IMG/VR virus record: IMGVR_UViG_3300042691_028354
Location: 22,493-86,492 of that record
DNA length: 64,000 nt
From: a virus
Reading direction: 5' to 3' (one strand)
The notes beneath the pieces are model-generated. The model saw nothing but the letters and a program-made list of their open reading frames with translations. It searched no databases and had not been told where the DNA came from. Numbering within the stretch: position 1 is the first letter of the stretch; each line of letters opens with the position of its first letter. A program made the translations under genes and the position numbers. Of this stretch, positions 1 to 64,000 are shown piece after piece.

Positions 1-1848
1 TGCGAATGTCTCTTGCGTGATCGGCTTGATCATGTAGGTGGACGTGTCGAATGACATCTCTACCTTGAACTTCGGCTGACCTTCCGCGTACACGACGGGG
101 ATGTGATCTTGATCAAGGTCCTTGAAGGGGACGGTTGAATCAAAGTCCATGTCGCTAGCGACAACGTACTTTCCGTCAGTCGTCTTGAGGACGACGACAT
201 CTTCACCAGTGTTGTTGCTGTAGGTCATCGCGTAGGTTGCAGCACTTCCTTCATCGCCGAAGGAAGAGATCTGCCAATCGGGAGCGGGCGGCGGACCCAG
301 TTCAGTCGGAAGGGGATTTGGGATCGCAGGCTTGTTCTCGTCCTCCTTGAGGGCGAGTTTCGGCTTCGGCTTCGTCTTTGTTTTGGACTTCGAGATAATG
401 AGGTCCGAGAGGCCAGCATCTTCAATGATCTGATGACGTCGCTTGGGCTGTACGAAGTTGAGGCGCTCGTAAGGGTTGACGTCCTCTTCGCCATCATTGG
501 GAACCCACATCGCAAGGAAGTTCTTGCGCTCAGCGCCGAGCTGACCGATCAGGGCCTTGTCGGGGTTGTCCTTGAGTGACTCATCGGTGATGTGCTTGTC
601 GATCGCAGCAAGGAACTCATCGGCGCTGTCGGTATCGGGTGCGTTCTTGCCGAGGCGCTTGTTCCAGAAAGACAGGTTGCGCTCGCGTTGCTCTTGGAAG
701 GCATCAAGGAAGTCCTTGGCCTTGCCCTCTCCGAGCTCGTTGACCATGTTTTGGTTGATCTCGTCTAGGACAAACTTGCCTGTCTTGGACTTGGAAAGAT
801 TCTTGTCCACCAACACGGGAGGCTTGATGGCCTCGGCGGCAGCAAGGTCAGCCTCGATCTGGTTTGTAACGGTGAGATCGTCAATGATCTCGTTGGGGGT
901 GAGATCTGCACTGACTATGAGGTCTTGGACGACGCCATCGGGGCCGACGGCAAACAGCGCTTGTTCATCACCGGCGAGATAACGCTCGGCGTCGACAACA
1001 CGGAGCTTGCCGGTGCTGGTCTGCACAATGAAGCGCATCTCGCCAGTGTCTTGTGCCGACTCAGACGCTTTGCCTTTGGCATTGGCTTCGTTCGTGAAGA
1101 GGTTGCCGATCTGCTTGCCAGGCTTTTTCTTACCTGACTTGCCAGCATTGACCTGATTGACGTTGGCGGCATTGTCAATGTTGGCCTCGGCGGCTTTGGC
1201 CGGCCCGGTTGGCTTCTTCTCAGGCTTCTTGGAAGCAGTGCTTGATTCGCCACTCGGCTTCTTTGAGGTCTTCTTCTTCTTGAACTTCTTCGGGGTCGGC
1301 AGATCACCCTCGGTCAGTCCGACCTTGGGGGTCTTGTCCTTTTCGTCTTCTTCCTTACCGCCTGGGATCAGGTTGGCAATGCCCTCGATTGCACCACCGA
1401 GTTTGCGGCGACGCTCGAGGCGACGTTCTTTGCGCTTCTCGCGACCGGCTGCTCGGCGTTCGGTGGCGCGATCAGCAAGGTAGTCAACAATCTGACCACC
1501 ACGTTCAAGGGCCTGTCCCGCCTGATAGCGAACAAGGCCCGTTCCACCGGCGGCTCGGCGTTCCTCGGATGCGGCAAGAGCGCTGTCGAACTGGTCGATT
1601 CGCTCACCGAGCTTGGCGAGTGTGGCGCGGGCGGCACCGAGGTTGCAGGTGGTGCCCATTGCGTTGGTCCACTTGCCAGCCCGAGTCGTCCCCGGCGGGC
1701 ATCGGAACTTGCGGATCCGCTTACCCAGTCGATCGTAGTCAACCTGTTCCACGATGACGTTGCCGGCCTTGACGTCCATGGCAATGGAACTAACCATCTT
1801 CGCCGACGTGTAGCGCAGCGCGGCATACTCGGTTTGCGCTCTGTTCAT
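1..1848 (-). CDS. Large head-module protein, 3' end runs off the window (>616 aa; absent from ORF track)
   Basis: Read by hand: ATG at 1848 (MNRAQTEYAALRYTSAKMVSSIAMDVKAGNV...), frame open to position 1; contains KFRCPPGTTRAGKWTNAMGTTC and a Lys-rich linker. Confidence 0.85.
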   Translation of the reverse strand, partial: MNRAQTEYAALRYTSAKMVSSIAMDVKAGNVIVEQVDYDRLGKRIRKFRCPPGTTRAGKWTNAMGTTCNLGAARATLAKLGERIDQFDSALAASEERRAAGGTGLVRYQAGQALERGGQIVDYLADRATERRAAGREKRKERRLERRRKLGGAIEGIANLIPGGKEEDEKDKTPKVGLTEGDLPTPKKFKKKKTSKKPSGESSTASKKPEKKPTGPAKAAEANIDNAANVNQVNAGKSGKKKPGKQIGNLFTNEANAKGKASESAQDTGEMRFIVQTSTGKLRVVDAERYLAGDEQALFAVGPDGVVQDLIVSADLTPNEIIDDLTVTNQIEADLAAAEAIKPPVLVDKNLSKSKTGKFVLDEINQNMVNELGEGKAKDFLDAFQEQRERNLSFWNKRLGKNAPDTDSADEFLAAIDKHITDESLKDNPDKALIGQLGAERKNFLAMWVPNDGEEDVNPYERLNFVQPKRRHQIIEDAGLSDLIISKSKTKTKPKPKLALKEDENKPAIPNPLPTELGPPPAPDWQISSFGDEGSAATYAMTYSNNTGEDVVVLKTTDGKYVVASDMDFDSTVPFKDLDQDHIPVVYAEGQPKFKVEMSFDTSTYMIKPITQETFA

Positions 1849-1906
1849 TAGGACACTCGCGAGAGGGAGAAATGGGTAAGACTCAGTATGACCTTACCAA
1901 ACTCCA

Positions 1907-3241
1907 CTAACCTTCGGCCGGAGTGTCCTCATCAATGATGACTTCCCACGGGGTGGTGTTCTTTGGCCGAGCTGGGGCAGTGGGGGCCAAGAACATTTGG
2001 TAGATCCACCGGCGAACCATGCGACTGGCACCCTTCTCGCTGCGGATCTCGATCATCTCCATCGCTTGCTTCGCGTCAGAGTCGCCAACGGCCGGAATGA
2101 GCTCAAGTTTGTCTGGGTTCTTCTCGACCAACTGGCTCAGTGCCTCACCCATGTCTGGTCCTTCAAGGCCCTTGCGAATGCCCTTGAGGTTGGCGGGGAG
2201 ATCGTTGAGAAACTCGGGCGTGGCCTTCGGCTTGCGATTGACCTGAATCGAGGATCCATCGGCAAAGGAGAATGCGACGCCGTATGCACCAGTTCCAAGA
2301 AGATCAAGACCACTGGTGCCAAAGTCGTCGGGCTTGGCTGTACCAATGACGAACACTCCGTCAGTGATGTCGTCGTTGCCCCGAACCTTCGCAAGACGGG
2401 AAATGTCGACGGTGGGGTCAATGCTTGAACCGTCGCGTCGAACAAGACGCACCGAACCGTGAGGCTTCTTGCCAATCAACGGAACCGTCGTGCTCACAGC
2501 ACTGTCACGCGCCACTCGGCTGGCTTTGCCGACCGGGTCGACGCCGCGCTTGATGTCGACGACATTTCCTGAAATCCCTCGGCCTCGGATCAATCGCCCG
2601 CTGCGACCCTGTCCGACGTCATCGATTCCCGGCATGCCATCTGCGCTGTCGCCTCGACGAAGGACGCGATTGGCTGCTGAGCGTGCTGCGCTTGCTGCTG
2701 AATCGGCCACATCGAACAGTTGGATACCGCAGGTGCCGAGACCTGAGTCAGTGAACTGACCACCGTTCTCGAACCCTGGCGGACAACGGAAAAGTCGGCG
2801 TGGTCCACCAATGCGATCCCGACCTCCGCCCGGAGTAAGCGTCTCGTAAACGGTGGACCGGATGGGGGAGCGAATGTCACTCGCGTCACCGGGAATCAGC
2901 ATCGTGCCGATGGCCTGAAGCCCTTGACCGAGTTTCCCCCTTGAGCGGACGGATCCAACTTTCTCATCAAGGTGAACGCGCTGAACAAGGGACTTCTTGC
3001 CGGACGAGTTTTGGGAGGGCATGGCGCAGGTGCTACCGAGAGCGTCAGTGAAGTCGCCAGCACCAGGGGTGCCTGGCGGACACTTGAACTTGCCGCCATC
3101 GACAATCACTCCGCGACTGGCCGCGAGACGTTGGGTAATGGAGCCACCCGAGAGATCCCCGACTTTGGCTCCCGATTCACCGATTGATGGACCAAGGATT
3201 CCCTTGACCATCACCTCGTAGAACGGATAGTTGTCCAACAT
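1907..3241 (-). CDS. Head-module protein with two CPPG motifs (~444 aa)
   Basis: ORF track 1907..3403; more likely start ATG 3241 (MLDNYPFYEVMVK), preceded by GAGG and clear of the upstream gene. Confidence 0.8.
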   Translation of the reverse strand: MLDNYPFYEVMVKGILGPSIGESGAKVGDLSGGSITQRLAASRGVIVDGGKFKCPPGTPGAGDFTDALGSTCAMPSQNSSGKKSLVQRVHLDEKVGSVRSRGKLGQGLQAIGTMLIPGDASDIRSPIRSTVYETLTPGGGRDRIGGPRRLFRCPPGFENGGQFTDSGLGTCGIQLFDVADSAASAARSAANRVLRRGDSADGMPGIDDVGQGRSGRLIRGRGISGNVVDIKRGVDPVGKASRVARDSAVSTTVPLIGKKPHGSVRLVRRDGSSIDPTVDISRLAKVRGNDDITDGVFVIGTAKPDDFGTSGLDLLGTGAYGVAFSFADGSSIQVNRKPKATPEFLNDLPANLKGIRKGLEGPDMGEALSQLVEKNPDKLELIPAVGDSDAKQAMEMIEIRSEKGASRMVRRWIYQMFLAPTAPARPKNTTPWEVIIDEDTPAEG

Positions 3242-3275
3242 CTCCGTCACCTCGGCGGGAAGGGCGACGGTCTGC

Positions 3276-5219
3276 TCAGTTGAGCAGATCGCGCATGTCT
3301 TCTTCGGCGGCAAGCATCTCGAACTCCATGATGGAGGCAACGAAGTTGTCAGCAGACTTCTCCATTGGCTCACCACTGGTCGCTTCCTCGGGAACTTCGT
3401 CACCCCATGCTTCGGGGATCATGTTCTCAAGGCCGAGCTCTTCGGCGCGCTTGACGATGTGGGCCTTGGCGGCCTTCTTGTCTTTCGCTCGACCGTAGGC
3501 CTGAATGGCGTTCTTGAGGTCTTCCTCATTGGCGATCGGGTATGAGCCGTCAGGCAATGCTTCACCAGACTCAGCCATGGCGTCGCGCTCCTCATCGGAG
3601 TACATCGCCTTGACCTGAAGGTCGTAGGTGTCGTCGTCCTTGGCTTCAGCGTCAGCCCAGGTGTATTCGTCGTAACCCAGCACGTTGCCGGACGGGGAGA
3701 CGAATACGTCATAGGACTTGCCGTCAAGGCCTTCGATCTCGACCGAGTAGGCCTCGGATCCTTCAAAGGTGGATACGACAACGGAAGCGGCTTTGCCATC
3801 GACGACAGCAAGGGCCTTTTCCTTGGCGGTGTCGGGATCGACTACCTCAGAATCGGAGAGAACCTCTTCGGCGGGAATGCGGAACCATCCGTCAATCTCA
3901 CCCTTGCCGGTGATGTAGGCCTCAACGTAATCGCCGGTCTTGCGCTCAACGTGGAGAACGAACAGGTCCTGATCCGATGAGTAGCCCGAGTTGAGGACCT
4001 TGCCGTTGAGGACGTCTTCTGCGATGCCCTCGATGGCAAGAAGGTCATACTGACCTTCAGTCACTCCGCAGCGGCCTGGGCAGTCGCCACAAGGCGTGGC
4101 GGCGTTGGCGCTCTTGACTTCACGGGAGGCGGCGCAGACGAACAGGTCGTCTGTCATGTCGTCGGCCTTCATGCCCATGGTGCCCATGCGCTTGCCACGG
4201 TTGCGACGGATCTCGGCCGGGTCGGCACCCATCATCTTCTCTTCGTCCATCTCGTCCATGGACTCGTCATCGACCATGTCGTCGTCGCCCATGGGGACCA
4301 TTGCGCCACCCTTGATGGTGACAGCCATGGCGCCACACTTGCCGCAGACCTTGTCGCCGGCCTTGTAGCCACATCCTTCGGTCAGTCCCTTGGCGCAGGC
4401 AACAACATCGCCTTCATCAGAGATCTTGACGATGGCCTTCTCGTCCATTTCAGTTACATCCACGACTGGCTCCTTCACTTGCATGGCATCAGTCATGCAC
4501 GCACTGGTGTTCTTACAGGCAGCACATGGAGTCATGCGCTTCATGCCGGATAGACCGCAATGATACTTCGCTGCTGTGTCAGTGGGGTTCATGCTGCTAT
4601 TCATACCCTTTCCTTCGTGGCGACAGCCACAATCGGTCTCATCAGCGGCGAAAGGATGAGTCTTTACACCGCCCATCTCGTCGGTTCCTTCGTGTTCCCA
4701 GTTCTTGTCTTCTCGGAGGTATGAGACGAAGTCGGCTTCCTTCTCGCAGAAGCCCTTGAGTTCGCCGATTGCCTCTTCCATGTCAAGTTCGTCATCATCC
4801 ATTTCGGTGATGGCGATGTTGAGTCCCTTCCCAGGGGTCAGTCGGTCCAAGCGATTGTTGAACTCAGAGTCGGACCAAAGTGATCCGCGAGTGACGCCAC
4901 GCAACTTGCGGCGACAGTTCTTCATCCCTGGGTGATGACAGCCCTCATTGGGCCAAAGACCGGTCGTCTCATGGTGGAGCCATGCGCAGAGGTTGTCGAG
5001 TGGGTAGAGCTCTGGGTGGTCGGCCAGGATCACACGGCAACGACGGAAGCCACCGGGCTTACGCATGATCGGTCGCCAGTAGCGGAGCAACTTCTCAAGA
5101 TTGCCTCGACGGGGGCCGTAGCCGCGCAAGATGTCACCCGTGATGCGCTCCTGTGGAATCGCATCGGGCGGAACCGGAGCCTTGATCTCCGTATTGAGCT
5201 GGGGTGCCTTGTCGGCCAT
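3276..5219 (-). CDS. Mosaic head-module protein: Cys/His-rich N-domain, Cys-rich segments, PepSY-like domain(s), C-terminal DUF6582-like domain
   Basis: LLRYW...FRRC...LCAWLHHETTGLWP; DPDTAKEKALAVVDG...YSVEIEGLDGKSYDVFVSPSGNVLG (PepSY-like); ALPDGSYPIANEEDLKNAIQAYGR; AGGA RBS. Confidence 0.75.
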   Translation of the reverse strand: MADKAPQLNTEIKAPVPPDAIPQERITGDILRGYGPRRGNLEKLLRYWRPIMRKPGGFRRCRVILADHPELYPLDNLCAWLHHETTGLWPNEGCHHPGMKNCRRKLRGVTRGSLWSDSEFNNRLDRLTPGKGLNIAITEMDDDELDMEEAIGELKGFCEKEADFVSYLREDKNWEHEGTDEMGGVKTHPFAADETDCGCRHEGKGMNSSMNPTDTAAKYHCGLSGMKRMTPCAACKNTSACMTDAMQVKEPVVDVTEMDEKAIVKISDEGDVVACAKGLTEGCGYKAGDKVCGKCGAMAVTIKGGAMVPMGDDDMVDDESMDEMDEEKMMGADPAEIRRNRGKRMGTMGMKADDMTDDLFVCAASREVKSANAATPCGDCPGRCGVTEGQYDLLAIEGIAEDVLNGKVLNSGYSSDQDLFVLHVERKTGDYVEAYITGKGEIDGWFRIPAEEVLSDSEVVDPDTAKEKALAVVDGKAASVVVSTFEGSEAYSVEIEGLDGKSYDVFVSPSGNVLGYDEYTWADAEAKDDDTYDLQVKAMYSDEERDAMAESGEALPDGSYPIANEEDLKNAIQAYGRAKDKKAAKAHIVKRAEELGLENMIPEAWGDEVPEEATSGEPMEKSADNFVASIMEFEMLAAEEDMRDLLN

Positions 5220-5258
5220 TGCTGGTTCTTCCTATTGGTGTGTTTGGTCAGATGATGA

Positions 5259-8200
5259 TCACGGGTCAAGCAGACGGCCGCGCTCGTCGGTGATTCCACG
5301 AATGACGTCCATCTCACGCTTGGAGTACTCGGACTCAAACACGCTCTGAACTTCCTCGAAGAGGTCCATCATTCGCTCGTAGACTTCATCGCCTCCATCT
5401 GGAAGCTCATCGGCCCGAAATGCCGCACTCTCCAAGAGGTCGTAGTACTCCTTGGGATCAATGCTGCCCCCACCCAGTCGATCAAGGGCGTCCACCTGGA
5501 CTTCAAAGAGTCTCAACTTGGTGGCGTCGTCTACGCCCGAAGCATCCTGAGCATCGACAAGCTTGTCAATCAGCTCAACAACCTTCTTCTCTCGGGTAAA
5601 GGGCTTCAACTCGAAGGCTTCATCAAGTTGTGACCGAATGTCATCAACGGGGTTGGCCTTGGACGACTTGCGAGACGGTCCACCCATGTCGTCGACATAG
5701 CTGTCGTAGTTCGCCAAGAGTGCCAGTAGGCGACCCTTCATGTTCTGGTACTTGCCCGTATCAAGGAGGTCGCGAATCTCGGACGGACTGAGGTCGTCAA
5801 GCACGCTGGCGTCGATACTCATCTGCTCAAGCAGATTCGCAACATCATCACGAGCCTGAGCGACCGCGCCGACGTACTCCTCGAAGGCGTCCTCGTCGTC
5901 TTCTTCCACCTCATTGGCAGCCCTCTCGACTGCGTAGAAGTCAAGCGGACCTTCAGCGTTGAGATCTACGTCGTAGTCGTCAAAGAGGTCGGCTGTTTCA
6001 GTCTTGAGGTCGGCCCATTCTTGGTCCACATCGTCGCGAAGTTCGGGCTTGACGAAGTTGGAGGTGATCAAATCGGACAAACCCTTGTTGGTGTCCTTGG
6101 GAAGGAGGCCGTCAGGAGTGTCTCGATAACTGTCCACCAAGGGTTGGATCTGGAACGGGTAGTCAACTGCTCCGCCAACCCCCGAAAGGTTCCCCTTCAA
6201 GACGGTGCCGTCGCCGCCACCGAGCAGCGCACTGAGTTCATCTGCGACATCAGTGGTCGGTGGGTCAACGAAGTAAGTCGTTAGTTCCGGCTTGTCAAGG
6301 TTCTTGCCATCGCGACGAAGCACGAGAACGTCAAGGTTCCTAGCGCCTCGAGTGGCGGTTACGGCCACAGTTTGTTTATCGCCCGACATGTAGAGACCGT
6401 TGCCGACATTGATGCGCGAGCGTTCCCTGGCGCGCTCCATGTCAATGATCTCGTTTATGTTCTTGCGTCCCTTGTCTCCATCCTGAGCAAACAGGTCAGC
6501 AAGAGCCGTGTTCACCTTGCCCCGGAGCCTTGAGACTGACTGCTTGTCGTTGGGGTACGGGCTGAACAGTTCCGGCGCCCATGCCTCGTCTTCTGGTGTC
6601 AGTTGCTCAAGGATGCCTGGGAGTTGGTTGTCAATACGATCACGCAGTGTGTCCGTGATGCGACTCCGTGTCGCTGAATCAATGCCTGCTGCCTTCATAG
6701 CATCATCGTATGAATCAATGTCGAAATCCGCAAGGTCTGATAGGCGATCGAATGCTTCATCGTCCGACATGTCGCCATAGAAGGTGCGACCCTGATCGCT
6801 AGAGCGCATCGAGAATGGCTCAGTCCATGGCTCGCCCGGGTTGAAGACACCTTTGTCGCCACCCATGGCACGGAACTGCATGGAGCCGCCGACGTCAATG
6901 CGATGGATCTTGTCGTCATCGTCAAGGATGACGTTGTCGCCGACAAGGCCGAAGACATCCCAACTCGAGGCAAGAGCGTCGTAGGCGAAGCCGTCTCGAG
7001 CCTGCTCTTGAAGGGCTTCGGTCATTCCGTCGTCACCGATCGGTTTGCCAAGCCCGCCATCTTTGGTCTGCACGGCCTTCTTGGCGATGTACCACTTGCC
7101 GTTGCTCTCATAGATGCCCGTCTCGTCGGTAGCGAGACCGGCAGTCTTGTAGAAGAGGTGGGCAGACATCTCGTTCTGAGCATGAGCCTCGGACTTCGCC
7201 GGCTTGACAAGGTATCGCTGACCCTTGTCGTCGGTGTACCAGCGACCACCCTGAGACCCAAGAGGACCCGAGCCTCGCTCCATTGCCTTGAACTCGTCGG
7301 CCGACGGAAGGCCGTTCAGGAGCTTCCCGGCGCGACCAGTCGGTCGCTCGGGGGGTTCTGGGGTATCACCCGCTGGCGGCTTCGGGGGCTTCGGGGGCGT
7401 GGGTGGTTTATTGCTGCCACCTCCGCCAGGTTTGAGCTTTGAGGGTTTCCGGTCATACCAACCCATTTGACGCTTGACGGATTCGGGGAGATCGGATCCA
7501 ATCGGCTTCCGAGTTGGGGCTACACGATCAAGATCTGCCGCAGACGGGAGCTTCAATGCGGGCTTGCCGGAATCGCTTGGCTTGCTCGTCACATTGCGCA
7601 TGGCAGTGGTTCCCTCTTGAACCACGCCATCACCGTCAGCATCTCGGGCCTTGGGATTGACAGCCTGCTGAATCAACTTTCGAGTGCCGCGACCCTTACC
7701 GCCGCCCGCGCTGGAGTTGCTCAGTTTGCGCAACTTTCCCAGCGCGGACTTACGGTCAAAAGGGACGGCATCACCGTCCTCGGTGCCGTAAAGGTCAAGA
7801 GACTTGACTCGCAGTTCATCGCCATGGCCGTCGACAAGCGTCGCAACGGCGTCAATCAGTTCCTGGCTGTCTGCCTTGATCGCGATCCACGATCCGTCTG
7901 CGGTGTCCAGTGACACTTCGGCGCCGTGGTATTCGGCGATGGAATCAAGGAGCGACTTCAGTCCGAACATGGCGTCCGGTGTGGTTCCGAGGACAAGGTA
8001 ATCATCACCCTTGCGCTCAAGACCGGTGGAAGCATCTCCCTCATTGAGGATCTCGGTGAGCAGATTGATCGCATCGCGAAGGCGCTCCATGTTGCGCCCG
8101 GCGACGGTTCGGCCGACCTTGACGTCGAGCTGTTCCATGATGTCGTCGTAAGCGACCTTCTTGCCCCGGCGACGTCGTTCGTTTTGGCGAGCGGCAAGCA

Positions 8201-9986
8201 TGTTGCGCTGGTTCTGGTACTTGCGAAGTGCTTGGACTCGCTTGCGGTGCTCTGTCGGAACCTCACGCATAGCGTTGGGGTCATCGAACGAGCCGACGGG
8301 GTAGCGACCACCATCTCTGAGTTCAACAAAGCCCGAGCCGTCTTCTTCAATCCGAGCATGGGTGTCGTACTTGTCAATGCGGTAGCGGCGAGAGCTGTTG
8401 TCAATCTCGCCACGAGGTTTGACGGTTGGCCGTTTAGGCTTCCGCAGTAGGTAGTTTCTGTCCCTTTGCGGCTTTTTGAATGGGGGCTTTGTCGGCTTCT
8501 TGGGAGCAGCAGTCTCGCGATCGGTGCCATCAAAGATGACGCCGTCTCCATCGCGATCGACTTCGTCAACTACAGAGCTGCCGCCGACCCTGCCAGCGAT
8601 CTGCTTGACGCCGCACATGCCCTTGCCGCCACATCCGCATCCACAGTCCTTGTCGCCGGCCATGCCTGCGCCTGGACCGGGAACGTCGGGGGCTTCGGAA
8701 CCGTATTCTTCATCGTCCTCATCCTCCACGGGGATGTAGACAGTCTCGGCTCGGACTTCTTCGGCCGAACCGACCATGATGAGGCCGCGTTCGGAATGCC
8801 ACGATGCCCGCATTGTCATGGGTTCGCCGTCGTGCATGTGGTCGAACACCACTGTGTTACGACTCATGTCGCGAATCTTGACGGGACCGCCGTACTCCTC
8901 GGCAATGGCGTCGGCAAGGTTTTCGGCCATTGAGACCTGTGGGTCCACTACAAACCCATCGCCGCCTTCGCCGTAGTCTTCGTCGTCCTCTTCGTAGTCC
9001 TCGTCGTAGTCTTTGTCGTCGCCTTCGATTGACACTGCGTATTTGTCGCCATAGCGATCGGCGATGAACTCCATGAGGCCTTCCGCCATCTCCCGCACGG
9101 CATCGTCGCCCTTCTCATTCTTCGCTTCGAGCTTGGCGATTGCCTCGCGAATCACGTCCTTCATGTAGCCCTCGCCGCGGGATCCGACGGCCAGCCACTT
9201 CATTTGAGCGACGACGCCCGGAAGGCGGAAGTCCTGCTTGTGTCGGGCGACCCACGCTTCGCGGAGCTCTAGTGCTGCGACCTCGGTGTCGGTCGTTGCT
9301 TTGCCGCCGCGCTTGGCGATCGGTAGGAGCTTGGCGTACTGGTCGTTTCCTCGGATGTTCCCACCCTTGGCCCAGATCGTCGGATACTTCTCCTTGACCA
9401 TTTGGGCGAACTCGGGGTCGAACAGGTTCCACTCGCTCTTGCGGAACGAATCCACCTGATTCTCTTCGTCCTGCATTTCGCTCTTGATCGAGATCGTCGC
9501 TGTGAGCTGATTCGCCCCATGAAGCACCGGGCTGACTTCGTAGAGTTCGAGTTCCTTCAGTAGGTTCGCCTGGCGCTGGGACGAGTAGATCGAGTCGAGG
9601 GTCTTGTACCCGATTGACCATTCCTGCTCCTCCCCAAAGAACAAGATGTCGTTGAATGCTTCACGGCCACGCTCTGACCGGAGGTTGAACTGAACCTTGG
9701 CGAAGAGGCCACCTACACCGGCCTTCTTCATCTTGGCGGGCAGGCGAGGATCGCTCGCCGGCACCTCGTACATGTCGATGACCTTGCCGATGGGCTTGTT
9801 CCAGTCATGGCCCCAGACGACACGAGGCTTGCGGCGCTTCAGGCTTGACGTGAAGGCACCCGGCATGACGATGTCGCCGACCGAGTCCTTGTTGCCCACG
9901 GCAGCCACGAAGCACTCAACGATGCCCATGGCCTCGTCGATGGAAAGTTGGCCACTCATGGCCTTGAACTGGAGTGAATCACCCAT
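5259..9986 (-). CDS. HK97-family prohead protease fused to a long multidomain extension including a HipA/PI3-PI4-kinase-like domain (~1575 aa)
   Basis: N-term VGNKDSVGDIVMPGAF, WGHDWNKPIG, EWSIGY, LYEVSPVLHGAN (Peptidase S78); internal RYLVKP..NE..WDVFGLVGDN..RIDVGG; start ATG 9986 after GAGG (track uses TTG 10016). Confidence 0.9.
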   Translation of the reverse strand: MGDSLQFKAMSGQLSIDEAMGIVECFVAAVGNKDSVGDIVMPGAFTSSLKRRKPRVVWGHDWNKPIGKVIDMYEVPASDPRLPAKMKKAGVGGLFAKVQFNLRSERGREAFNDILFFGEEQEWSIGYKTLDSIYSSQRQANLLKELELYEVSPVLHGANQLTATISIKSEMQDEENQVDSFRKSEWNLFDPEFAQMVKEKYPTIWAKGGNIRGNDQYAKLLPIAKRGGKATTDTEVAALELREAWVARHKQDFRLPGVVAQMKWLAVGSRGEGYMKDVIREAIAKLEAKNEKGDDAVREMAEGLMEFIADRYGDKYAVSIEGDDKDYDEDYEEDDEDYGEGGDGFVVDPQVSMAENLADAIAEEYGGPVKIRDMSRNTVVFDHMHDGEPMTMRASWHSERGLIMVGSAEEVRAETVYIPVEDEDDEEYGSEAPDVPGPGAGMAGDKDCGCGCGGKGMCGVKQIAGRVGGSSVVDEVDRDGDGVIFDGTDRETAAPKKPTKPPFKKPQRDRNYLLRKPKRPTVKPRGEIDNSSRRYRIDKYDTHARIEEDGSGFVELRDGGRYPVGSFDDPNAMREVPTEHRKRVQALRKYQNQRNMLAARQNERRRRGKKVAYDDIMEQLDVKVGRTVAGRNMERLRDAINLLTEILNEGDASTGLERKGDDYLVLGTTPDAMFGLKSLLDSIAEYHGAEVSLDTADGSWIAIKADSQELIDAVATLVDGHGDELRVKSLDLYGTEDGDAVPFDRKSALGKLRKLSNSSAGGGKGRGTRKLIQQAVNPKARDADGDGVVQEGTTAMRNVTSKPSDSGKPALKLPSAADLDRVAPTRKPIGSDLPESVKRQMGWYDRKPSKLKPGGGGSNKPPTPPKPPKPPAGDTPEPPERPTGRAGKLLNGLPSADEFKAMERGSGPLGSQGGRWYTDDKGQRYLVKPAKSEAHAQNEMSAHLFYKTAGLATDETGIYESNGKWYIAKKAVQTKDGGLGKPIGDDGMTEALQEQARDGFAYDALASSWDVFGLVGDNVILDDDDKIHRIDVGGSMQFRAMGGDKGVFNPGEPWTEPFSMRSSDQGRTFYGDMSDDEAFDRLSDLADFDIDSYDDAMKAAGIDSATRSRITDTLRDRIDNQLPGILEQLTPEDEAWAPELFSPYPNDKQSVSRLRGKVNTALADLFAQDGDKGRKNINEIIDMERARERSRINVGNGLYMSGDKQTVAVTATRGARNLDVLVLRRDGKNLDKPELTTYFVDPPTTDVADELSALLGGGDGTVLKGNLSGVGGAVDYPFQIQPLVDSYRDTPDGLLPKDTNKGLSDLITSNFVKPELRDDVDQEWADLKTETADLFDDYDVDLNAEGPLDFYAVERAANEVEEDDEDAFEEYVGAVAQARDDVANLLEQMSIDASVLDDLSPSEIRDLLDTGKYQNMKGRLLALLANYDSYVDDMGGPSRKSSKANPVDDIRSQLDEAFELKPFTREKKVVELIDKLVDAQDASGVDDATKLRLFEVQVDALDRLGGGSIDPKEYYDLLESAAFRADELPDGGDEVYERMMDLFEEVQSVFESEYSKREMDVIRGITDERGRLLDP

Positions 9987-10032
9987 ACCGAAGGACCTCG
10001 CTTTACTTGAGGTCAAAGAGTAGTAGGCGATG

Positions 10033-10095
10033 TATACGGAAACGGGAACGACTATACGGATTTACACGTCTTCCCAGTTGAGGGAGTTTCCGTAT
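10033..10095. promoter_or_regulatory. Direct plus inverted TATACGGA repeats between portal and protease genes
   Basis: TATACGGA at 10033-10040 and 10053-10060; ATACGGAAAC (10034-10043) is the perfect reverse complement of GTTTCCGTAT (10086-10095). Confidence 0.45.
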
Positions 10096-12378
10096 TTAGG
10101 ATCGGTATCGCAAGCGACAGCGACACGCAAGACTCAATGACGCTGGTGCCATCGGGTCTCCCGGGAAGCGCAGTGGCATCCCGTTCACCTTGAACGACTG
10201 GCCCATTTGCACGGTCGTCCCATCAAGTGAACGGTGGGCGGGTCTCACCCGATCATCGCGACGGGTTACCCATGTCTTTTCAAGGAGGCCCGAGCGTTGA
10301 CCGGCAAGATAGAGGCCACCATTGAAGGCGCTTTGTCCCTCGATCTGAGAGATTCGGTTGCGGCGACCACCAAGGAGTTCCACGAACACCGCAGCCAATC
10401 CGGCAAGAAGGAGGGCATGGCCCGAGTCAACGCCATCGCTTGCCGCAAGAGTCTTGGCGGCGAAGACGGCAGCGGCAATCTTCTCCTGTGTGGTTGAGTT
10501 TGCCTGCTGGACCCGTTGGGCTTGCTGGTCGGCAAGGCCGGTGAACTCCTCATCGCGAGCGATTTCCGTATTTGTCTTCTCTCCTACGAGAGCGGACGCC
10601 TCGGCCATGATGCCGGCGAGTACGGGAGTTACGTCTTCAGCAGTTTGGCGATTCCAGCCAGGGAGGTCGAAGAGTTGTTCTGTTGTTAGACGACCTTCGG
10701 CGATGGCCTTGCGGGCCTTTGACCCACGGGCCTTCTCCATTACGACGCGCTGCTGGCGCTCATAGAGGCGTTCAAGGGTGCGATCAAGAATCTGCTCCCA
10801 CCGTTCGGTAGCCGTGTCGGCCTTGGTCTCGAAGTCTTCGTCAAAGATCGCCTGTTTCAGCGTCTTTAGTTGTGGTGCATCCGCAGGGGGTCGGCGAGCA
10901 CCGTCTAGGGATGGTGCGGTCGGGTCATTTTCCTGGGCTGCGGGCGCCATGTCCGCCTCATCGACGATGGTGACACCCTCCGGCAATGGCGGTTCAGCCG
11001 AGCCTGCGTCCGGCGGAGCCGGAGCCTCGGCCGGCGCTTCGGGTGCGACCTCGGAGACGCCCTCGGGGAGTGGCTGCTCAGCCGGAGGAGCCCCAGGGTC
11101 GCCCGGCATGGCACCCATGGCTTGCTGCTGCGTGGCGGGATCGACGTAGGGCATCTCGCGTTCGGTGTTACCGATCGGTGCGAGGTTCGGGTTGGCCAGC
11201 ATGGAGTCGGCAAGGTCGGATTCAACTGGATCTCGGCCGGTCCCTGCTCGGTACTCGTTGGCAGTGATCAGGCCGTTGTTGAACTCCTGAAGGAGATACT
11301 GCTCACGCTCCTGCTTAGCGAGAATGAGAATCGGGACATTGGAGTTGTCAAACTCAAACCAAAGTTTGGGGTCAAGGGGATCAAAGCCTCGAGCCAGCAT
11401 CTCAAGATGCGGCTGCATGGTCTCCATCCAAAACACCCGAAGTTCCTCGGCGGCATTTGAGAAGGTCCGTCCACTGGCATTGCCGATGACTGATTCCGGC
11501 ACGCCGAAGGCGGCAAGGATCTCTTCCTTGGTGAGTCGACGCATCTCCACGTAGGCGGCGTCACGAGGATTCGAGCCGGTGTCTACGTAGTCGGCGCCCT
11601 CCTCGGAAGCGATAACGGTGGTGCCACCGGCACGGCCGATGTTGCCTCGGAAGCGGCTTCGGAGTTCTTCTTTGTCCTCTTCGTCCATGTCGCCACGAAC
11701 AACCAGAAGGCCACCGGGGCGGCCGTCGTTGACAAGGAAGTTGCGGTTGTAGAACTTGGCCAGATTCTCGATCTCGATGGCCACGCCGGCAGATTCCATG
11801 GGGGTCATGGACAGGTAGGGATCAAGTGGGTGTGGGTGGCGGAACCAAAGGACCTGCTCGGGCTTGAGGATCGTGCGCTGTCCACTCGGCATCAGCACCT
11901 CGTAGCCAGAGACGAACTTGCGCGGGTCGGGGATCGGACTGGTGTGTTGCGGGGGAAGCAGATGGAGGGCAGTTGGCCTGCCATCACGACCGGAGATGAT
12001 CTCCACGAACGCGCCGCGAGTACTCAGCAACATTTGGGCTGAGAGTCGATGGCGGAAGATGAAACTGTTCTCGCCTGGGTTGGACGCCATGTTGAATAGC
12101 TTGAGAATGCTGGCGTCATCGACGATGGGGCCGACGGGGGAGTTGTTGTTGCGTGCTCTGACTGGGAGGCGAGCCTGATTGCCGGCGATGGCGTCCACGG
12201 CACGGAACAGCCATGTGACGCGCTTCATGCCATCGCGATAGGCCCGTTCGATGTCCCACCCGTCGTGGTAGCCGCGATCTATCGCCAGGGACGGATTCGT
12301 GGAGACGGGCGCGCCATAAGGGATGGCCTTTTGGCCGCCATTGCCAATCCCTTTGTTGTTCGGCGTGTTCCAGCCCAT
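10096..12378 (-). CDS. Portal protein (HK97-like) with C-terminal MuF/gp7-like head morphogenesis domain
   Basis: Portal motifs (AVDAIAGNQARLP, NFLVNDGRPGG, EILAAFGVP, GLITANEYR); C-term KTWVTRRDDRVRPAH...LRFPGDP...CRC; ATG overlaps upstream TGA. Confidence 0.92.
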   Translation of the reverse strand: MGWNTPNNKGIGNGGQKAIPYGAPVSTNPSLAIDRGYHDGWDIERAYRDGMKRVTWLFRAVDAIAGNQARLPVRARNNNSPVGPIVDDASILKLFNMASNPGENSFIFRHRLSAQMLLSTRGAFVEIISGRDGRPTALHLLPPQHTSPIPDPRKFVSGYEVLMPSGQRTILKPEQVLWFRHPHPLDPYLSMTPMESAGVAIEIENLAKFYNRNFLVNDGRPGGLLVVRGDMDEEDKEELRSRFRGNIGRAGGTTVIASEEGADYVDTGSNPRDAAYVEMRRLTKEEILAAFGVPESVIGNASGRTFSNAAEELRVFWMETMQPHLEMLARGFDPLDPKLWFEFDNSNVPILILAKQEREQYLLQEFNNGLITANEYRAGTGRDPVESDLADSMLANPNLAPIGNTEREMPYVDPATQQQAMGAMPGDPGAPPAEQPLPEGVSEVAPEAPAEAPAPPDAGSAEPPLPEGVTIVDEADMAPAAQENDPTAPSLDGARRPPADAPQLKTLKQAIFDEDFETKADTATERWEQILDRTLERLYERQQRVVMEKARGSKARKAIAEGRLTTEQLFDLPGWNRQTAEDVTPVLAGIMAEASALVGEKTNTEIARDEEFTGLADQQAQRVQQANSTTQEKIAAAVFAAKTLAASDGVDSGHALLLAGLAAVFVELLGGRRNRISQIEGQSAFNGGLYLAGQRSGLLEKTWVTRRDDRVRPAHRSLDGTTVQMGQSFKVNGMPLRFPGDPMAPASLSLACRCRLRYRS

Positions 12379-12572
12379 CACTCAGCCCCAAGTAGGTAAC
12401 CGACGAATCCACATGTCACGCCTAGCGTGATCCACCCCGCAGGTGGGTAGATCATGGCAACCCCGACGCTAGTAGTAATGATAAATGTCAGCATGAGGGC
12501 GTAGGCCGCAACCGATCGTAAAGTGATGCTAGCGAACAGCATTGCGCGAAGGTTTGAGAGCAGTTTGGTCAT
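12378..12572 (-). CDS. Small membrane protein upstream of portal
   Basis: 64 aa, two hydrophobic segments, TGATG-coupled to portal; position common in HK97-like head modules. Confidence 0.75.
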   Translation of the reverse strand: MTKLLSNLRAMLFASITLRSVAAYALMLTFIITTSVGVAMIYPPAGWITLGVTCGFVGYLLGAE

Positions 12573-12638
12573 AGACGCATTCCGTGGTCGGGCTAAACTA
12601 GATTAGCCCTGACTCTAGTAGATGCGCCGGACGACATT

Positions 12639-13952
12639 ATGAGTGAACCAAACTGGCTTGAGGTGCTTGAGTACCTAAAGCCGAAGACACCGCCGTACTG
12701 TCCTGAGCCTCCATCGGTTCAGCAGTTGGTCTTTCTTCGCACGAATGCGATCGAGGGACTGTTCGGCGGAGCGGCCGGAGGTGGCAAGTCAAGCGCACTG
12801 CTCATGGCTGCGTTGCAGTACGTGGAGGTCCCCGGCTACTCGGCGCTGTTGTTTCGTCGCACGCTCGCCGACCTCACTCTGCCCGGCGCACTCATGGACC
12901 GATTCAAGGACTGGATCGGCCCGCACGACGAGATCGGCTGGAACGCCAACACCAACACGGCGACCTTCCCTTCTGGGGCGCGCATCAGTTTCGGATACCT
13001 CAACAACAAAGAGGACTACCTCCGCTACAAGGGCACGGAAGTCCAGTTTGTCGGAATGGACGAAGTCACCGAGATACGCGAGACCGACTACCGGTACCTG
13101 TTCTCTCGTTTGCGCCGACCCTCAAGTGGCCCACTCAGTCGTGTGCCGTTGCGGATGCGGGCGGCCTCGAACCCCGCTCCAAACTGGGTGCGCCAGCGCT
13201 TCATCATTGAAGGGCCATCTAAGGGCCGGATCTTTGTTCCGTCCAAACTGACCGATAATCCTGGCGTCGACGCCGAGTCCTATCGCCGAGCGCTCGCCGA
13301 ACTTGATCCGGTGGAGCGCAAGCGCCTTGAGATGGGCGACTGGTGGGCTACGAGTCTTGGCTCCATGTTCAATCGCGAGGACGTGGTGGTCATTGACCCC
13401 ATGGACGTGCCGGCGAACGTGGACCGGACAACTCGGGTCGTGCGCTTTTGGGACATGGCGGCAACCGAGCCGTCTGCGTCCAACCCCGATCCCGACTGGA
13501 CTGTTGGCACACTGATGATGTTCCACGAGGGCATCGCCTACGTACTTGACGTACGTCGGGTACGGGTGCGCTCCGAGCGGGTTGAAGCCCTTATCGCCGA
13601 AACGGCCGCAGATGACGGCCCACTGGTGTCGGTCCGCATGGAGCAGGAGCCGGGTTCTTCGGGCAAGGCTCTGATTGACCAGTACGCCCGCTACGTGCTT
13701 CCTGGCTTTGACGTTCAGGGCATCCGAGCAACCGGTGACAAGGTCAGTCGAGCTCGCCCATTTGCCTCAGCAATGGCGAACGGCAACGTGCGCGTGGTGG
13801 CTGCCAGTTGGCTCAGCGATTGGCTTGACGAGTTCACATCGTTCCCGGAGTCATCGTTCCATGACGATCAGGTTGACTCCGCCGTTGGTGCGTTCACGTT
13901 CTTGACAGGACTTGGTATGCCTCAGAGAAAACGCGCTACGCTTATCGTCTGA
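12639..13952 (+). CDS. terL: Terminase large subunit
   Basis: Walker A GGAAGGGKS, Walker B VGMDE, ASNP motif, nuclease RFWDMA...DWTVG...HDDQVD. Confidence 0.95.
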   Translation: MSEPNWLEVLEYLKPKTPPYCPEPPSVQQLVFLRTNAIEGLFGGAAGGGKSSALLMAALQYVEVPGYSALLFRRTLADLTLPGALMDRFKDWIGPHDEIGWNANTNTATFPSGARISFGYLNNKEDYLRYKGTEVQFVGMDEVTEIRETDYRYLFSRLRRPSSGPLSRVPLRMRAASNPAPNWVRQRFIIEGPSKGRIFVPSKLTDNPGVDAESYRRALAELDPVERKRLEMGDWWATSLGSMFNREDVVVIDPMDVPANVDRTTRVVRFWDMAATEPSASNPDPDWTVGTLMMFHEGIAYVLDVRRVRVRSERVEALIAETAADDGPLVSVRMEQEPGSSGKALIDQYARYVLPGFDVQGIRATGDKVSRARPFASAMANGNVRVVAASWLSDWLDEFTSFPESSFHDDQVDSAVGAFTFLTGLGMPQRKRATLIV

Positions 13953-14009
13953 GTCGGGTACAGTACGACTCAGTATCCTTACCTAGCCAACAACAGGAGG
14001 TCTGCGCCT

Positions 14010-14498
14010 ATGCAGACGTCACAGCGTCCCGAACTCGAGGACGGCCTTCTTGCCCTTTACGAGGCCATCAATGGCCGACTGAAGGAAGGCGACATGGACA
14101 ATGTCGCTGAGGCCTTGTTCTTCCTGAGTCGAATCAAACGCGAGATCACTGAACTCTTTGATCAAACCCAAGCGAAACTTGTCGATCTGATGGGCGACGA
14201 GCCCGAGATCACCAGTCGCAACGTCAACTACGAGAAGAAGCAAGGCGCTCCTCGTAAGTCTTGGAACCACAAGGATCTTGGACAACTGGTCGCTGATCGC
14301 ATTGTGGACATGTCCATTGACATGGACACCGGTGAGGTCATGAAGTCAACCAACGAGATGCTCACCCAGATGCTTACCTACTGCGGAGTTTCGTACTGGC
14401 GAGTGAAGGAACTCAACAAGATCGGCATCAACGCTGACCGCTTCTGTGAAGTCGGCGAACCGAAGACATCAATCATCATCCACGCCAACGAGGAGTAG
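14010..14498 (+). CDS. Hypothetical phage protein
   Basis: 162-aa ORF, strong AGGAGG RBS, first gene of the recombination cluster. Confidence 0.8.
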   Translation: MQTSQRPELEDGLLALYEAINGRLKEGDMDNVAEALFFLSRIKREITELFDQTQAKLVDLMGDEPEITSRNVNYEKKQGAPRKSWNHKDLGQLVADRIVDMSIDMDTGEVMKSTNEMLTQMLTYCGVSYWRVKELNKIGINADRFCEVGEPKTSIIIHANEE

Positions 14499-14500
14499 AC

Positions 14501-15211
14501 ATGGCAATCACACCACGACAAGAACCCGATTACGACAAGATCATGGCTGATCTCGCAGAGCCGTTCCCGCCGGAACTGCTCAAGGTCAACAAGGCTAAGG
14601 GCGGTCTTACGTACGTCCCGGTGGCCGAAGTCATCGCCCGACTCAACCGAGTCCTGGGCGTCACCGGATGGAACACTCAGGTGGTTGACACCTGGCGCGA
14701 ACCCGATCACGCCGACTGGGTCCTTGCTCGCGTCAAGCTCACTGTGTACATCGGTGATCGCATCATTGAGCGCGAGGGCATCGGCGGCCAGCAGGTGAAG
14801 TACAGGAAGACCGGCGATGTCGTCGACCTCGGCGATGAGTACAAGGGTGCTGTCTCCGACGCCCTCAAGAAGGCAGCACAGAGCCTTGGCGTAGCCCTTG
14901 ACCTTGCACGTTCCGAAGAGGCCCTTGCTTACGACGACGCGATCTACGAGTCGCTTCCCGCTGCCGAACCTTCCCCAAGTGCTGGATTGTTCGGAGTCCT
15001 GAAGGAGCATCTCGGCACCATGGATCCCAACGCTAAAGAGGCGTTCAAGGCGTGGTGGGCCGAGACTTTCCCCGATGAGCGTTCTCCTGGCACCGGCACC
15101 GACGTACAGCGCCTCAATGACGCCATTGCTCAGGCCGTGGCCATCAAACTTGGAGCCGATTCCGTCGGACCCGTCACTCGTGATGGTGAGCCGATGGAGG
15201 ATGCCGCCTAA
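14501..15211 (+). CDS. Rad52/Sak-family single-strand annealing protein
   Basis: LAEPFP...LTYV...VIARLNRVLG..GW...REGIG...KGAVSDALKKAAQSLGV. Confidence 0.9.
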   Translation: MAITPRQEPDYDKIMADLAEPFPPELLKVNKAKGGLTYVPVAEVIARLNRVLGVTGWNTQVVDTWREPDHADWVLARVKLTVYIGDRIIEREGIGGQQVKYRKTGDVVDLGDEYKGAVSDALKKAAQSLGVALDLARSEEALAYDDAIYESLPAAEPSPSAGLFGVLKEHLGTMDPNAKEAFKAWWAETFPDERSPGTGTDVQRLNDAIAQAVAIKLGADSVGPVTRDGEPMEDAA

Positions 15212-16002
15212 TGCAGGTAACTGGCGAACCATGTCAGGCGCCGGCACACCTGTCGCCGTCGTCCATCGGCACGTGGCAACAGTGTCCACTCAAGTTCCGC
15301 TACGGCCGGATTGAGAAACTGCCCGAGCCGTCCACCGAAGCCCAACTCATGGGCAACTTTGTCCACGAAGTTCTTGAGCACTTCTACGAGAAGTCAACCG
15401 AAGAGCGCACTCAGGTAACGGCTCGCGCTCTTGCTGCGCAGCGCTGGGATGCCGAGTGGGCCGAGAAGGTTCAGGAACTCAACCTCTCACCCGAAGGATT
15501 ACATCGCTTCCGCTGGCAATCGTGGTGGTGCATTGAAGCGCTGTGGGAACTCGAGGATCCTCAGGTCCTCCAGCCGGCAGCGGTCGAGCAGCGCCTCACG
15601 ATGCAGGTCGATGAAGCGAAGGTGCTTGGCATCGTGGATCGCTACAACTACAACGAGCAGGGTCGTATTGTCGTGTCGGACTACAAGACTGGCAAGAAGC
15701 CGCGCCAGCGCTATGAAGCCGAGAAGCGCTTTCAGTTGCTCGTGTACACCGACATGCTTCAGCAGCATCTTGACGCTGAGGTTGCTGTCGCTGAACTGCT
15801 GTACCTGAAGGAAAAAGTGAAGTGGGCCATTGAACCCACGAAAACCGAACTGACGCGTATGCGTACTACTGTTGTACGAGTATGGAACGAGCTACAGCAG
15901 GCGTGCATTACCGGCACGTTTGAAGCCAAGCGTGGAATCCTCTGCGATTGGTGTAGCTACAAGACCTTCTGTCCTGCTTGGCAACACTCTTATGCTCCCT
16001 GA
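15211..16002 (+). CDS. PD-(D/E)XK (RecB/Cas4/AddB-like) exonuclease, probable Fe-S staple
   Basis: HLSPSS...CP, GIVDR, DYKTG, QLLVY, C-terminal CDWC...CP. Confidence 0.9.
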   Translation: MQVTGEPCQAPAHLSPSSIGTWQQCPLKFRYGRIEKLPEPSTEAQLMGNFVHEVLEHFYEKSTEERTQVTARALAAQRWDAEWAEKVQELNLSPEGLHRFRWQSWWCIEALWELEDPQVLQPAAVEQRLTMQVDEAKVLGIVDRYNYNEQGRIVVSDYKTGKKPRQRYEAEKRFQLLVYTDMLQQHLDAEVAVAELLYLKEKVKWAIEPTKTELTRMRTTVVRVWNELQQACITGTFEAKRGILCDWCSYKTFCPAWQHSYAP

Positions 16003-16492
16003 TGAACCCTTCGCCAGACTCGTCGCTGATGACGTGAAGAACAAGGTCTCTGCCTCACAGGCGGAGTACCTTAGGCTTCCCGAGAATCGAGAGCGCTGGA
16101 GTCAGCACCTTCAGGCCCTTGTACGAAACCTCAACTCTCAACTTGAGGACCTCTCGGAACGGGAGCGACAGGAGATCGGTCGCTACGAGATGCTCGGAGC
16201 TGACGGGGTTCGCCTCATGGCGGAGATCCAAACCGAGCTCGAAGATCGCCGACGCAAGATCGGTCGTTTCCGCTTCTACGTCGAAGCGCGCCTTGACGAA
16301 GTTGACCGCCTTATCGCAGTGACCAGTGATGACCCGGTTGAGCAAGGGCGCTCCATTGACCTTGTCCGTTCGGCAATCATCCGCCACCGAGAGATCATTG
16401 TCGGCAACGACTTTGACTACAGCGAAGTTGACGAAGCGCTGTGGGCGACCCTCGAGGGCAAGTGGTTGTTTGACGACCTGGTCCTGGACTAG
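15992..16492 (+). CDS. Hypothetical coiled-coil protein
   Basis: Track ORF 15872..16492; likely start ATG 15992 (MLPDEPFARL). Confidence 0.7.
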   Translation: MLPDEPFARLVADDVKNKVSASQAEYLRLPENRERWSQHLQALVRNLNSQLEDLSERERQEIGRYEMLGADGVRLMAEIQTELEDRRRKIGRFRFYVEARLDEVDRLIAVTSDDPVEQGRSIDLVRSAIIRHREIIVGNDFDYSEVDEALWATLEGKWLFDDLVLD

Positions 16493-16494
16493 CC

Positions 16495-17586
16495 ATGCGG
16501 CGCCAAACGAAGCGCCAAGTGATCAAGGTCGGCGTCGCAACGACTGACTGGTCAGGTTCCATAACCGACTCACGTGGCTGGCCGGCCCTCGGAGGCGCTG
16601 GTTGGGTTCGCTTTGGTCAACAGAAGCGTCACCTCAAGAACCATGTCGTCATCGGCAACCTCGCCGTGGTCGGTGGTCGCTTGGCCGTCTACACCCCCGA
16701 TCAACGCCTTCATGCCGACTGTGACGTTGTAGTCCTTCAGCGATACATGGACGACTGGGTTCCCGAAGCAGTGGCCCGTGCCGTAGCCGGCGGCCAGATT
16801 GTGATCAACGATGTCGATGACTGGTTCTGGGGAATCCACCCCAAGAACCAAGCAGCCAAACTTGTTGATCCCGAACTGAACAAGACCTCCAACATTGATC
16901 ACTACCGAGACACACTCAGTGCATCGACTGTCGTGACGTGCTCCACGCCGTTCTTGGCTGAACGCATTGGCGAGTTCGGCATTGAAACCAAAGTAATCCG
17001 AAACGGCGTTGCTACAACAATGTTTCGCGAGCGGCTCCACAAGACTGGACGCCCGATCATTGGATGGACCGGCTCAACAGCGCATCGCTCCGGCGACCTT
17101 GGCGTCTTTGCCAAAGTTGTTCCATTGATTGAAGGCAACTCGCGCTTTCATCACACCGGCTCGTATGAAAAGTACCCAGCATTCGCCAAGGAAATCGGCG
17201 TGCTGCCGGCGCGAGTGTCCACACTTCCGATGCTTGCCCCAGAGGACTATCCACTCGGATTGGCCTTCGACGTCGGTATCGTCCCATTGACTGACATCGA
17301 GTTCAACAAGGCCAAGAGCTACATCAAGGGTCTTGAATACGCAGCAGCGTCGATCCCGTTCATCGCATCTCCATCGCCCGAGTACGTGCATCTCCATAAA
17401 GAGACTGGCATCGGGCGGATTGCAGAAACCCCGCAAGAGTGGGCTGCACATCTCAACGAACTGCGAGACCCGGAACTGCGCACAAAGGAAGCCCGTCGAT
17501 CACGGATGGCGGTTCGCGACAACGGCCTTGATGCCCTGGCTGCTGCGCGCTCATGGGATTCACTGTTTTGGGAGTTACACCAGTGA
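16495..17586 (+). CDS. GT-B fold (GT4-like) glycosyltransferase
   Basis: DVVVLQR, DVDD, IGWTGS..H..D, DVGIVPL...FNKAKSYIKGLEYAAASIPFIAS. Confidence 0.85.
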   Translation: MRRQTKRQVIKVGVATTDWSGSITDSRGWPALGGAGWVRFGQQKRHLKNHVVIGNLAVVGGRLAVYTPDQRLHADCDVVVLQRYMDDWVPEAVARAVAGGQIVINDVDDWFWGIHPKNQAAKLVDPELNKTSNIDHYRDTLSASTVVTCSTPFLAERIGEFGIETKVIRNGVATTMFRERLHKTGRPIIGWTGSTAHRSGDLGVFAKVVPLIEGNSRFHHTGSYEKYPAFAKEIGVLPARVSTLPMLAPEDYPLGLAFDVGIVPLTDIEFNKAKSYIKGLEYAAASIPFIASPSPEYVHLHKETGIGRIAETPQEWAAHLNELRDPELRTKEARRSRMAVRDNGLDALAAARSWDSLFWELHQ

Positions 17587-17885
17587 GGCATCGTTCCAAG
17601 AAGAAAGAAGCCGAGTACCGCCTGCGTCGCCCCTTGGTCGAGCGAATGCTCACCGAGCAGCCGTGGTGCCAGGCATGTCCAGTCTTTGCTGAACATGACG
17701 AGAAGGTCACTTACGTTCGCAACCGGTCCTGCGATGTACACGAACTGAAGCGCCGCAGCCAGGGTGGCTCGATCCTTGATGAGGACAACTGCATCACGGT
17801 GTGTCGGCCGTGTCACCGCCGGATCGGCAACTACCCACAACTTGCTGTTGATCTTGGTTTGGCCCGTTGGTCCTGGGAGGACTAG
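17583..17885 (+). CDS. HNH endonuclease
   Basis: CQAC...DVHELKRRSQGG...NCITVCRPCH; GTG 17583 overlaps upstream TGA. Confidence 0.85.
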   Translation: MRHRSKKKEAEYRLRRPLVERMLTEQPWCQACPVFAEHDEKVTYVRNRSCDVHELKRRSQGGSILDEDNCITVCRPCHRRIGNYPQLAVDLGLARWSWED

Positions 17886-18499
17886 GAGTTTTGGGTGTCC
17901 ATGGGGGAGTACGAACCAACTCGTTGGCTTAGACGCGCTGAGTGATTCCACTGAGAGGCCAGCGCTGCGCCGTCATCGGTGAGGTGTCCGCCCCCGTTGA
18001 GATAGCCGTCGGTGCGACTCGCAACCACCAGCGCATCGGCCACGTTGATGAGCTTGACGGCCAGGCCGCGGCGTCGGAACTCGTTGGCAACATAGATCTG
18101 TTCAATCGTCGCATCCGAACGACGCCACTTGATGGCGGCTACCTGATCGGCTGCGGTCTTGCCGGTCAGACGGAACTGGTCAGCGTCAAGCACTGTTCCG
18201 TCGGTGAAACGCTTGTCGGCAAATGCCATCAGAGCGGCGACGCCACCGATCATGTCGTTGTAGTTGATCAGTAGATACCAAAGACTTGGTGCCTTGGGCA
18301 GGTGGGCGTGGTCAACGTGAACCGTCAGGTGCTGACCATTGAGTGACACTCGGGAGAACGGATCCGCCCCCGTGGGTCTGACGTTGGACTCAATCGTGGA
18401 TGGGTGGGGATGCTCGTCGGTCGCAAACGACTCGACTGCATTCCATCCGTCCATGAGTGAATCGGAACGCCAAAACCACAGGGTCGGGTAGTCCGGCAT
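17882..18499 (-). CDS. Putative GNAT-family acetyltransferase
   Basis: IEQIYVANEFRRRGLA acetyl-CoA-binding motif A. Confidence 0.65.
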   Translation of the reverse strand: MPDYPTLWFWRSDSLMDGWNAVESFATDEHPHPSTIESNVRPTGADPFSRVSLNGQHLTVHVDHAHLPKAPSLWYLLINYNDMIGGVAALMAFADKRFTDGTVLDADQFRLTGKTAADQVAAIKWRRSDATIEQIYVANEFRRRGLAVKLINVADALVVASRTDGYLNGGGHLTDDGAALASQWNHSARLSQRVGSYSPMDTQNS

Positions 18500-19008
18500 T
18501 AGACGTTCGGGCTTGACCCGGTGTAAGAGATGGCGATTGTCACCTTTGCTGCGGTGAGGTCGTAGGTCTCGAAGTCGCCACCGTCACTGCTCACGTAGAG
18601 CATGAGGTACTCATCGGGATCCATCTGTGCCACGTTGCCGACGTAGTCCGTGGTTGACCACCACGAGGCTTCTTCGACTGGGACTGAAACATTGCTGGTC
18701 CAGTCGCCCTGTCCGCAGTTGACGGTTGGCTTCTCGTTGTCACCGAAGAACGGGACGATGTCTTCGTAGTAGGCGGGGTCGTCGACGCCAACTGACTTGC
18801 GACCCTTCATGGCCCCAAGTTCCCAAATGCGGTCCCAGTCGGTTGCGTCGGGGCCTTCTCCGCGCATTTCACCGTTCACGGTGAACTTGACGCCGGTGAC
18901 GATGACTTTCTGAGGAAATGAGACAAGGCAGTAGTAGTCACCACTGCCGTTCTCGTCAACGCCGTCAATGTCGACACTGAGAATGGAATCTGGAATGATG
19001 CCTGACAT
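18499..19008 (-). CDS. Hypothetical acidic, beta-rich protein
   Basis: Track ORF 18499..19044; likely start ATG 19008 (MSGIIP); TAATG-coupled to the GNAT gene. Confidence 0.7.
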   Translation of the reverse strand: MSGIIPDSILSVDIDGVDENGSGDYYCLVSFPQKVIVTGVKFTVNGEMRGEGPDATDWDRIWELGAMKGRKSVGVDDPAYYEDIVPFFGDNEKPTVNCGQGDWTSNVSVPVEEASWWSTTDYVGNVAQMDPDEYLMLYVSSDGGDFETYDLTAAKVTIAISYTGSSPNV

Positions 19009-19107
19009 GGTCTCTCTTTCTGTTGGGAAGAACCAACTGACCAAGATAGAACTTGAATCATCCGTCTACCCGTAAGTTGTGAGTGTCAAACAATGTAGCC
19101 TGACGGT

Positions 19108-19626
19108 GTGATAACCGTCATTGGACTGGACCTTTCGCTCACTTCAACCGGCATCTGCGTTGATGGCGTTGCCGAGTCGCTCAGCAGTCAACTCAAGGGC
19201 GTAGAGCGATTGGCTGATCTTGCCGAGCAGGTCTGTGAACGCGTGAGTTCAACGCCCCATGCCGTCGTGTGCGTGGAGGGATACTCGTTCGGATCTCGCA
19301 ACTCTCAGGCTCATGCCATTGGTGAGCTCGGGGGAGTGGTGAGGTACCGACTGTGGCAACTGGGCATACCTGTCGTGGACATCCCCCCGACGTGTCGGGC
19401 GAAGTTCGCTACCGGTCGAGGCAACGCCGGCAAGGACGAGGTGGTCTCGGCCATCTCGGCCCGCACCGGCATTGTCTGGGCAGGTAAAGGCGCCAATGAC
19501 AGATGTGATGCGTGGATCCTTGAAGAGATGGGTCGCACCCATTTCAACTCCCAGCGCTACGACTGGCCTCAGGTGAATCTTTCCGCCATGGACAAGGTGG
19601 ATTGGTCGCCCTTTACATCACAATAG
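19108..19626 (+). CDS. ruvC: RuvC-like Holliday junction resolvase
   Basis: VIGLDLSLTSTG, CVEGY, GELGGVV, KFATGRGNAGK, NDRCDA. Confidence 0.9.
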   Translation: MITVIGLDLSLTSTGICVDGVAESLSSQLKGVERLADLAEQVCERVSSTPHAVVCVEGYSFGSRNSQAHAIGELGGVVRYRLWQLGIPVVDIPPTCRAKFATGRGNAGKDEVVSAISARTGIVWAGKGANDRCDAWILEEMGRTHFNSQRYDWPQVNLSAMDKVDWSPFTSQ

Positions 19627-19647
19627 CGACGGTCTACAGTCCGTCAC

Positions 19648-20010
19648 ATGGCAATGACCAACGGAGTTCAACGGTCACGTCCGATCTCGCAGGTAGATGT
19701 CGAAGAAGAAATCATTCGACTGCTGAATCTTCTTGAGGCGGAGACCGAAGCGTTTGAGGCCCTGGCCGAAGACGGTGCAAAGAAGGAAGCGAAGTACAAG
19801 GCGGAATGGGCAAAGGCCTACCTCTCGGCCACCGGCTCCATCAAAGAGCGCGAAGCGTGGTCCGACTACCAAATGGAAGACAAGGCGCTTGACTTCAAGA
19901 TCGCCGAAGGACTCGTGAAGGCAAAGCGGGAGAAGTTGACTTCGTTGAGGACCTCCATAGATGCCCTGCGCACGTTGAACGCCAACGTCCGTAGTCAGGT
20001 GATGCCGTGA
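19648..20010 (+). CDS. Helical hypothetical protein (weak UvsY-like character)
   Basis: 120-aa coiled-coil ORF; function not confidently recognised. Confidence 0.7.
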   Translation: MAMTNGVQRSRPISQVDVEEEIIRLLNLLEAETEAFEALAEDGAKKEAKYKAEWAKAYLSATGSIKEREAWSDYQMEDKALDFKIAEGLVKAKREKLTSLRTSIDALRTLNANVRSQVMP

Positions 20011-20801
20011 ATGAGCGGGTTCACCCGAAGCTTGATCCGTTGATTGTCCCGGTCTCGTCGTTGCGCTATCTCGAGCCGAACCCGCGCAAGGGCAATGTGC
20101 TCGCGATCAAGGCCTCTCTTGAGCAGTTCGGTCAGCTCAAGCCGATCGTTACCAGGCTCAATGAAGACGGCACCGCCACGGTCCTAACCGGAAATCACAC
20201 CCTGAAGGCAGCGGTTCTACTGGGGTGGGAGTACATCGCCGCAGTGGTTGACGAAAGCATGGATGACGCCCACGCGTCGGCTTTCTCATTGGTAGACAAC
20301 CGAGTGAACGAGCTCGGCAGTGTCGACTCTGAGATCCTGTACGACGCGCTCATTGACGTGGTCGAAGTGATGCCTGAGATGTTTGACGCCGTGGGCTGGG
20401 ACGACTTTGAGATCGCCTCCATTGCAGTGGGCGTTGAGAACGACGATGGCACTGTAGCCACTGGGCAGGCCGGCGGATACGTTGCCCCCGAGTTTGTTGG
20501 CCGCACCGGAGAGCCAACGGTCAAGCCAACCTTGGATTCCACCGACCCCGAAGGGCCTCGACTTGTCGCCCCATCCGGGACCGATGAACGCGCCGCCATC
20601 GTCGCCGGTGTGGGTGGAGCGATCTCTCAAAACCCGAACGCCAAGAAGGCCGCCGTCCAGTACACGCTTGTGTTTGATGACGCTGACCAAATGGGGCGCT
20701 GGTGGGAGTTTGTCCGCTTCCTTCGATCTTCCGAGGTCTATGTCGGCGAGACCATCTCCGAGCGACTCATGGACTTCATTGAAGCCCACAGCGACTTCTA
20801 G
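20007..20801 (+). CDS. ParB/Srx N-terminal domain protein
   Basis: NPRKG, SLEQFGQLKPIV, GNHTLKAA..LGW, DNR. Confidence 0.85.
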   Translation: MNERVHPKLDPLIVPVSSLRYLEPNPRKGNVLAIKASLEQFGQLKPIVTRLNEDGTATVLTGNHTLKAAVLLGWEYIAAVVDESMDDAHASAFSLVDNRVNELGSVDSEILYDALIDVVEVMPEMFDAVGWDDFEIASIAVGVENDDGTVATGQAGGYVAPEFVGRTGEPTVKPTLDSTDPEGPRLVAPSGTDERAAIVAGVGGAISQNPNAKKAAVQYTLVFDDADQMGRWWEFVRFLRSSEVYVGETISERLMDFIEAHSDF

Positions 20802-20809
20802 GAGTCATC

Positions 20810-20959
20810 GTGGAAGCCGATGTCGAACTGAAACGCACGCAAGACAATCGTGCGTGGTTCCTCAAAGTTGGCGATGAGGTCATCTTCTTGGAGTCCACGT
20901 CCGTGGGCGTTCGCTGCCCAGAGTGCGGCTATGTCGGTTGCCGTTGCGAGGACTGGTAG
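20810..20959 (+). CDS. Small Cys-rich protein (49 aa; absent from track)
   Basis: AGGAG RBS then GTG; ends RCPECGYVGCRCEDW. Confidence 0.6.
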   Translation: MEADVELKRTQDNRAWFLKVGDEVIFLESTSVGVRCPECGYVGCRCEDW

Positions 20960-21004
20960 CAATCGGTCATACTGAGTTCTCTATCTAGTCCTAGTGAGTC
21001 AAGC

Positions 21005-21346
21005 ATGAGTAAATCTGAAAAGTACGTCGCAGTTCTAATCTCACAACGCACAGCGGATGAGTTGACCAAGTACGTCGACTGTTACGCCCCTTTACTGAAT
21101 GAGGTGGCCCTCGCCTGCACCCAGCCCTTCAAGGAGTCGGCTGAGGTCGACGAGATCAAGCGCCTGCGGGGAATCATTGATGAGCTCATCCCGTACCTGA
21201 TCATTGACGTGCGCTCCGGCATCACCTTGGGGGAGCCGCCCCTGGGACACGATGACGACTGCTCCGACTGCGACTGGTACCGAGAGTCACTGGCGTGGAA
21301 GCAGCGCCTCAAGTCGGGCGAACTGGGATCGGTGTACAGGCTGTGA
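21005..21346 (+). CDS. Hypothetical protein
   Basis: 113 aa, CxxC near C-terminus, GTGA-coupled to the next gene. Confidence 0.65.
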   Translation: MSKSEKYVAVLISQRTADELTKYVDCYAPLLNEVALACTQPFKESAEVDEIKRLRGIIDELIPYLIIDVRSGITLGEPPLGHDDDCSDCDWYRESLAWKQRLKSGELGSVYRL

Positions 21347-22506
21347 CCCGCCAGCGCATGTTCTTGGACATGTCATGCGTCGATGCAGCCCGAGAGCGCA
21401 TGCGCCACATCTACGACACCTTTGACACAGTGTGCGTGCAGTTCTCAGGCGGCAAAGACTCAACCGCCGTATTGCTGCTCGCCAAGGAGATCCACGACGA
21501 GCGCAACCTCGGCCCAGTCAAGGTCATCTTCCGAGACGAAGAGATGCTCAGTCCCATGGTCGAGGAATACCTGCTGTTCGTGCGCGAACTGCCGTGGGTT
21601 GACATGGAGTGGTTCTGCCTTCCCGTCGGACAGGAAGTCTGGGTGCTGGGTCGGCGCGAATACGTGCTGCTGTGGTCACCCGAGCGGGCCGCCGAGGGCC
21701 GACTTGTCCGAGAGATGCCGTCATGGGCAATCGGCGCCGAAGACTTCGGTCTTGACCCGGCAGAGCCGATCCCCGAGTCCATCGACTACTACACGATGGT
21801 CGGAAAGAAAGGCATGACGGCCTTCGTCACCGGCGTGCGGGCAAACGAGTCAATGATTCGTTACCGCTCCTGTGTGCAGAAGCTCCACGAGAACTACATC
21901 GTTCAGCCCTACCGGCTCAAGAAGTCCATTCCATTGCGGTTCGCCAAGCCGATCTACGACTGGACCACCAACGACGTGTTGCGCTTCGTGACCGTCGAAC
22001 ACGACTTCCCCGTCTGCGAGTACTACACCGTTGCTGCGATCAGTGGCTCCAATGCCCGAGTGGGTGTGCCGTTGCATTCAGTCGCGGCCCGACGCATCGG
22101 CGACGTTGTGGCAACCGAACCGGAGTTCTACGACCGCCTCTACGACTGCTTCCCACACATCGACGCCCAGCGCCGACTGTGGTCTCAAGTCAACGTGGAC
22201 GCGTTGGTCGACTCCTACGCACTTGACGAATGGGACGGCGTTCGTCGCTGTATTGAGGACAACGTGTTGACCCCAGGATTGACCCAGGACGCAATGGCCT
22301 ATGCCGCCGCCTTCCGAAAGAAGTGGGCCAACGATCCTTGGTCCTACCCCCTTGAGTGGCTGGTGCGAAACCTACTCCTGAATGACTTCTCAGTCACTTC
22401 AGTTACTCCCGTCGGCCCCAAGACGCGCGCCCACGCTCGCCGCATGGCCGCCGCCCAACAGATGGCTGACGCCAACACCCTCGACGCTTTGGACGACAAC
22501 CGATGA
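21343..22506 (+). CDS. ibrA: IbrA-like PAPS-reductase-family (PP-loop) protein
   Basis: AARERM...FSGGKDS, FRDEE, GVRANES..R, KPIYDW; likely GTG start 21343. Confidence 0.85.
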   Translation: MTRQRMFLDMSCVDAARERMRHIYDTFDTVCVQFSGGKDSTAVLLLAKEIHDERNLGPVKVIFRDEEMLSPMVEEYLLFVRELPWVDMEWFCLPVGQEVWVLGRREYVLLWSPERAAEGRLVREMPSWAIGAEDFGLDPAEPIPESIDYYTMVGKKGMTAFVTGVRANESMIRYRSCVQKLHENYIVQPYRLKKSIPLRFAKPIYDWTTNDVLRFVTVEHDFPVCEYYTVAAISGSNARVGVPLHSVAARRIGDVVATEPEFYDRLYDCFPHIDAQRRLWSQVNVDALVDSYALDEWDGVRRCIEDNVLTPGLTQDAMAYAAAFRKKWANDPWSYPLEWLVRNLLLNDFSVTSVTPVGPKTRAHARRMAAAQQMADANTLDALDDNR

Positions 22507-23051
22507 ACCCAATCGACACCCTCACCTACGTATCAACAGATGAACTCACACCGGCTCCATGGCGAGTGACATACACACTGAAGCCAGACATGATCACCAT
22601 TGCCGAAAGCCTGCTTGCCAACGGGTGGATCCAGCCGATCGTCGCTCGTCACGACGGAACCATCATTGATGGTCATGCTCGAGTCTTCATAGCCTCAACC
22701 GACCCACGCCTAGACGGGTCAGTCGTCCCCGTGGTGCGCCTGAACGTGGACGATCCAACTGCGGTGGCTACACACATCCAACTCAATCGGGGCCGAGGCG
22801 GTGTGCAGGCAAAGCAACTGAGCCGAGCCATCAAACGACTCATCGCAGCCGGGTGGGACGACGAACGCATCTGCGCGTCACTACACATGGACTTTGAGGA
22901 GTTCGACCTGCTTGCCGACGGATCACTGATCAAGTCCAAGAAACTGGCAGAGCACAAGTGGTCACCCGCGTGGATTCCTGTCGAAGCACCGCCAGCCGGC
23001 AGCATTCAGGAGACCGTTCACATTGAGAGGCCACCCAACGGCGACCGCTGA
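22503..23051 (+). CDS. ibrB: IbrB-like ParB-domain protein
   Basis: SLLANGWIQPIV, IIDGHAR, ATHIQLNRGRG, WDDERIC; coupled to the ibrA-like gene. Confidence 0.8.
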   Translation: MNPIDTLTYVSTDELTPAPWRVTYTLKPDMITIAESLLANGWIQPIVARHDGTIIDGHARVFIASTDPRLDGSVVPVVRLNVDDPTAVATHIQLNRGRGGVQAKQLSRAIKRLIAAGWDDERICASLHMDFEEFDLLADGSLIKSKKLAEHKWSPAWIPVEAPPAGSIQETVHIERPPNGDR

Positions 23052-23120
23052 GCATCTGCTGACTCAGTAGCACGAAGTGGTACCTTCGGGGTGTAGTTCG
23101 TCATGAACGAGGTCCTTTGA

Positions 23121-23354
23121 ATGGCTATCCAGCGCCGCCGCCGAGATGTAGAACTCAGCCGTCGCGACCGACGTCGTCGTCGGCCTCGTCGCACTTCGGT
23201 GACCCCGAACGCAGAAGTTACTCCTGACATCACCCCAAACCGACCTGGCTCCACGCCGGCCACCCCAGAGCGTCGTCGCGGTTTCGCTCGACGCCTTGCC
23301 GATGCGCTTCGCCGAACCGGTCGACGCATCGCCGGCACCAGCAACGACGGCTAG
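23121..23354 (+). CDS. Small Arg-rich basic protein
   Basis: 77 aa with several RRR runs; GAGG RBS; fills the intergenic gap exactly. Confidence 0.6.
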   Translation: MAIQRRRRDVELSRRDRRRRRPRRTSVTPNAEVTPDITPNRPGSTPATPERRRGFARRLADALRRTGRRIAGTSNDG

Positions 23355-23367
23355 GGCGGTCTAGCTC

Positions 23368-23997
23368 ATGCTCGTTGACGCTGACGACCTGGCCACCTAC
23401 ATGGACCTTGGCCGGTTTACGAACCGCCAAGAGGCCAACGCCGACCTGATCCTTGAGGGCGTTCAGGCAGAAATCGCCTCATACCTGCGCCGACCGGTTG
23501 AACCGGAGGAGTTTCTGGAGGTCTACACGATCCCCGAGGACTACCTCTACATCTCCCCAAGCGCGTACTTCTACGATCGAACCCTTGACGTCACAGCCGA
23601 CTCCATCGAGCGCATCGTGGAACCGCCTTACACGTTGCACCTACGCCAAAGCCCAGTGTCCGAGGTAGAGCAGGTCAGAGTCAAGGGTCGCGCTGCTGCC
23701 ACATGGACGACACTGACCGCCGGCACGCAGTACGTGGCTAGCCGGTGGGGAATCGACATGTTTGCTGTTCAGGCTTTCGATCAGGTCGAGGTCACCTACA
23801 CCGCCGGGCTTGAGGAACAGGCTCAGAAGTACATCCGTCTCCTGATCTTGCGCGTAGCAAGCCGAGAGATGCAGAACCTCACCGATGATGTGGTCGGCCT
23901 CAAGGATCTGAACACGCGAGAGGTCGCCGTCCAGGACGTCGGACTCACCGAACGCGACTTCATGGTGTTGAAGCGGTGGCGTAGGCGGCAGATCTAG
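23368..23997 (+). CDS. Head-to-tail adaptor/connector
   Basis: LVDADDLATY, IASYLRR, EVTYTAG, C-terminal LKRWRR; first gene of the neck module. Confidence 0.75.
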   Translation: MLVDADDLATYMDLGRFTNRQEANADLILEGVQAEIASYLRRPVEPEEFLEVYTIPEDYLYISPSAYFYDRTLDVTADSIERIVEPPYTLHLRQSPVSEVEQVRVKGRAAATWTTLTAGTQYVASRWGIDMFAVQAFDQVEVTYTAGLEEQAQKYIRLLILRVASREMQNLTDDVVGLKDLNTREVAVQDVGLTERDFMVLKRWRRRQI

Positions 23998-23999
23998 CC

Positions 24000-24473
24000 A
24001 TGACCTCCGTAGAGATTGACGTCGACATCTCCGAGGCCTTTTGGCACATTCGCGGCATCAAGGAGAAAATGGGCCACTACAAGCCCGTCTTTGAGATCGC
24101 ACGCGAGTTCCTTGAAACAGCAAACGCCTCCAACTTCGCCAATCACGGCGTGTCGTCGGGCAAACCTTGGGCTCCTTACGGCACATGGTCGGCTCGCGCT
24201 GGGCAGCCGGTGACGATGGTGAGCAGGCGTGGCGGCAATCTGCTTGAGTCGCTGACCAACCTGCGCGGCATGCCCAACGAGATCAACGACTCCACGGCAA
24301 CTTTCGGAACCAACATTCGCTACGCACAGTTCCACCAGTACGGAACTTCCAACATGCCGGCCCGTGAGATCGTGTTCGAGCCGGTTGGGTTCAAGAAGGC
24401 GCTCTCAGCAGTGACCGACACCTACCTCACCGGGCTGAACCCAAGCCTTGATGACCTGAAGGCGTCGTTCTGA
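24000..24473 (+). CDS. Virion morphogenesis/neck protein (Mu gpG/P2 gpS-like)
   Basis: GKPWAP, FGTNIRYAQFHQYGTSNMPARE. Confidence 0.85.
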   Translation: MTSVEIDVDISEAFWHIRGIKEKMGHYKPVFEIAREFLETANASNFANHGVSSGKPWAPYGTWSARAGQPVTMVSRRGGNLLESLTNLRGMPNEINDSTATFGTNIRYAQFHQYGTSNMPAREIVFEPVGFKKALSAVTDTYLTGLNPSLDDLKASF

Positions 24474-25081
24474 TGCAGCAGGGACCGTGGCTTGCCAAGA
24501 AGTACGTCACTGACTACCTCGCGTCTGATCTTCCGACGCGCCTGATTCAGCATCGCAACGAGTGGCAACTTGACTCCGAGCGGCTTCCCGACCCTGAGCT
24601 CTATGTCGCTTACGAGCCGGCCGGCCTCGAGGTTTGGCCGACGATCATCACGATCCAAATGGCAACATCGCAAATCGTTCGCACCGACTACGCCAACTGG
24701 ACCACCGATCCGAACTATCGAGTCACCTACAACCTGCGCACCTACGTGTGGGTTCGGGGTGAAGGGCCAGAACAGACCACCGAGACCCGTGATCGACTTA
24801 CGGCGGTGGTCCGAGCAAGCTTGCTTGATCATCCCGCCATGGCCGCCAACGACCCCGGCTTCTTTCCAACGGCAACATCCGAAGTGAGACTTGATGAAAC
24901 GACGTTGCGTGAAGAGTATTCGGACCTCTCGTATGCGAAGGGCGATCGCGTGATCGCTGGAGCGTTCCTTGGCTACGAGTTCAGCCTCAATGAGCAGATT
25001 ACGCGTCAGAAACTTGGCGATGTATCGGTTATTGGCATTGACATCCAGCAGGTTCCGTTGGGAGAGGACTTTACGTCGTAA
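24473..25081 (+). CDS. Probable tail terminator/completion protein
   Basis: Position between neck and sheath, size; synteny-based. Confidence 0.6.
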   Translation: MQQGPWLAKKYVTDYLASDLPTRLIQHRNEWQLDSERLPDPELYVAYEPAGLEVWPTIITIQMATSQIVRTDYANWTTDPNYRVTYNLRTYVWVRGEGPEQTTETRDRLTAVVRASLLDHPAMAANDPGFFPTATSEVRLDETTLREEYSDLSYAKGDRVIAGAFLGYEFSLNEQITRQKLGDVSVIGIDIQQVPLGEDFTS

Positions 25082-25091
25082 AGTGGTGTAC

Positions 25092-25418
25092 ATGGCCAAT
25101 GTCGCGCGTGTGTGGAATCCGTTGAGCCGACCCGTTCAGGTTTCGGTAAATGGTGTGATGGTTGCCGGACTCACTGAGTCCGATGTTGATCTTGACGATG
25201 TTGTTGCGGCTGCTGCGCTTACCGCAGGTGACATCGTTCTACTTGCGCCCACTAAGACTGTTTCGGTGGCAGAATCAGTGGAGCCACAACAGACTGAAGA
25301 AGTAGCGGTTCCCGCTGACTCTGATGAACCTGAAGAGGCACCCACCGAAGAGGAAGAGGCACCCGAGCCCGCTCCTCGCCCCCGTAAGAAGCCCGCTACC
25401 CAGGCGAAGGAGTCCTGA
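25092..25418 (+). CDS. Small protein preceding sheath
   Basis: Likely start ATG 25092; acidic Pro-rich tail; TGATG-coupled to sheath. Confidence 0.65.
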   Translation: MANVARVWNPLSRPVQVSVNGVMVAGLTESDVDLDDVVAAAALTAGDIVLLAPTKTVSVAESVEPQQTEEVAVPADSDEPEEAPTEEEEAPEPAPRPRKKPATQAKES

Positions 25419-26938
25419 TGCCAGGCGTAAATGTCACCACCGGCGTGCGAGTCGGCCCGACTGGGGTTGATGCTGCACCGGCATCGACCTTCTTCATCGT
25501 TGGTACCGCGGAACGTGGTCCCGTCGATGAGGCGATGACCGTCACCAGCATGAGCCAGTTTGAGGCCATCTATGGTGGGTTCTCCTCGAGCTTCACGCTG
25601 AACGACAATGTCCGCACCTACTTTGAGGAAGGTGGCACCCGTGCCATCGTTTCTCGAGTCGTTGGTGCTGATCCTGATGCCGCTTCGGTGGATGTCGTGG
25701 ATGCCTCTGACGGCAACGTCCTCAGCCTCACCGCCGCTTCGCCGGGCGTGTGGGCCAACTCGGCAGCTTCGCCGGCAAAGGACGGCCTCAAGGTCATCGT
25801 TACCGCCGCTGGTGGGACCGGCTTCACCTTGGTGCTCACCTACAAGGGTGAGACCATCTTCTCTGGCGGGCCGTTCCTCAACGAAACGCTTATTGACGGA
25901 TCAACCAAGTACGCCAAGCAGTTTGCGGCCGAGGCCATCAATGGTTCTGCTGCACTGACCCACTTCGTGTCGGCCGCCGTCGGGAACTCAGTTCTCAACG
26001 CTGCGGCAGACACTCTTGACTTCACTGGTGGCTCGGAAGGCGACTCCATCGTCGCTGCCGACTACGTCACCGGTCTTGACCTGTTCGACTACGACTTCGG
26101 CCCTGGTGCCGTCGCCGTTCCCGGCCAGGCCTCATCGACCATTTGGGAAGGCATTCGTGACCATGCGGTTGCGAATCGCCGCATCGCCCTGTGTGCGACG
26201 ACCTCGACCCGCACCTCATCGCAGGCCATCGGCGATGCCGACGCCTACTGGGGTACGACCGCAGCGTCTCGCAACGAGGCTTCCTACATGGCGTTCTACT
26301 GGCCATGGGTCACCGTTCCCGACGGCTTCGGTGGAACCCGTGATCAGTCCCCCGAGGCGTTCGTGGCTGCGGCCCGAGCTCGGGCACACCTTCAGGGTGG
26401 CCCGTGGCGTCCCGGTGCGGGCGAGGTCTCCGCTTCTCGCTACGTCACCGGCCTTGTCACTCCTGTGACTAAGTCGACGGGCGACACGCTTGATGCCAGC
26501 CGGGTCAACGCCCTGCGAGTCATCGGCAACACGGTTCGTGTCTACGGCGCCCGCTCGGTGTCGTCGGACGAGACCAACTGGCGCTTCATCACCTACCGAG
26601 ACACCCTCAACTTCATCACGGGTCGAGCCGAAGCGGCTCTTGAGCCACTGGTGTTCCGTCCGATTGACGGTCGAGGCAACCTCTTCGGTGAGATCGAAGC
26701 GATCCTGACCGGAATCATGGAGCCGATTCGTGCGGACGGCGGTGTGTACGAGGGCATTGACCCCGTCACCGGCAACCAGCTCGATGCCGGCTACTCGGTG
26801 AGCGCCGATTCGGCCAACAACCCGACCGCAGATCTCGCCAACGGTGTCGTCACCGCTGTCGTGGGTGCTCGCGTCTCGCCGGTTGCTGACCAAATCAACA
26901 TCACCATCACCAAGTCGGCCCTCAACGCCATCGTCTGA
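25418..26938 (+). CDS. Tail sheath protein
   Basis: MPGV, FIVGTAERGP, YFEEGG, YWPWV, VNALR, VYGARS, WRFI. Confidence 0.95.
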   Translation: MPGVNVTTGVRVGPTGVDAAPASTFFIVGTAERGPVDEAMTVTSMSQFEAIYGGFSSSFTLNDNVRTYFEEGGTRAIVSRVVGADPDAASVDVVDASDGNVLSLTAASPGVWANSAASPAKDGLKVIVTAAGGTGFTLVLTYKGETIFSGGPFLNETLIDGSTKYAKQFAAEAINGSAALTHFVSAAVGNSVLNAAADTLDFTGGSEGDSIVAADYVTGLDLFDYDFGPGAVAVPGQASSTIWEGIRDHAVANRRIALCATTSTRTSSQAIGDADAYWGTTAASRNEASYMAFYWPWVTVPDGFGGTRDQSPEAFVAAARARAHLQGGPWRPGAGEVSASRYVTGLVTPVTKSTGDTLDASRVNALRVIGNTVRVYGARSVSSDETNWRFITYRDTLNFITGRAEAALEPLVFRPIDGRGNLFGEIEAILTGIMEPIRADGGVYEGIDPVTGNQLDAGYSVSADSANNPTADLANGVVTAVVGARVSPVADQINITITKSALNAIV

Positions 26939-26956
26939 GACAAGGGGTAACACGAA

Positions 26957-27439
26957 ATGGCAAAGGTTTCCCAGCGGCAGATCGTAGCGGCGGTAAAGCC
27001 GTCTGCTTCGCAGCCGAACACCCGGCGCACACCGCCGGACTTCACGACTGGCGTTCGTCGCTACTTCGCTCAGGTGTCGGGCGGCGAGGTCCAGGCCTCG
27101 GTGGAGAAGGTCTACGACGGTGGTTCAACCACCCCGCAGGTCCTCCCCGCACCGATCGAGGTTGGCGACGTCACCGTCACCCGTCACTACGACCCCGATG
27201 TCGACGCACCACTGATCGCTGGGGCTCGCCCCCTCGTCGGCAAGGCGCGCTACGACGTTGCGGTGTTCACTCTTGACGCAGACAACCAGATCATCCAGGG
27301 CCGCACTCGGGTCTACCCGAGCACGCTGTTAGTGAACATCACCGAGCCAGAGGGCGATTCGTCCTCGGGTGGCCCGGCGACGTTCTCGATGACCTTCTCC
27401 TGTGAGAATGTCACCAACTCGGGCGGCTCGCTGATCTAA
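26957..27439 (+). CDS. Tail tube protein
   Basis: Follows sheath; FAQVSGG, GDVTVTR, EPEGDSSS. Confidence 0.8.
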   Translation: MAKVSQRQIVAAVKPSASQPNTRRTPPDFTTGVRRYFAQVSGGEVQASVEKVYDGGSTTPQVLPAPIEVGDVTVTRHYDPDVDAPLIAGARPLVGKARYDVAVFTLDADNQIIQGRTRVYPSTLLVNITEPEGDSSSGGPATFSMTFSCENVTNSGGSLI

Positions 27440-27470
27440 CCCAGTCGGGTTCACAACTCAGTTTCTCGCT

Positions 27471-27497
27471 AGGGCGCTTCCTCAAAGGGGGCGCTCT
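27471..27497 (+). terminator. GC-rich hairpin after tail tube gene, putative intrinsic terminator
   Basis: AGGGCGCTTCCT-CAA-AGGGGGCGCTCT stem with G-U pairs; weak U-tract. Confidence 0.55.
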
Positions 27498-27552
27498 TGC
27501 GCGTATACTGCGTTACATTCACCCCTAGTAACTCAGTAGATTGGAAACTGAA

Positions 27553-28095
27553 ATGGATCTTGACTCGGTCTTCACCTTTGGTGACGACGGTGGCGATGAC
27601 ATCGCGATCACCAAGGACTTAGCCGATGGTGGCGACATCGTTATTGCCGGCGACGAACCCAGCCTCCTCGCTCAGCTCAAGAACGCCCTTGCCAAGGACG
27701 TTCGACGCACGGACATTCTTGTCGAGGTTCCTGAGCGCAAGAACATGATCATCCGATACTCGCCGAACATCACCCAGCACCAGATTCGTGCGTGGCGTCG
27801 CGGCTCGGGCGACAGTCGCAAAGAAGGCATGGATGCTGTGCGCTTTGCGTGCCACGTCCTGGCCAACACCTGTACCGGAATCCTTATCAATGGACAGGAA
27901 GTCACCGAGAACGGCGAACCAGTGACCTTCTCTCACGAGATTGTCATGCAGATGGTTGGCGCCACTCGAGTGTTTGATTGCGTTCGAGCCGTTTACGGTC
28001 TTGACCCTCACGTCGAAGCGGCAGCGTTGGCTGTCCTTGATGCTGCTGGATTCAATGACGACGTGGAGCAGGTGGACCCTACGAAAGTGTCGTAG
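27553..28095 (+). CDS. Tail assembly chaperone (gpG-like)
   Basis: Between tube and tape measure; ends VDPTKVS; ATG 27553 (track TTG 27541). Confidence 0.75.
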   Translation: MDLDSVFTFGDDGGDDIAITKDLADGGDIVIAGDEPSLLAQLKNALAKDVRRTDILVEVPERKNMIIRYSPNITQHQIRAWRRGSGDSRKEGMDAVRFACHVLANTCTGILINGQEVTENGEPVTFSHEIVMQMVGATRVFDCVRAVYGLDPHVEAAALAVLDAAGFNDDVEQVDPTKVS

Positions 28096-28268
28096 ACGAC
28101 CTGATGGGCTCGCCGGACATTCAGACGGCGGCCCGGATGGGGGAGTTGTTCGGCCAAGATCCGATCACACTCCTTGACTGCGACAGGGTCACATGGTTGA
28201 TCCGATTGGCCTGTGCTAAAGTCATAGCACGGGATCGTGAGGAGCAAGCCAAAAGGGCGAAGTCATAA
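28080..28268 (+). CDS. Tail assembly chaperone extension (gpT-like), probably reached by -1 frameshift
   Basis: -1 frame open 28059-28268: YESVVDDLMGSPDIQTAARMGELFGQDPITLL...AKRAKS; absent from track. Confidence 0.65.
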   Translation, partial: YESVVDDLMGSPDIQTAARMGELFGQDPITLLDCDRVTWLIRLACAKVIARDREEQAKRAKS

Positions 28269-28319
28269 GACACTGAGTCATGGCTGCGTTTCAGAACGCC
28301 CCGAGGAGGTGATCCCGTA

Positions 28320-31300
28320 GTGTCTGATGTCGTCATCAAGATTGAAGTCAATGACGCCGACGCGCAGGCAAAGCTCTCAAAGCTTGAAGCTCGCCTGCTT
28401 AGACTGAAGGCTGCGGGGGCCTCTACTGGGGACGCCTTTGATGGTCTCAGTGGTGACATTGACAACACCACGAACTCCTCGTCCAAGTTGAGTAAGTCTC
28501 TCAACGACAACGACAACCATCTCAGAAGACTGGCCAAGTCAACCGGTTACACCGAGAAGGAACTCAAGAGAATCGGCGGCCCATTCAAGATCTTCGGTCG
28601 GGTTCTCGGTGGAGTTGGCAAGTTTGCCAAGTACGCAGCAATCGAGTTCGGCGTGATGAGCATCGTTCTTGGGGGCCTGAAACTTGCCCTTATCGCCGGT
28701 GAGCTTGCAATCAAGGGCTGGAACATGGCCTTGCGCGCAAGTGCGGCCGGCGTGGGCGTTTTTATCGGTGGCGTCGCCACAGCGCTCGCTGCCATCAGGG
28801 AACTCAATAACGCTCGACTCACACCCTTCGCTCGGCAAGCAGGCCAGGTGGCGATGGATGGTCGCGTTGACCTTGTAGGTCCAGTTGGCGGGGTGATGGG
28901 AGACCGTCAGCTGGGCATGTTTGACGACAAGTCGCTCACCGGAGCGATCAGCGCTCAGTTGAGAGCCGGGCAGCAACTTGACGCTCAGTTCAGATCCACT
29001 CTTCAGGTCCTGGGCAACTTTGCCGTTGTGGCTGACGATCCGAACAAGGCCATCGCCGGACTCAGTGGTGCTTTCTCTAAGGCTCGGCAGGAAGGCAGTT
29101 TCACTGAGGACATCATCAAGAGCATCTCCGAGAGTTCGCCAGAACTGGCAAAGGCAATCACAGACTCTGGGATGGGGGTTGATGCCTTCACTCAAGCTCT
29201 TATTGACGGTCGGGTTGATGGACTTGAGGCCTTCACTGATGCCCTAGACGTAGTGAACAACACGCTGATGGGGAAGGCCAAGGGGGCCTTCCGTGCGCTC
29301 AAGGAGCAGCTCACCGAAGTCGGCCAACCACTGGTCGACGGCCTCAAGCCGGCCCTTACCGCAACCGAGCGACTCCTCTCCAACTTCTTATCATCGGTGA
29401 CTCCGGTTATTCAGGACGTACTTGGCCGACTCTTCCCGCAACTTGCTGGATCCGGTGATTCCATCCTCGGCAAGGCACTAGACAAACTCGCCGTCTCAAT
29501 CAATCAAAACCTCCCCAAACTGGAGGGGTTGATGGATCGCTTCAAGGGTGGTTGGAAGGCAGTCGAAGGATTCTTCTCCCGTCTTGCCGACGGCATGACG
29601 AACGCCAGTAGTGGCTTTGACACCCTCTACAACAACATTCTCAAGCCACTCGGTAGTGAAATCTGGAAGACCATCACTCACGCTGTCGAGGGATTCAACG
29701 ACGTCATCAACGATACGTCCGGGGTAAGTGGCAACTTTGCCGACCGGATCTCAAAGATCTTCGATGGTGTGCGCAGTCTGATCGACGGCTTCAACGAGTT
29801 CCGAAAAGCCATTGCCCCATTGGTCGACGCCCTCTTGTCGCTTATGGGGGTCCTCGGCAAACTTCTTGAACTACCTGGCATCGGACTCCTTGCTGCAATG
29901 TTCGGAACAAGCGCAATCATCGGCGGAAAGGCACGCAAAGCGAATACTCGCGGGACAACCGGCAGTGCGAACGCCATGAACAACGTCGCCGGCTTCCTCA
30001 GCATGGGCATGTATAACCCACTCGGTACGCAGCGCACCAAGAATGCCCCTCAGTTTGTACAGGACTACCGGACCCTCAGGGGCATGGGTGATGTCAGTCG
30101 TCGCGAAGCAGCCGGAGTCATCGCTGGTTACGCAGCTGATGGCGTAAAGGCATCGGTCGGTACGGCCGTCAAGGCTGCCGCTCCGACTCTGTTGGCATTG
30201 GGCGGCTCACTTGTGGGTGGAGCGATCCTGAACAACGCCAAACCAAGTGATGCAGGCAGTCAGGTATTCGGGCAGGCCCTCTCCATGGGTGGTCTTGGAG
30301 CGAGCGTCGGATTCATGGCTGGAGGACCTGTCGGTGCAGCCATCGGCGGCGGCATTGGCCTGGCTGTCGGTGGCGTGACTGGCCTCTTCTCCGCTCGGGC
30401 GGCCAGGGACAAGGAGCTCAAGGAGGCACGGGCAAGCGGCGAAGACATGTCCACTGCCGGCATGAACCCGAACCGCCTGTTTGGCTCTGGTGGTGTAGTT
30501 GCTCAAATGAACAAGAATCGCGAAACCATCGCGATGCTCAATCAGTTTGACACCTTCATGACGCAACGCAAGGACCTGTCTACCTCCATTGACAGCAAGC
30601 TGGACGCGTTCTACACGGCAAACAAGGTTTCAGTTGACCGAGCGGGCTTGATGAACGAGGAACTGACTCAGGCGGAAAAGGATGCCAGTGTCGTCGCTGC
30701 GAATCGCGGATTCATTACCGACCTGAAGAACCTTGACCCCACGGCTCGAGCCGAGGCCATCAAGCGACTGAAGGATCTCAGCACTTTGCCAACTGAGATC
30801 AAAGATGAACTTGAAAGGTTCGCTTCCGTAGACGCGAACGTCGGCGGCATTGCCGAAAAGTTCGGCAACAGTGCTGATGAGATCAAGAAGTTCGCTGAGG
30901 GACTGGAAGAAGGAAACCTCAAGTTGGCTAAGGGCAAAGGGGTCCTTGAGAACAACTACCGAACGCTTTCTAACGTCCTCAATCTGACACAGGACGAGGC
31001 CGCCAACTTCGCCGACAACCTGGGCATCAACATGCTTGAAAGGCTCATCACCTTTGAGGATGTTCTAACCGGTCTTGGCTACGCGTTTGATGAGACAGGG
31101 CAGATTCTTGACGATGCCGCAAACAGGTCAGTGGCATCCACTCGACTTCTCAGTGGCGTAATGAAGAGCATCAATAAGGAACTAGATACTCTTCAAAAAG
31201 AAGAGGCCGTCGTCACCAGTCGCACCCAGTTCTTTGGAACCGGAGGCACAGCAGCACAGGTCGCTCAGAATGGTGCCGACTATTTCCAAAGCGTTCTTCA

Positions 31301-32426
31301 GAACGCAACTCAGCAATACATAGACAGCGCCCTTCAGGCAGAGAACGACCCAGCCGCAGTCAAGATGACATTCGAGCAGATGACGCAATCTGTCCTTGAT
31401 CGCCTTGATGCCGACTTCGCGGCCGCCGGCAATGTCAGTGGCGCTGTTGCTGACCGCTTCCGTGCGAACCGAGCCACTGTTGGCGCCGAGTTGGAAAAGG
31501 CGAAAACGCAGTTCGGTCCTCGGATCCAGTACGACTCAGCATTTGCCAAAGATGCTCAGAGCATCCTCAACGCACAGATCGGTGGAGTGCTCACCAAATC
31601 CGGCGGCTTCCAAACTGCCGACGAGTTAGACGCCGCTGGGACAAGTGCCGCACTAGCAATGCGCGACGAGTTGAAAAAGAAGTACCCAAGCATGCAGTTT
31701 GATGAGGCAAACCTGAATGCGATGAAGCGGTTTGTACTTGCGGGTCTGCAAGATGGCACGCCGGCAATGACCAATGCGATGATTACTGGCGCCGACTATT
31801 TGGTTCAAAAACTTGCGACCACTCCGATCACGGTCATCACAAGGACAAGTGATCCGTTTGCCGCCAATCGTAAGGATCCCCTGACGGGAGAAATCCTTAG
31901 CGATGACGAGATCGCTAGACGTGCCGCCGCCGCTGCTGGCGGCAACGTCGCGCCCAAAAAAGACACCTCCACTCCCCGATACGGCAAGGTAGGAGACACC
32001 GCTTCAAGTCAGTTTGAGCGCACCCTCGGCAAGCACATGGCCTTCAACTCCGGCCTGGCCGGGAGTCGCACGATCACCTCGGGCCTGCGCAACTGGGGCC
32101 TTGGTTCACCGTCGTCGGATCACCGCTTCGGAAACGCCTACGACCTCACCGGCGACAACCTCGGCGCCTATGCAGAGTCGGTAAATGGATCAGGCGGCTT
32201 CGCTGAGTTCCACGGAGCAGCAGGTACTCGACACCTTCACGTTGTGCCGCCAGCCGGCGATACGGCAACCGCCATGGCTGGAGCCATGAGTGGGATGGTG
32301 AGTGGCGGATCCAACACCTACAACATCAGTGTTGTCGGAGGACCCGGCACCGACGAGGCCGAACTTGCCCGTCGTGTCATGGCCGAGATCGAGCGACGCG
32401 AACGTGATCGACAGGAGCGCCGCTGA
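28320..32426 (+). CDS. Tape measure protein with C-terminal M15-like peptidase domain
   Basis: 1368 aa, Ala/Gly-rich helical; SDHRFGNAYD...HLHV near C-terminus; GGAGG RBS. Confidence 0.92.
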   Translation: MSDVVIKIEVNDADAQAKLSKLEARLLRLKAAGASTGDAFDGLSGDIDNTTNSSSKLSKSLNDNDNHLRRLAKSTGYTEKELKRIGGPFKIFGRVLGGVGKFAKYAAIEFGVMSIVLGGLKLALIAGELAIKGWNMALRASAAGVGVFIGGVATALAAIRELNNARLTPFARQAGQVAMDGRVDLVGPVGGVMGDRQLGMFDDKSLTGAISAQLRAGQQLDAQFRSTLQVLGNFAVVADDPNKAIAGLSGAFSKARQEGSFTEDIIKSISESSPELAKAITDSGMGVDAFTQALIDGRVDGLEAFTDALDVVNNTLMGKAKGAFRALKEQLTEVGQPLVDGLKPALTATERLLSNFLSSVTPVIQDVLGRLFPQLAGSGDSILGKALDKLAVSINQNLPKLEGLMDRFKGGWKAVEGFFSRLADGMTNASSGFDTLYNNILKPLGSEIWKTITHAVEGFNDVINDTSGVSGNFADRISKIFDGVRSLIDGFNEFRKAIAPLVDALLSLMGVLGKLLELPGIGLLAAMFGTSAIIGGKARKANTRGTTGSANAMNNVAGFLSMGMYNPLGTQRTKNAPQFVQDYRTLRGMGDVSRREAAGVIAGYAADGVKASVGTAVKAAAPTLLALGGSLVGGAILNNAKPSDAGSQVFGQALSMGGLGASVGFMAGGPVGAAIGGGIGLAVGGVTGLFSARAARDKELKEARASGEDMSTAGMNPNRLFGSGGVVAQMNKNRETIAMLNQFDTFMTQRKDLSTSIDSKLDAFYTANKVSVDRAGLMNEELTQAEKDASVVAANRGFITDLKNLDPTARAEAIKRLKDLSTLPTEIKDELERFASVDANVGGIAEKFGNSADEIKKFAEGLEEGNLKLAKGKGVLENNYRTLSNVLNLTQDEAANFADNLGINMLERLITFEDVLTGLGYAFDETGQILDDAANRSVASTRLLSGVMKSINKELDTLQKEEAVVTSRTQFFGTGGTAAQVAQNGADYFQSVLQNATQQYIDSALQAENDPAAVKMTFEQMTQSVLDRLDADFAAAGNVSGAVADRFRANRATVGAELEKAKTQFGPRIQYDSAFAKDAQSILNAQIGGVLTKSGGFQTADELDAAGTSAALAMRDELKKKYPSMQFDEANLNAMKRFVLAGLQDGTPAMTNAMITGADYLVQKLATTPITVITRTSDPFAANRKDPLTGEILSDDEIARRAAAAAGGNVAPKKDTSTPRYGKVGDTASSQFERTLGKHMAFNSGLAGSRTITSGLRNWGLGSPSSDHRFGNAYDLTGDNLGAYAESVNGSGGFAEFHGAAGTRHLHVVPPAGDTATAMAGAMSGMVSGGSNTYNISVVGGPGTDEAELARRVMAEIERRERDRQERR

Positions 32427-33139
32427 TGGCCATCTCTCAGATCTTCACTGGGGAGTTCAACTACACGGACTCACCCGATCGAATCCTGCGCTCACTCAAC
32501 GGCGAGCAGTTTGCTCCCGGCGCTCTCTCTACCGCCGATGCCAACGTGCGACAGGTAACGATCCGCACCGTGCAGTCAATCAACTTCTTCGGCTCAACCC
32601 TTGTTCCATCGGTCACTTTCCCCCTTGCGCCGAACGATGTTTCGTTCTCCGACTTGGCGGACCGCTATGAAGAAATCGAACGTCCAGGGCGCGATCCACT
32701 GGTCTACAAGTCCGGTGCCCGCAACCCCAAGATGGAACTCCGACTTCTACTCACGGCCAATGACAACCGAGGCTCGGCGTCCATGGAGTTTGGACTTGTG
32801 TGGCTTCGATTGGTTGCTCGAGTTGACATCGACGTGATTCTGATCGGCATGGGACTGATGTCATCGTCGGCCCGATACCGGGTGACGGAACTCAGTGCTT
32901 CTGCGGTTCGACTCAATCCGAATCAGGAAATCACCGCCGCTGAAGTCAGTCTTTCGCTTGTTGAAGTACCCCAAGTGGTTCAGAGTCGAGCAACAGTGCC
33001 TGGAGCAACTGCCATCAAGGATGTTCCTGCGCCTGCTGGCGGCTTCCTGTCCGCTCAGGGTCGAACCGAGGCCGTACCTACCTACAGTCGCACTTCAAAC
33101 GCCGTCACGACGTGGAGCGCCCTTCGGGAGCTCGGGTAA
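32426..33139 (+). CDS. Baseplate tube-initiator (gpU-like) protein
   Basis: Follows TMP; FPLAP..V, EIERPGRDPL, EVSLSLVE. Confidence 0.65.
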   Translation: MAISQIFTGEFNYTDSPDRILRSLNGEQFAPGALSTADANVRQVTIRTVQSINFFGSTLVPSVTFPLAPNDVSFSDLADRYEEIERPGRDPLVYKSGARNPKMELRLLLTANDNRGSASMEFGLVWLRLVARVDIDVILIGMGLMSSSARYRVTELSASAVRLNPNQEITAAEVSLSLVEVPQVVQSRATVPGATAIKDVPAPAGGFLSAQGRTEAVPTYSRTSNAVTTWSALRELG

Positions 33140-34362
33140 TGGCTAGTGCGCAGACGATCGGAAATGTGATCGTTGAGACACCACAAGGTCTTGTCGACGT
33201 TGGCGAGTACTGCGCCGAAGGCGAGCTTGAGTGGTCAATGGACTCCGTGTCTCAGGTGACATTCAAGATCATTGATCGCGATCTCAAGATGCTGTCAAAG
33301 GGCTTCTTTACTCTTCGACAACTCGTCTACTTCGCGATCTCGGCCTGGGAGATCTCTGGGGTAGAGATCGGATCTCAAAATGGGATTGAGGCAGTCACGA
33401 TTCAGTGTCGATCCCACAATGCGCAGCGATTGAAGTATGAGAAGGGAAATGCTCTCTTCACTGGTGGCAACGCCAGCTCATACGCCGCATCAAAGGCGCG
33501 CCAGTATGGAATGAGGCCTTTCGTTGAGAACAGCCCTCCGAAGGAGAACATCACCCAAAGTTCCAACCCCTTCTTCGAGGAATCCGTATGGGACGTTCTG
33601 CGGAAGAACGCAGGCGAGGACGACTACGTCCTCTTTGAGACCAACAACACCCTCTTCTACTGTTCCGAGCAGTTTCTTCTCGGGAAGTTTGCGGTAGTCG
33701 ATTACTCGATGTTTGGCCCTGGGCAGTTTTTGTTCACGCCAATAAAGTGGCGACCAAACCCCGCTTGGGCTCCGCAGTATCAGAAGATCGCATCGCCTCA
33801 AGGACGTCCAGCGGTTTCGTTCGGAGCAAAGAGCAACGCATGGGTGGCTTATGCCCAAAGGGTCCTTATCGAGCGGGCCGGCAAGTTGATCTATGACCCA
33901 CCCGGTGACTACGGACTCAGCACCCGTCAAGCGGTTGCCGACATCCAGTCCTTCTTCCGCACCGGAGGCGATTGGAACGTCATTGACTGGCGCACTTGGG
34001 GTGTTATTGACTTCTTCGCCAACTTCTATGAGCTCTTTCCTGACCGGTATGCAATGACATCCATTGACATCCCCAACGCACGCAAGAGTGAAGACGCCAA
34101 ATGGTCTGCAACACTGGACCTTGAGTTGCCCTACACCGAGGGTTTCTATCTTCGTCCCGGCATGACACTGAGACTTGACGAAGTCCCCGAGTTCACCTGG
34201 TACTACTTGGTTCGATCGGTCAACGTCCGATTGGGGACCAACGAACCGGTGAGAATCTCGGCCTCAACCCCGAACTTGCCTCGAGACGATCTCCTCAAGG
34301 CCCTTGATCGTCTAGGTCGCATCAGCGCTTCGGGTGGCGGCTTCGCTACAGTTGCGGGTTAG
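33139..34362 (+). CDS. Baseplate hub protein with inserted peptidoglycan-binding-like domain
   Basis: ESVWDVLRK, LRPGMTL..YLVRSV; insert VAYAQRVL...GDYGLSTRQAVADIQ...IDWRTW; ATG 33139 overlaps TAA. Confidence 0.7.
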   Translation: MASAQTIGNVIVETPQGLVDVGEYCAEGELEWSMDSVSQVTFKIIDRDLKMLSKGFFTLRQLVYFAISAWEISGVEIGSQNGIEAVTIQCRSHNAQRLKYEKGNALFTGGNASSYAASKARQYGMRPFVENSPPKENITQSSNPFFEESVWDVLRKNAGEDDYVLFETNNTLFYCSEQFLLGKFAVVDYSMFGPGQFLFTPIKWRPNPAWAPQYQKIASPQGRPAVSFGAKSNAWVAYAQRVLIERAGKLIYDPPGDYGLSTRQAVADIQSFFRTGGDWNVIDWRTWGVIDFFANFYELFPDRYAMTSIDIPNARKSEDAKWSATLDLELPYTEGFYLRPGMTLRLDEVPEFTWYYLVRSVNVRLGTNEPVRISASTPNLPRDDLLKALDRLGRISASGGGFATVAG

Positions 34363-34367
34363 TTCCT

Positions 34368-37300
34368 ATGCCCATCAACCCGACTAGATCAGTCTCTACA
34401 GCATCTACACCAACCGGGATCTACCTCGGTCAGATTGTCGCGATCAGTAACGAGATCGGCCGGCTTGACGTCATGGTCAGACGACTGGCTGGCGATGCCG
34501 TGTTCCGAGGGGTTGATTACGTCGACTCTGGGTTCACCACAGCCCCCAAGGTGGGCGAGTTTGTCGCTGTCAGTTTCGTCGAAGGTCGCACCGAGAAGAT
34601 CATCGTGCTCGGCCGGCTCCGGTCCGCGGTTGGTGATCCCGAAGTTGATCAAACCGGAGCCGAAGAAGGATCCATCCTGCTCCACGATGGAGCTCGCTGG
34701 TCCGTCGGTGAGGTAATCGGCACCGTCGGCAAGGTGGATGTCACTGTCGATGACGGCCAAATCGTCCTGACCCTGCCCCCCAACGTGAGCATCACCGGAG
34801 ACCTTTTCGTCTCGGGAGATCTCACAGTCACCGGAACCACTACGACCGTTGATGCCGTCACGGTGGACGATCCCATCATCACCATTGGGGGCGAGTCTCC
34901 ACTTGCTAGCGATGACAACCTTGATCGAGGCGTGCAGTTCTCTTGGCATACCGGCTCTGCTGCCCGTAGTGGGTTCTTCGGCTTCGATGACTCGAGTGGA
35001 AAGTTCACCTTCATCCCGAACGCCACCATCACTGGCAACGTCGTGTCGGGTACCAAGGGCACACTTGACGCCAACATTGAGTGGACTGACGTACTCAACA
35101 AACCGGACCCCGTCGTCACGGTAACCCTCACCGGCGACGTCACTGGGACCGCCAACACGACACTCACCGATCTGGCAAGCGGGACAGTCTCAGTGTCCAC
35201 CACGATCGCAGCCAACTCCGTAGCCCTCGGAACGGATACCACCGGCAACTACGTAGCGTCGCTCGTAGCCGGAACAAACGTCACTTTGGCAAACAACTCC
35301 GGCGAAGGGGCCACTCCCTCAATCACGGTCAGTGGCACCCTCACCGACATCAACTCGATCTCGTCACCTGACTTCATCCAGTTTGACACCACGGCGACCG
35401 AGGCATCCACTGTTGGCAAACTCACTTGGAACGACACCGACGGAACACTTGACCTGGGCTTGAAGGGTGGAGTCAGCGTCCTCCAACTCGGTCAGGAGTC
35501 CCTTGTCCGTGTTCTGAACAACACTGGGTCAACATTGGCCAATGGTCAGGTCGTGCGCGTTGCTGGCTCACAGGGTCAGCGTCTGACCGTCGCTCTCGCA
35601 ACGGCAGCGAGTGAAGCTGGGTCATCCAAGACCCTTGGTGTTGTCACGGAAACGATCGCGGACGGACACTCCGGCTTCGTGACCACCGAAGGCTTGGTCA
35701 GGGGCCTGAACACAAGTGCCCTCACCGAAGGTTCGCTGATCTGGCTGAGTACCACGGCTGGAGGAATGACGACGACCCGACCGACGGCACCCAATCACGG
35801 GGTCCTAGTCGGACTCTGCACACATCAAAGCAGTGGTACCTCTGGGTCAATCTTCGTAAAGGTTCAGAATGGGTTTGAACTTGAGGAGCTCCACGATGTC
35901 TCTCTAACTTCTCCCAGCTCCGGCCAGTTCCTGAAGTACAACGGATCACTTTGGGTCAATGACGCGATCGACCTTGCCACCGACACGGTGGGGGACTACA
36001 TCGCCTCCATCACCGGTACTTCTAATCAAGTCACCGTTACGGGGTCTGGAGGGGAATCGGCTGCGGTCACTTTGTCCCTCCCACAAAGCATTGCAACCAC
36101 GTCATCACCAACCTTTGCCGCCGTCACCACGACGGGAGTGGCTTCGGTCGGGGGGGACCTTGGCGTCACCGGCAACATCACCGTCACGGGCAACCTAACT
36201 GTCAACGGAACGACCACGACAGTCAACTCTACGACGGTCACCATTGACGACCCGATCCTTACCCTCGGCGGGGACACCGCCCCGACTGTCGATGACAACA
36301 AAGATCGCGGCATCGAGTTCCGGTACTACGACACTGCTGCCCGGATCGGGTTCTTCGGGTACGACGACTCGAGTGGCAAGTTCGCTTTCCTGCTCAATGC
36401 GACCAACACCTCCGAGGTCTTCTCGGGAACCAAGGCCGAGATTGACGCAACCGTCGACTGGTCCAACATCGCCTCCAAGCCTGATCCGGTGATAACGGTG
36501 ACACTCACCGGGGACGTCACGGGTACAGCGAATGCGACTCTCACCGATCTTGCCAGTGGGACGGTCTCGGTGGCAACGACGATCACTGGCAACTCTGTGA
36601 CCCTCGGGACCGACACGATTGGTGACTATGTAGCGACGCTCAGTGCCGGCACCGGCGTCTCGGTCAGTGGGTCAGGCACCGAGGGTCGAGCGGCGACTGT
36701 TGCGATTGGTCAGGATGTTGGAACGTCAGCGACACCCACGTTTGGTCGTCTCACACTGAGCCAAGCAACGGGTACCGCCCCGATGACGGTGAGCTCGACC
36801 ACCGCAGTCACGAATCTCAACGCCGACCTTCTTGACGGCCAGCACGGATCTTGGTGGGTTCCAACCGGAGCCATCATGCAATACGCCATGTCCACGGCCC
36901 CGGCAGGCTGGCTGCTTTGCGACGGTTCGCCAAAGCTCAAGGCTGACTATCCAGATCTGTGGGCATTGCTCGGAAACACTTACGGCACATCAAACACCAC
37001 TCAGTTCTACCTCCCTGACCTTCGAGGCCGAGTCGCCGTTGGCCTTGACAACATGGGCGGTACTGATGCCGATCGACTCGGTGTCACCAATGTCCTGGGT
37101 GGGTCTGGGGGAGTCCAAACGGTCACACTTGCCGACACACAGATCCCCACCCATACCCACAGCAACGCCCTGGGTGGTACCACGACGTTCGCCACCAGCG
37201 GCCACAGTCACTACGAAGGAAACCTTCGAGCCGCCATCGGTGCTGCCAATGGTGATGCGGTGACCATAGCGTATGTCGCTGAATCAACCTCAGTGGTCGC

Positions 37301-37538
37301 ATCAGGGCGCGGCCCGTCTTCAGTAAGCTCCTACATCGTTTCTGGGGCATCGTTCTACAACGGAGCGTTTGGTCCTCTAGCGTTCAACCATCACACACGC
37401 GTCTACGGGCAAACTGACTCGGTTGTATCTGGGGGTACTGCCACGGTGACCTTGACTAATGGCGGTACGACCGGCGGGGGAGGCTCTCATGACAACATGC
37501 AGCCCTACCTGCTGACCTGCTACATCATCAAGACCTAG
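34368..37538 (+). CDS. Baseplate spike (gpV/gp5-like OB fold) fused to a long fibre with tail-collar domain
   Basis: N-term GIYLGQIV...PKVGEFVAVSFVEGR...IVLG; Thr/Gly repeats; C-term PTGAIMQY...GWLLCDG...YG...FYLPDLRGR...HDNMQPY. Confidence 0.8.
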   Translation: MPINPTRSVSTASTPTGIYLGQIVAISNEIGRLDVMVRRLAGDAVFRGVDYVDSGFTTAPKVGEFVAVSFVEGRTEKIIVLGRLRSAVGDPEVDQTGAEEGSILLHDGARWSVGEVIGTVGKVDVTVDDGQIVLTLPPNVSITGDLFVSGDLTVTGTTTTVDAVTVDDPIITIGGESPLASDDNLDRGVQFSWHTGSAARSGFFGFDDSSGKFTFIPNATITGNVVSGTKGTLDANIEWTDVLNKPDPVVTVTLTGDVTGTANTTLTDLASGTVSVSTTIAANSVALGTDTTGNYVASLVAGTNVTLANNSGEGATPSITVSGTLTDINSISSPDFIQFDTTATEASTVGKLTWNDTDGTLDLGLKGGVSVLQLGQESLVRVLNNTGSTLANGQVVRVAGSQGQRLTVALATAASEAGSSKTLGVVTETIADGHSGFVTTEGLVRGLNTSALTEGSLIWLSTTAGGMTTTRPTAPNHGVLVGLCTHQSSGTSGSIFVKVQNGFELEELHDVSLTSPSSGQFLKYNGSLWVNDAIDLATDTVGDYIASITGTSNQVTVTGSGGESAAVTLSLPQSIATTSSPTFAAVTTTGVASVGGDLGVTGNITVTGNLTVNGTTTTVNSTTVTIDDPILTLGGDTAPTVDDNKDRGIEFRYYDTAARIGFFGYDDSSGKFAFLLNATNTSEVFSGTKAEIDATVDWSNIASKPDPVITVTLTGDVTGTANATLTDLASGTVSVATTITGNSVTLGTDTIGDYVATLSAGTGVSVSGSGTEGRAATVAIGQDVGTSATPTFGRLTLSQATGTAPMTVSSTTAVTNLNADLLDGQHGSWWVPTGAIMQYAMSTAPAGWLLCDGSPKLKADYPDLWALLGNTYGTSNTTQFYLPDLRGRVAVGLDNMGGTDADRLGVTNVLGGSGGVQTVTLADTQIPTHTHSNALGGTTTFATSGHSHYEGNLRAAIGAANGDAVTIAYVAESTSVVASGRGPSSVSSYIVSGASFYNGAFGPLAFNHHTRVYGQTDSVVSGGTATVTLTNGGTTGGGGSHDNMQPYLLTCYIIKT

Positions 37539-37629
37539 GCCCATTCCTGAGTCACCTGAATACAGTAGTAGTACATGGCAACCCGCTGATCTGTGCTAGA
37601 TGGGTGTTGCTTCGTGGAAGAATGGGCCT

Positions 37630-37941
37630 GTGGACGTACTAGCTTTCCCTTTCCGTTTCAATACGGATGGCACTCCCGTCAAGGTAGTTCAGGACTCTGA
37701 GGCGCATCATGCCCAGCAGTTGGCCGCGCTTGTTCGCACTATGCCGGGAGAACTTCCACTGGCTCCTCAGTACGGCGTTCCTGATCCAACCTTTGACGGT
37801 CTTGATCCTGGCGCAATCGCGGCAGCAGCAGCGCTATTTCATCCGACGATCGTTATCAACGACATAGCAATCTACGCCACTCGAACCGGCCGCATAGCGG
37901 TTCAAGTTGACTTCGGTACCCAAGGCTCGGTGACCCAATGA
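37630..37941 (+). CDS. Baseplate wedge gp25/gpW-like
   Basis: LAFPFRF...TMPGELPLAPQYG; start GTG 37630 or ATG 37600. Confidence 0.85.
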   Translation: MDVLAFPFRFNTDGTPVKVVQDSEAHHAQQLAALVRTMPGELPLAPQYGVPDPTFDGLDPGAIAAAAALFHPTIVINDIAIYATRTGRIAVQVDFGTQGSVTQ

Positions 37942-39674
37942 CCTCTCCTGATGTCCGCTCCTATGTTGATCTGACCCTGTTTGACGCGAGCAGTCAGGCA
38001 ATCCTCCAAAAGGCCCTTGACTACGCCATCGTTGCCCTGCCCGAGTACGAGCCACGGGAAGGGTCCATCGAGACAACGATGCTCGAGTCCATGGCCCTTG
38101 AGGTTCAAGAGGCCATCTACGCCATCAACCGACTTCCTGGTGCCGTCACCGAGGTCCTTCTACGTCTCCTTGACATCGAGCGCTCCGATGGTGTGCGAGC
38201 AACGGCCGTGGTGCGTTTCACCGGTCAGACCACAGCCGGGTTCACGGCCCCGGTTGGAACTCGCCTGATCTACCAGCCCGACTCCATCTCCGACTTTCTT
38301 CTACTTGAGACAACCGAAGCAGCCACCGGCACTCATGCCAAGCCTATTCAGTCGGCAACTCGGGCCTCCACGACACTGACTGTTGTGACCACGACTCGAC
38401 ATGGACTCTCAACTGGAGATCAGGTCTCAATCTCAGGAGCAGGAGACGCCCTGCTCAACTTGTCCAATCAGACCATCGCCGTCGTGGACGCTACGACTTT
38501 CACCATTACCGTGAGCTCGTCGGGTAGCGCTTCTGCCACCACTGGCACGGTGACTCCTGCCCTCACCATCCCAGCGACAGGGTTTGCTGCTGTCCGGGCC
38601 ACGACAACAACTGGGGCCTTCAATGGTCTTGCTGGTGGAACGTCACTCAGTCTCTTGTCAATCGTGTCTCAGGTCGATGCGGCAGAACTTGAGACTCAAC
38701 TACTTGGTGGATCTGAACCCGAAGACGATTCCGAGTACTTCACTCGCGCATCAGCAACACTCAGTCGCCTTTCCACGTCATTGGCTACAGCAACACAGGT
38801 CGGGCAATACGTCGCGGAATCCGGCCGCTATCCCGACGTTTATCGAGTGCTTGCCGTTGACAACACTGATGGCGTTCGCGTGGGCGATCTTGCCGGCTCG
38901 ATCATGGTTGCTGTTGCTCCAATCGACGCCACTCCCCAAAACCTCAGTACGGGCACCGGAGATGGCTCACTGACAAGCGATGACATTGGGTATGGCACAA
39001 AGGACGAGGTTTACGACGGCATCGCCGAGCGACTGAACGCTTCGCTTGACGTGACCGTGGTTGACCCAGCAATCGTCACGGTTCAGGTGGACACCACCGT
39101 CAAACTTCCCGACGGGTTGTCGGCTGAGTCGGTTCAGGCAGCTTGCGAAGACACACTCGCCGGCTACCTCTCGCCCAATACTTGGCCATGGACTGACACT
39201 GTCCGAGCCAACGAGGTTGCCTACGCTCTGCGTCAGACGACCGTGACAAGCGGAACCGTTGTTCAGCCTGCGTGTGAATACGTGGAGTCACTGACACTTA
39301 CGCCAACGAACGCCTTCGTCTCGTCCGACAGTCAGCGATTCGAGATTGATGAGGTGAGGCGCACTGGCACGACCTGCCAGGTGAACCTCTCGGCGAATCA
39401 CGGCATCACCTTTGACGCTTCGGCGGGCGAAACCCTTTGGCTGAAAGTCGGCGGCACCACGACCTCTAGCGGAGCTTTCAATACGGCGACGATTGTCTTG
39501 GCGACCCTTGCTGACACGGACCGCTTCACCTATACGCAAGGCTCAGGGCTAATCAACCCGACCCCCGATAGTGGCTATGTCTTGCCAATCAAGCGGACCG
39601 CCGGAGGCGACTTGGTGATCTACGACCCGGCCGTGCTGGTCCTCAGTGACTCTCACGACATCACTACGGCGTAG
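37938..39674 (+). CDS. Baseplate J-like protein with inserted small beta-barrel repeats
   Basis: RATAVVRF, GAFNGL, GGSEPEDDSEYFTR; HGLSTGDQVSISGA inserts. Confidence 0.85.
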   Translation: MTSPDVRSYVDLTLFDASSQAILQKALDYAIVALPEYEPREGSIETTMLESMALEVQEAIYAINRLPGAVTEVLLRLLDIERSDGVRATAVVRFTGQTTAGFTAPVGTRLIYQPDSISDFLLLETTEAATGTHAKPIQSATRASTTLTVVTTTRHGLSTGDQVSISGAGDALLNLSNQTIAVVDATTFTITVSSSGSASATTGTVTPALTIPATGFAAVRATTTTGAFNGLAGGTSLSLLSIVSQVDAAELETQLLGGSEPEDDSEYFTRASATLSRLSTSLATATQVGQYVAESGRYPDVYRVLAVDNTDGVRVGDLAGSIMVAVAPIDATPQNLSTGTGDGSLTSDDIGYGTKDEVYDGIAERLNASLDVTVVDPAIVTVQVDTTVKLPDGLSAESVQAACEDTLAGYLSPNTWPWTDTVRANEVAYALRQTTVTSGTVVQPACEYVESLTLTPTNAFVSSDSQRFEIDEVRRTGTTCQVNLSANHGITFDASAGETLWLKVGGTTTSSGAFNTATIVLATLADTDRFTYTQGSGLINPTPDSGYVLPIKRTAGGDLVIYDPAVLVLSDSHDITTA

Positions 39675-39677
39675 GCC

Positions 39678-41849
39678 ATGCACAGCGGAAACCTTCTTGA
39701 CGGCAACACCTCACGCTTCACCTCGACCCTGCTTCAGAACGTCGGCAACTGGGTCGGTGTCACCAACTGCACCCTGAGTCGTACGACGAAGCGATTCCAC
39801 ACTGGCATTGCGTCGGCACTTATCGCCCATGATGGCGTTGGTACCACAATGTCGGCGGAGTCCGGTGAAGCCGCAATGATGACCCTTGCACCGGTCACGG
39901 CACAGCACGCCCACAGTGGCGATGACGTCTTTCGCGCCATTTTGTGGTTTCACCATGAAGTACCGAACCGAGAGGTTCGTGTAGGAATCCAGTTCTACGA
40001 CATCACTCTTGACCCGATCAACTATACGTCCGCCCATTATCAAGATGTTCCCATGGGCTTCGGGGAATGGACACTTGCCGTTGTCGACGTCGTGGTCCCA
40101 GTTGATGCCGAGTTTGGCTCGGTCCGAGTTGATCTTGTCGACATTGACACATCAAGCGACCTTGACGGGCTTGTGTGGATTGACGACGTGGCGCTACTCG
40201 AGCGGGTGGAGATCTCCGAAGAGGCCTTCGTTGGAAGAGTCTCTCGCTGGATTCCGGCCTACATGCTTGAAGACGATGCGGCACAGTCAAACCCGGTGAA
40301 CCCCCTGCTCAGCTTCCTTGACGTAGCGGGCGTGCAACTCTCCGAGATTCAGGAACTCATCCCAGCGTTCGGTTACGAACGAGTCGGCAATCCCCTTTAC
40401 CCCACTGCCACCTCCTCACTCGTTGACCCCTCAGACTTTCCTGAAGGCGGCACAAAGGCCGAATGGCTTTCTTGGATCGCTCAACTTGTCGGTCTACGAC
40501 CAGGTGCAATCACCGAGAATCTTGATGGTGGTGCGTGGGACATCCTTGATTCGGACTATCCAACTTGGGCCGACTGGGAAGACACGCTAAACGGGGATGA
40601 ACTCCCCGCTGCCGTTGCCGCCACGTCCGCAAGCCGGACATCGGGAACGGTTGAGGTTATCAAGGCAAATCACGGCCTTGTTGCTGGAGACGTCGTGAGT
40701 GTTACGGGTGCATCCCCGACCACATTCAGGGGTTTTTACGAGGTTGAGACAGCGTCGACAAACGCCTTTTACTACTCGCAGTCTTACGTCATCCAGTCAC
40801 TCATCCGAGTTGGCACAACCGTCACGATCGTATGTGGTCGTCCTCATGGGCTTAGCATCGGGTCCTCCGTGATCGTGGCAGGAACGGGTGTGACTGCCGC
40901 CGACGGAACCTTTAGCGTTACTGGCGTTTCGGAGTCGGACTCAGGTAAATCCGGCATTGACACCCTGACCTACACGACCGTTAGTTCGGGTGCTCTACTT
41001 TCCTACACGGGTACCGTCTACCCTGCCAACGGATCTGCCACGGGCCTGAACTATCAAGTGGCTTCGGACCTGTCCTGGCGTGACGCTGAAGGTGTGAGTT
41101 TCTACTCCCTGACCCGAGCGCAGTCGCTAGCCGAGTTCATTCGCACGGGTGCTTCTGGCGTTTGGGCTGGCACCGAGGAAGGCCTGAAGCGAGCTGCTCG
41201 CATCCCATTGAGCGGCTTTGACGAGCGTTGCAGCGTCGAGCGCAATGATGGAACATTGACCATGACCCTTGAAACGACCGTCTCGGCGGAAGTGGGGGAC
41301 TGGATCGAGGTCTACGGCTCGGCGGAATCAAGCGTGAACCGCAACTACCTGATTGACTCAATCTCCACCGATCGCGGCGTTTCAATCATCACGGCCAGCA
41401 GTGGCGGTTCATACGTGGATCCCACACTTGGGTTCGTCACCAACCGACGGGTGGAAGTCGAGCGCAGTGCGTGGGTCGGTGTGATCTCGCAGATCAGTGT
41501 CACGAGCAACATCTGTAGCGTCTCGGTCTCGAATCGAGTCCCCCTACTCAACCCATCGGGCGACGTCACCATCACTGGCACAGGAAACGTGGTCCTTGAC
41601 GCAACACACTCGCCGGTCTCAATCACACTGGCACCGGAACGGGATTCGTTTACGTTTCCCCTGACCACCCCGAACATCACCCTGTTCATCCCGACAGCAG
41701 GCAGAGTGAAACTTGAAGCCGACCGAAACTGCTTTGTGATCTCGACGTTGGCTGCTCAAACTTCCCGCAGTGACGTTGTTTCCGAGTACGCACAGTTCGC
41801 CAAGCCCGCAGGCAGTGTTGTCACTCATGAGTTCTACACCGGCCCCTAG
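39678..41849 (+). CDS. Baseplate wedge (gpI-like) protein with CBM-like N-domain and HGL repeats
   Basis: WIDDV, IPAYM, WLSWIAQLVG, GTEEGL, C-terminal KPAG. Confidence 0.7.
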   Translation: MHSGNLLDGNTSRFTSTLLQNVGNWVGVTNCTLSRTTKRFHTGIASALIAHDGVGTTMSAESGEAAMMTLAPVTAQHAHSGDDVFRAILWFHHEVPNREVRVGIQFYDITLDPINYTSAHYQDVPMGFGEWTLAVVDVVVPVDAEFGSVRVDLVDIDTSSDLDGLVWIDDVALLERVEISEEAFVGRVSRWIPAYMLEDDAAQSNPVNPLLSFLDVAGVQLSEIQELIPAFGYERVGNPLYPTATSSLVDPSDFPEGGTKAEWLSWIAQLVGLRPGAITENLDGGAWDILDSDYPTWADWEDTLNGDELPAAVAATSASRTSGTVEVIKANHGLVAGDVVSVTGASPTTFRGFYEVETASTNAFYYSQSYVIQSLIRVGTTVTIVCGRPHGLSIGSSVIVAGTGVTAADGTFSVTGVSESDSGKSGIDTLTYTTVSSGALLSYTGTVYPANGSATGLNYQVASDLSWRDAEGVSFYSLTRAQSLAEFIRTGASGVWAGTEEGLKRAARIPLSGFDERCSVERNDGTLTMTLETTVSAEVGDWIEVYGSAESSVNRNYLIDSISTDRGVSIITASSGGSYVDPTLGFVTNRRVEVERSAWVGVISQISVTSNICSVSVSNRVPLLNPSGDVTITGTGNVVLDATHSPVSITLAPERDSFTFPLTTPNITLFIPTAGRVKLEADRNCFVISTLAAQTSRSDVVSEYAQFAKPAGSVVTHEFYTGP

Positions 41850-42007
41850 TAGCCAGTCGGACTGACCCTTGCTTCCTGCAAACGATCTATACCGAACACA
41901 GGGACATCTCGGCAAGGAAACCTTTGAGAATCAACACTTTCAGCCAGTGACAGGTAGAGGTCTGACGGCTACTCGTGCGGTTACACTTGACAAGGGAGGT
42001 CAGCGTA

Positions 42008-44389
42008 ATGGCAGTGACTCGTAGCCCACGGTTCCGTCTTCACCGTTGGGACTCAGGCGCAGACCCGTTCAATCGCGCCCAGAACGACACCGACAATCTT
42101 CAGGTAGAAACCCTCGGAGCCGTCTTCCGTCAGGGACCAAGTGCCGACATTGGCGATCCTACTGCCGCGGCCTATGCCCGTTCTTTCTACTTTGACACCA
42201 CAGTGTCAGTCCTCTACTTCAGTGATGGCACCAACTGGGTCAGCCTGAACGATGCTGGTGAGACGGGAGACATTCAGCCCCTGACTATCGGCGGAAGTTC
42301 CTCCGCTGGATCGGTATCGGCACCTGCAAGTGGCATCAAGACTGTCGAGTTCGCTCTCGCCAACCACGTTCACGGACTCCCGGCTCCGAGTACACCATCT
42401 GACACAGGAACGACCAACTTGGCCGGCTCCGCTCTGACCCCTGCTCGCTCCGACCATGTTCATGCCATCGGGTCAAACTCAATCAACTCTTCCGGCAACT
42501 TTGCCGCCGGCGTGGTTGATACAGCCGCACTCGGCTCAAGTGCAGTCACTACAGCGAAGATCGCCGACTCCAATGTCACGACAGCGAAGGTTGCCGATTC
42601 AGCAATCACTACGGCAAAGGTCAACGACGGAGCCATCACCGGTCCAAAGTTGGCAGCCTCAGTTGCCGGGTCTGGCCTCGTTCGGAACGTCTCAACCAGC
42701 GTCCTTGACGTAAACGTCGACGGATCAACCATCACCATCGCTTCCGACACGCTGGGGATCCCGACCGCAGGAGTCGGTGCCACTCAACTCGCAAGCAGCG
42801 CTGTCACCACAGCCAAGATTGCCGACTCTGCGATTACAACTGCGAAGGTGGCGGACGCATCGGTCACCGGAGCCAAGTTGGCTTCGGCTGTAGCCGGCTC
42901 CGGTCTTACACAGAATGTCAGTGGCAATCTCGATGTGAATGCGGATGGCACGACCATCTCAATCACCACCGACGCTCTTGGCGTCGTCGCAGGTGGCATC
43001 GGAACCACACAGCTTGCCAACAGTGCTGTCACTACAGCGAAGATCAATGATGGCGCGATTACCGGTGCGAAGATCGCCTCGGCCACGATTACTGCCGACA
43101 AGTTCGCCACTGGAGCAATCTCCGGTGGGGCACTTGATGACGGAGCCGTAATCACCCAGAAGCTTGCCGATAGTGCTGTGACTGCGGCAAAGATCGCGAG
43201 CAACGCCGTCACCACGGTGAAGATCAACGACGCTGCTGTAACTCCGGCGAAACTCGCCTCAAGTACCGCCGGGTCCGGTCTTACTCAGAACGTAACCACC
43301 AAGGCCCTCGATCTAGTCGCTGATGGCACAACAGTTGCGGTCACCGCAGGGAGCCTCAGCATCGTTACTGGCGGCGTCGGAGCCACCCAGTTGGCCAACA
43401 ATGCGGTAACTGCGGCCAAGATTGCCACCTCCGCCCTTTCTGGCACGGGTGCGATAACTGGCGGTGCCGGCACATCCCTTGCGGTCGCTGTCGACAACAC
43501 CGGAATCGAGATAAACACCAACGCCTTGAGACTCAAGGACAGTGGTGTTACTTCAGCGAAGATCGCGTCTGGAGCGGTTGGAGCAACGGCCCTGGCGAGC
43601 AATGCCGTGACCACGGTGAAGATTACCGACGCGGCCGTCACTGGCGTGAAACTGGCGGCGGCCGTCGCTGGCGTAGGCCTCACTCAGAACGTAAGTGGAA
43701 ATCTGGACGTCAGTACCAGTTCAACCATTGCAGCAAACGCATCCAATCAACTCGCCATCGTTGACAGCTCGGTCGGAACCACTCAACTCACCGACTCCGG
43801 CGTGACCACCGCGAAAATCAACAACGGTGCCGTAACGGCCGCAAAGTTGGCAACCGATTCGGTTGGAGCCAGTCAGATCGCTGCTGCGGTTGCCGGTGCT
43901 GGACTCTCAAAGAACGGCACGACCGGCGTCCTTGACGTCAACGTCGGTGGGCCGATCTCCATTTCGTCCGATGCGATCACCATCGCTGCCGAGGCGATTA
44001 CCTCGACTTACATCGGTCCAGGCGCCGTCACGTCGACTGGCTTGGCTTCTGAGGCCGTCGGTACGGCCAAGGTCGCCGACGGCGCCATCACGGGACCGAA
44101 GATCGCCAGCAGTGTTGCCGGTACCGGCCTGTCTCGCAACGTCAGCACCGGCGTCCTGAGTGTTGCTGTCGACGGTTCAACGATCTCCACCTCGGGCGGG
44201 TCCCTCATTGTTGCTTCGGGTGGCATTGGCACCACTCAACTTGCCAACAGCGCCGTTATCGGCTCCAAGTCGGGAGCGGGCGTGTATCGCAACGCCACGA
44301 ACGCTGACACTGGTGGTTCGATTCGCTACTCCACGTCGGCACCTTCCGGTACCGCCGCCAACGGGGACATCTGGCTGAGGTACTCCTAA
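42008..44389 (+). CDS. Tail fibre protein with AVTTAKIAD repeats
   Basis: ATG 42008 after GGGAGG; many (S/G)AVTxAK(I/L) decapeptides; C-term NGDIWL. Confidence 0.85.
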   Translation: MAVTRSPRFRLHRWDSGADPFNRAQNDTDNLQVETLGAVFRQGPSADIGDPTAAAYARSFYFDTTVSVLYFSDGTNWVSLNDAGETGDIQPLTIGGSSSAGSVSAPASGIKTVEFALANHVHGLPAPSTPSDTGTTNLAGSALTPARSDHVHAIGSNSINSSGNFAAGVVDTAALGSSAVTTAKIADSNVTTAKVADSAITTAKVNDGAITGPKLAASVAGSGLVRNVSTSVLDVNVDGSTITIASDTLGIPTAGVGATQLASSAVTTAKIADSAITTAKVADASVTGAKLASAVAGSGLTQNVSGNLDVNADGTTISITTDALGVVAGGIGTTQLANSAVTTAKINDGAITGAKIASATITADKFATGAISGGALDDGAVITQKLADSAVTAAKIASNAVTTVKINDAAVTPAKLASSTAGSGLTQNVTTKALDLVADGTTVAVTAGSLSIVTGGVGATQLANNAVTAAKIATSALSGTGAITGGAGTSLAVAVDNTGIEINTNALRLKDSGVTSAKIASGAVGATALASNAVTTVKITDAAVTGVKLAAAVAGVGLTQNVSGNLDVSTSSTIAANASNQLAIVDSSVGTTQLTDSGVTTAKINNGAVTAAKLATDSVGASQIAAAVAGAGLSKNGTTGVLDVNVGGPISISSDAITIAAEAITSTYIGPGAVTSTGLASEAVGTAKVADGAITGPKIASSVAGTGLSRNVSTGVLSVAVDGSTISTSGGSLIVASGGIGTTQLANSAVIGSKSGAGVYRNATNADTGGSIRYSTSAPSGTAANGDIWLRYS
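42500..44270 (+). repeat. Degenerate 10-aa coding repeats (AVTTAKIADS-like)
   Basis: Visible in translation; boundaries approximate. Confidence 0.75.
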
Positions 44390-45420
44390 TGCCGGCGCAC
44401 GTTTGGGCCGATGGCGCTTGGCGATCCCTAAACGACATTCAGGTAGGTATAGGTGGTGCCTACCGGCGAGTTGACACCGCCTACGTTTGGAATGACGGAG
44501 CCTGGAGAACGGCGTTCCAGTACGACGTCACTGGCCCTAGTGGTGTTTACAACCTCAGTGCCACTTGGTCCAACACGTCTGGTGAGTTGGCCTATGTCCA
44601 GTGGAACCAGCCTGGCGATGCCGACCTTGCGTATACCGATCTCTACGGTGATCGAGGCGGCGGTTGGGTCTATCTTGGGCGTTTCACTCAAGGTCCGAAT
44701 GTGACATGCGCGTACGCCGACTATTCCCTCTCGTTCTCGACCGTCTCTCTTGCTGGCTATGTGGCACAAACAACTCCAGTTCACACCTACCTGCTTCGCC
44801 CGTTTGATGTACGCGGAAATCAGGGCACCGATGTCACTGTGCAGACTCGAGGGATCGGCGACTCGGTTGTTCGGGGAATGGTCAAGAGTCCAACGGTCAT
44901 GAACCCTTCAGGTTCGGGAACGTGGTCATCGGACGGTTATTGGCGAACCGACAGCAACCAAGTACTTCAGGGGCGTAACAACTTCGGACGTCATTTCGGT
45001 CACTGGTTCTACGACAACACCGTTCCATGGCGTTTCAACGTCTCGAGCGCAGACATAATCACTCGGCGTATCGCCAACGCTGGTTACGCTCAGGAGCGAG
45101 CACTTGGACTCCGGCTCTCTAACGCCACGGCGGCCTTTCCCTTTGTGGGCGCCGACCCAACTGGTCAGATCGTGACCGGAAGGGTCGACTCTGGAGCCTA
45201 CGCCTGGAACGAGTCGGAGTGGACTTACCTGCCAGCCGACTGGGCGGCTGACTTGATCTCGAGTACTGGCATTGACCGCAACTCCATAGTCATTGACACC
45301 GAAGAGGGTTCAGTCACGGGCTATGGGTTCTCCTTCAACTATGCCCGCTTTGAGGGTCAAGGCTATGACATTGCCTTTGGTGTTAGTTCGGGTGCGATCC
45401 GCGTCTACCACACTGGCTGA
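44389..45420 (+). CDS. Minor tail / receptor-binding protein with Fn3-like domain
   Basis: AHVWADGAWR...AYVWNDGAWR adaptor, DVTGPS..W..P.D.DL...YLLRPFDVRGN. Confidence 0.65.
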   Translation: MPAHVWADGAWRSLNDIQVGIGGAYRRVDTAYVWNDGAWRTAFQYDVTGPSGVYNLSATWSNTSGELAYVQWNQPGDADLAYTDLYGDRGGGWVYLGRFTQGPNVTCAYADYSLSFSTVSLAGYVAQTTPVHTYLLRPFDVRGNQGTDVTVQTRGIGDSVVRGMVKSPTVMNPSGSGTWSSDGYWRTDSNQVLQGRNNFGRHFGHWFYDNTVPWRFNVSSADIITRRIANAGYAQERALGLRLSNATAAFPFVGADPTGQIVTGRVDSGAYAWNESEWTYLPADWAADLISSTGIDRNSIVIDTEEGSVTGYGFSFNYARFEGQGYDIAFGVSSGAIRVYHTG

Positions 45421-45465
45421 TCGCTTTCTCAAAGCCGTATAGGGCGTTCACTATCCTTCTATGTC

Positions 45466-45834
45466 GTGACCGACACCAACCGGCAGCAAGAGAACATCGT
45501 CTTTGCTGTAACAGCCAAGACCATGAATCACTTCATGTGGTTCACTGCCGTCAAGTGTGCCGTGGGGGCCGTTGTGCTTGTGGCGGTCTTTGGATGGGGG
45601 ACACTTCCGATCGCCATACCAGGGCTCTTTGCTTCCCTTCTTGTCGCCCGCCATTGGCGCCGGCCGCTTCGCAGTTTCCCAGCCGCCCTTTGGCTCAGTT
45701 CTGTCTTTTGGCTTGCTGCCGCCCTGGTCCTAGCTATCACTATTGCGAATCCCGCAGAATGGGCCGGCGTGGTTTCCCTCGTGGCCATCGGACTGTGGGA
45801 CATGGGTGCTGCCGCTCTTGACGTTCGGGAGTAG
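45466..45834 (+). CDS. Membrane protein (possible holin)
   Basis: About four hydrophobic segments; position after tail genes. Confidence 0.6.
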   Translation: MTDTNRQQENIVFAVTAKTMNHFMWFTAVKCAVGAVVLVAVFGWGTLPIAIPGLFASLLVARHWRRPLRSFPAALWLSSVFWLAAALVLAITIANPAEWAGVVSLVAIGLWDMGAAALDVRE

Positions 45835-45837
45835 CCC

Positions 45838-46140
45838 ATGGAACTTGCACTACTCAGTGCCGTCTCCGCTGTAGTCGTCGCGGTTATCACCGGGATCTTT
45901 GCTTTTCGGGGCAAGCGCGGCGAGAACCATGTCAACGAGGTCGGAACCATCTTTGACGGGTATCAGGGCATGGTTGGCTCACTTCAAAGTGAGGTCACCC
46001 GTCAGAGCGGTGAGATAAAGGAACTTCGCAAGATGCAGGATGACTGCGAGGCCCACAACGACGCTCTCGAGGCCGAGATCTCGGTTCTGCGAGAGACCGT
46101 CGAGGGCTTGGAGCGAGCAATCCATAGCTCTGACCGCTAA
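45838..46140 (+). CDS. N-terminal TM plus coiled-coil protein (lysis-cassette type)
   Basis: SAVVVAVITGIF followed by heptad-like region; GGGAG RBS. Confidence 0.7.
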   Translation: MELALLSAVSAVVVAVITGIFAFRGKRGENHVNEVGTIFDGYQGMVGSLQSEVTRQSGEIKELRKMQDDCEAHNDALEAEISVLRETVEGLERAIHSSDR

Positions 46141-46175
46141 CGGTGAGAATGTAGGACATCGTCTAAAATGGCAGT

Positions 46176-46418
46176 ATGAACGGAACAACTGCCCAAACGG
46201 TCGATCAGGTGACGAAGGGTGGCCTTGCCGCTTTCATCAACTACCTGCTTGTCAAGGCCGGCATGGATCCTGAGCTCGTCGTGATCATCTTCCCGTCGAT
46301 CCTTGTCGTGCTGGCATGGCTCAGCACCAAGATCGGTGATCCTCAGATCGCGTCTTTTCTCGGTCTTCGTTCGGACTCATCGGCCTCGGAAAACAGCGAA
46401 GCAACCCCTGACGCCTGA
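46176..46418 (+). CDS. Small membrane protein (possible holin)
   Basis: Two hydrophobic segments; TAAAAT 6 nt upstream of ATG. Confidence 0.65.
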   Translation: MNGTTAQTVDQVTKGGLAAFINYLLVKAGMDPELVVIIFPSILVVLAWLSTKIGDPQIASFLGLRSDSSASENSEATPDA

Positions 46419-46527
46419 CCTCTCACGATGGCCCTCGGAACTTGAGGTGGCCCACTTGAGCGACGACATCGGTTTCGTCTAACTAAACCAAACCGGACAT
46501 CTTGAGCAGATGGGGAAGTCACACTGT

Positions 46528-46563
46528 CTAGGGGTGGCGTAGTTGTACGATTACCCCTAGGAG
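46528..46563 (+). promoter_or_regulatory. Hairpin overlapping RBS, with embedded -10 element
   Basis: CTAGGGGT..CGTA/TACG..ACCCCTAG stem; TACGAT at 46546-46551; AGGAG at 46559-46563. Confidence 0.5.
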
Positions 46564-46570
46564 AAGCGAC

Positions 46571-46918
46571 ATGGCTGCTGGTGTGTACAACTTCGTCTGT
46601 GAACAGGGAGCGACCTTTGAGAAGGTCCTGACCCTACGCGACGCCGATCAAGAGCTCTACGACTTCACCGGTTGCACGGCCCGCATGCAGGTTCGCAAGG
46701 ACGCCAAGGCCACTGATGTCCTCATCTCCCTGACGACAAGCAACGGCCGATTGACGCTTGGGGGAGAAGCAGGGACGATCACGTTTCTCATCTCCGCAGC
46801 CGACACATCCGCCATTGCCCGAGAAGGCATCTACGACCTTGAGGTGGAGACTGCCGGTGGCCACGTCTACCGCTTGCTCAAGGGGAGGTTCGACCTTGAT
46901 CCAGAGGTGACCCGATGA
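46571..46918 (+). CDS. Virion accessory protein (BppU-like fibre adaptor)
   Basis: EQGATF, DFTGCTARMQVR, GIYDLEV, RLLKG...PEVT. Confidence 0.75.
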   Translation: MAAGVYNFVCEQGATFEKVLTLRDADQELYDFTGCTARMQVRKDAKATDVLISLTTSNGRLTLGGEAGTITFLISAADTSAIAREGIYDLEVETAGGHVYRLLKGRFDLDPEVTR

Positions 46919-47529
46919 GCGATGTGGAGCCGATCTCGGTCATCGAGGTCGTCGCCGACGGACCCAACGAGGTCACCGTCGAGGAGATCCGCAATACCGT
47001 CACCGTTGTCGAGGAGTCCCCCAATCAGGTCTTCGTTTCAACTGTCGGACTACAAGGACCTCCTGGTCCTCCCGGCGATGAGGGGCCAGCGGGAGAAGGT
47101 GTGCCTGTTGGTGGAAACACCGATCAACTCCTCGCCAAGGCCAGTGACGACGATTACGACACCACCTGGACCTCGAGTGTCCGCATCGAGTCGGTAACGC
47201 TTGCTGATGGCTCTGCGGCCTATGCCACCGATCTGATTACAGCGACCACCTCGTCAACTCAGGCCAATCAGATTCTTGACGTCGCCGAGGGCCAGTCGGT
47301 CAAGTACCTGATCCGAGCCAGCGATGGCGTTTCCGCTCAAACGACGGAGATACTGGCCAGTGTTTGCAGTGGCAACGTGTATTTCGTGGAGTATGGAACT
47401 ATTGCAGTAAATGGGACTTTGGCTTCATTTGATGTCACGAACCCTGAGGCCGGGGTTACCCTTAGCGTCACACCTACCACTGGTACTCTTATCACGTACA
47501 GGGTCGTGAAACACGTGATTTCGGGGTGA
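46915..47529 (+). CDS. Short fibre-associated protein with collagen stub
   Basis: GLQGPPGPPGDEGPAG, LAKASDDDYDTTW; C-domain similar to that of 47534..49450. Confidence 0.75.
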   Translation: MSDVEPISVIEVVADGPNEVTVEEIRNTVTVVEESPNQVFVSTVGLQGPPGPPGDEGPAGEGVPVGGNTDQLLAKASDDDYDTTWTSSVRIESVTLADGSAAYATDLITATTSSTQANQILDVAEGQSVKYLIRASDGVSAQTTEILASVCSGNVYFVEYGTIAVNGTLASFDVTNPEAGVTLSVTPTTGTLITYRVVKHVISG

Positions 47530-47533
47530 TGTA

Positions 47534-49450
47534 GTGGCAAGAGTGAAGTTCAATGTCAACGGATCTGGCGTTGATGCTGAGGGCAAGGTCATTGCGGCGG
47601 GCCAAAGTGGCACCGAAGCCAACCTTCTGCTCTCTTCCATCGCCGCGCCCGGTACTGCTGTCTCCGGTGACCTCTGGAACGAATCTGGCGTTCTCAAGTT
47701 CTACAACGGCGCCACGACCAAGACGATCGCTTTCACCGACTCCAGCATTACTGGGTCAGCCGCCAGCCTGACGACCTCTCGCACCATCAGCCTTGGTGGA
47801 GACCTTTCCGGCTCGGCATCCTTCAACGGCACTTCCGACATCACAATCACCGCCACGATCGCTGCGGATTCGATTGCCCTCGGCACGGACACGACTGGCG
47901 ACTACGTCGCGACCATTGGCGGCACCGCCAATCAGGTCACAGTTGCCGGCGCCGGTACCGAAGGCCGTGGCGTCACCCTCTCACTGCCGCAGGACATCGC
48001 CACCTCAAGCGCCGTCAGCTTCGGCTCGGTCACGACCTCTGGTGATGTTGCGGTCAACGGTGGCGACATCACGACCACGGCGACCACGGCGACGATCTTC
48101 AACGCCAACGCCACAACACTCAGCATTGGCAACGCAGCCACCACGCTCAGCATCGGCGCAACGACCGGTACGACGACTGTTGAGAACAGCCTCATCGTCG
48201 ACGGCGACCTCACGGTCAATGGCACGACGACAACGGTCAACTCCACGACCATCACGACTGACGACGTCGTCATCACCCTTGGCGGCGACACTGCCCCAGT
48301 GGCCGACGACAACAAGGACCGTGGCGTCGAGTTCCGCTACCACAACGGCAGTGCGGCCAAGGTCGGCTTCTTCGGTTACGACGACTCCACCGGCAAGTTC
48401 ACCTTCATCCCCGACGCCACGAACTCCTCCGAGGTCTTCAGTGGCACCAAGGGAACCATTGACGTTGGCTCGGTCGAAGCCTCCACACTGTTCGTGGACT
48501 CCATCGAGATTGACACCACTGGTGCGAGCTCGGCCCAGGTGCTGGCCTACGACGGCACCAAGTTCGCTCCAACGACACTCGTAGCGGCATCGGTCTTCAA
48601 CACCTTCTCCGTATCCGGTCAGAGCGACGTCGTCGCCGACTCGGCCACTGACACGCTGACCCTTGTTGCTGGCACTGGCGTCACCATCACGACGAACGCC
48701 ACAACCGACACGATCACGATCACCAACGACGGCGTCACAAGCCTCACCGGGACCGCCAACGAGATTGTGGTGTCCGGCTCGAGTGGCGCAGTCACTCTGT
48801 CGCTCCCCGACACGATCAACGCCAACACGACCGGTTCAGCCGCCACCCTCACGACGTCTCGCACGATCAGCCTTGGTGGGGATCTTTCTGGCAGTGCATC
48901 GTTCAACGGCTCGGCAGACATCACGATCACGGCGACCATCGCTGCGGACTCCGTCGCCCTCGGCACCGATACGACCGGTAACTTCGTCGCCGGCATCACC
49001 GGCACGGCCAATCAGGTCAGTGTCTCCGGCTCTGGTTCTGAGAACGCTGCGGTCACCCTCAGCCTCCCCCAGGACATCGCCACCAGCTCTGCCCCGACCT
49101 TCGCTGCGCTCAATGTCAGTGATGGATCGACTTCTGCTCAGACCGACTTTGACTCGACCACCACGACGTCGACCTCAACTGCTTCCATCAAGAGCGTCAC
49201 CGCATCCTCGTATCGCTCGATGCGCTACACGATTCAGGCGACACAAGGAACGAACTACATGGTCACCGAGATCCTTGCTGTCCACAACGGCACCTCGGTG
49301 AACTACACCGAGTACGGCACGATCGTGATCGGAACCGCTCCAGCATCGTTTGACGTGGACATTGACTCAGGAAGTCTTCGACTGCTTACCACCCCGGCTA
49401 CGGCAAACTCCACGACATTCCGAGTTCACAGCGTCGCCCTGGCCGCTTAG
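47534..49450 (+). CDS. Thr-rich fibre/whisker protein
   Basis: LTTSRTISLGGDLSGSASF x2, DSxALGTDTTG, DDNKDRGVEF modules. Confidence 0.8.
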   Translation: MARVKFNVNGSGVDAEGKVIAAGQSGTEANLLLSSIAAPGTAVSGDLWNESGVLKFYNGATTKTIAFTDSSITGSAASLTTSRTISLGGDLSGSASFNGTSDITITATIAADSIALGTDTTGDYVATIGGTANQVTVAGAGTEGRGVTLSLPQDIATSSAVSFGSVTTSGDVAVNGGDITTTATTATIFNANATTLSIGNAATTLSIGATTGTTTVENSLIVDGDLTVNGTTTTVNSTTITTDDVVITLGGDTAPVADDNKDRGVEFRYHNGSAAKVGFFGYDDSTGKFTFIPDATNSSEVFSGTKGTIDVGSVEASTLFVDSIEIDTTGASSAQVLAYDGTKFAPTTLVAASVFNTFSVSGQSDVVADSATDTLTLVAGTGVTITTNATTDTITITNDGVTSLTGTANEIVVSGSSGAVTLSLPDTINANTTGSAATLTTSRTISLGGDLSGSASFNGSADITITATIAADSVALGTDTTGNFVAGITGTANQVSVSGSGSENAAVTLSLPQDIATSSAPTFAALNVSDGSTSAQTDFDSTTTTSTSTASIKSVTASSYRSMRYTIQATQGTNYMVTEILAVHNGTSVNYTEYGTIVIGTAPASFDVDIDSGSLRLLTTPATANSTTFRVHSVALAA

Positions 49451-49453
49451 TAG

Positions 49454-52081
<2,628 letters not shown>

Positions 52082-52090
52082 ACTCGACAC

Positions 52091-52900
52091 ATGAAGAACT
52101 ATCGCCTTACCTTCCCCGCAGGGAAGTCGGGCCACATCGCGGTGTACGACGATCTGATTCCGGCTGATGTCTGCGTCCAGTTGGTGCGTGAATGCGAGAT
52201 CAACACTGACAGATTTCATGAGGGCGTGACACTTGGCGGACCGATTAGTCACATCAAGTGCAGCCTAGATCTTCCTCTTGACCCGGACGGTTGTGGGTTC
52301 GAGTGGTGGGAGGGTTCTGCGGCGATGCTCCACGGAAGGATCATGCAATCAGTGGTCCCCGCGTTCAATCACTACCTTGAGACCTATGTGGATCTACACA
52401 TTCCGTTTCTGTTCGGAGACACGGGTTATCGAGTTCAAAAATACGCAAAGGGTCAAGGTTTCTATCGCCGCCACGTAGACGCAACCCCATGGGACCCGTC
52501 CTCCCGGAATCGCCTGCTCGCAATGGTGATGTACCTCAACACGGTTCAGCACGGCGGCGAGACATGGTTCCCCGATCGAGATGTCAAAGTAGAGGCCGTT
52601 CAGGGTCGCGTTGCCATGTTCCCTGCTGGGTGGACCTTCCCCCATCAGGGCATGTTGCCGCTTTCGGGTGACAAGTGGATCATCAGCACGTTCATCGTTC
52701 CTCAATCACTTGATGAGGCGCACGAACATCAACATCAAGAACACTCAAACCACGAGTACCACCCCGAAGAGACTCTAATCGAGTCCCAGCCCATCCTCCC
52801 TGGGACACCTCCACGGGTCGGCATGGCCGAAGAGATCATCCCCGCTATGCCGGTTGTTCCCTTTGACCAGTTCGACATGTCCCCGGACTTCACTAAGTAG
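52091..52900 (+). CDS. 2OG-Fe(II) oxygenase, prolyl-4-hydroxylase-like
   Basis: VQKY..G..Y..HVD, RLLAMVMYLN...GGETWF, FP..W.FPH.G, KWIIST. Confidence 0.88.
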   Translation: MKNYRLTFPAGKSGHIAVYDDLIPADVCVQLVRECEINTDRFHEGVTLGGPISHIKCSLDLPLDPDGCGFEWWEGSAAMLHGRIMQSVVPAFNHYLETYVDLHIPFLFGDTGYRVQKYAKGQGFYRRHVDATPWDPSSRNRLLAMVMYLNTVQHGGETWFPDRDVKVEAVQGRVAMFPAGWTFPHQGMLPLSGDKWIISTFIVPQSLDEAHEHQHQEHSNHEYHPEETLIESQPILPGTPPRVGMAEEIIPAMPVVPFDQFDMSPDFTK

Positions 52901-52906
52901 GGCGTT

Positions 52907-53983
52907 GTGCGAATCGCGGTCTACTCCATTGCTAAGAATGAGGAGCAGTTCATTGAACGATGGGCTGCATCTGCGGCAGAAGCAGACTTGGTCGTCCTAG
53001 CCGACACCGGGTCAACAGATCAGACAGTGGACATCGCTATGGGGTTGGGCGTGGCTGTTCATTCCATCACGGTCTCGCCGTGGCGATTCGATGACGCTCG
53101 CAACGCGGCCCTCTCGATGATCTCGCCGGCGATTGACCTGTGCATCGCGCTTGATGCCGATGAAGTGCTCCAGCCCGGTTGGCGCGATCACCTTGAGTCG
53201 CTTGATCCTGTCGTCACTCGGCCTCGCTACAAGTACGTGTGGTCCTGGAACGAGGATGGGAGTGAGGGCCTTTCCTACTCGGGCGACAAGATCCACAGCC
53301 GAAGTGGCTACCGATGGAAGCATCCAGTCCATGAGGTCCTGACGCCATCGCTCGGCCTCCAAGAAGTACATGGTTGGTGCGGACTTGAGATCCACCATCA
53401 TCCAGATCACACGAAGAGTCGCGGTCAGTATGGGCCTTTGCTCGAGTGGGCAGTGCAAGAGGACCCTTACGACGACCGCAACGCCTACTACCTCGGCCGG
53501 GAGTACTCCTACAAGCAGGACTGGGAGAAGGCGAAGCCCGAGCTCCTCCGGTATCTGGATCTACCCGGTGCGACATGGCCACCGGAACGCTCCGCAGCAA
53601 AGCGCCTTCTAGCCAAGTGCGAACCAGAGCGTGCGGAGTTCTGGTTGCTGTCGGCCGCCGCCGAGGCACCAGGCCGCAGGGAGCCGTGGGTTGATCTCGC
53701 TGAGCACTACCACGACACCCTTCGATGGGCCGATTGCTACTCCTCGGCCCTGCGTGCGCTGGGAATCACAGAGAAGCCATTGGAGTACATCTGTGAGGAT
53801 CGGGCGTGGGGGGCACTCCCGCATGACCTCGCGGGGATCTCTGCGTATCACCTTGGTCTCCCATCATGTCTTGACCATGGGGCGACGGCAGTGTTGATCG
53901 AGCCGTCCAATGATCGCCTTATCGAGAACTACGCCTTCTACGTCCAGCGATTCGGTATGGATGACGCCAAAGAAACGGTGTAG
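52907..53983 (+). CDS. GT2 glycosyltransferase with C-terminal TPR repeats
   Basis: IAKNEE, DTGSTD.T, WRFDDARNAAL, LDADE, RWKHPVHE, RNAYYLGREY. Confidence 0.9.
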   Translation: MRIAVYSIAKNEEQFIERWAASAAEADLVVLADTGSTDQTVDIAMGLGVAVHSITVSPWRFDDARNAALSMISPAIDLCIALDADEVLQPGWRDHLESLDPVVTRPRYKYVWSWNEDGSEGLSYSGDKIHSRSGYRWKHPVHEVLTPSLGLQEVHGWCGLEIHHHPDHTKSRGQYGPLLEWAVQEDPYDDRNAYYLGREYSYKQDWEKAKPELLRYLDLPGATWPPERSAAKRLLAKCEPERAEFWLLSAAAEAPGRREPWVDLAEHYHDTLRWADCYSSALRALGITEKPLEYICEDRAWGALPHDLAGISAYHLGLPSCLDHGATAVLIEPSNDRLIENYAFYVQRFGMDDAKETV

Positions 53984-54031
53984 GCGATCTTGCTAGACTG
54001 ACTGGTGCTTACTGGAACTGGAGAGACTCCG

Positions 54032-54814
54032 ATGACTGACATCCCACCCCTGGCCGATCCACCTCCGGCACCCGAGCCTCCAGCGCGTCCTCCTCGCCGT
54101 CTAGGCGACGAGCCGAGACAGATGGGTGGAGTCGGCTACTTCGAGAAGACGATCGGGGTGAACGACAACGTCGGCATGTTTGCCTTCACGGGTGCCCAGT
54201 GGATCGAGAACATGCCTGGCATCACGCCGGATGATCGGTGCGACATCGGCTCATGGGGCCCGGTGACCTTCCACGGGCCGACCGTCGGAACCGACGTTGA
54301 CTCCTGCTCCTGCGGTCGCGTGGACGCTGGCAACGAGTGGGTTGATGCACTGTGCTCCGGTCGCTACGTCCCTCACATGCAGAACAAGTGCTCACTTCAG
54401 GTCATTCCAGTTCCGCCCCAAGGGTTCATCTGGTACATCGAATACAAGGACTCAGAGAAAGAGGCCGAGTTCCTTCAGTGTCATTGGAATCACAACGCAC
54501 GAACGCTTCAGGAACTACTCAAACTCATGTTTGAGTGGCGTGATGCTTACGTTCTGCTCGGAGTCAATGACAACATCGCCACAACCGCGGATGCCGTTCT
54601 CACTGGACTTGAGGTGCCTGCGGATGTTGAAGAGTGGGTGCGCTCGAGTGTTCCCGACCAGTTTGTCATGCGTTTCCTCAATGGGGACGTCTCGGCACGC
54701 GAGCGGATCCTCCCGGTCCCGGAACTGCCCGATGAGGTATCTCAGTGGCTGTGGGCCAAAGTCATTGACGCACCGGCCTCGCTGCTGTCATTCGTGTCGG
54801 GAGCATCGTCGTGA
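54032..54814 (+). CDS. Hypothetical protein
   Basis: Track 54005..54814; ATG 54032 after GGAG; Pro-rich N-terminus, several Cys/His. Confidence 0.75.
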   Translation: MTDIPPLADPPPAPEPPARPPRRLGDEPRQMGGVGYFEKTIGVNDNVGMFAFTGAQWIENMPGITPDDRCDIGSWGPVTFHGPTVGTDVDSCSCGRVDAGNEWVDALCSGRYVPHMQNKCSLQVIPVPPQGFIWYIEYKDSEKEAEFLQCHWNHNARTLQELLKLMFEWRDAYVLLGVNDNIATTADAVLTGLEVPADVEEWVRSSVPDQFVMRFLNGDVSARERILPVPELPDEVSQWLWAKVIDAPASLLSFVSGASS

Positions 54815-55029
54815 CGACATCACAGAACATTCTCCAGCACCGGATCGCCACTGATCCAGCAGTGTCGGTTGAGGTCCATGAAGGGACGTTCACCGACGAT
54901 CAACCTGGTTACCACCTCGTCTTCCGGTACGAGTACCTCGGAGGGTACCGATCCATCAGCGTGAAGGACCGAGAGGTTCTTGAAGGCCTGGCGGACCAGA
55001 TCAAGGCGATTCTTTCTGCGCCCCAGTGA
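54811..55029 (+). CDS. Hypothetical protein
   Basis: 72 aa, GTGA-coupled. Confidence 0.65.
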   Translation: MTTSQNILQHRIATDPAVSVEVHEGTFTDDQPGYHLVFRYEYLGGYRSISVKDREVLEGLADQIKAILSAPQ

Positions 55030-55067
55030 CATCCACCGTGTGACTGCAACGGGATTAGACTGACCCC

Positions 55068-55238
55068 ATGGAGATCTCTGTCCAGTCGGGCGACCTCATC
55101 GAGGCGTTGTCGGAGCGCATAGCGACGATGACCATAGAGTTGGAAACTACGCGTCTAGCCCTTCGTCAGGCACAGGATGTGATTGTTGTCCTTGAGAGAG
55201 ATCGTCGCGAACCTACCGGTCCTCCGCCATCCCCTTAG
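55068..55238 (+). CDS. Small coiled-coil protein (56 aa; absent from track), paralog of 55464..55694
   Basis: MEISVQSGDLIEALSERIATMTIELETTRLAL; TAGACT 6 nt upstream. Confidence 0.75.
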   Translation: MEISVQSGDLIEALSERIATMTIELETTRLALRQAQDVIVVLERDRREPTGPPPSP

Positions 55239-55308
55239 GGGATCAGACGAAGCGGTCTGTACCGTTGGTAAGATCGTCACTCGGAATCAACATGCAGGGG
55301 AGGTACTC

Positions 55309-55413
55309 ATGCTCGCTCACATCACCATTGAAGAAATCCCGTTCATGCTGTCGATGGGACTCGCCGGTCTAGTCGGTGGCGCTGTCGCTTTCGTGCTGGC
55401 ACGTCGCCCCTGA
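55309..55413 (+). CDS. 34-aa single-TM peptide
   Basis: GGGGAGG RBS; MLAHITIEEIPFMLSMGLAGLVGGAVAFVLARRP. Confidence 0.6.
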   Translation: MLAHITIEEIPFMLSMGLAGLVGGAVAFVLARRP

Positions 55414-55463
55414 GCAGTCTCGGCCGTTGAGGTGGGGCTATACAGCATCTACACTGTTCACCT

Positions 55464-55694
55464 ATGAACATTGAGATTGCTTCACACGAACTGATTGACG
55501 CCCTTTCAGACCGTCTCGCCAAGATCACGGTCGAGCTGGAGACCACTAAGCTTGCCCTGAGCAAGACTCAGGAAGCGCTGGCTACTCAGATCGAGGAGAA
55601 CATGTCCCTTCGGGCACCGACACTCCCCGAAGTCATTGCGCCAATCAACCCCGCAGGGGTCCCGTTGGCGTCCGAGTCAACCCCTTCGGCATGA
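55464..55694 (+). CDS. Small coiled-coil protein
   Basis: MNIEIASHELIDALSDRLAKITVELETTKLAL. Confidence 0.75.
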   Translation: MNIEIASHELIDALSDRLAKITVELETTKLALSKTQEALATQIEENMSLRAPTLPEVIAPINPAGVPLASESTPSA

Positions 55695-56464
55695 GCCGTA
55701 CTGTTGTTTGGTTCTCGGCCGGCGCTGCGAGCGCGGTGGCGACGAAACTCGTCCTTGCCGAGAAACCCGACGACGTTGTCATTGCTTACACCGATCCCGG
55801 CAACGAGCATCCCGACAACCAACGCTTCATTGCCGACTGTGAGAAGTGGTTCGGCCAGGAGGTGCTGCGTCTGAAGTCCGCCAAGTACGAGGACTGCTGG
55901 CAGGTCTGGACAGAGCGCCGCTTCATCAACGGACCTATTGGAGCGCTCTGCACCACCGAGATGAAAAAGAAGGTCCGCCGTTCATTCCAGCGCCACGATG
56001 ACATTCAGGTCTTCGGGTTCACGGCCGAGGAAGAGCATCGAGCCGACCGATTCCGAGAGCAGAACCTTGAGGTTGATCTCCGCACGCCTCTAATCGAGCG
56101 TGGACTGACCAAGGACGACTGCCTTTCCATTGTTGAGCGCTCGGGCATTGAACTGCCGGCCATGTATCGCCTCGGCTATCGCAACGCGAACTGCGTCGGC
56201 TGCGTCAAGGGCGGCATGGGTTACTGGAACAAGATCCGGCGCGACTTCCCTGAGACCTTCGAGCGCATGGCCCTGCTTGAGCGTGAGATCGGCGCAAGCA
56301 TGCTCAAGGACAAAGGCGGGCGCCTATTCCTTGATGAACTGGATCCCGATCGCGGCAACCACGCCGACGAACCGTCCTTTGAGTGTGGTCTGCTGTGTGC
56401 TGCGGCGGAAGAAGAACTGCTTCAGGCCGAAGTCGAGTTTGCGGTTGAAGCCTGCGACGTGTGA
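55691..56464 (+). CDS. PAPS-reductase-like adenine nucleotide alpha hydrolase (phage type)
   Basis: WFSAGAASAV, EHPDN.RF, CT.EMK, ANCVGCVKGG.GYW, C-terminal CGLLC. Confidence 0.8.
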   Translation: MSRTVVWFSAGAASAVATKLVLAEKPDDVVIAYTDPGNEHPDNQRFIADCEKWFGQEVLRLKSAKYEDCWQVWTERRFINGPIGALCTTEMKKKVRRSFQRHDDIQVFGFTAEEEHRADRFREQNLEVDLRTPLIERGLTKDDCLSIVERSGIELPAMYRLGYRNANCVGCVKGGMGYWNKIRRDFPETFERMALLEREIGASMLKDKGGRLFLDELDPDRGNHADEPSFECGLLCAAAEEELLQAEVEFAVEACDV

Positions 56465-56471
56465 GCCGGTC

Positions 56472-56804
56472 GTGACTTCTACCGACATGATGTGGCACGA
56501 CGATGGTCATGAGGTTTGGCTTGAGCTCAACCGATCGGAACTGTCCGTTCTCGGAGTGAAGTGCCCTGATCACTCAACCGATGCGACGTGCCGGCCACGT
56601 GGAACCTGTGTAGTCGATTACTTCGTCACCGTCTACGGACTTGAAGTCAACGTAGGAACCTGCGAGCCGGCTGGCACCATCCCGGTCGCATGGTCACTCA
56701 TTGGTGATGCCTATGACCTTGACACCTGTCAGGTATGGATCATCCCCACGACTGATGACGTCTTTGCGGCGTGGGCCACGACACAACGGGCAGAACCCGA
56801 GTGA
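56472..56804 (+). CDS. Hypothetical protein
   Basis: 3' part of track ORF 56130..56804; start GTG 56472 or nearby ATG. Confidence 0.65.
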   Translation: MTSTDMMWHDDGHEVWLELNRSELSVLGVKCPDHSTDATCRPRGTCVVDYFVTVYGLEVNVGTCEPAGTIPVAWSLIGDAYDLDTCQVWIIPTTDDVFAAWATTQRAEPE

Positions 56805-57370
56805 AACTGCTCAATGCCGGATGTGGGACCCACTACGCCAAGGGATGGGTCAATAGTGATGTGTGGGTCAATCACGAGACCCAGCCCGACGTGGTGGTCG
56901 ACCCTGATGGCCGGTACCCATTCGTCGACGACACCTTTGACGGAATCTTCCTCGGCCACGTCCTCGAGCATGTGCCCTGGCCACAAGTGCCGGTATTCCT
57001 GCGCGAGATGAGTCGGATAGCGAAGCCCGGCGCCCACATGCTTGCGGTCGGTCCCGACACGGTTAGGACCCTTGAGTTGTGGAGAGCCGGGTCAGCACCG
57101 GACTGGCTGCTGGAAGCGGTGATCGAGCATCAGGAGATTGACCCCGAGGATCCTTCGATCCCGTTCTGGCCAGGAGCCTCCCATCACTGGAACTGCCACG
57201 AGGATCGTGTGATCGCCGTGCTTGACCATGTGGGCTTTCAGGGCATCCACTCGGTGGCAGATCGTGTAACGGGAACAACCGGATGGCGCGATCCCTACGA
57301 GAAGCGGATCACTTGGCCGGTGACAGCTTGGGCCAACTGGCAGTTCGCTCTGCGTTTCACCAACTACTGA
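56801..57370 (+). CDS. Class I SAM-dependent methyltransferase
   Basis: LNAGCG...GWVNSD, HVLEH, RIAKPG; GTG 56801. Confidence 0.85.
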   Translation: MKLLNAGCGTHYAKGWVNSDVWVNHETQPDVVVDPDGRYPFVDDTFDGIFLGHVLEHVPWPQVPVFLREMSRIAKPGAHMLAVGPDTVRTLELWRAGSAPDWLLEAVIEHQEIDPEDPSIPFWPGASHHWNCHEDRVIAVLDHVGFQGIHSVADRVTGTTGWRDPYEKRITWPVTAWANWQFALRFTNY

Positions 57371-57786
57371 GTGCTATCACTCACCTCATCGGCGGCCTTA
57401 TTGACCGCTCGGATGATCGCATCAAGAGCAAGACGTACATCAGGGTGCGAAAGCGTGTCTTCAACGCGCAGTCGGTAGCGGTTTCGGCCGGTCGAACGCG
57501 TCCTCTCCAGCAACTCGGTGCGGACAAGACGCGTCATCTGTTTGGCGATGGTTGATTCTGTCGTTCCGATGCGGAATGCAGCCTCTTGAAGCGAAGAGTT
57601 GGGATGGCTCGCCAGGTCGAACAACAGTCGGCCATGTGGACTGAGTAGCGACACATCGTCCCCGCGATAGGTGACAACGGCGTGCGCATCCAGGCATCGC
57701 AACACGGCGTCGACGACGTCATCGGGATCGGTGTAACCCGCGATAGCGGCCCGCAGCGGTTCGCTCAAAGAGTGTTCGCTAGTCAT
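57364..57786 (-). CDS. Winged-helix (MarR/ArsR-like) DNA-binding protein
   Basis: SLQEAAFRIGTTESTIAKQMTRLV..LLER..GRNRY. Confidence 0.75.
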   Translation of the reverse strand: MTSEHSLSEPLRAAIAGYTDPDDVVDAVLRCLDAHAVVTYRGDDVSLLSPHGRLLFDLASHPNSSLQEAAFRIGTTESTIAKQMTRLVRTELLERTRSTGRNRYRLRVEDTLSHPDVRLALDAIIRAVNKAADEVSDSTQ

Positions 57787-57858
57787 AGAGATAAGCTGTA
57801 AGCGTACTCGCTAACAACGCCCGAAGTGTGTCCATGTACATTGCTAACATGACACAGT

Positions 57859-58137
57859 ATGGATGGCGCTTCCACCGACGCAACCAGTGACACGGATTGG
57901 GGCGCCGCCCTGACACGGGTCAGCGAGCTCTCGGCAACGACCCGACGCTGCGCCATGGGCAAGTTGCTTCAGGACGCGCCAGACGAGTTCCGGGCACTGC
58001 TCGAGGACCGAATGGCGAATGACGGTATCTCCAGCCGCCGCATTCACGAAGAACTCGCCATCGCTGGGATCCGAGTTGGTCGCGACACCTTGTCGCTCCA
58101 CCGAGCGAATCGGTGCATCTGCATGGGGGACAAATGA
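57859..58137 (+). CDS. Small Cys/His-containing hypothetical protein
   Basis: RC...HR..CIC; coupled to the phosphoesterase gene. Confidence 0.7.
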   Translation: MDGASTDATSDTDWGAALTRVSELSATTRRCAMGKLLQDAPDEFRALLEDRMANDGISSRRIHEELAIAGIRVGRDTLSLHRANRCICMGDK

Positions 58138-59360
58138 GCAAGTACGAAGAAGCCGCTGAGCGATTGCGCTCACTCGAGGCAATGGACGAACCAACCAAAG
58201 ATCGTCCGACCTACCCCAGTGGATGGGAGCCGGGTGTCACCTGGAACGGTGATCACGGCGAAATCACCACCGGCACTCTGCCTGAAGCCCCCAACGAATG
58301 GGGCCACCTTCTCGCCGAGCGCGGTCTTGATCCGAACATGTACGAGATCGTGGGCGACTCGGTCCGTTGGACGTCCTATGACGGATGGCGTCGAGATGGC
58401 GCCGACGAACCGGCGTACTCGGCAATCTGTTACTCCTACAAGGCCGAGATCCGACTCCGCCGGCGTTCACTCGGCTTTGACTGTGAGGAACTCCTCAAAG
58501 AGCTCCACCAGGACAAGGCCCCCAAGGCAGTTGCGGTCAGGGCCGAGACCGACGCCACATGGCTGGTGAACCTGTCGGACTGGCAGATCGGCAACGCCGA
58601 CGACGGGGGAGTGCGCACCCAAATCAACGCCCTTGCCGCACTGCCCGACCTACTCGGCGATGCGCTCAAGCGTATTCAGAAGACCAACCCCGTCAATCAC
58701 ATCGTGGTCGCCGGACTCGGGGATCTCCTTGAAGGCACCTGTGGCTTCTACCCCTCACAGACCTTTCAGGTTGAACTTGATCGACGAGAGCAGGCCCGAG
58801 TTGTACGTCGGGCATTGACCGAGATCGTTCGGTCACTCGCAAAGAAGGGCCTCCCTGTCACCGTCACCGCCGTCGGCGGCAACCACGGTGAGAACCGACA
58901 GAACGGTAAGCGCTTCACCGGCTTCGGCGACAACGACGACGTCGCAGTGTTCGAGCAGGTTGCCGAGATCTTCGCCGAGTCCAACTACGAAAACGTCGGG
59001 TTCCGACTTCCGGCCGACCGTATGGCAGTTGCCATTGAAATGCACGGTCAAATCGTGTCTTGGACCCACGGCCACCTTCCCCGCCCGAAGGGCAACGCAG
59101 CCGAGACCATGTGGGGTTGGTGGAAGGACCAGATCATGGGTCGCTACTACCCAGCGGTTGCCGACGCCAACATCCTCGTCACTGGTCACTATCACCATCT
59201 CAACGTCAAGCAGCAAGAAGGACGCACCGTCTTTGTGTGTCCGTCACTAACCGCAGTTGGCGACTGGTACTCCAACTCAACCGGCGTACAAACCGTTCCT
59301 GGGACGCTCACGTTCCGAGTTGATTCAAATGGATGGAACAACCTCGAGGTGATCCGTTGA
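58134..59360 (+). CDS. Calcineurin-like metallophosphoesterase (Mre11/SbcD-like)
   Basis: SDWQIG, GDLLE, GNHG, HGH, GHYHH; ATG 58134. Confidence 0.85.
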   Translation: MSKYEEAAERLRSLEAMDEPTKDRPTYPSGWEPGVTWNGDHGEITTGTLPEAPNEWGHLLAERGLDPNMYEIVGDSVRWTSYDGWRRDGADEPAYSAICYSYKAEIRLRRRSLGFDCEELLKELHQDKAPKAVAVRAETDATWLVNLSDWQIGNADDGGVRTQINALAALPDLLGDALKRIQKTNPVNHIVVAGLGDLLEGTCGFYPSQTFQVELDRREQARVVRRALTEIVRSLAKKGLPVTVTAVGGNHGENRQNGKRFTGFGDNDDVAVFEQVAEIFAESNYENVGFRLPADRMAVAIEMHGQIVSWTHGHLPRPKGNAAETMWGWWKDQIMGRYYPAVADANILVTGHYHHLNVKQQEGRTVFVCPSLTAVGDWYSNSTGVQTVPGTLTFRVDSNGWNNLEVIR

Positions 59361-59581
59361 TGTGGGGCGGCTTTGCACTAGGAGCCGCCGTCACTTTGTT
59401 CGTGTTGATGGTGCTCATCACTGTGTCTGCTGCGGTCAATGCGACCAAAGCAGTGCAGACGCTAGAGAAACGCGTCAACGCAATGCAGCGCCACATCATG
59501 GACCGCCAGTTGATGGAAATGCTTGATGACGGCGCCATCTTCGACGGGGACTTCGGTAGCGACGAAGAGGAAGAACTGTGA
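59360..59581 (+). CDS. Small membrane-anchored protein
   Basis: TGATG-coupled; N-terminal TM, acidic tail. Confidence 0.65.
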   Translation: MWGGFALGAAVTLFVLMVLITVSAAVNATKAVQTLEKRVNAMQRHIMDRQLMEMLDDGAIFDGDFGSDEEEEL

Positions 59582-59895
59582 GCGACCGTCTCAAATACAT
59601 CGCGCCTCGCCCCGGAATCACCTCGGCGAACAAGCTGTTCAGAAATCGCAAGAAGGCAAAAGATCGCGGCTCGGTTGTCGAGGTCGTTTGGTGGGACGCG
59701 GTCAGCGTCGGTGCCGTCGACTGGGAAGACGAACACTCAGTTGACATCAAGCCAGCGCTTTCTTTCGTCGTCGGTTACGTCGTTGCCGACACCGAAGAAG
59801 CCCTGACCATTGTCAGCCTCGTCAACGAAGACTCCTACGCCCACGGCATCTGCATCCCGAAGGGGATGGTTCATGAGGTGCGTGAACTCTCATGA
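59578..59895 (+). CDS. Hypothetical phage protein
   Basis: VEVVWWDA...VGY...IPKGMV. Confidence 0.75.
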   Translation: MSDRLKYIAPRPGITSANKLFRNRKKAKDRGSVVEVVWWDAVSVGAVDWEDEHSVDIKPALSFVVGYVVADTEEALTIVSLVNEDSYAHGICIPKGMVHEVRELS

Positions 59896-60263
59896 CTCCG
59901 CAGTTCCCCATCCTCACCTACGCCGGTACTTCAGGTCACAGCCCGGCTGATACGTCTCAGGCTCGAGCGCAGTACCTCGACGCTTCAGGTATCACTGGAA
60001 GCGTTCAGGCAATCGCCTACGAAGCAGTCGTCGCCGCCGGCTACATGGGCATGACTCAAAAAGAGATCGCGGCCTGTGCGAACTTGTCAAACCGTACGGT
60101 TTCAAGCGCACTGACCAACCTTCACAAGAGTGGTCACCTTGCGCGACTGTCTCAGGCGCGCAGTGGATCAAAGATCTACATCCACCCACGCGAGATTGAC
60201 GGCCGCCAAACAGAGAACCCCGGCGCCCATCACTGCCCAGGTTGCCGGTGCGGTGAGTCGTGA
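59892..60263 (+). CDS. Winged HTH protein
   Basis: GMTQKEIA...TVSSALTNLHKSGHL. Confidence 0.7.
   Translation: MTPQFPILTYAGTSGHSPADTSQARAQYLDASGITGSVQAIAYEAVVAAGYMGMTQKEIAACANLSNRTVSSALTNLHKSGHLARLSQARSGSKIYIHPREIDGRQTENPGAHHCPGCRCGES

Positions 60264-64000: not shown

Follow-up and report, generated by a model that had tools for sequence, protein, structure and literature searches.

The 1585-aa product of a single open frame in the 64,000-nucleotide stretch of viral DNA analysed here (the window) starts, by its family matches, with an HK97-type prohead protease. Further along the same chain lies a 257-aa domain for which profile comparisons support a distant relationship to HipA-type kinases. 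Our overall explanation, to which we give somewhat better than an even chance, is that a protease-borne HipA-like kinase domain is co-packaged, freed, injected and acts on a host protein.

Architecture and genomic setting of the fusion protein

The open frame (5259..10016, minus strand; P0338, 1575 aa, in the record's own gene call) combines a protease, a conserved core, linkers, the kinase-like domain and a variable acidic tail. The protease domain, of the HK97-type head maturation serine protease class, occupies aa ~10-212 (9381..9989, minus strand). Its N-terminal sequence matches Pfam PF04586 (Peptidase_S78) over aa 29-182 with an E-value of 1.8e-12 and 48.2 bits against a cut-off of 21, and phrog_80 in the PHROG search with an E-value of 7.8e-29; NCBIfam TIGR01543 scores 47.3 bits, under its equivalog cut-off of 59. 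An earlier note on this DNA had described the kinase-like domain as fused within a prohead-protease protein, and the occurrence of these matches in the same open frame bears this out. PF04586 is the sole Pfam family found in the 1585 aa, with no HipA N-terminal domain (PF13657), and the PHROG search of the whole protein at E<=0.1 returned protease families only.

The core that follows (aa ~213-800; 7617..9380, minus strand) is without a Pfam family and is common to many homologous long proteases, as defined by their BLASTP coverage. A linker rich in Pro, Lys and Gly, recognized from the sequence (aa ~857-893; 7338..7448, minus strand) and including PPKPPKPP at aa 874-881, precedes the kinase motifs. 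The HipA-like domain itself spans aa 894-1150 (6567..7337, minus strand); it is supported by family search, hhalign and residue mapping, and these bounds, which enclose a compact domain of about 230-250 aa, are slightly wider than the 6620-7275 of the earlier note. The remaining residues, aa 1151-1585 (5262..6566, minus strand), form the variable acidic C-terminal region, in which Pfam matches are at chance level only. By megablast, the frame matched none of 50,697 phage records.

The genomic setting is that of a head module in a late operon. Directly upstream lies the gene for a portal protein whose C-terminal part is of the head-morphogenesis (MuF-like) kind (10096..12381, minus strand; phrog_2662, E 3.5e-95; phrog_2468, E 9.5e-26), and TerL is encoded at 12639-13952. 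Continuing in the direction of the minus strand, an HK97 capsid gene follows several large mosaic genes about 8 kb beyond the start of the window, with a match to PF05065 at G000:C1:13359-14192 (E 8e-46). Portal, terminase and HK97-fold capsid genes place the protease gene in a head-module context, and its neighbours, the portal gene and large head-module ORFs, include no HipB-type partner and show no toxin-antitoxin organisation. The only hints on the host are that TerL is 45% identical to that of Gordonia phages and that a relative occurs in an Acidimicrobiaceae MAG. The genome has a second kinase-like domain, in a giant protein just before the window, with a weak HipA_2 match (E 0.0064, 11.6 bits); the family HMM finds no match there at E<=0.01, and it is not of the same family.

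Conserved residues of the kinase-like domain

All of the motifs listed in the earlier note were located by script in the 1585-aa frame. They comprise, on the minus strand, the Gly-rich loop GPLGSQGG (aa 917-924; 7245..7268), YLVKP (aa 935-939; 7200..7214) with the candidate ATP-binding lysine K938 (7203..7205), QNEM (aa 947-950; 7167..7178) with the candidate helix glutamate E949 (7170..7172), the catalytic-loop-like stretch DALASSWDVFGLVGDN (aa 1013-1028; 6933..6980), which reads D1013...S1018-W-D1020...D1027-N1028, and RIDVGG (aa 1039-1044; 6885..6902). Conservation and residue mapping support the Gly-rich loop, K938, E949, the catalytic-loop-like stretch and RIDVGG.

Conservation was scored over 180 domain copies, namely the query and 179 copies from 148 proteins, and the listed residues are near-invariant among them; with a family of this size behind them, the motifs far exceed what chance would give. 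The Gly-Ser of the loop, the Lys, the Glu, the D-x4-N-x-D...N loop and (D/E)-x-G-G are each kept in 86-99% of the copies. K938 is retained in 174 of the 180, E949 in 175, D1013 in 178, D1020 in 172, N1028 in 177 and R1039 in 176, while position 1041 is D or E in 173. The expectation that catalytic residues would be conserved among homologs also held, with K, E, D, N and D/E retained together in 169 of 179 homolog copies. By this alignment all residues of the ATP-binding and phosphotransfer type are present in the domain, and it is likely to be an active phosphotransferase.

Two features are particular to the family. Its catalytic loop is atypical, reading WDVxGLxxDN (WDVFGLVGDN in the query), in which N follows D by eight residues and neither His nor Arg occurs, and the IDxG motif is followed by a family-specific conserved block of R1049, G1052, K1055 and E1066 (FRAxGGxK...E). 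In addition, 26 of the 148 proteins contain two to five tandem copies of the domain. Such arrays are unusual for a kinase and count against the main explanation; with up to five copies per protein they resemble the repeats of binding modules. A module for binding, scaffolding or packing of the capsid interior, in which the kinase-like motifs are structural or a pseudokinase remnant, would account for them. Pseudoenzymes normally lose catalytic-type residues, however, and here these are retained jointly, including in all five tandem copies of P0009, and coincide with invariant HipA_2 positions of the active-site type. A non-catalytic role is on this evidence very unlikely.

The 257-aa domain query retrieved 3554 cluster representatives at E<=1e-3, with 1212 at the stricter limit of E<=1e-10, and a stand-alone homolog of 216 aa exists (P0162). 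The domain copy taken as aa 873-1212 matched no Pfam family and no NCBIfam model at E<=10, and phmmer of the domain copy against the PDB gave 0 hits at the same threshold. PF07804 and PF20613, run over the whole record, do not match the kinase-like domain, and a 16-member family profile retrieved nothing from the PDB but ribosomal protein L9 (E 0.17-0.46), and hence no kinase. A literature search of main texts found no description of the domain family or of a fusion between a protease and a HipA-like domain. As judged by these searches, the domain represents a large family without a name and without a Pfam, NCBIfam or PHROG model.

Relationship to HipA-type kinases

The relationship was assessed by local profile-profile alignment with hhalign, in which the 180-copy alignment was compared with 30 HipA_2 and 30 HipA_C sequences and with an APH control. 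Diverse sequences for these profiles were taken from Actinomycetota genomes; a HipA homolog search had yielded only near-identical E. coli-type proteins (73-100% identity), unusable for a profile. The comparison with HipA_2 gave a probability of 81-89% and P 1.2e-5 to 2.4e-6 over 124-125 columns, from the Gly-rich loop to the IDxG motif, and that with HipA_C a probability of 92-93% and P 2.9e-7 to 5.2e-7. With 60 column shuffles per target the top scores were 23.2 and 21.2 (minimum P 0.015), where the real alignments scored 43 and 53; reversed alignments scored 13. The shuffles and the APH control alike did no better than chance. HipA_2 and HipA_C compared with each other on the same alignments reach only P 2.2e-4. 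The confident HipA_C alignment covers the N-lobe only (51-63 columns); its C-lobe part is of low confidence, leaving N1028 unaligned and D1041 on a non-Asp position. When alignment A1 was compared with the single E. coli HipA sequence the probability was 0.4%, yet the equivalent helix was aligned.

Conserved residues of the family fall on ten positions that do not vary among the 30 HipA_2 sequences. G920 and S921 lie on an invariant G-S pair, D1013, position 1018, D1020 and N1028 on an invariant D, N, D and N, and D1041 on the unvarying Asp of 'IDHG' in HipA_2, and the Lys and the Glu are likewise matched to residues invariant in 30 of 30. In E. coli HipA the counterparts of G920, K938, E949 and D1020 are G153, K181, E203 and D309, respectively. 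The aligned HipA residues outside the Gly-rich loop we take to be the ATP-binding Lys, the helix Glu, the catalytic Asp and Asn and the metal-binding Asp, and D1041 would by analogy be the metal-binding, DFG-equivalent position. The Gly-rich loop of HipA is given as residues 151-156 in the text of PMC10627512.

Searches of 52 family members with Pfam at E<=1 point the same way, with HipA_C matched in 13 members, HipA_2 in four and APH in one. The best E-values are 4.6e-5 for HipA_C and 0.0032 for HipA_2, and P0011 reaches 23.4 bits against a cut-off of 30.5, which suggests that these matches are sub-threshold. On these sequence profiles, a HipA-like kinase fold is quite likely. That the domain forms a branch, so far without a name, within the HipA-like section (HipA_C / HipA_2) of the protein-kinase-like superfamily, when joined with its packaging and injection, is on balance favoured.

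The earlier note had called the domain HipA/PI3-PI4-kinase-like, and the two halves of that name fared differently. The HipA half stands on the profile links (P 1e-5 to 5e-7, with 0.048 for the APH control). The PI3/PI4 half does not, as neither PF00454 nor LepB_N (PF18640) is matched at E<=10. PI3/PI4 kinases have the catalytic loop motif DRHxxN, and the loop here is WDVFGLVGDN. Language-model neighbours with a named family were PI3_PI4_kinase, LepB_N and HipA_2 at 0.92-0.93, the link to the first two (0.92) having 152-153 features in common, and they serve as a lead only. For the suggested lipid substrate and its tie to actinobacterial phosphatidylinositol, no evidence was found.

The lipid-kinase neighbours nonetheless lend something to a further explanation, in which a kinase-type fold has another substrate or chemistry: a small molecule, nucleotide or lipid, or an AMPylation-like transfer, perhaps on NAD/ADP-ribose or nucleotide signals, so that it would not be a protein Ser/Thr kinase. 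The atypical catalytic loop and the family-specific block after IDxG are in keeping with this, as are the NAD- and nucleotide-centred domains that co-occur among the 52 members (ADPrib_exo_Tox in 10, ART in 6, NUDIX in 4, zeta toxin in 3 and a 2'-5' RNA ligase-like domain in 1). Co-occurrence in polyvalent proteins does not imply a common substrate, however, and the significant profile links are only to HipA_C and HipA_2, the characterised HipA_C members being protein kinases. With both lipid-kinase models unmatched as well, we consider this explanation quite improbable.

A probable optional cargo of head-module proteins

A comparison of the long homologous proteases separates a common framework from the parts added to it. 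Among the 120 long homologs listed, the protease domain is 66-100% identical to that of the query, and BLASTP coverage of the query finds core aa 201-300, 351-450 and 601-750 in 42-74 of them. Aa 301-350 are covered in 38, aa 451-500 in 18 and aa 501-600 in only 4. The kinase-like domain is present in 6 of the 120, and the 114 without it agree with the proposal of the earlier note that homologous proteases swap this region. Between the query and the five other carriers the domain is 50-92% identical and its flanks 12-52%, while the linker at aa ~857-893 is poorly conserved among the six, with many insertions and deletions. On the tree, the presence of the domain needs two state changes, and the rows nearest to the query's pair are without it. 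Because only these 6 otherwise highly similar proteases carry it, the domain behaves, as far as such comparisons tell, as swappable cargo. Towards the C-terminus, aa 1151-1200 are covered in 6 of 120 homologs, aa 1201-1250 in 5 and the remainder to aa 1585 in 1-3; a conserved scaffold role for these 435 aa is rejected, since only 1-6 homologs share the region.

The same domain is found in head-associated proteins of other phages. In phage DSL-LC01 it belongs to a protein of 3290 aa flanked by the portal and the capsid maturation protease, and in Gordonia phage Phendrix to gp66, which follows the portal directly. Pseudomonas and Escherichia phages carry it in proteins of 1222 and 2253 aa, and further carriers of the family are Pseudomonas phages Dolphis (gp117) and Jeremy and Morganella phage Mecenats66; one paper on Mecenats66 reports no mass spectrometry in its text. 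For 70 stand-alone or mid-size relatives, precomputed annotation places Phage_Mu_F on 10 and ADPrib_exo_Tox on 11. MuF, minor capsid protein 2 and ART are recurrent fusion partners of the domain, which is also present in giant portal-adjacent proteins, and the 1585-aa protein is likewise a multidomain head-module protein whose domains recur in fusion with MuF, portal or other head proteins. The frequency of the kinase-like domain in large phage proteins that are believed to be carried within the capsid makes a packaged enzyme that modifies the host its probable identity.

A prohead protease is incorporated into the procapsid, so fusion to one would co-package the kinase-like domain there, and we regard packaging as fairly likely. 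The protease could then release the domain through cuts in the flanking linkers, after which it would be ejected with the DNA and, at an early stage of infection, phosphorylate a protein of the host so as to aid takeover or counter-defence. Ejection and early action are plausible but stand at somewhat less than an even chance. HK97-type proteases are usually thought to self-digest and exit the capsid, and a passenger domain might for that reason be destroyed too. This, like the position of the gene in the late head operon, favours an active HipA-like kinase that works late, in the producing cell or procapsid, and is degraded with the protease, not injected. Its targets would be phage assembly, host envelope or defence proteins, or it would serve superinfection exclusion. 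A precedent for such a role is the kinase of the gut phages 'Gratiaviridae' (Benler et al. 2021, PMC8008677), likewise a distant HipA relative, whose gene lies between those for the portal and the major capsid protein. In the text of that paper a HipA-family kinase gene so placed is argued to be late, with early action unlikely, and the authors favour a role of the immunity type, exercised jointly with an ATPase and a glycosyltransferase. Against a late kinase speak the optional presence of the domain in proteases, which argues against a core assembly role, and its recurrent fusions to MuF, minor capsid protein 2 and ART and in giant portal-adjacent proteins, such fusions being read as packaged, injected effectors in the texts of PMC5512222, PMC9503650 and PMC5576092. 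We therefore hold the late-acting kinase to be unlikely.

Comparison with known systems

The HipA family (HipA_C PF07804, for example E. coli HipA, and the uncharacterised HipA_2, PF20613) has the same order of motifs as the phage domain: Gly-rich loop, Lys, Glu, D-x4-N-x-D...N and (I/V)-D-x-G. The differences are nonetheless substantial. The phage domain reaches no Pfam threshold and is fused to a protease without the HipA N-terminal domain and without a HipB or HipS partner, a module inside virion-associated proteins in place of a toxin-antitoxin gene. The catalytic loop of E. coli HipA is D-x-H-x-K-N in contrast to WDVxGLxxDN, and FRAxGGxK...E is an extra block conserved in the phage family.

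Close parallels are the polyvalent proteins of phages and plasmids and the effectors fused to MuF (Iyer et al. 2017, PMC5512222; Jamet et al. 2017, PMC5576092; Iyer et al. 2022, PMC9503650). Like the carriers of the phage domain, they are large multidomain proteins of head modules in which ART, Nudix and zeta-toxin domains co-occur. The kinase family in the text of PMC5512222 differs, being a truncated Ser/Thr/Tyr type with a His...Asp insert, mainly from Verrucomicrobia-Chlamydia and Bacteroidetes. The term 'HipA' has 0 occurrences in the main text of that paper; the supplements of these three papers could list the domain under another name. The 'Gratiaviridae' kinase, compared here by description and not by sequence, is reported in the text of PMC8008677 with no protease fusion. 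Polyvalent virion effectors, effectors fused to capsid-processing peptidases and a HipA-family kinase in 'Gratiaviridae' head modules are thus precedents in print.

The proposed early phosphorylation would be analogous to the action of packaged ARTs such as T4 Alt and, in its chemistry, to that of HipA on aminoacyl-tRNA synthetases. T4 Alt and the T7 gp0.7 kinase follow the same proposed logic, in which host proteins are modified at or soon after DNA entry (PMC5512222, in the text). Both are likened to the domain by this logic and not by sequence: Alt is an ADP-ribosyltransferase, while gp0.7 is expressed early, is not packaged and belongs to another kinase family.

Implications

In its broadest form, the model would have at least 3500 clusters (50% identity) constitute an unnamed family of capsid-delivered HipA-like kinases in tailed phages of many hosts. 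There would be no fewer than three ways of loading them, through MuF fusion, in giant portal-adjacent proteins and by prohead-protease fusion. Once injected, they would phosphorylate host targets as soon as infection begins, with arrays of up to five intact copies providing dosage or multiple specificities. This generalization is tentative and rather unlikely to hold in full.

Few phage protein kinases have been studied: according to the text of PMC8008677 the T7-type and 933W kinases are the two characterised, CotH-type and HipA-type domains being predicted only. The family described here is abundant, unannotated and found in strong candidates for injected effectors, and giving it a name would help to annotate thousands of giant phage proteins now listed as 'hypothetical'. 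The domain is a concrete candidate for an early host-modifying activity, with a prohead protease serving as the N-terminal carrier of optional cargo. If the broad model is true, protein phosphorylation by packaged enzymes would stand alongside packaged ADP-ribosylation among the general strategies of takeover or counter-defence.

A kinase-like domain fused to a prohead protease

The kinase-like domain of this phage is fused to a prohead protease, is conserved across its family, is distantly homologous to HipA-type kinases, keeps head-module and effector company, and is present as a patchy module among homologous proteases. A single open frame on the minus strand (5259–10016) encodes a protein of 1585 aa, which the record's own gene call (P0338) gives as 1575 aa. 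Its N-terminus, from about aa 10 to 212, is an HK97-type prohead protease matched by PF04586 (E 1.8e-12) and phrog_80 (E 7.8e-29), bearing out the fusion inside a prohead protease proposed in the earlier note. The TIGR01543 score on the protease part lies below the NCBIfam equivalog cut-off.

The window covers bases 22493–86492 of an 86,492-base IMG/VR record rated 58% complete. The protease gene comes after a portal gene with a MuF-like C-terminal part (10096–12381) and is faced by the large terminase gene (12639–13952), whose product is 45% identical to that of Gordonia phages. The presence of a tail sheath gene identifies the phage as a myovirus. The HK97-type capsid gene lies about 8 kb beyond the window start, in the same minus-strand operon as the protease and past several large ORFs. 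Three large ORFs follow the protease gene on the minus strand (1–5219), with products of 647 aa, 498 aa and at least 616 aa, the last ORF being cut by the window edge; no useful PHROG match was obtained for any of them. Because the capsid gene is found only at that distance, some 14 kb of unannotated large proteins separate the protease and capsid genes in the head operon. On the plus strand (16495–22506), a glycosyltransferase gene (phrog_7162, E 4e-31) and a PAPS-reductase-like gene (phrog_2302, E 2.3e-69) sit between the packaging and neck genes.

Beyond the protease, aa 213–800 (7617–9380) form a conserved stretch of about 600 aa that many of the 120 listed long protease homologs share and that matches no Pfam family; it might act like a scaffold or target these unusually long proteases to the capsid. 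A Cys-Gly cluster, CGCGCGG, is found at aa 458–464 (8625–8645, minus strand), and two Asp-rich motifs resembling D-x-D-G-D-G lie in linkers around aa 495–510 and 805–815 (about 8480–8520 and 7560–7600, minus strand).

Motifs and conservation

The kinase-like domain spans aa 894–1150 (6567–7337). All of the motifs on which it was proposed are found in the ORF translation: GPLGSQGG at aa 917–924, YLVKP at aa 935–939, QNEM at aa 947–950, DALASSWDVFGLVGDN at aa 1013–1028 and RIDVGG at aa 1039–1044, with the Pro/Lys-rich linker ahead of them. A phmmer search with aa 894–1150 against 1.84 billion cluster representatives returned 3554 proteins at E ≤ 1e-3, of which 1212 reach E ≤ 1e-10, so the domain belongs by sequence similarity to a very large family. 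The best 150 family proteins are mostly 600–7000 aa long, and the position of the domain inside them varies.

From 148 proteins, 179 full-length copies were excised and aligned with the query to the family HMM. Across the 180 rows, the glycine-loop positions G920 (172/180) and S921 (162/180) are near-invariant, as are K938 (174), E949 (175), D1013 (178), W1019 (163), D1020 (172), G1023 (177), D1027 (154), N1028 (177), R1039 (176), D or E at 1041 (173), G1043 (169) and G1044 (174). A further block, R1049, G1052, K1055 and E1066, is conserved and specific to the family. The K, E, D, N and D/E residues are retained jointly in 169 of the 179 homolog copies and are all present in the phage's own copy, whose sole departure is Ser at 1018 in place of the Asn of most copies. 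A purely structural role for the domain is unlikely because these polar residues of active-site type are so well retained.

Two to five copies of the domain occur in 26 of the 148 proteins. P0009, a protein of 3416 aa, has five in tandem, all of which keep the catalytic-type residues; P0044 carries a tandem array of three, and P0051 has three copies of which two are degenerate.

Distant homology to HipA-type kinases

Neither Pfam nor NCBIfam yields a match to residues 873–1212 at a cut-off as loose as E ≤ 10, and a 340-aa query of the region matches none of the PDB sequences. No curated family model reaches threshold for the domain, and a 16-member family profile found no kinase in the PDB. 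The 180-copy alignment was compared by local hhalign with 30 HipA_2 (PF20613) and 30 HipA_C (PF07804) sequences from Actinomycetota genomes, all comparison alignments coming from this one phylum. The match to HipA_2 (probability 81–89%, P 1.2e-5 to 2.4e-6) extends over 124–125 columns that begin with the Gly-rich loop, take in the Lys, the Glu and the D...N-x-D...N loop, and end at IDxG. The match to HipA_C (probability 92–93%, P 2.9e-7 to 5.2e-7) is confident over 51–63 N-lobe columns only, its C-lobe alignment being of low confidence. By comparison, HipA_2 and HipA_C find each other on the same alignments with a P of only 2.2e-4.

In 60 column shuffles per target the highest scores reached 23.2 and 21.2 (minimum P 0.015 and 0.031), whereas the real alignments scored 43 and 53. 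Reversed alignments gave a score of 13, and an alignment of 27 sequences of APH (PF01636), another kinase family, gave P 0.048. These weak control values mean that the signal belongs to the HipA-like branch specifically and does not reflect a general likeness to kinases. G920, S921, K938, E949, D1013, position 1018, D1020, N1028, D1041 and G1043 align with columns invariant in all 30 HipA_2 sequences (G, S, K, E, D, N, D, N, D and G, in order). Four of them, G920, K938, E949 and D1020, align with G153, K181, E203 and D309 of E. coli HipA, in which K181 is the ATP-binding lysine and D309 the catalytic aspartate.

Weaker, concordant hints come from Pfam matches in 52 family members (HipA_C in 13 at E ≤ 1, best E 4.6e-5; HipA_2 in four; APH in one) and from the language-model neighbours that bear a family name: PI3_PI4_kinase, LepB_N and HipA_2, at 0.92–0.93. 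The E-values listed suggest that the HipA_C and HipA_2 matches are sub-threshold; in P0011, the HipA_C match falls within the kinase-like domain. The family loop, WDVxGLxxDN, is atypical and counts against a kinase assignment. On balance, we read the domain as a probable new family in the HipA-like part of the protein-kinase-like superfamily, closest to HipA_2. The HipA half of the original HipA/PI3-PI4 proposal is supported as a distant relationship. We do not read the domain as a PI3/PI4 kinase: PF00454 gives no match at E ≤ 10, and the loop reads WDVFGLVGDN instead of DRHxxN.

An optional module on a conserved protease

A search with the protease part (aa 1–215) among proteins of 871–2774 aa gave 323 at E ≤ 1e-5. 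The 120 of these that were listed are 66–100% identical in the protease, which makes great length the norm for proteases of this phage clade. Searched with the family HMM, just six of the 120 have the kinase-like domain: the window's protein, P0003, P0004, P0006, P0008 and P0398. BLASTP coverage of P0001 by the 120 homologs is patchy, with aa 1–200 covered in 90–120 homologs, aa 201–300, 351–450 and 601–750 in 42–74, aa 901–1200 in six and the last 330 aa in one to three.

In a quick tree built from the protease domains, the six carriers require two state changes, against a mean of 5.9 in shuffles, none of 500 being as low, and its starred branches are compatible with a single origin of the domain. 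The rows nearest the window's pair, P0339–P0342 (about 920–944 aa), lack it. Among the carriers, the domain is 50–92% identical in 50-aa windows from aa 901 to 1100 and 38–80% identical in aa 1101–1150, while the flanking linkers are 12–52% identical with many insertions and deletions. This patchy presence, together with identity higher in the domain than in its flanks, shows a well-bounded module that is under purifying selection and optional on an otherwise conserved protease; swapping among homologous proteases was a check that the earlier note had put forward.

Six homologous long prohead proteases (P0004, P0006, P0008, P0346, P0348 and P0398) have a Ferritin-like domain (PF00210, best E 4e-16) between the protease and later parts, and four of the six also bear the kinase-like domain. 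This ferritin fusion to an HK97-type protease recalls the ferritin-like cargo of encapsulins and the phage DPS/catalase genes described by Benler et al. (PMC8008677).

Company in other phages and proposed mechanism

A tblastn search of a phage collection places the domain in 20 records. Its position was confirmed inside the proteins of the four examined in detail: a 3290-aa protein between the portal and capsid maturation protease of Actinomycetia phage DSL-LC01; gp66 (1480 aa), immediately after the portal of Gordonia phage Phendrix; gp117 (1222 aa) of Pseudomonas phage Dolphis, annotated as an ADP-ribosyltransferase; and a 2253-aa protein of an Escherichia phage. Pfam co-residents in the 52 members are ADPrib_exo_Tox (10), ART (6), NUDIX (4), Zeta_toxin (3), Phage_Mu_F (2) and Phage_min_cap2 (2). 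Among precomputed labels on 70 relatives of 124–874 aa, Phage_Mu_F is borne by 10 and ADPrib_exo_Tox by 11, whereas no relative has a kinase label. 'Polyvalent' and MuF-fused proteins have this make-up, and PMC5512222, PMC9503650 and PMC5576092 interpret them as head-packaged, injected effectors.

The closest genome-borne relative (L011; G001:C1:5574-6389, 52% identity) is on an Acidimicrobiaceae MAG contig of 100 kb, near its end; the genome search put a TGA and a TAG within the match, whereas a stop-to-stop frame of 988 aa contains the whole domain. A second, different kinase-like domain (locus L008) lies about 2.5 kb before the window start (G000:C1:19574-19999, minus strand) within a giant, roughly 2169-aa ORF of the same head operon. 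It matches HipA_2 weakly (E 0.0064, 11.6 bits) and is undetected by the family HMM at E ≤ 0.01, so the head-module proteins of the phage may include two HipA-like domains that are unrelated to each other.

The protease, built into the procapsid, would carry the kinase-like domain inside, cleavage of the linker would free it, and the freed domain would be ejected with the DNA and then phosphorylate a host protein. A small molecule, nucleotide or lipid is a possible substrate instead. The main rival is that the domain acts late, without injection, a role that Benler et al. (PMC8008677) propose for the HipA-family kinase of Gratiaviridae head modules. That placement of a HipA-family kinase, the concept of polyvalent virion effectors and effectors fused to the capsid-processing peptidase are all already in print. 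Compared with Iyer et al. 2017 (PMC5512222), the fusion here differs in having its protease N-terminal, and the kinase family described there has other hallmarks and another phyletic range. Searches of main texts, with supplements outside their scope, found neither the domain family, nor its link to HipA, nor its fusion to a prohead protease. The kinase-like family matters mainly for the size of an unannotated family and for its testable function.
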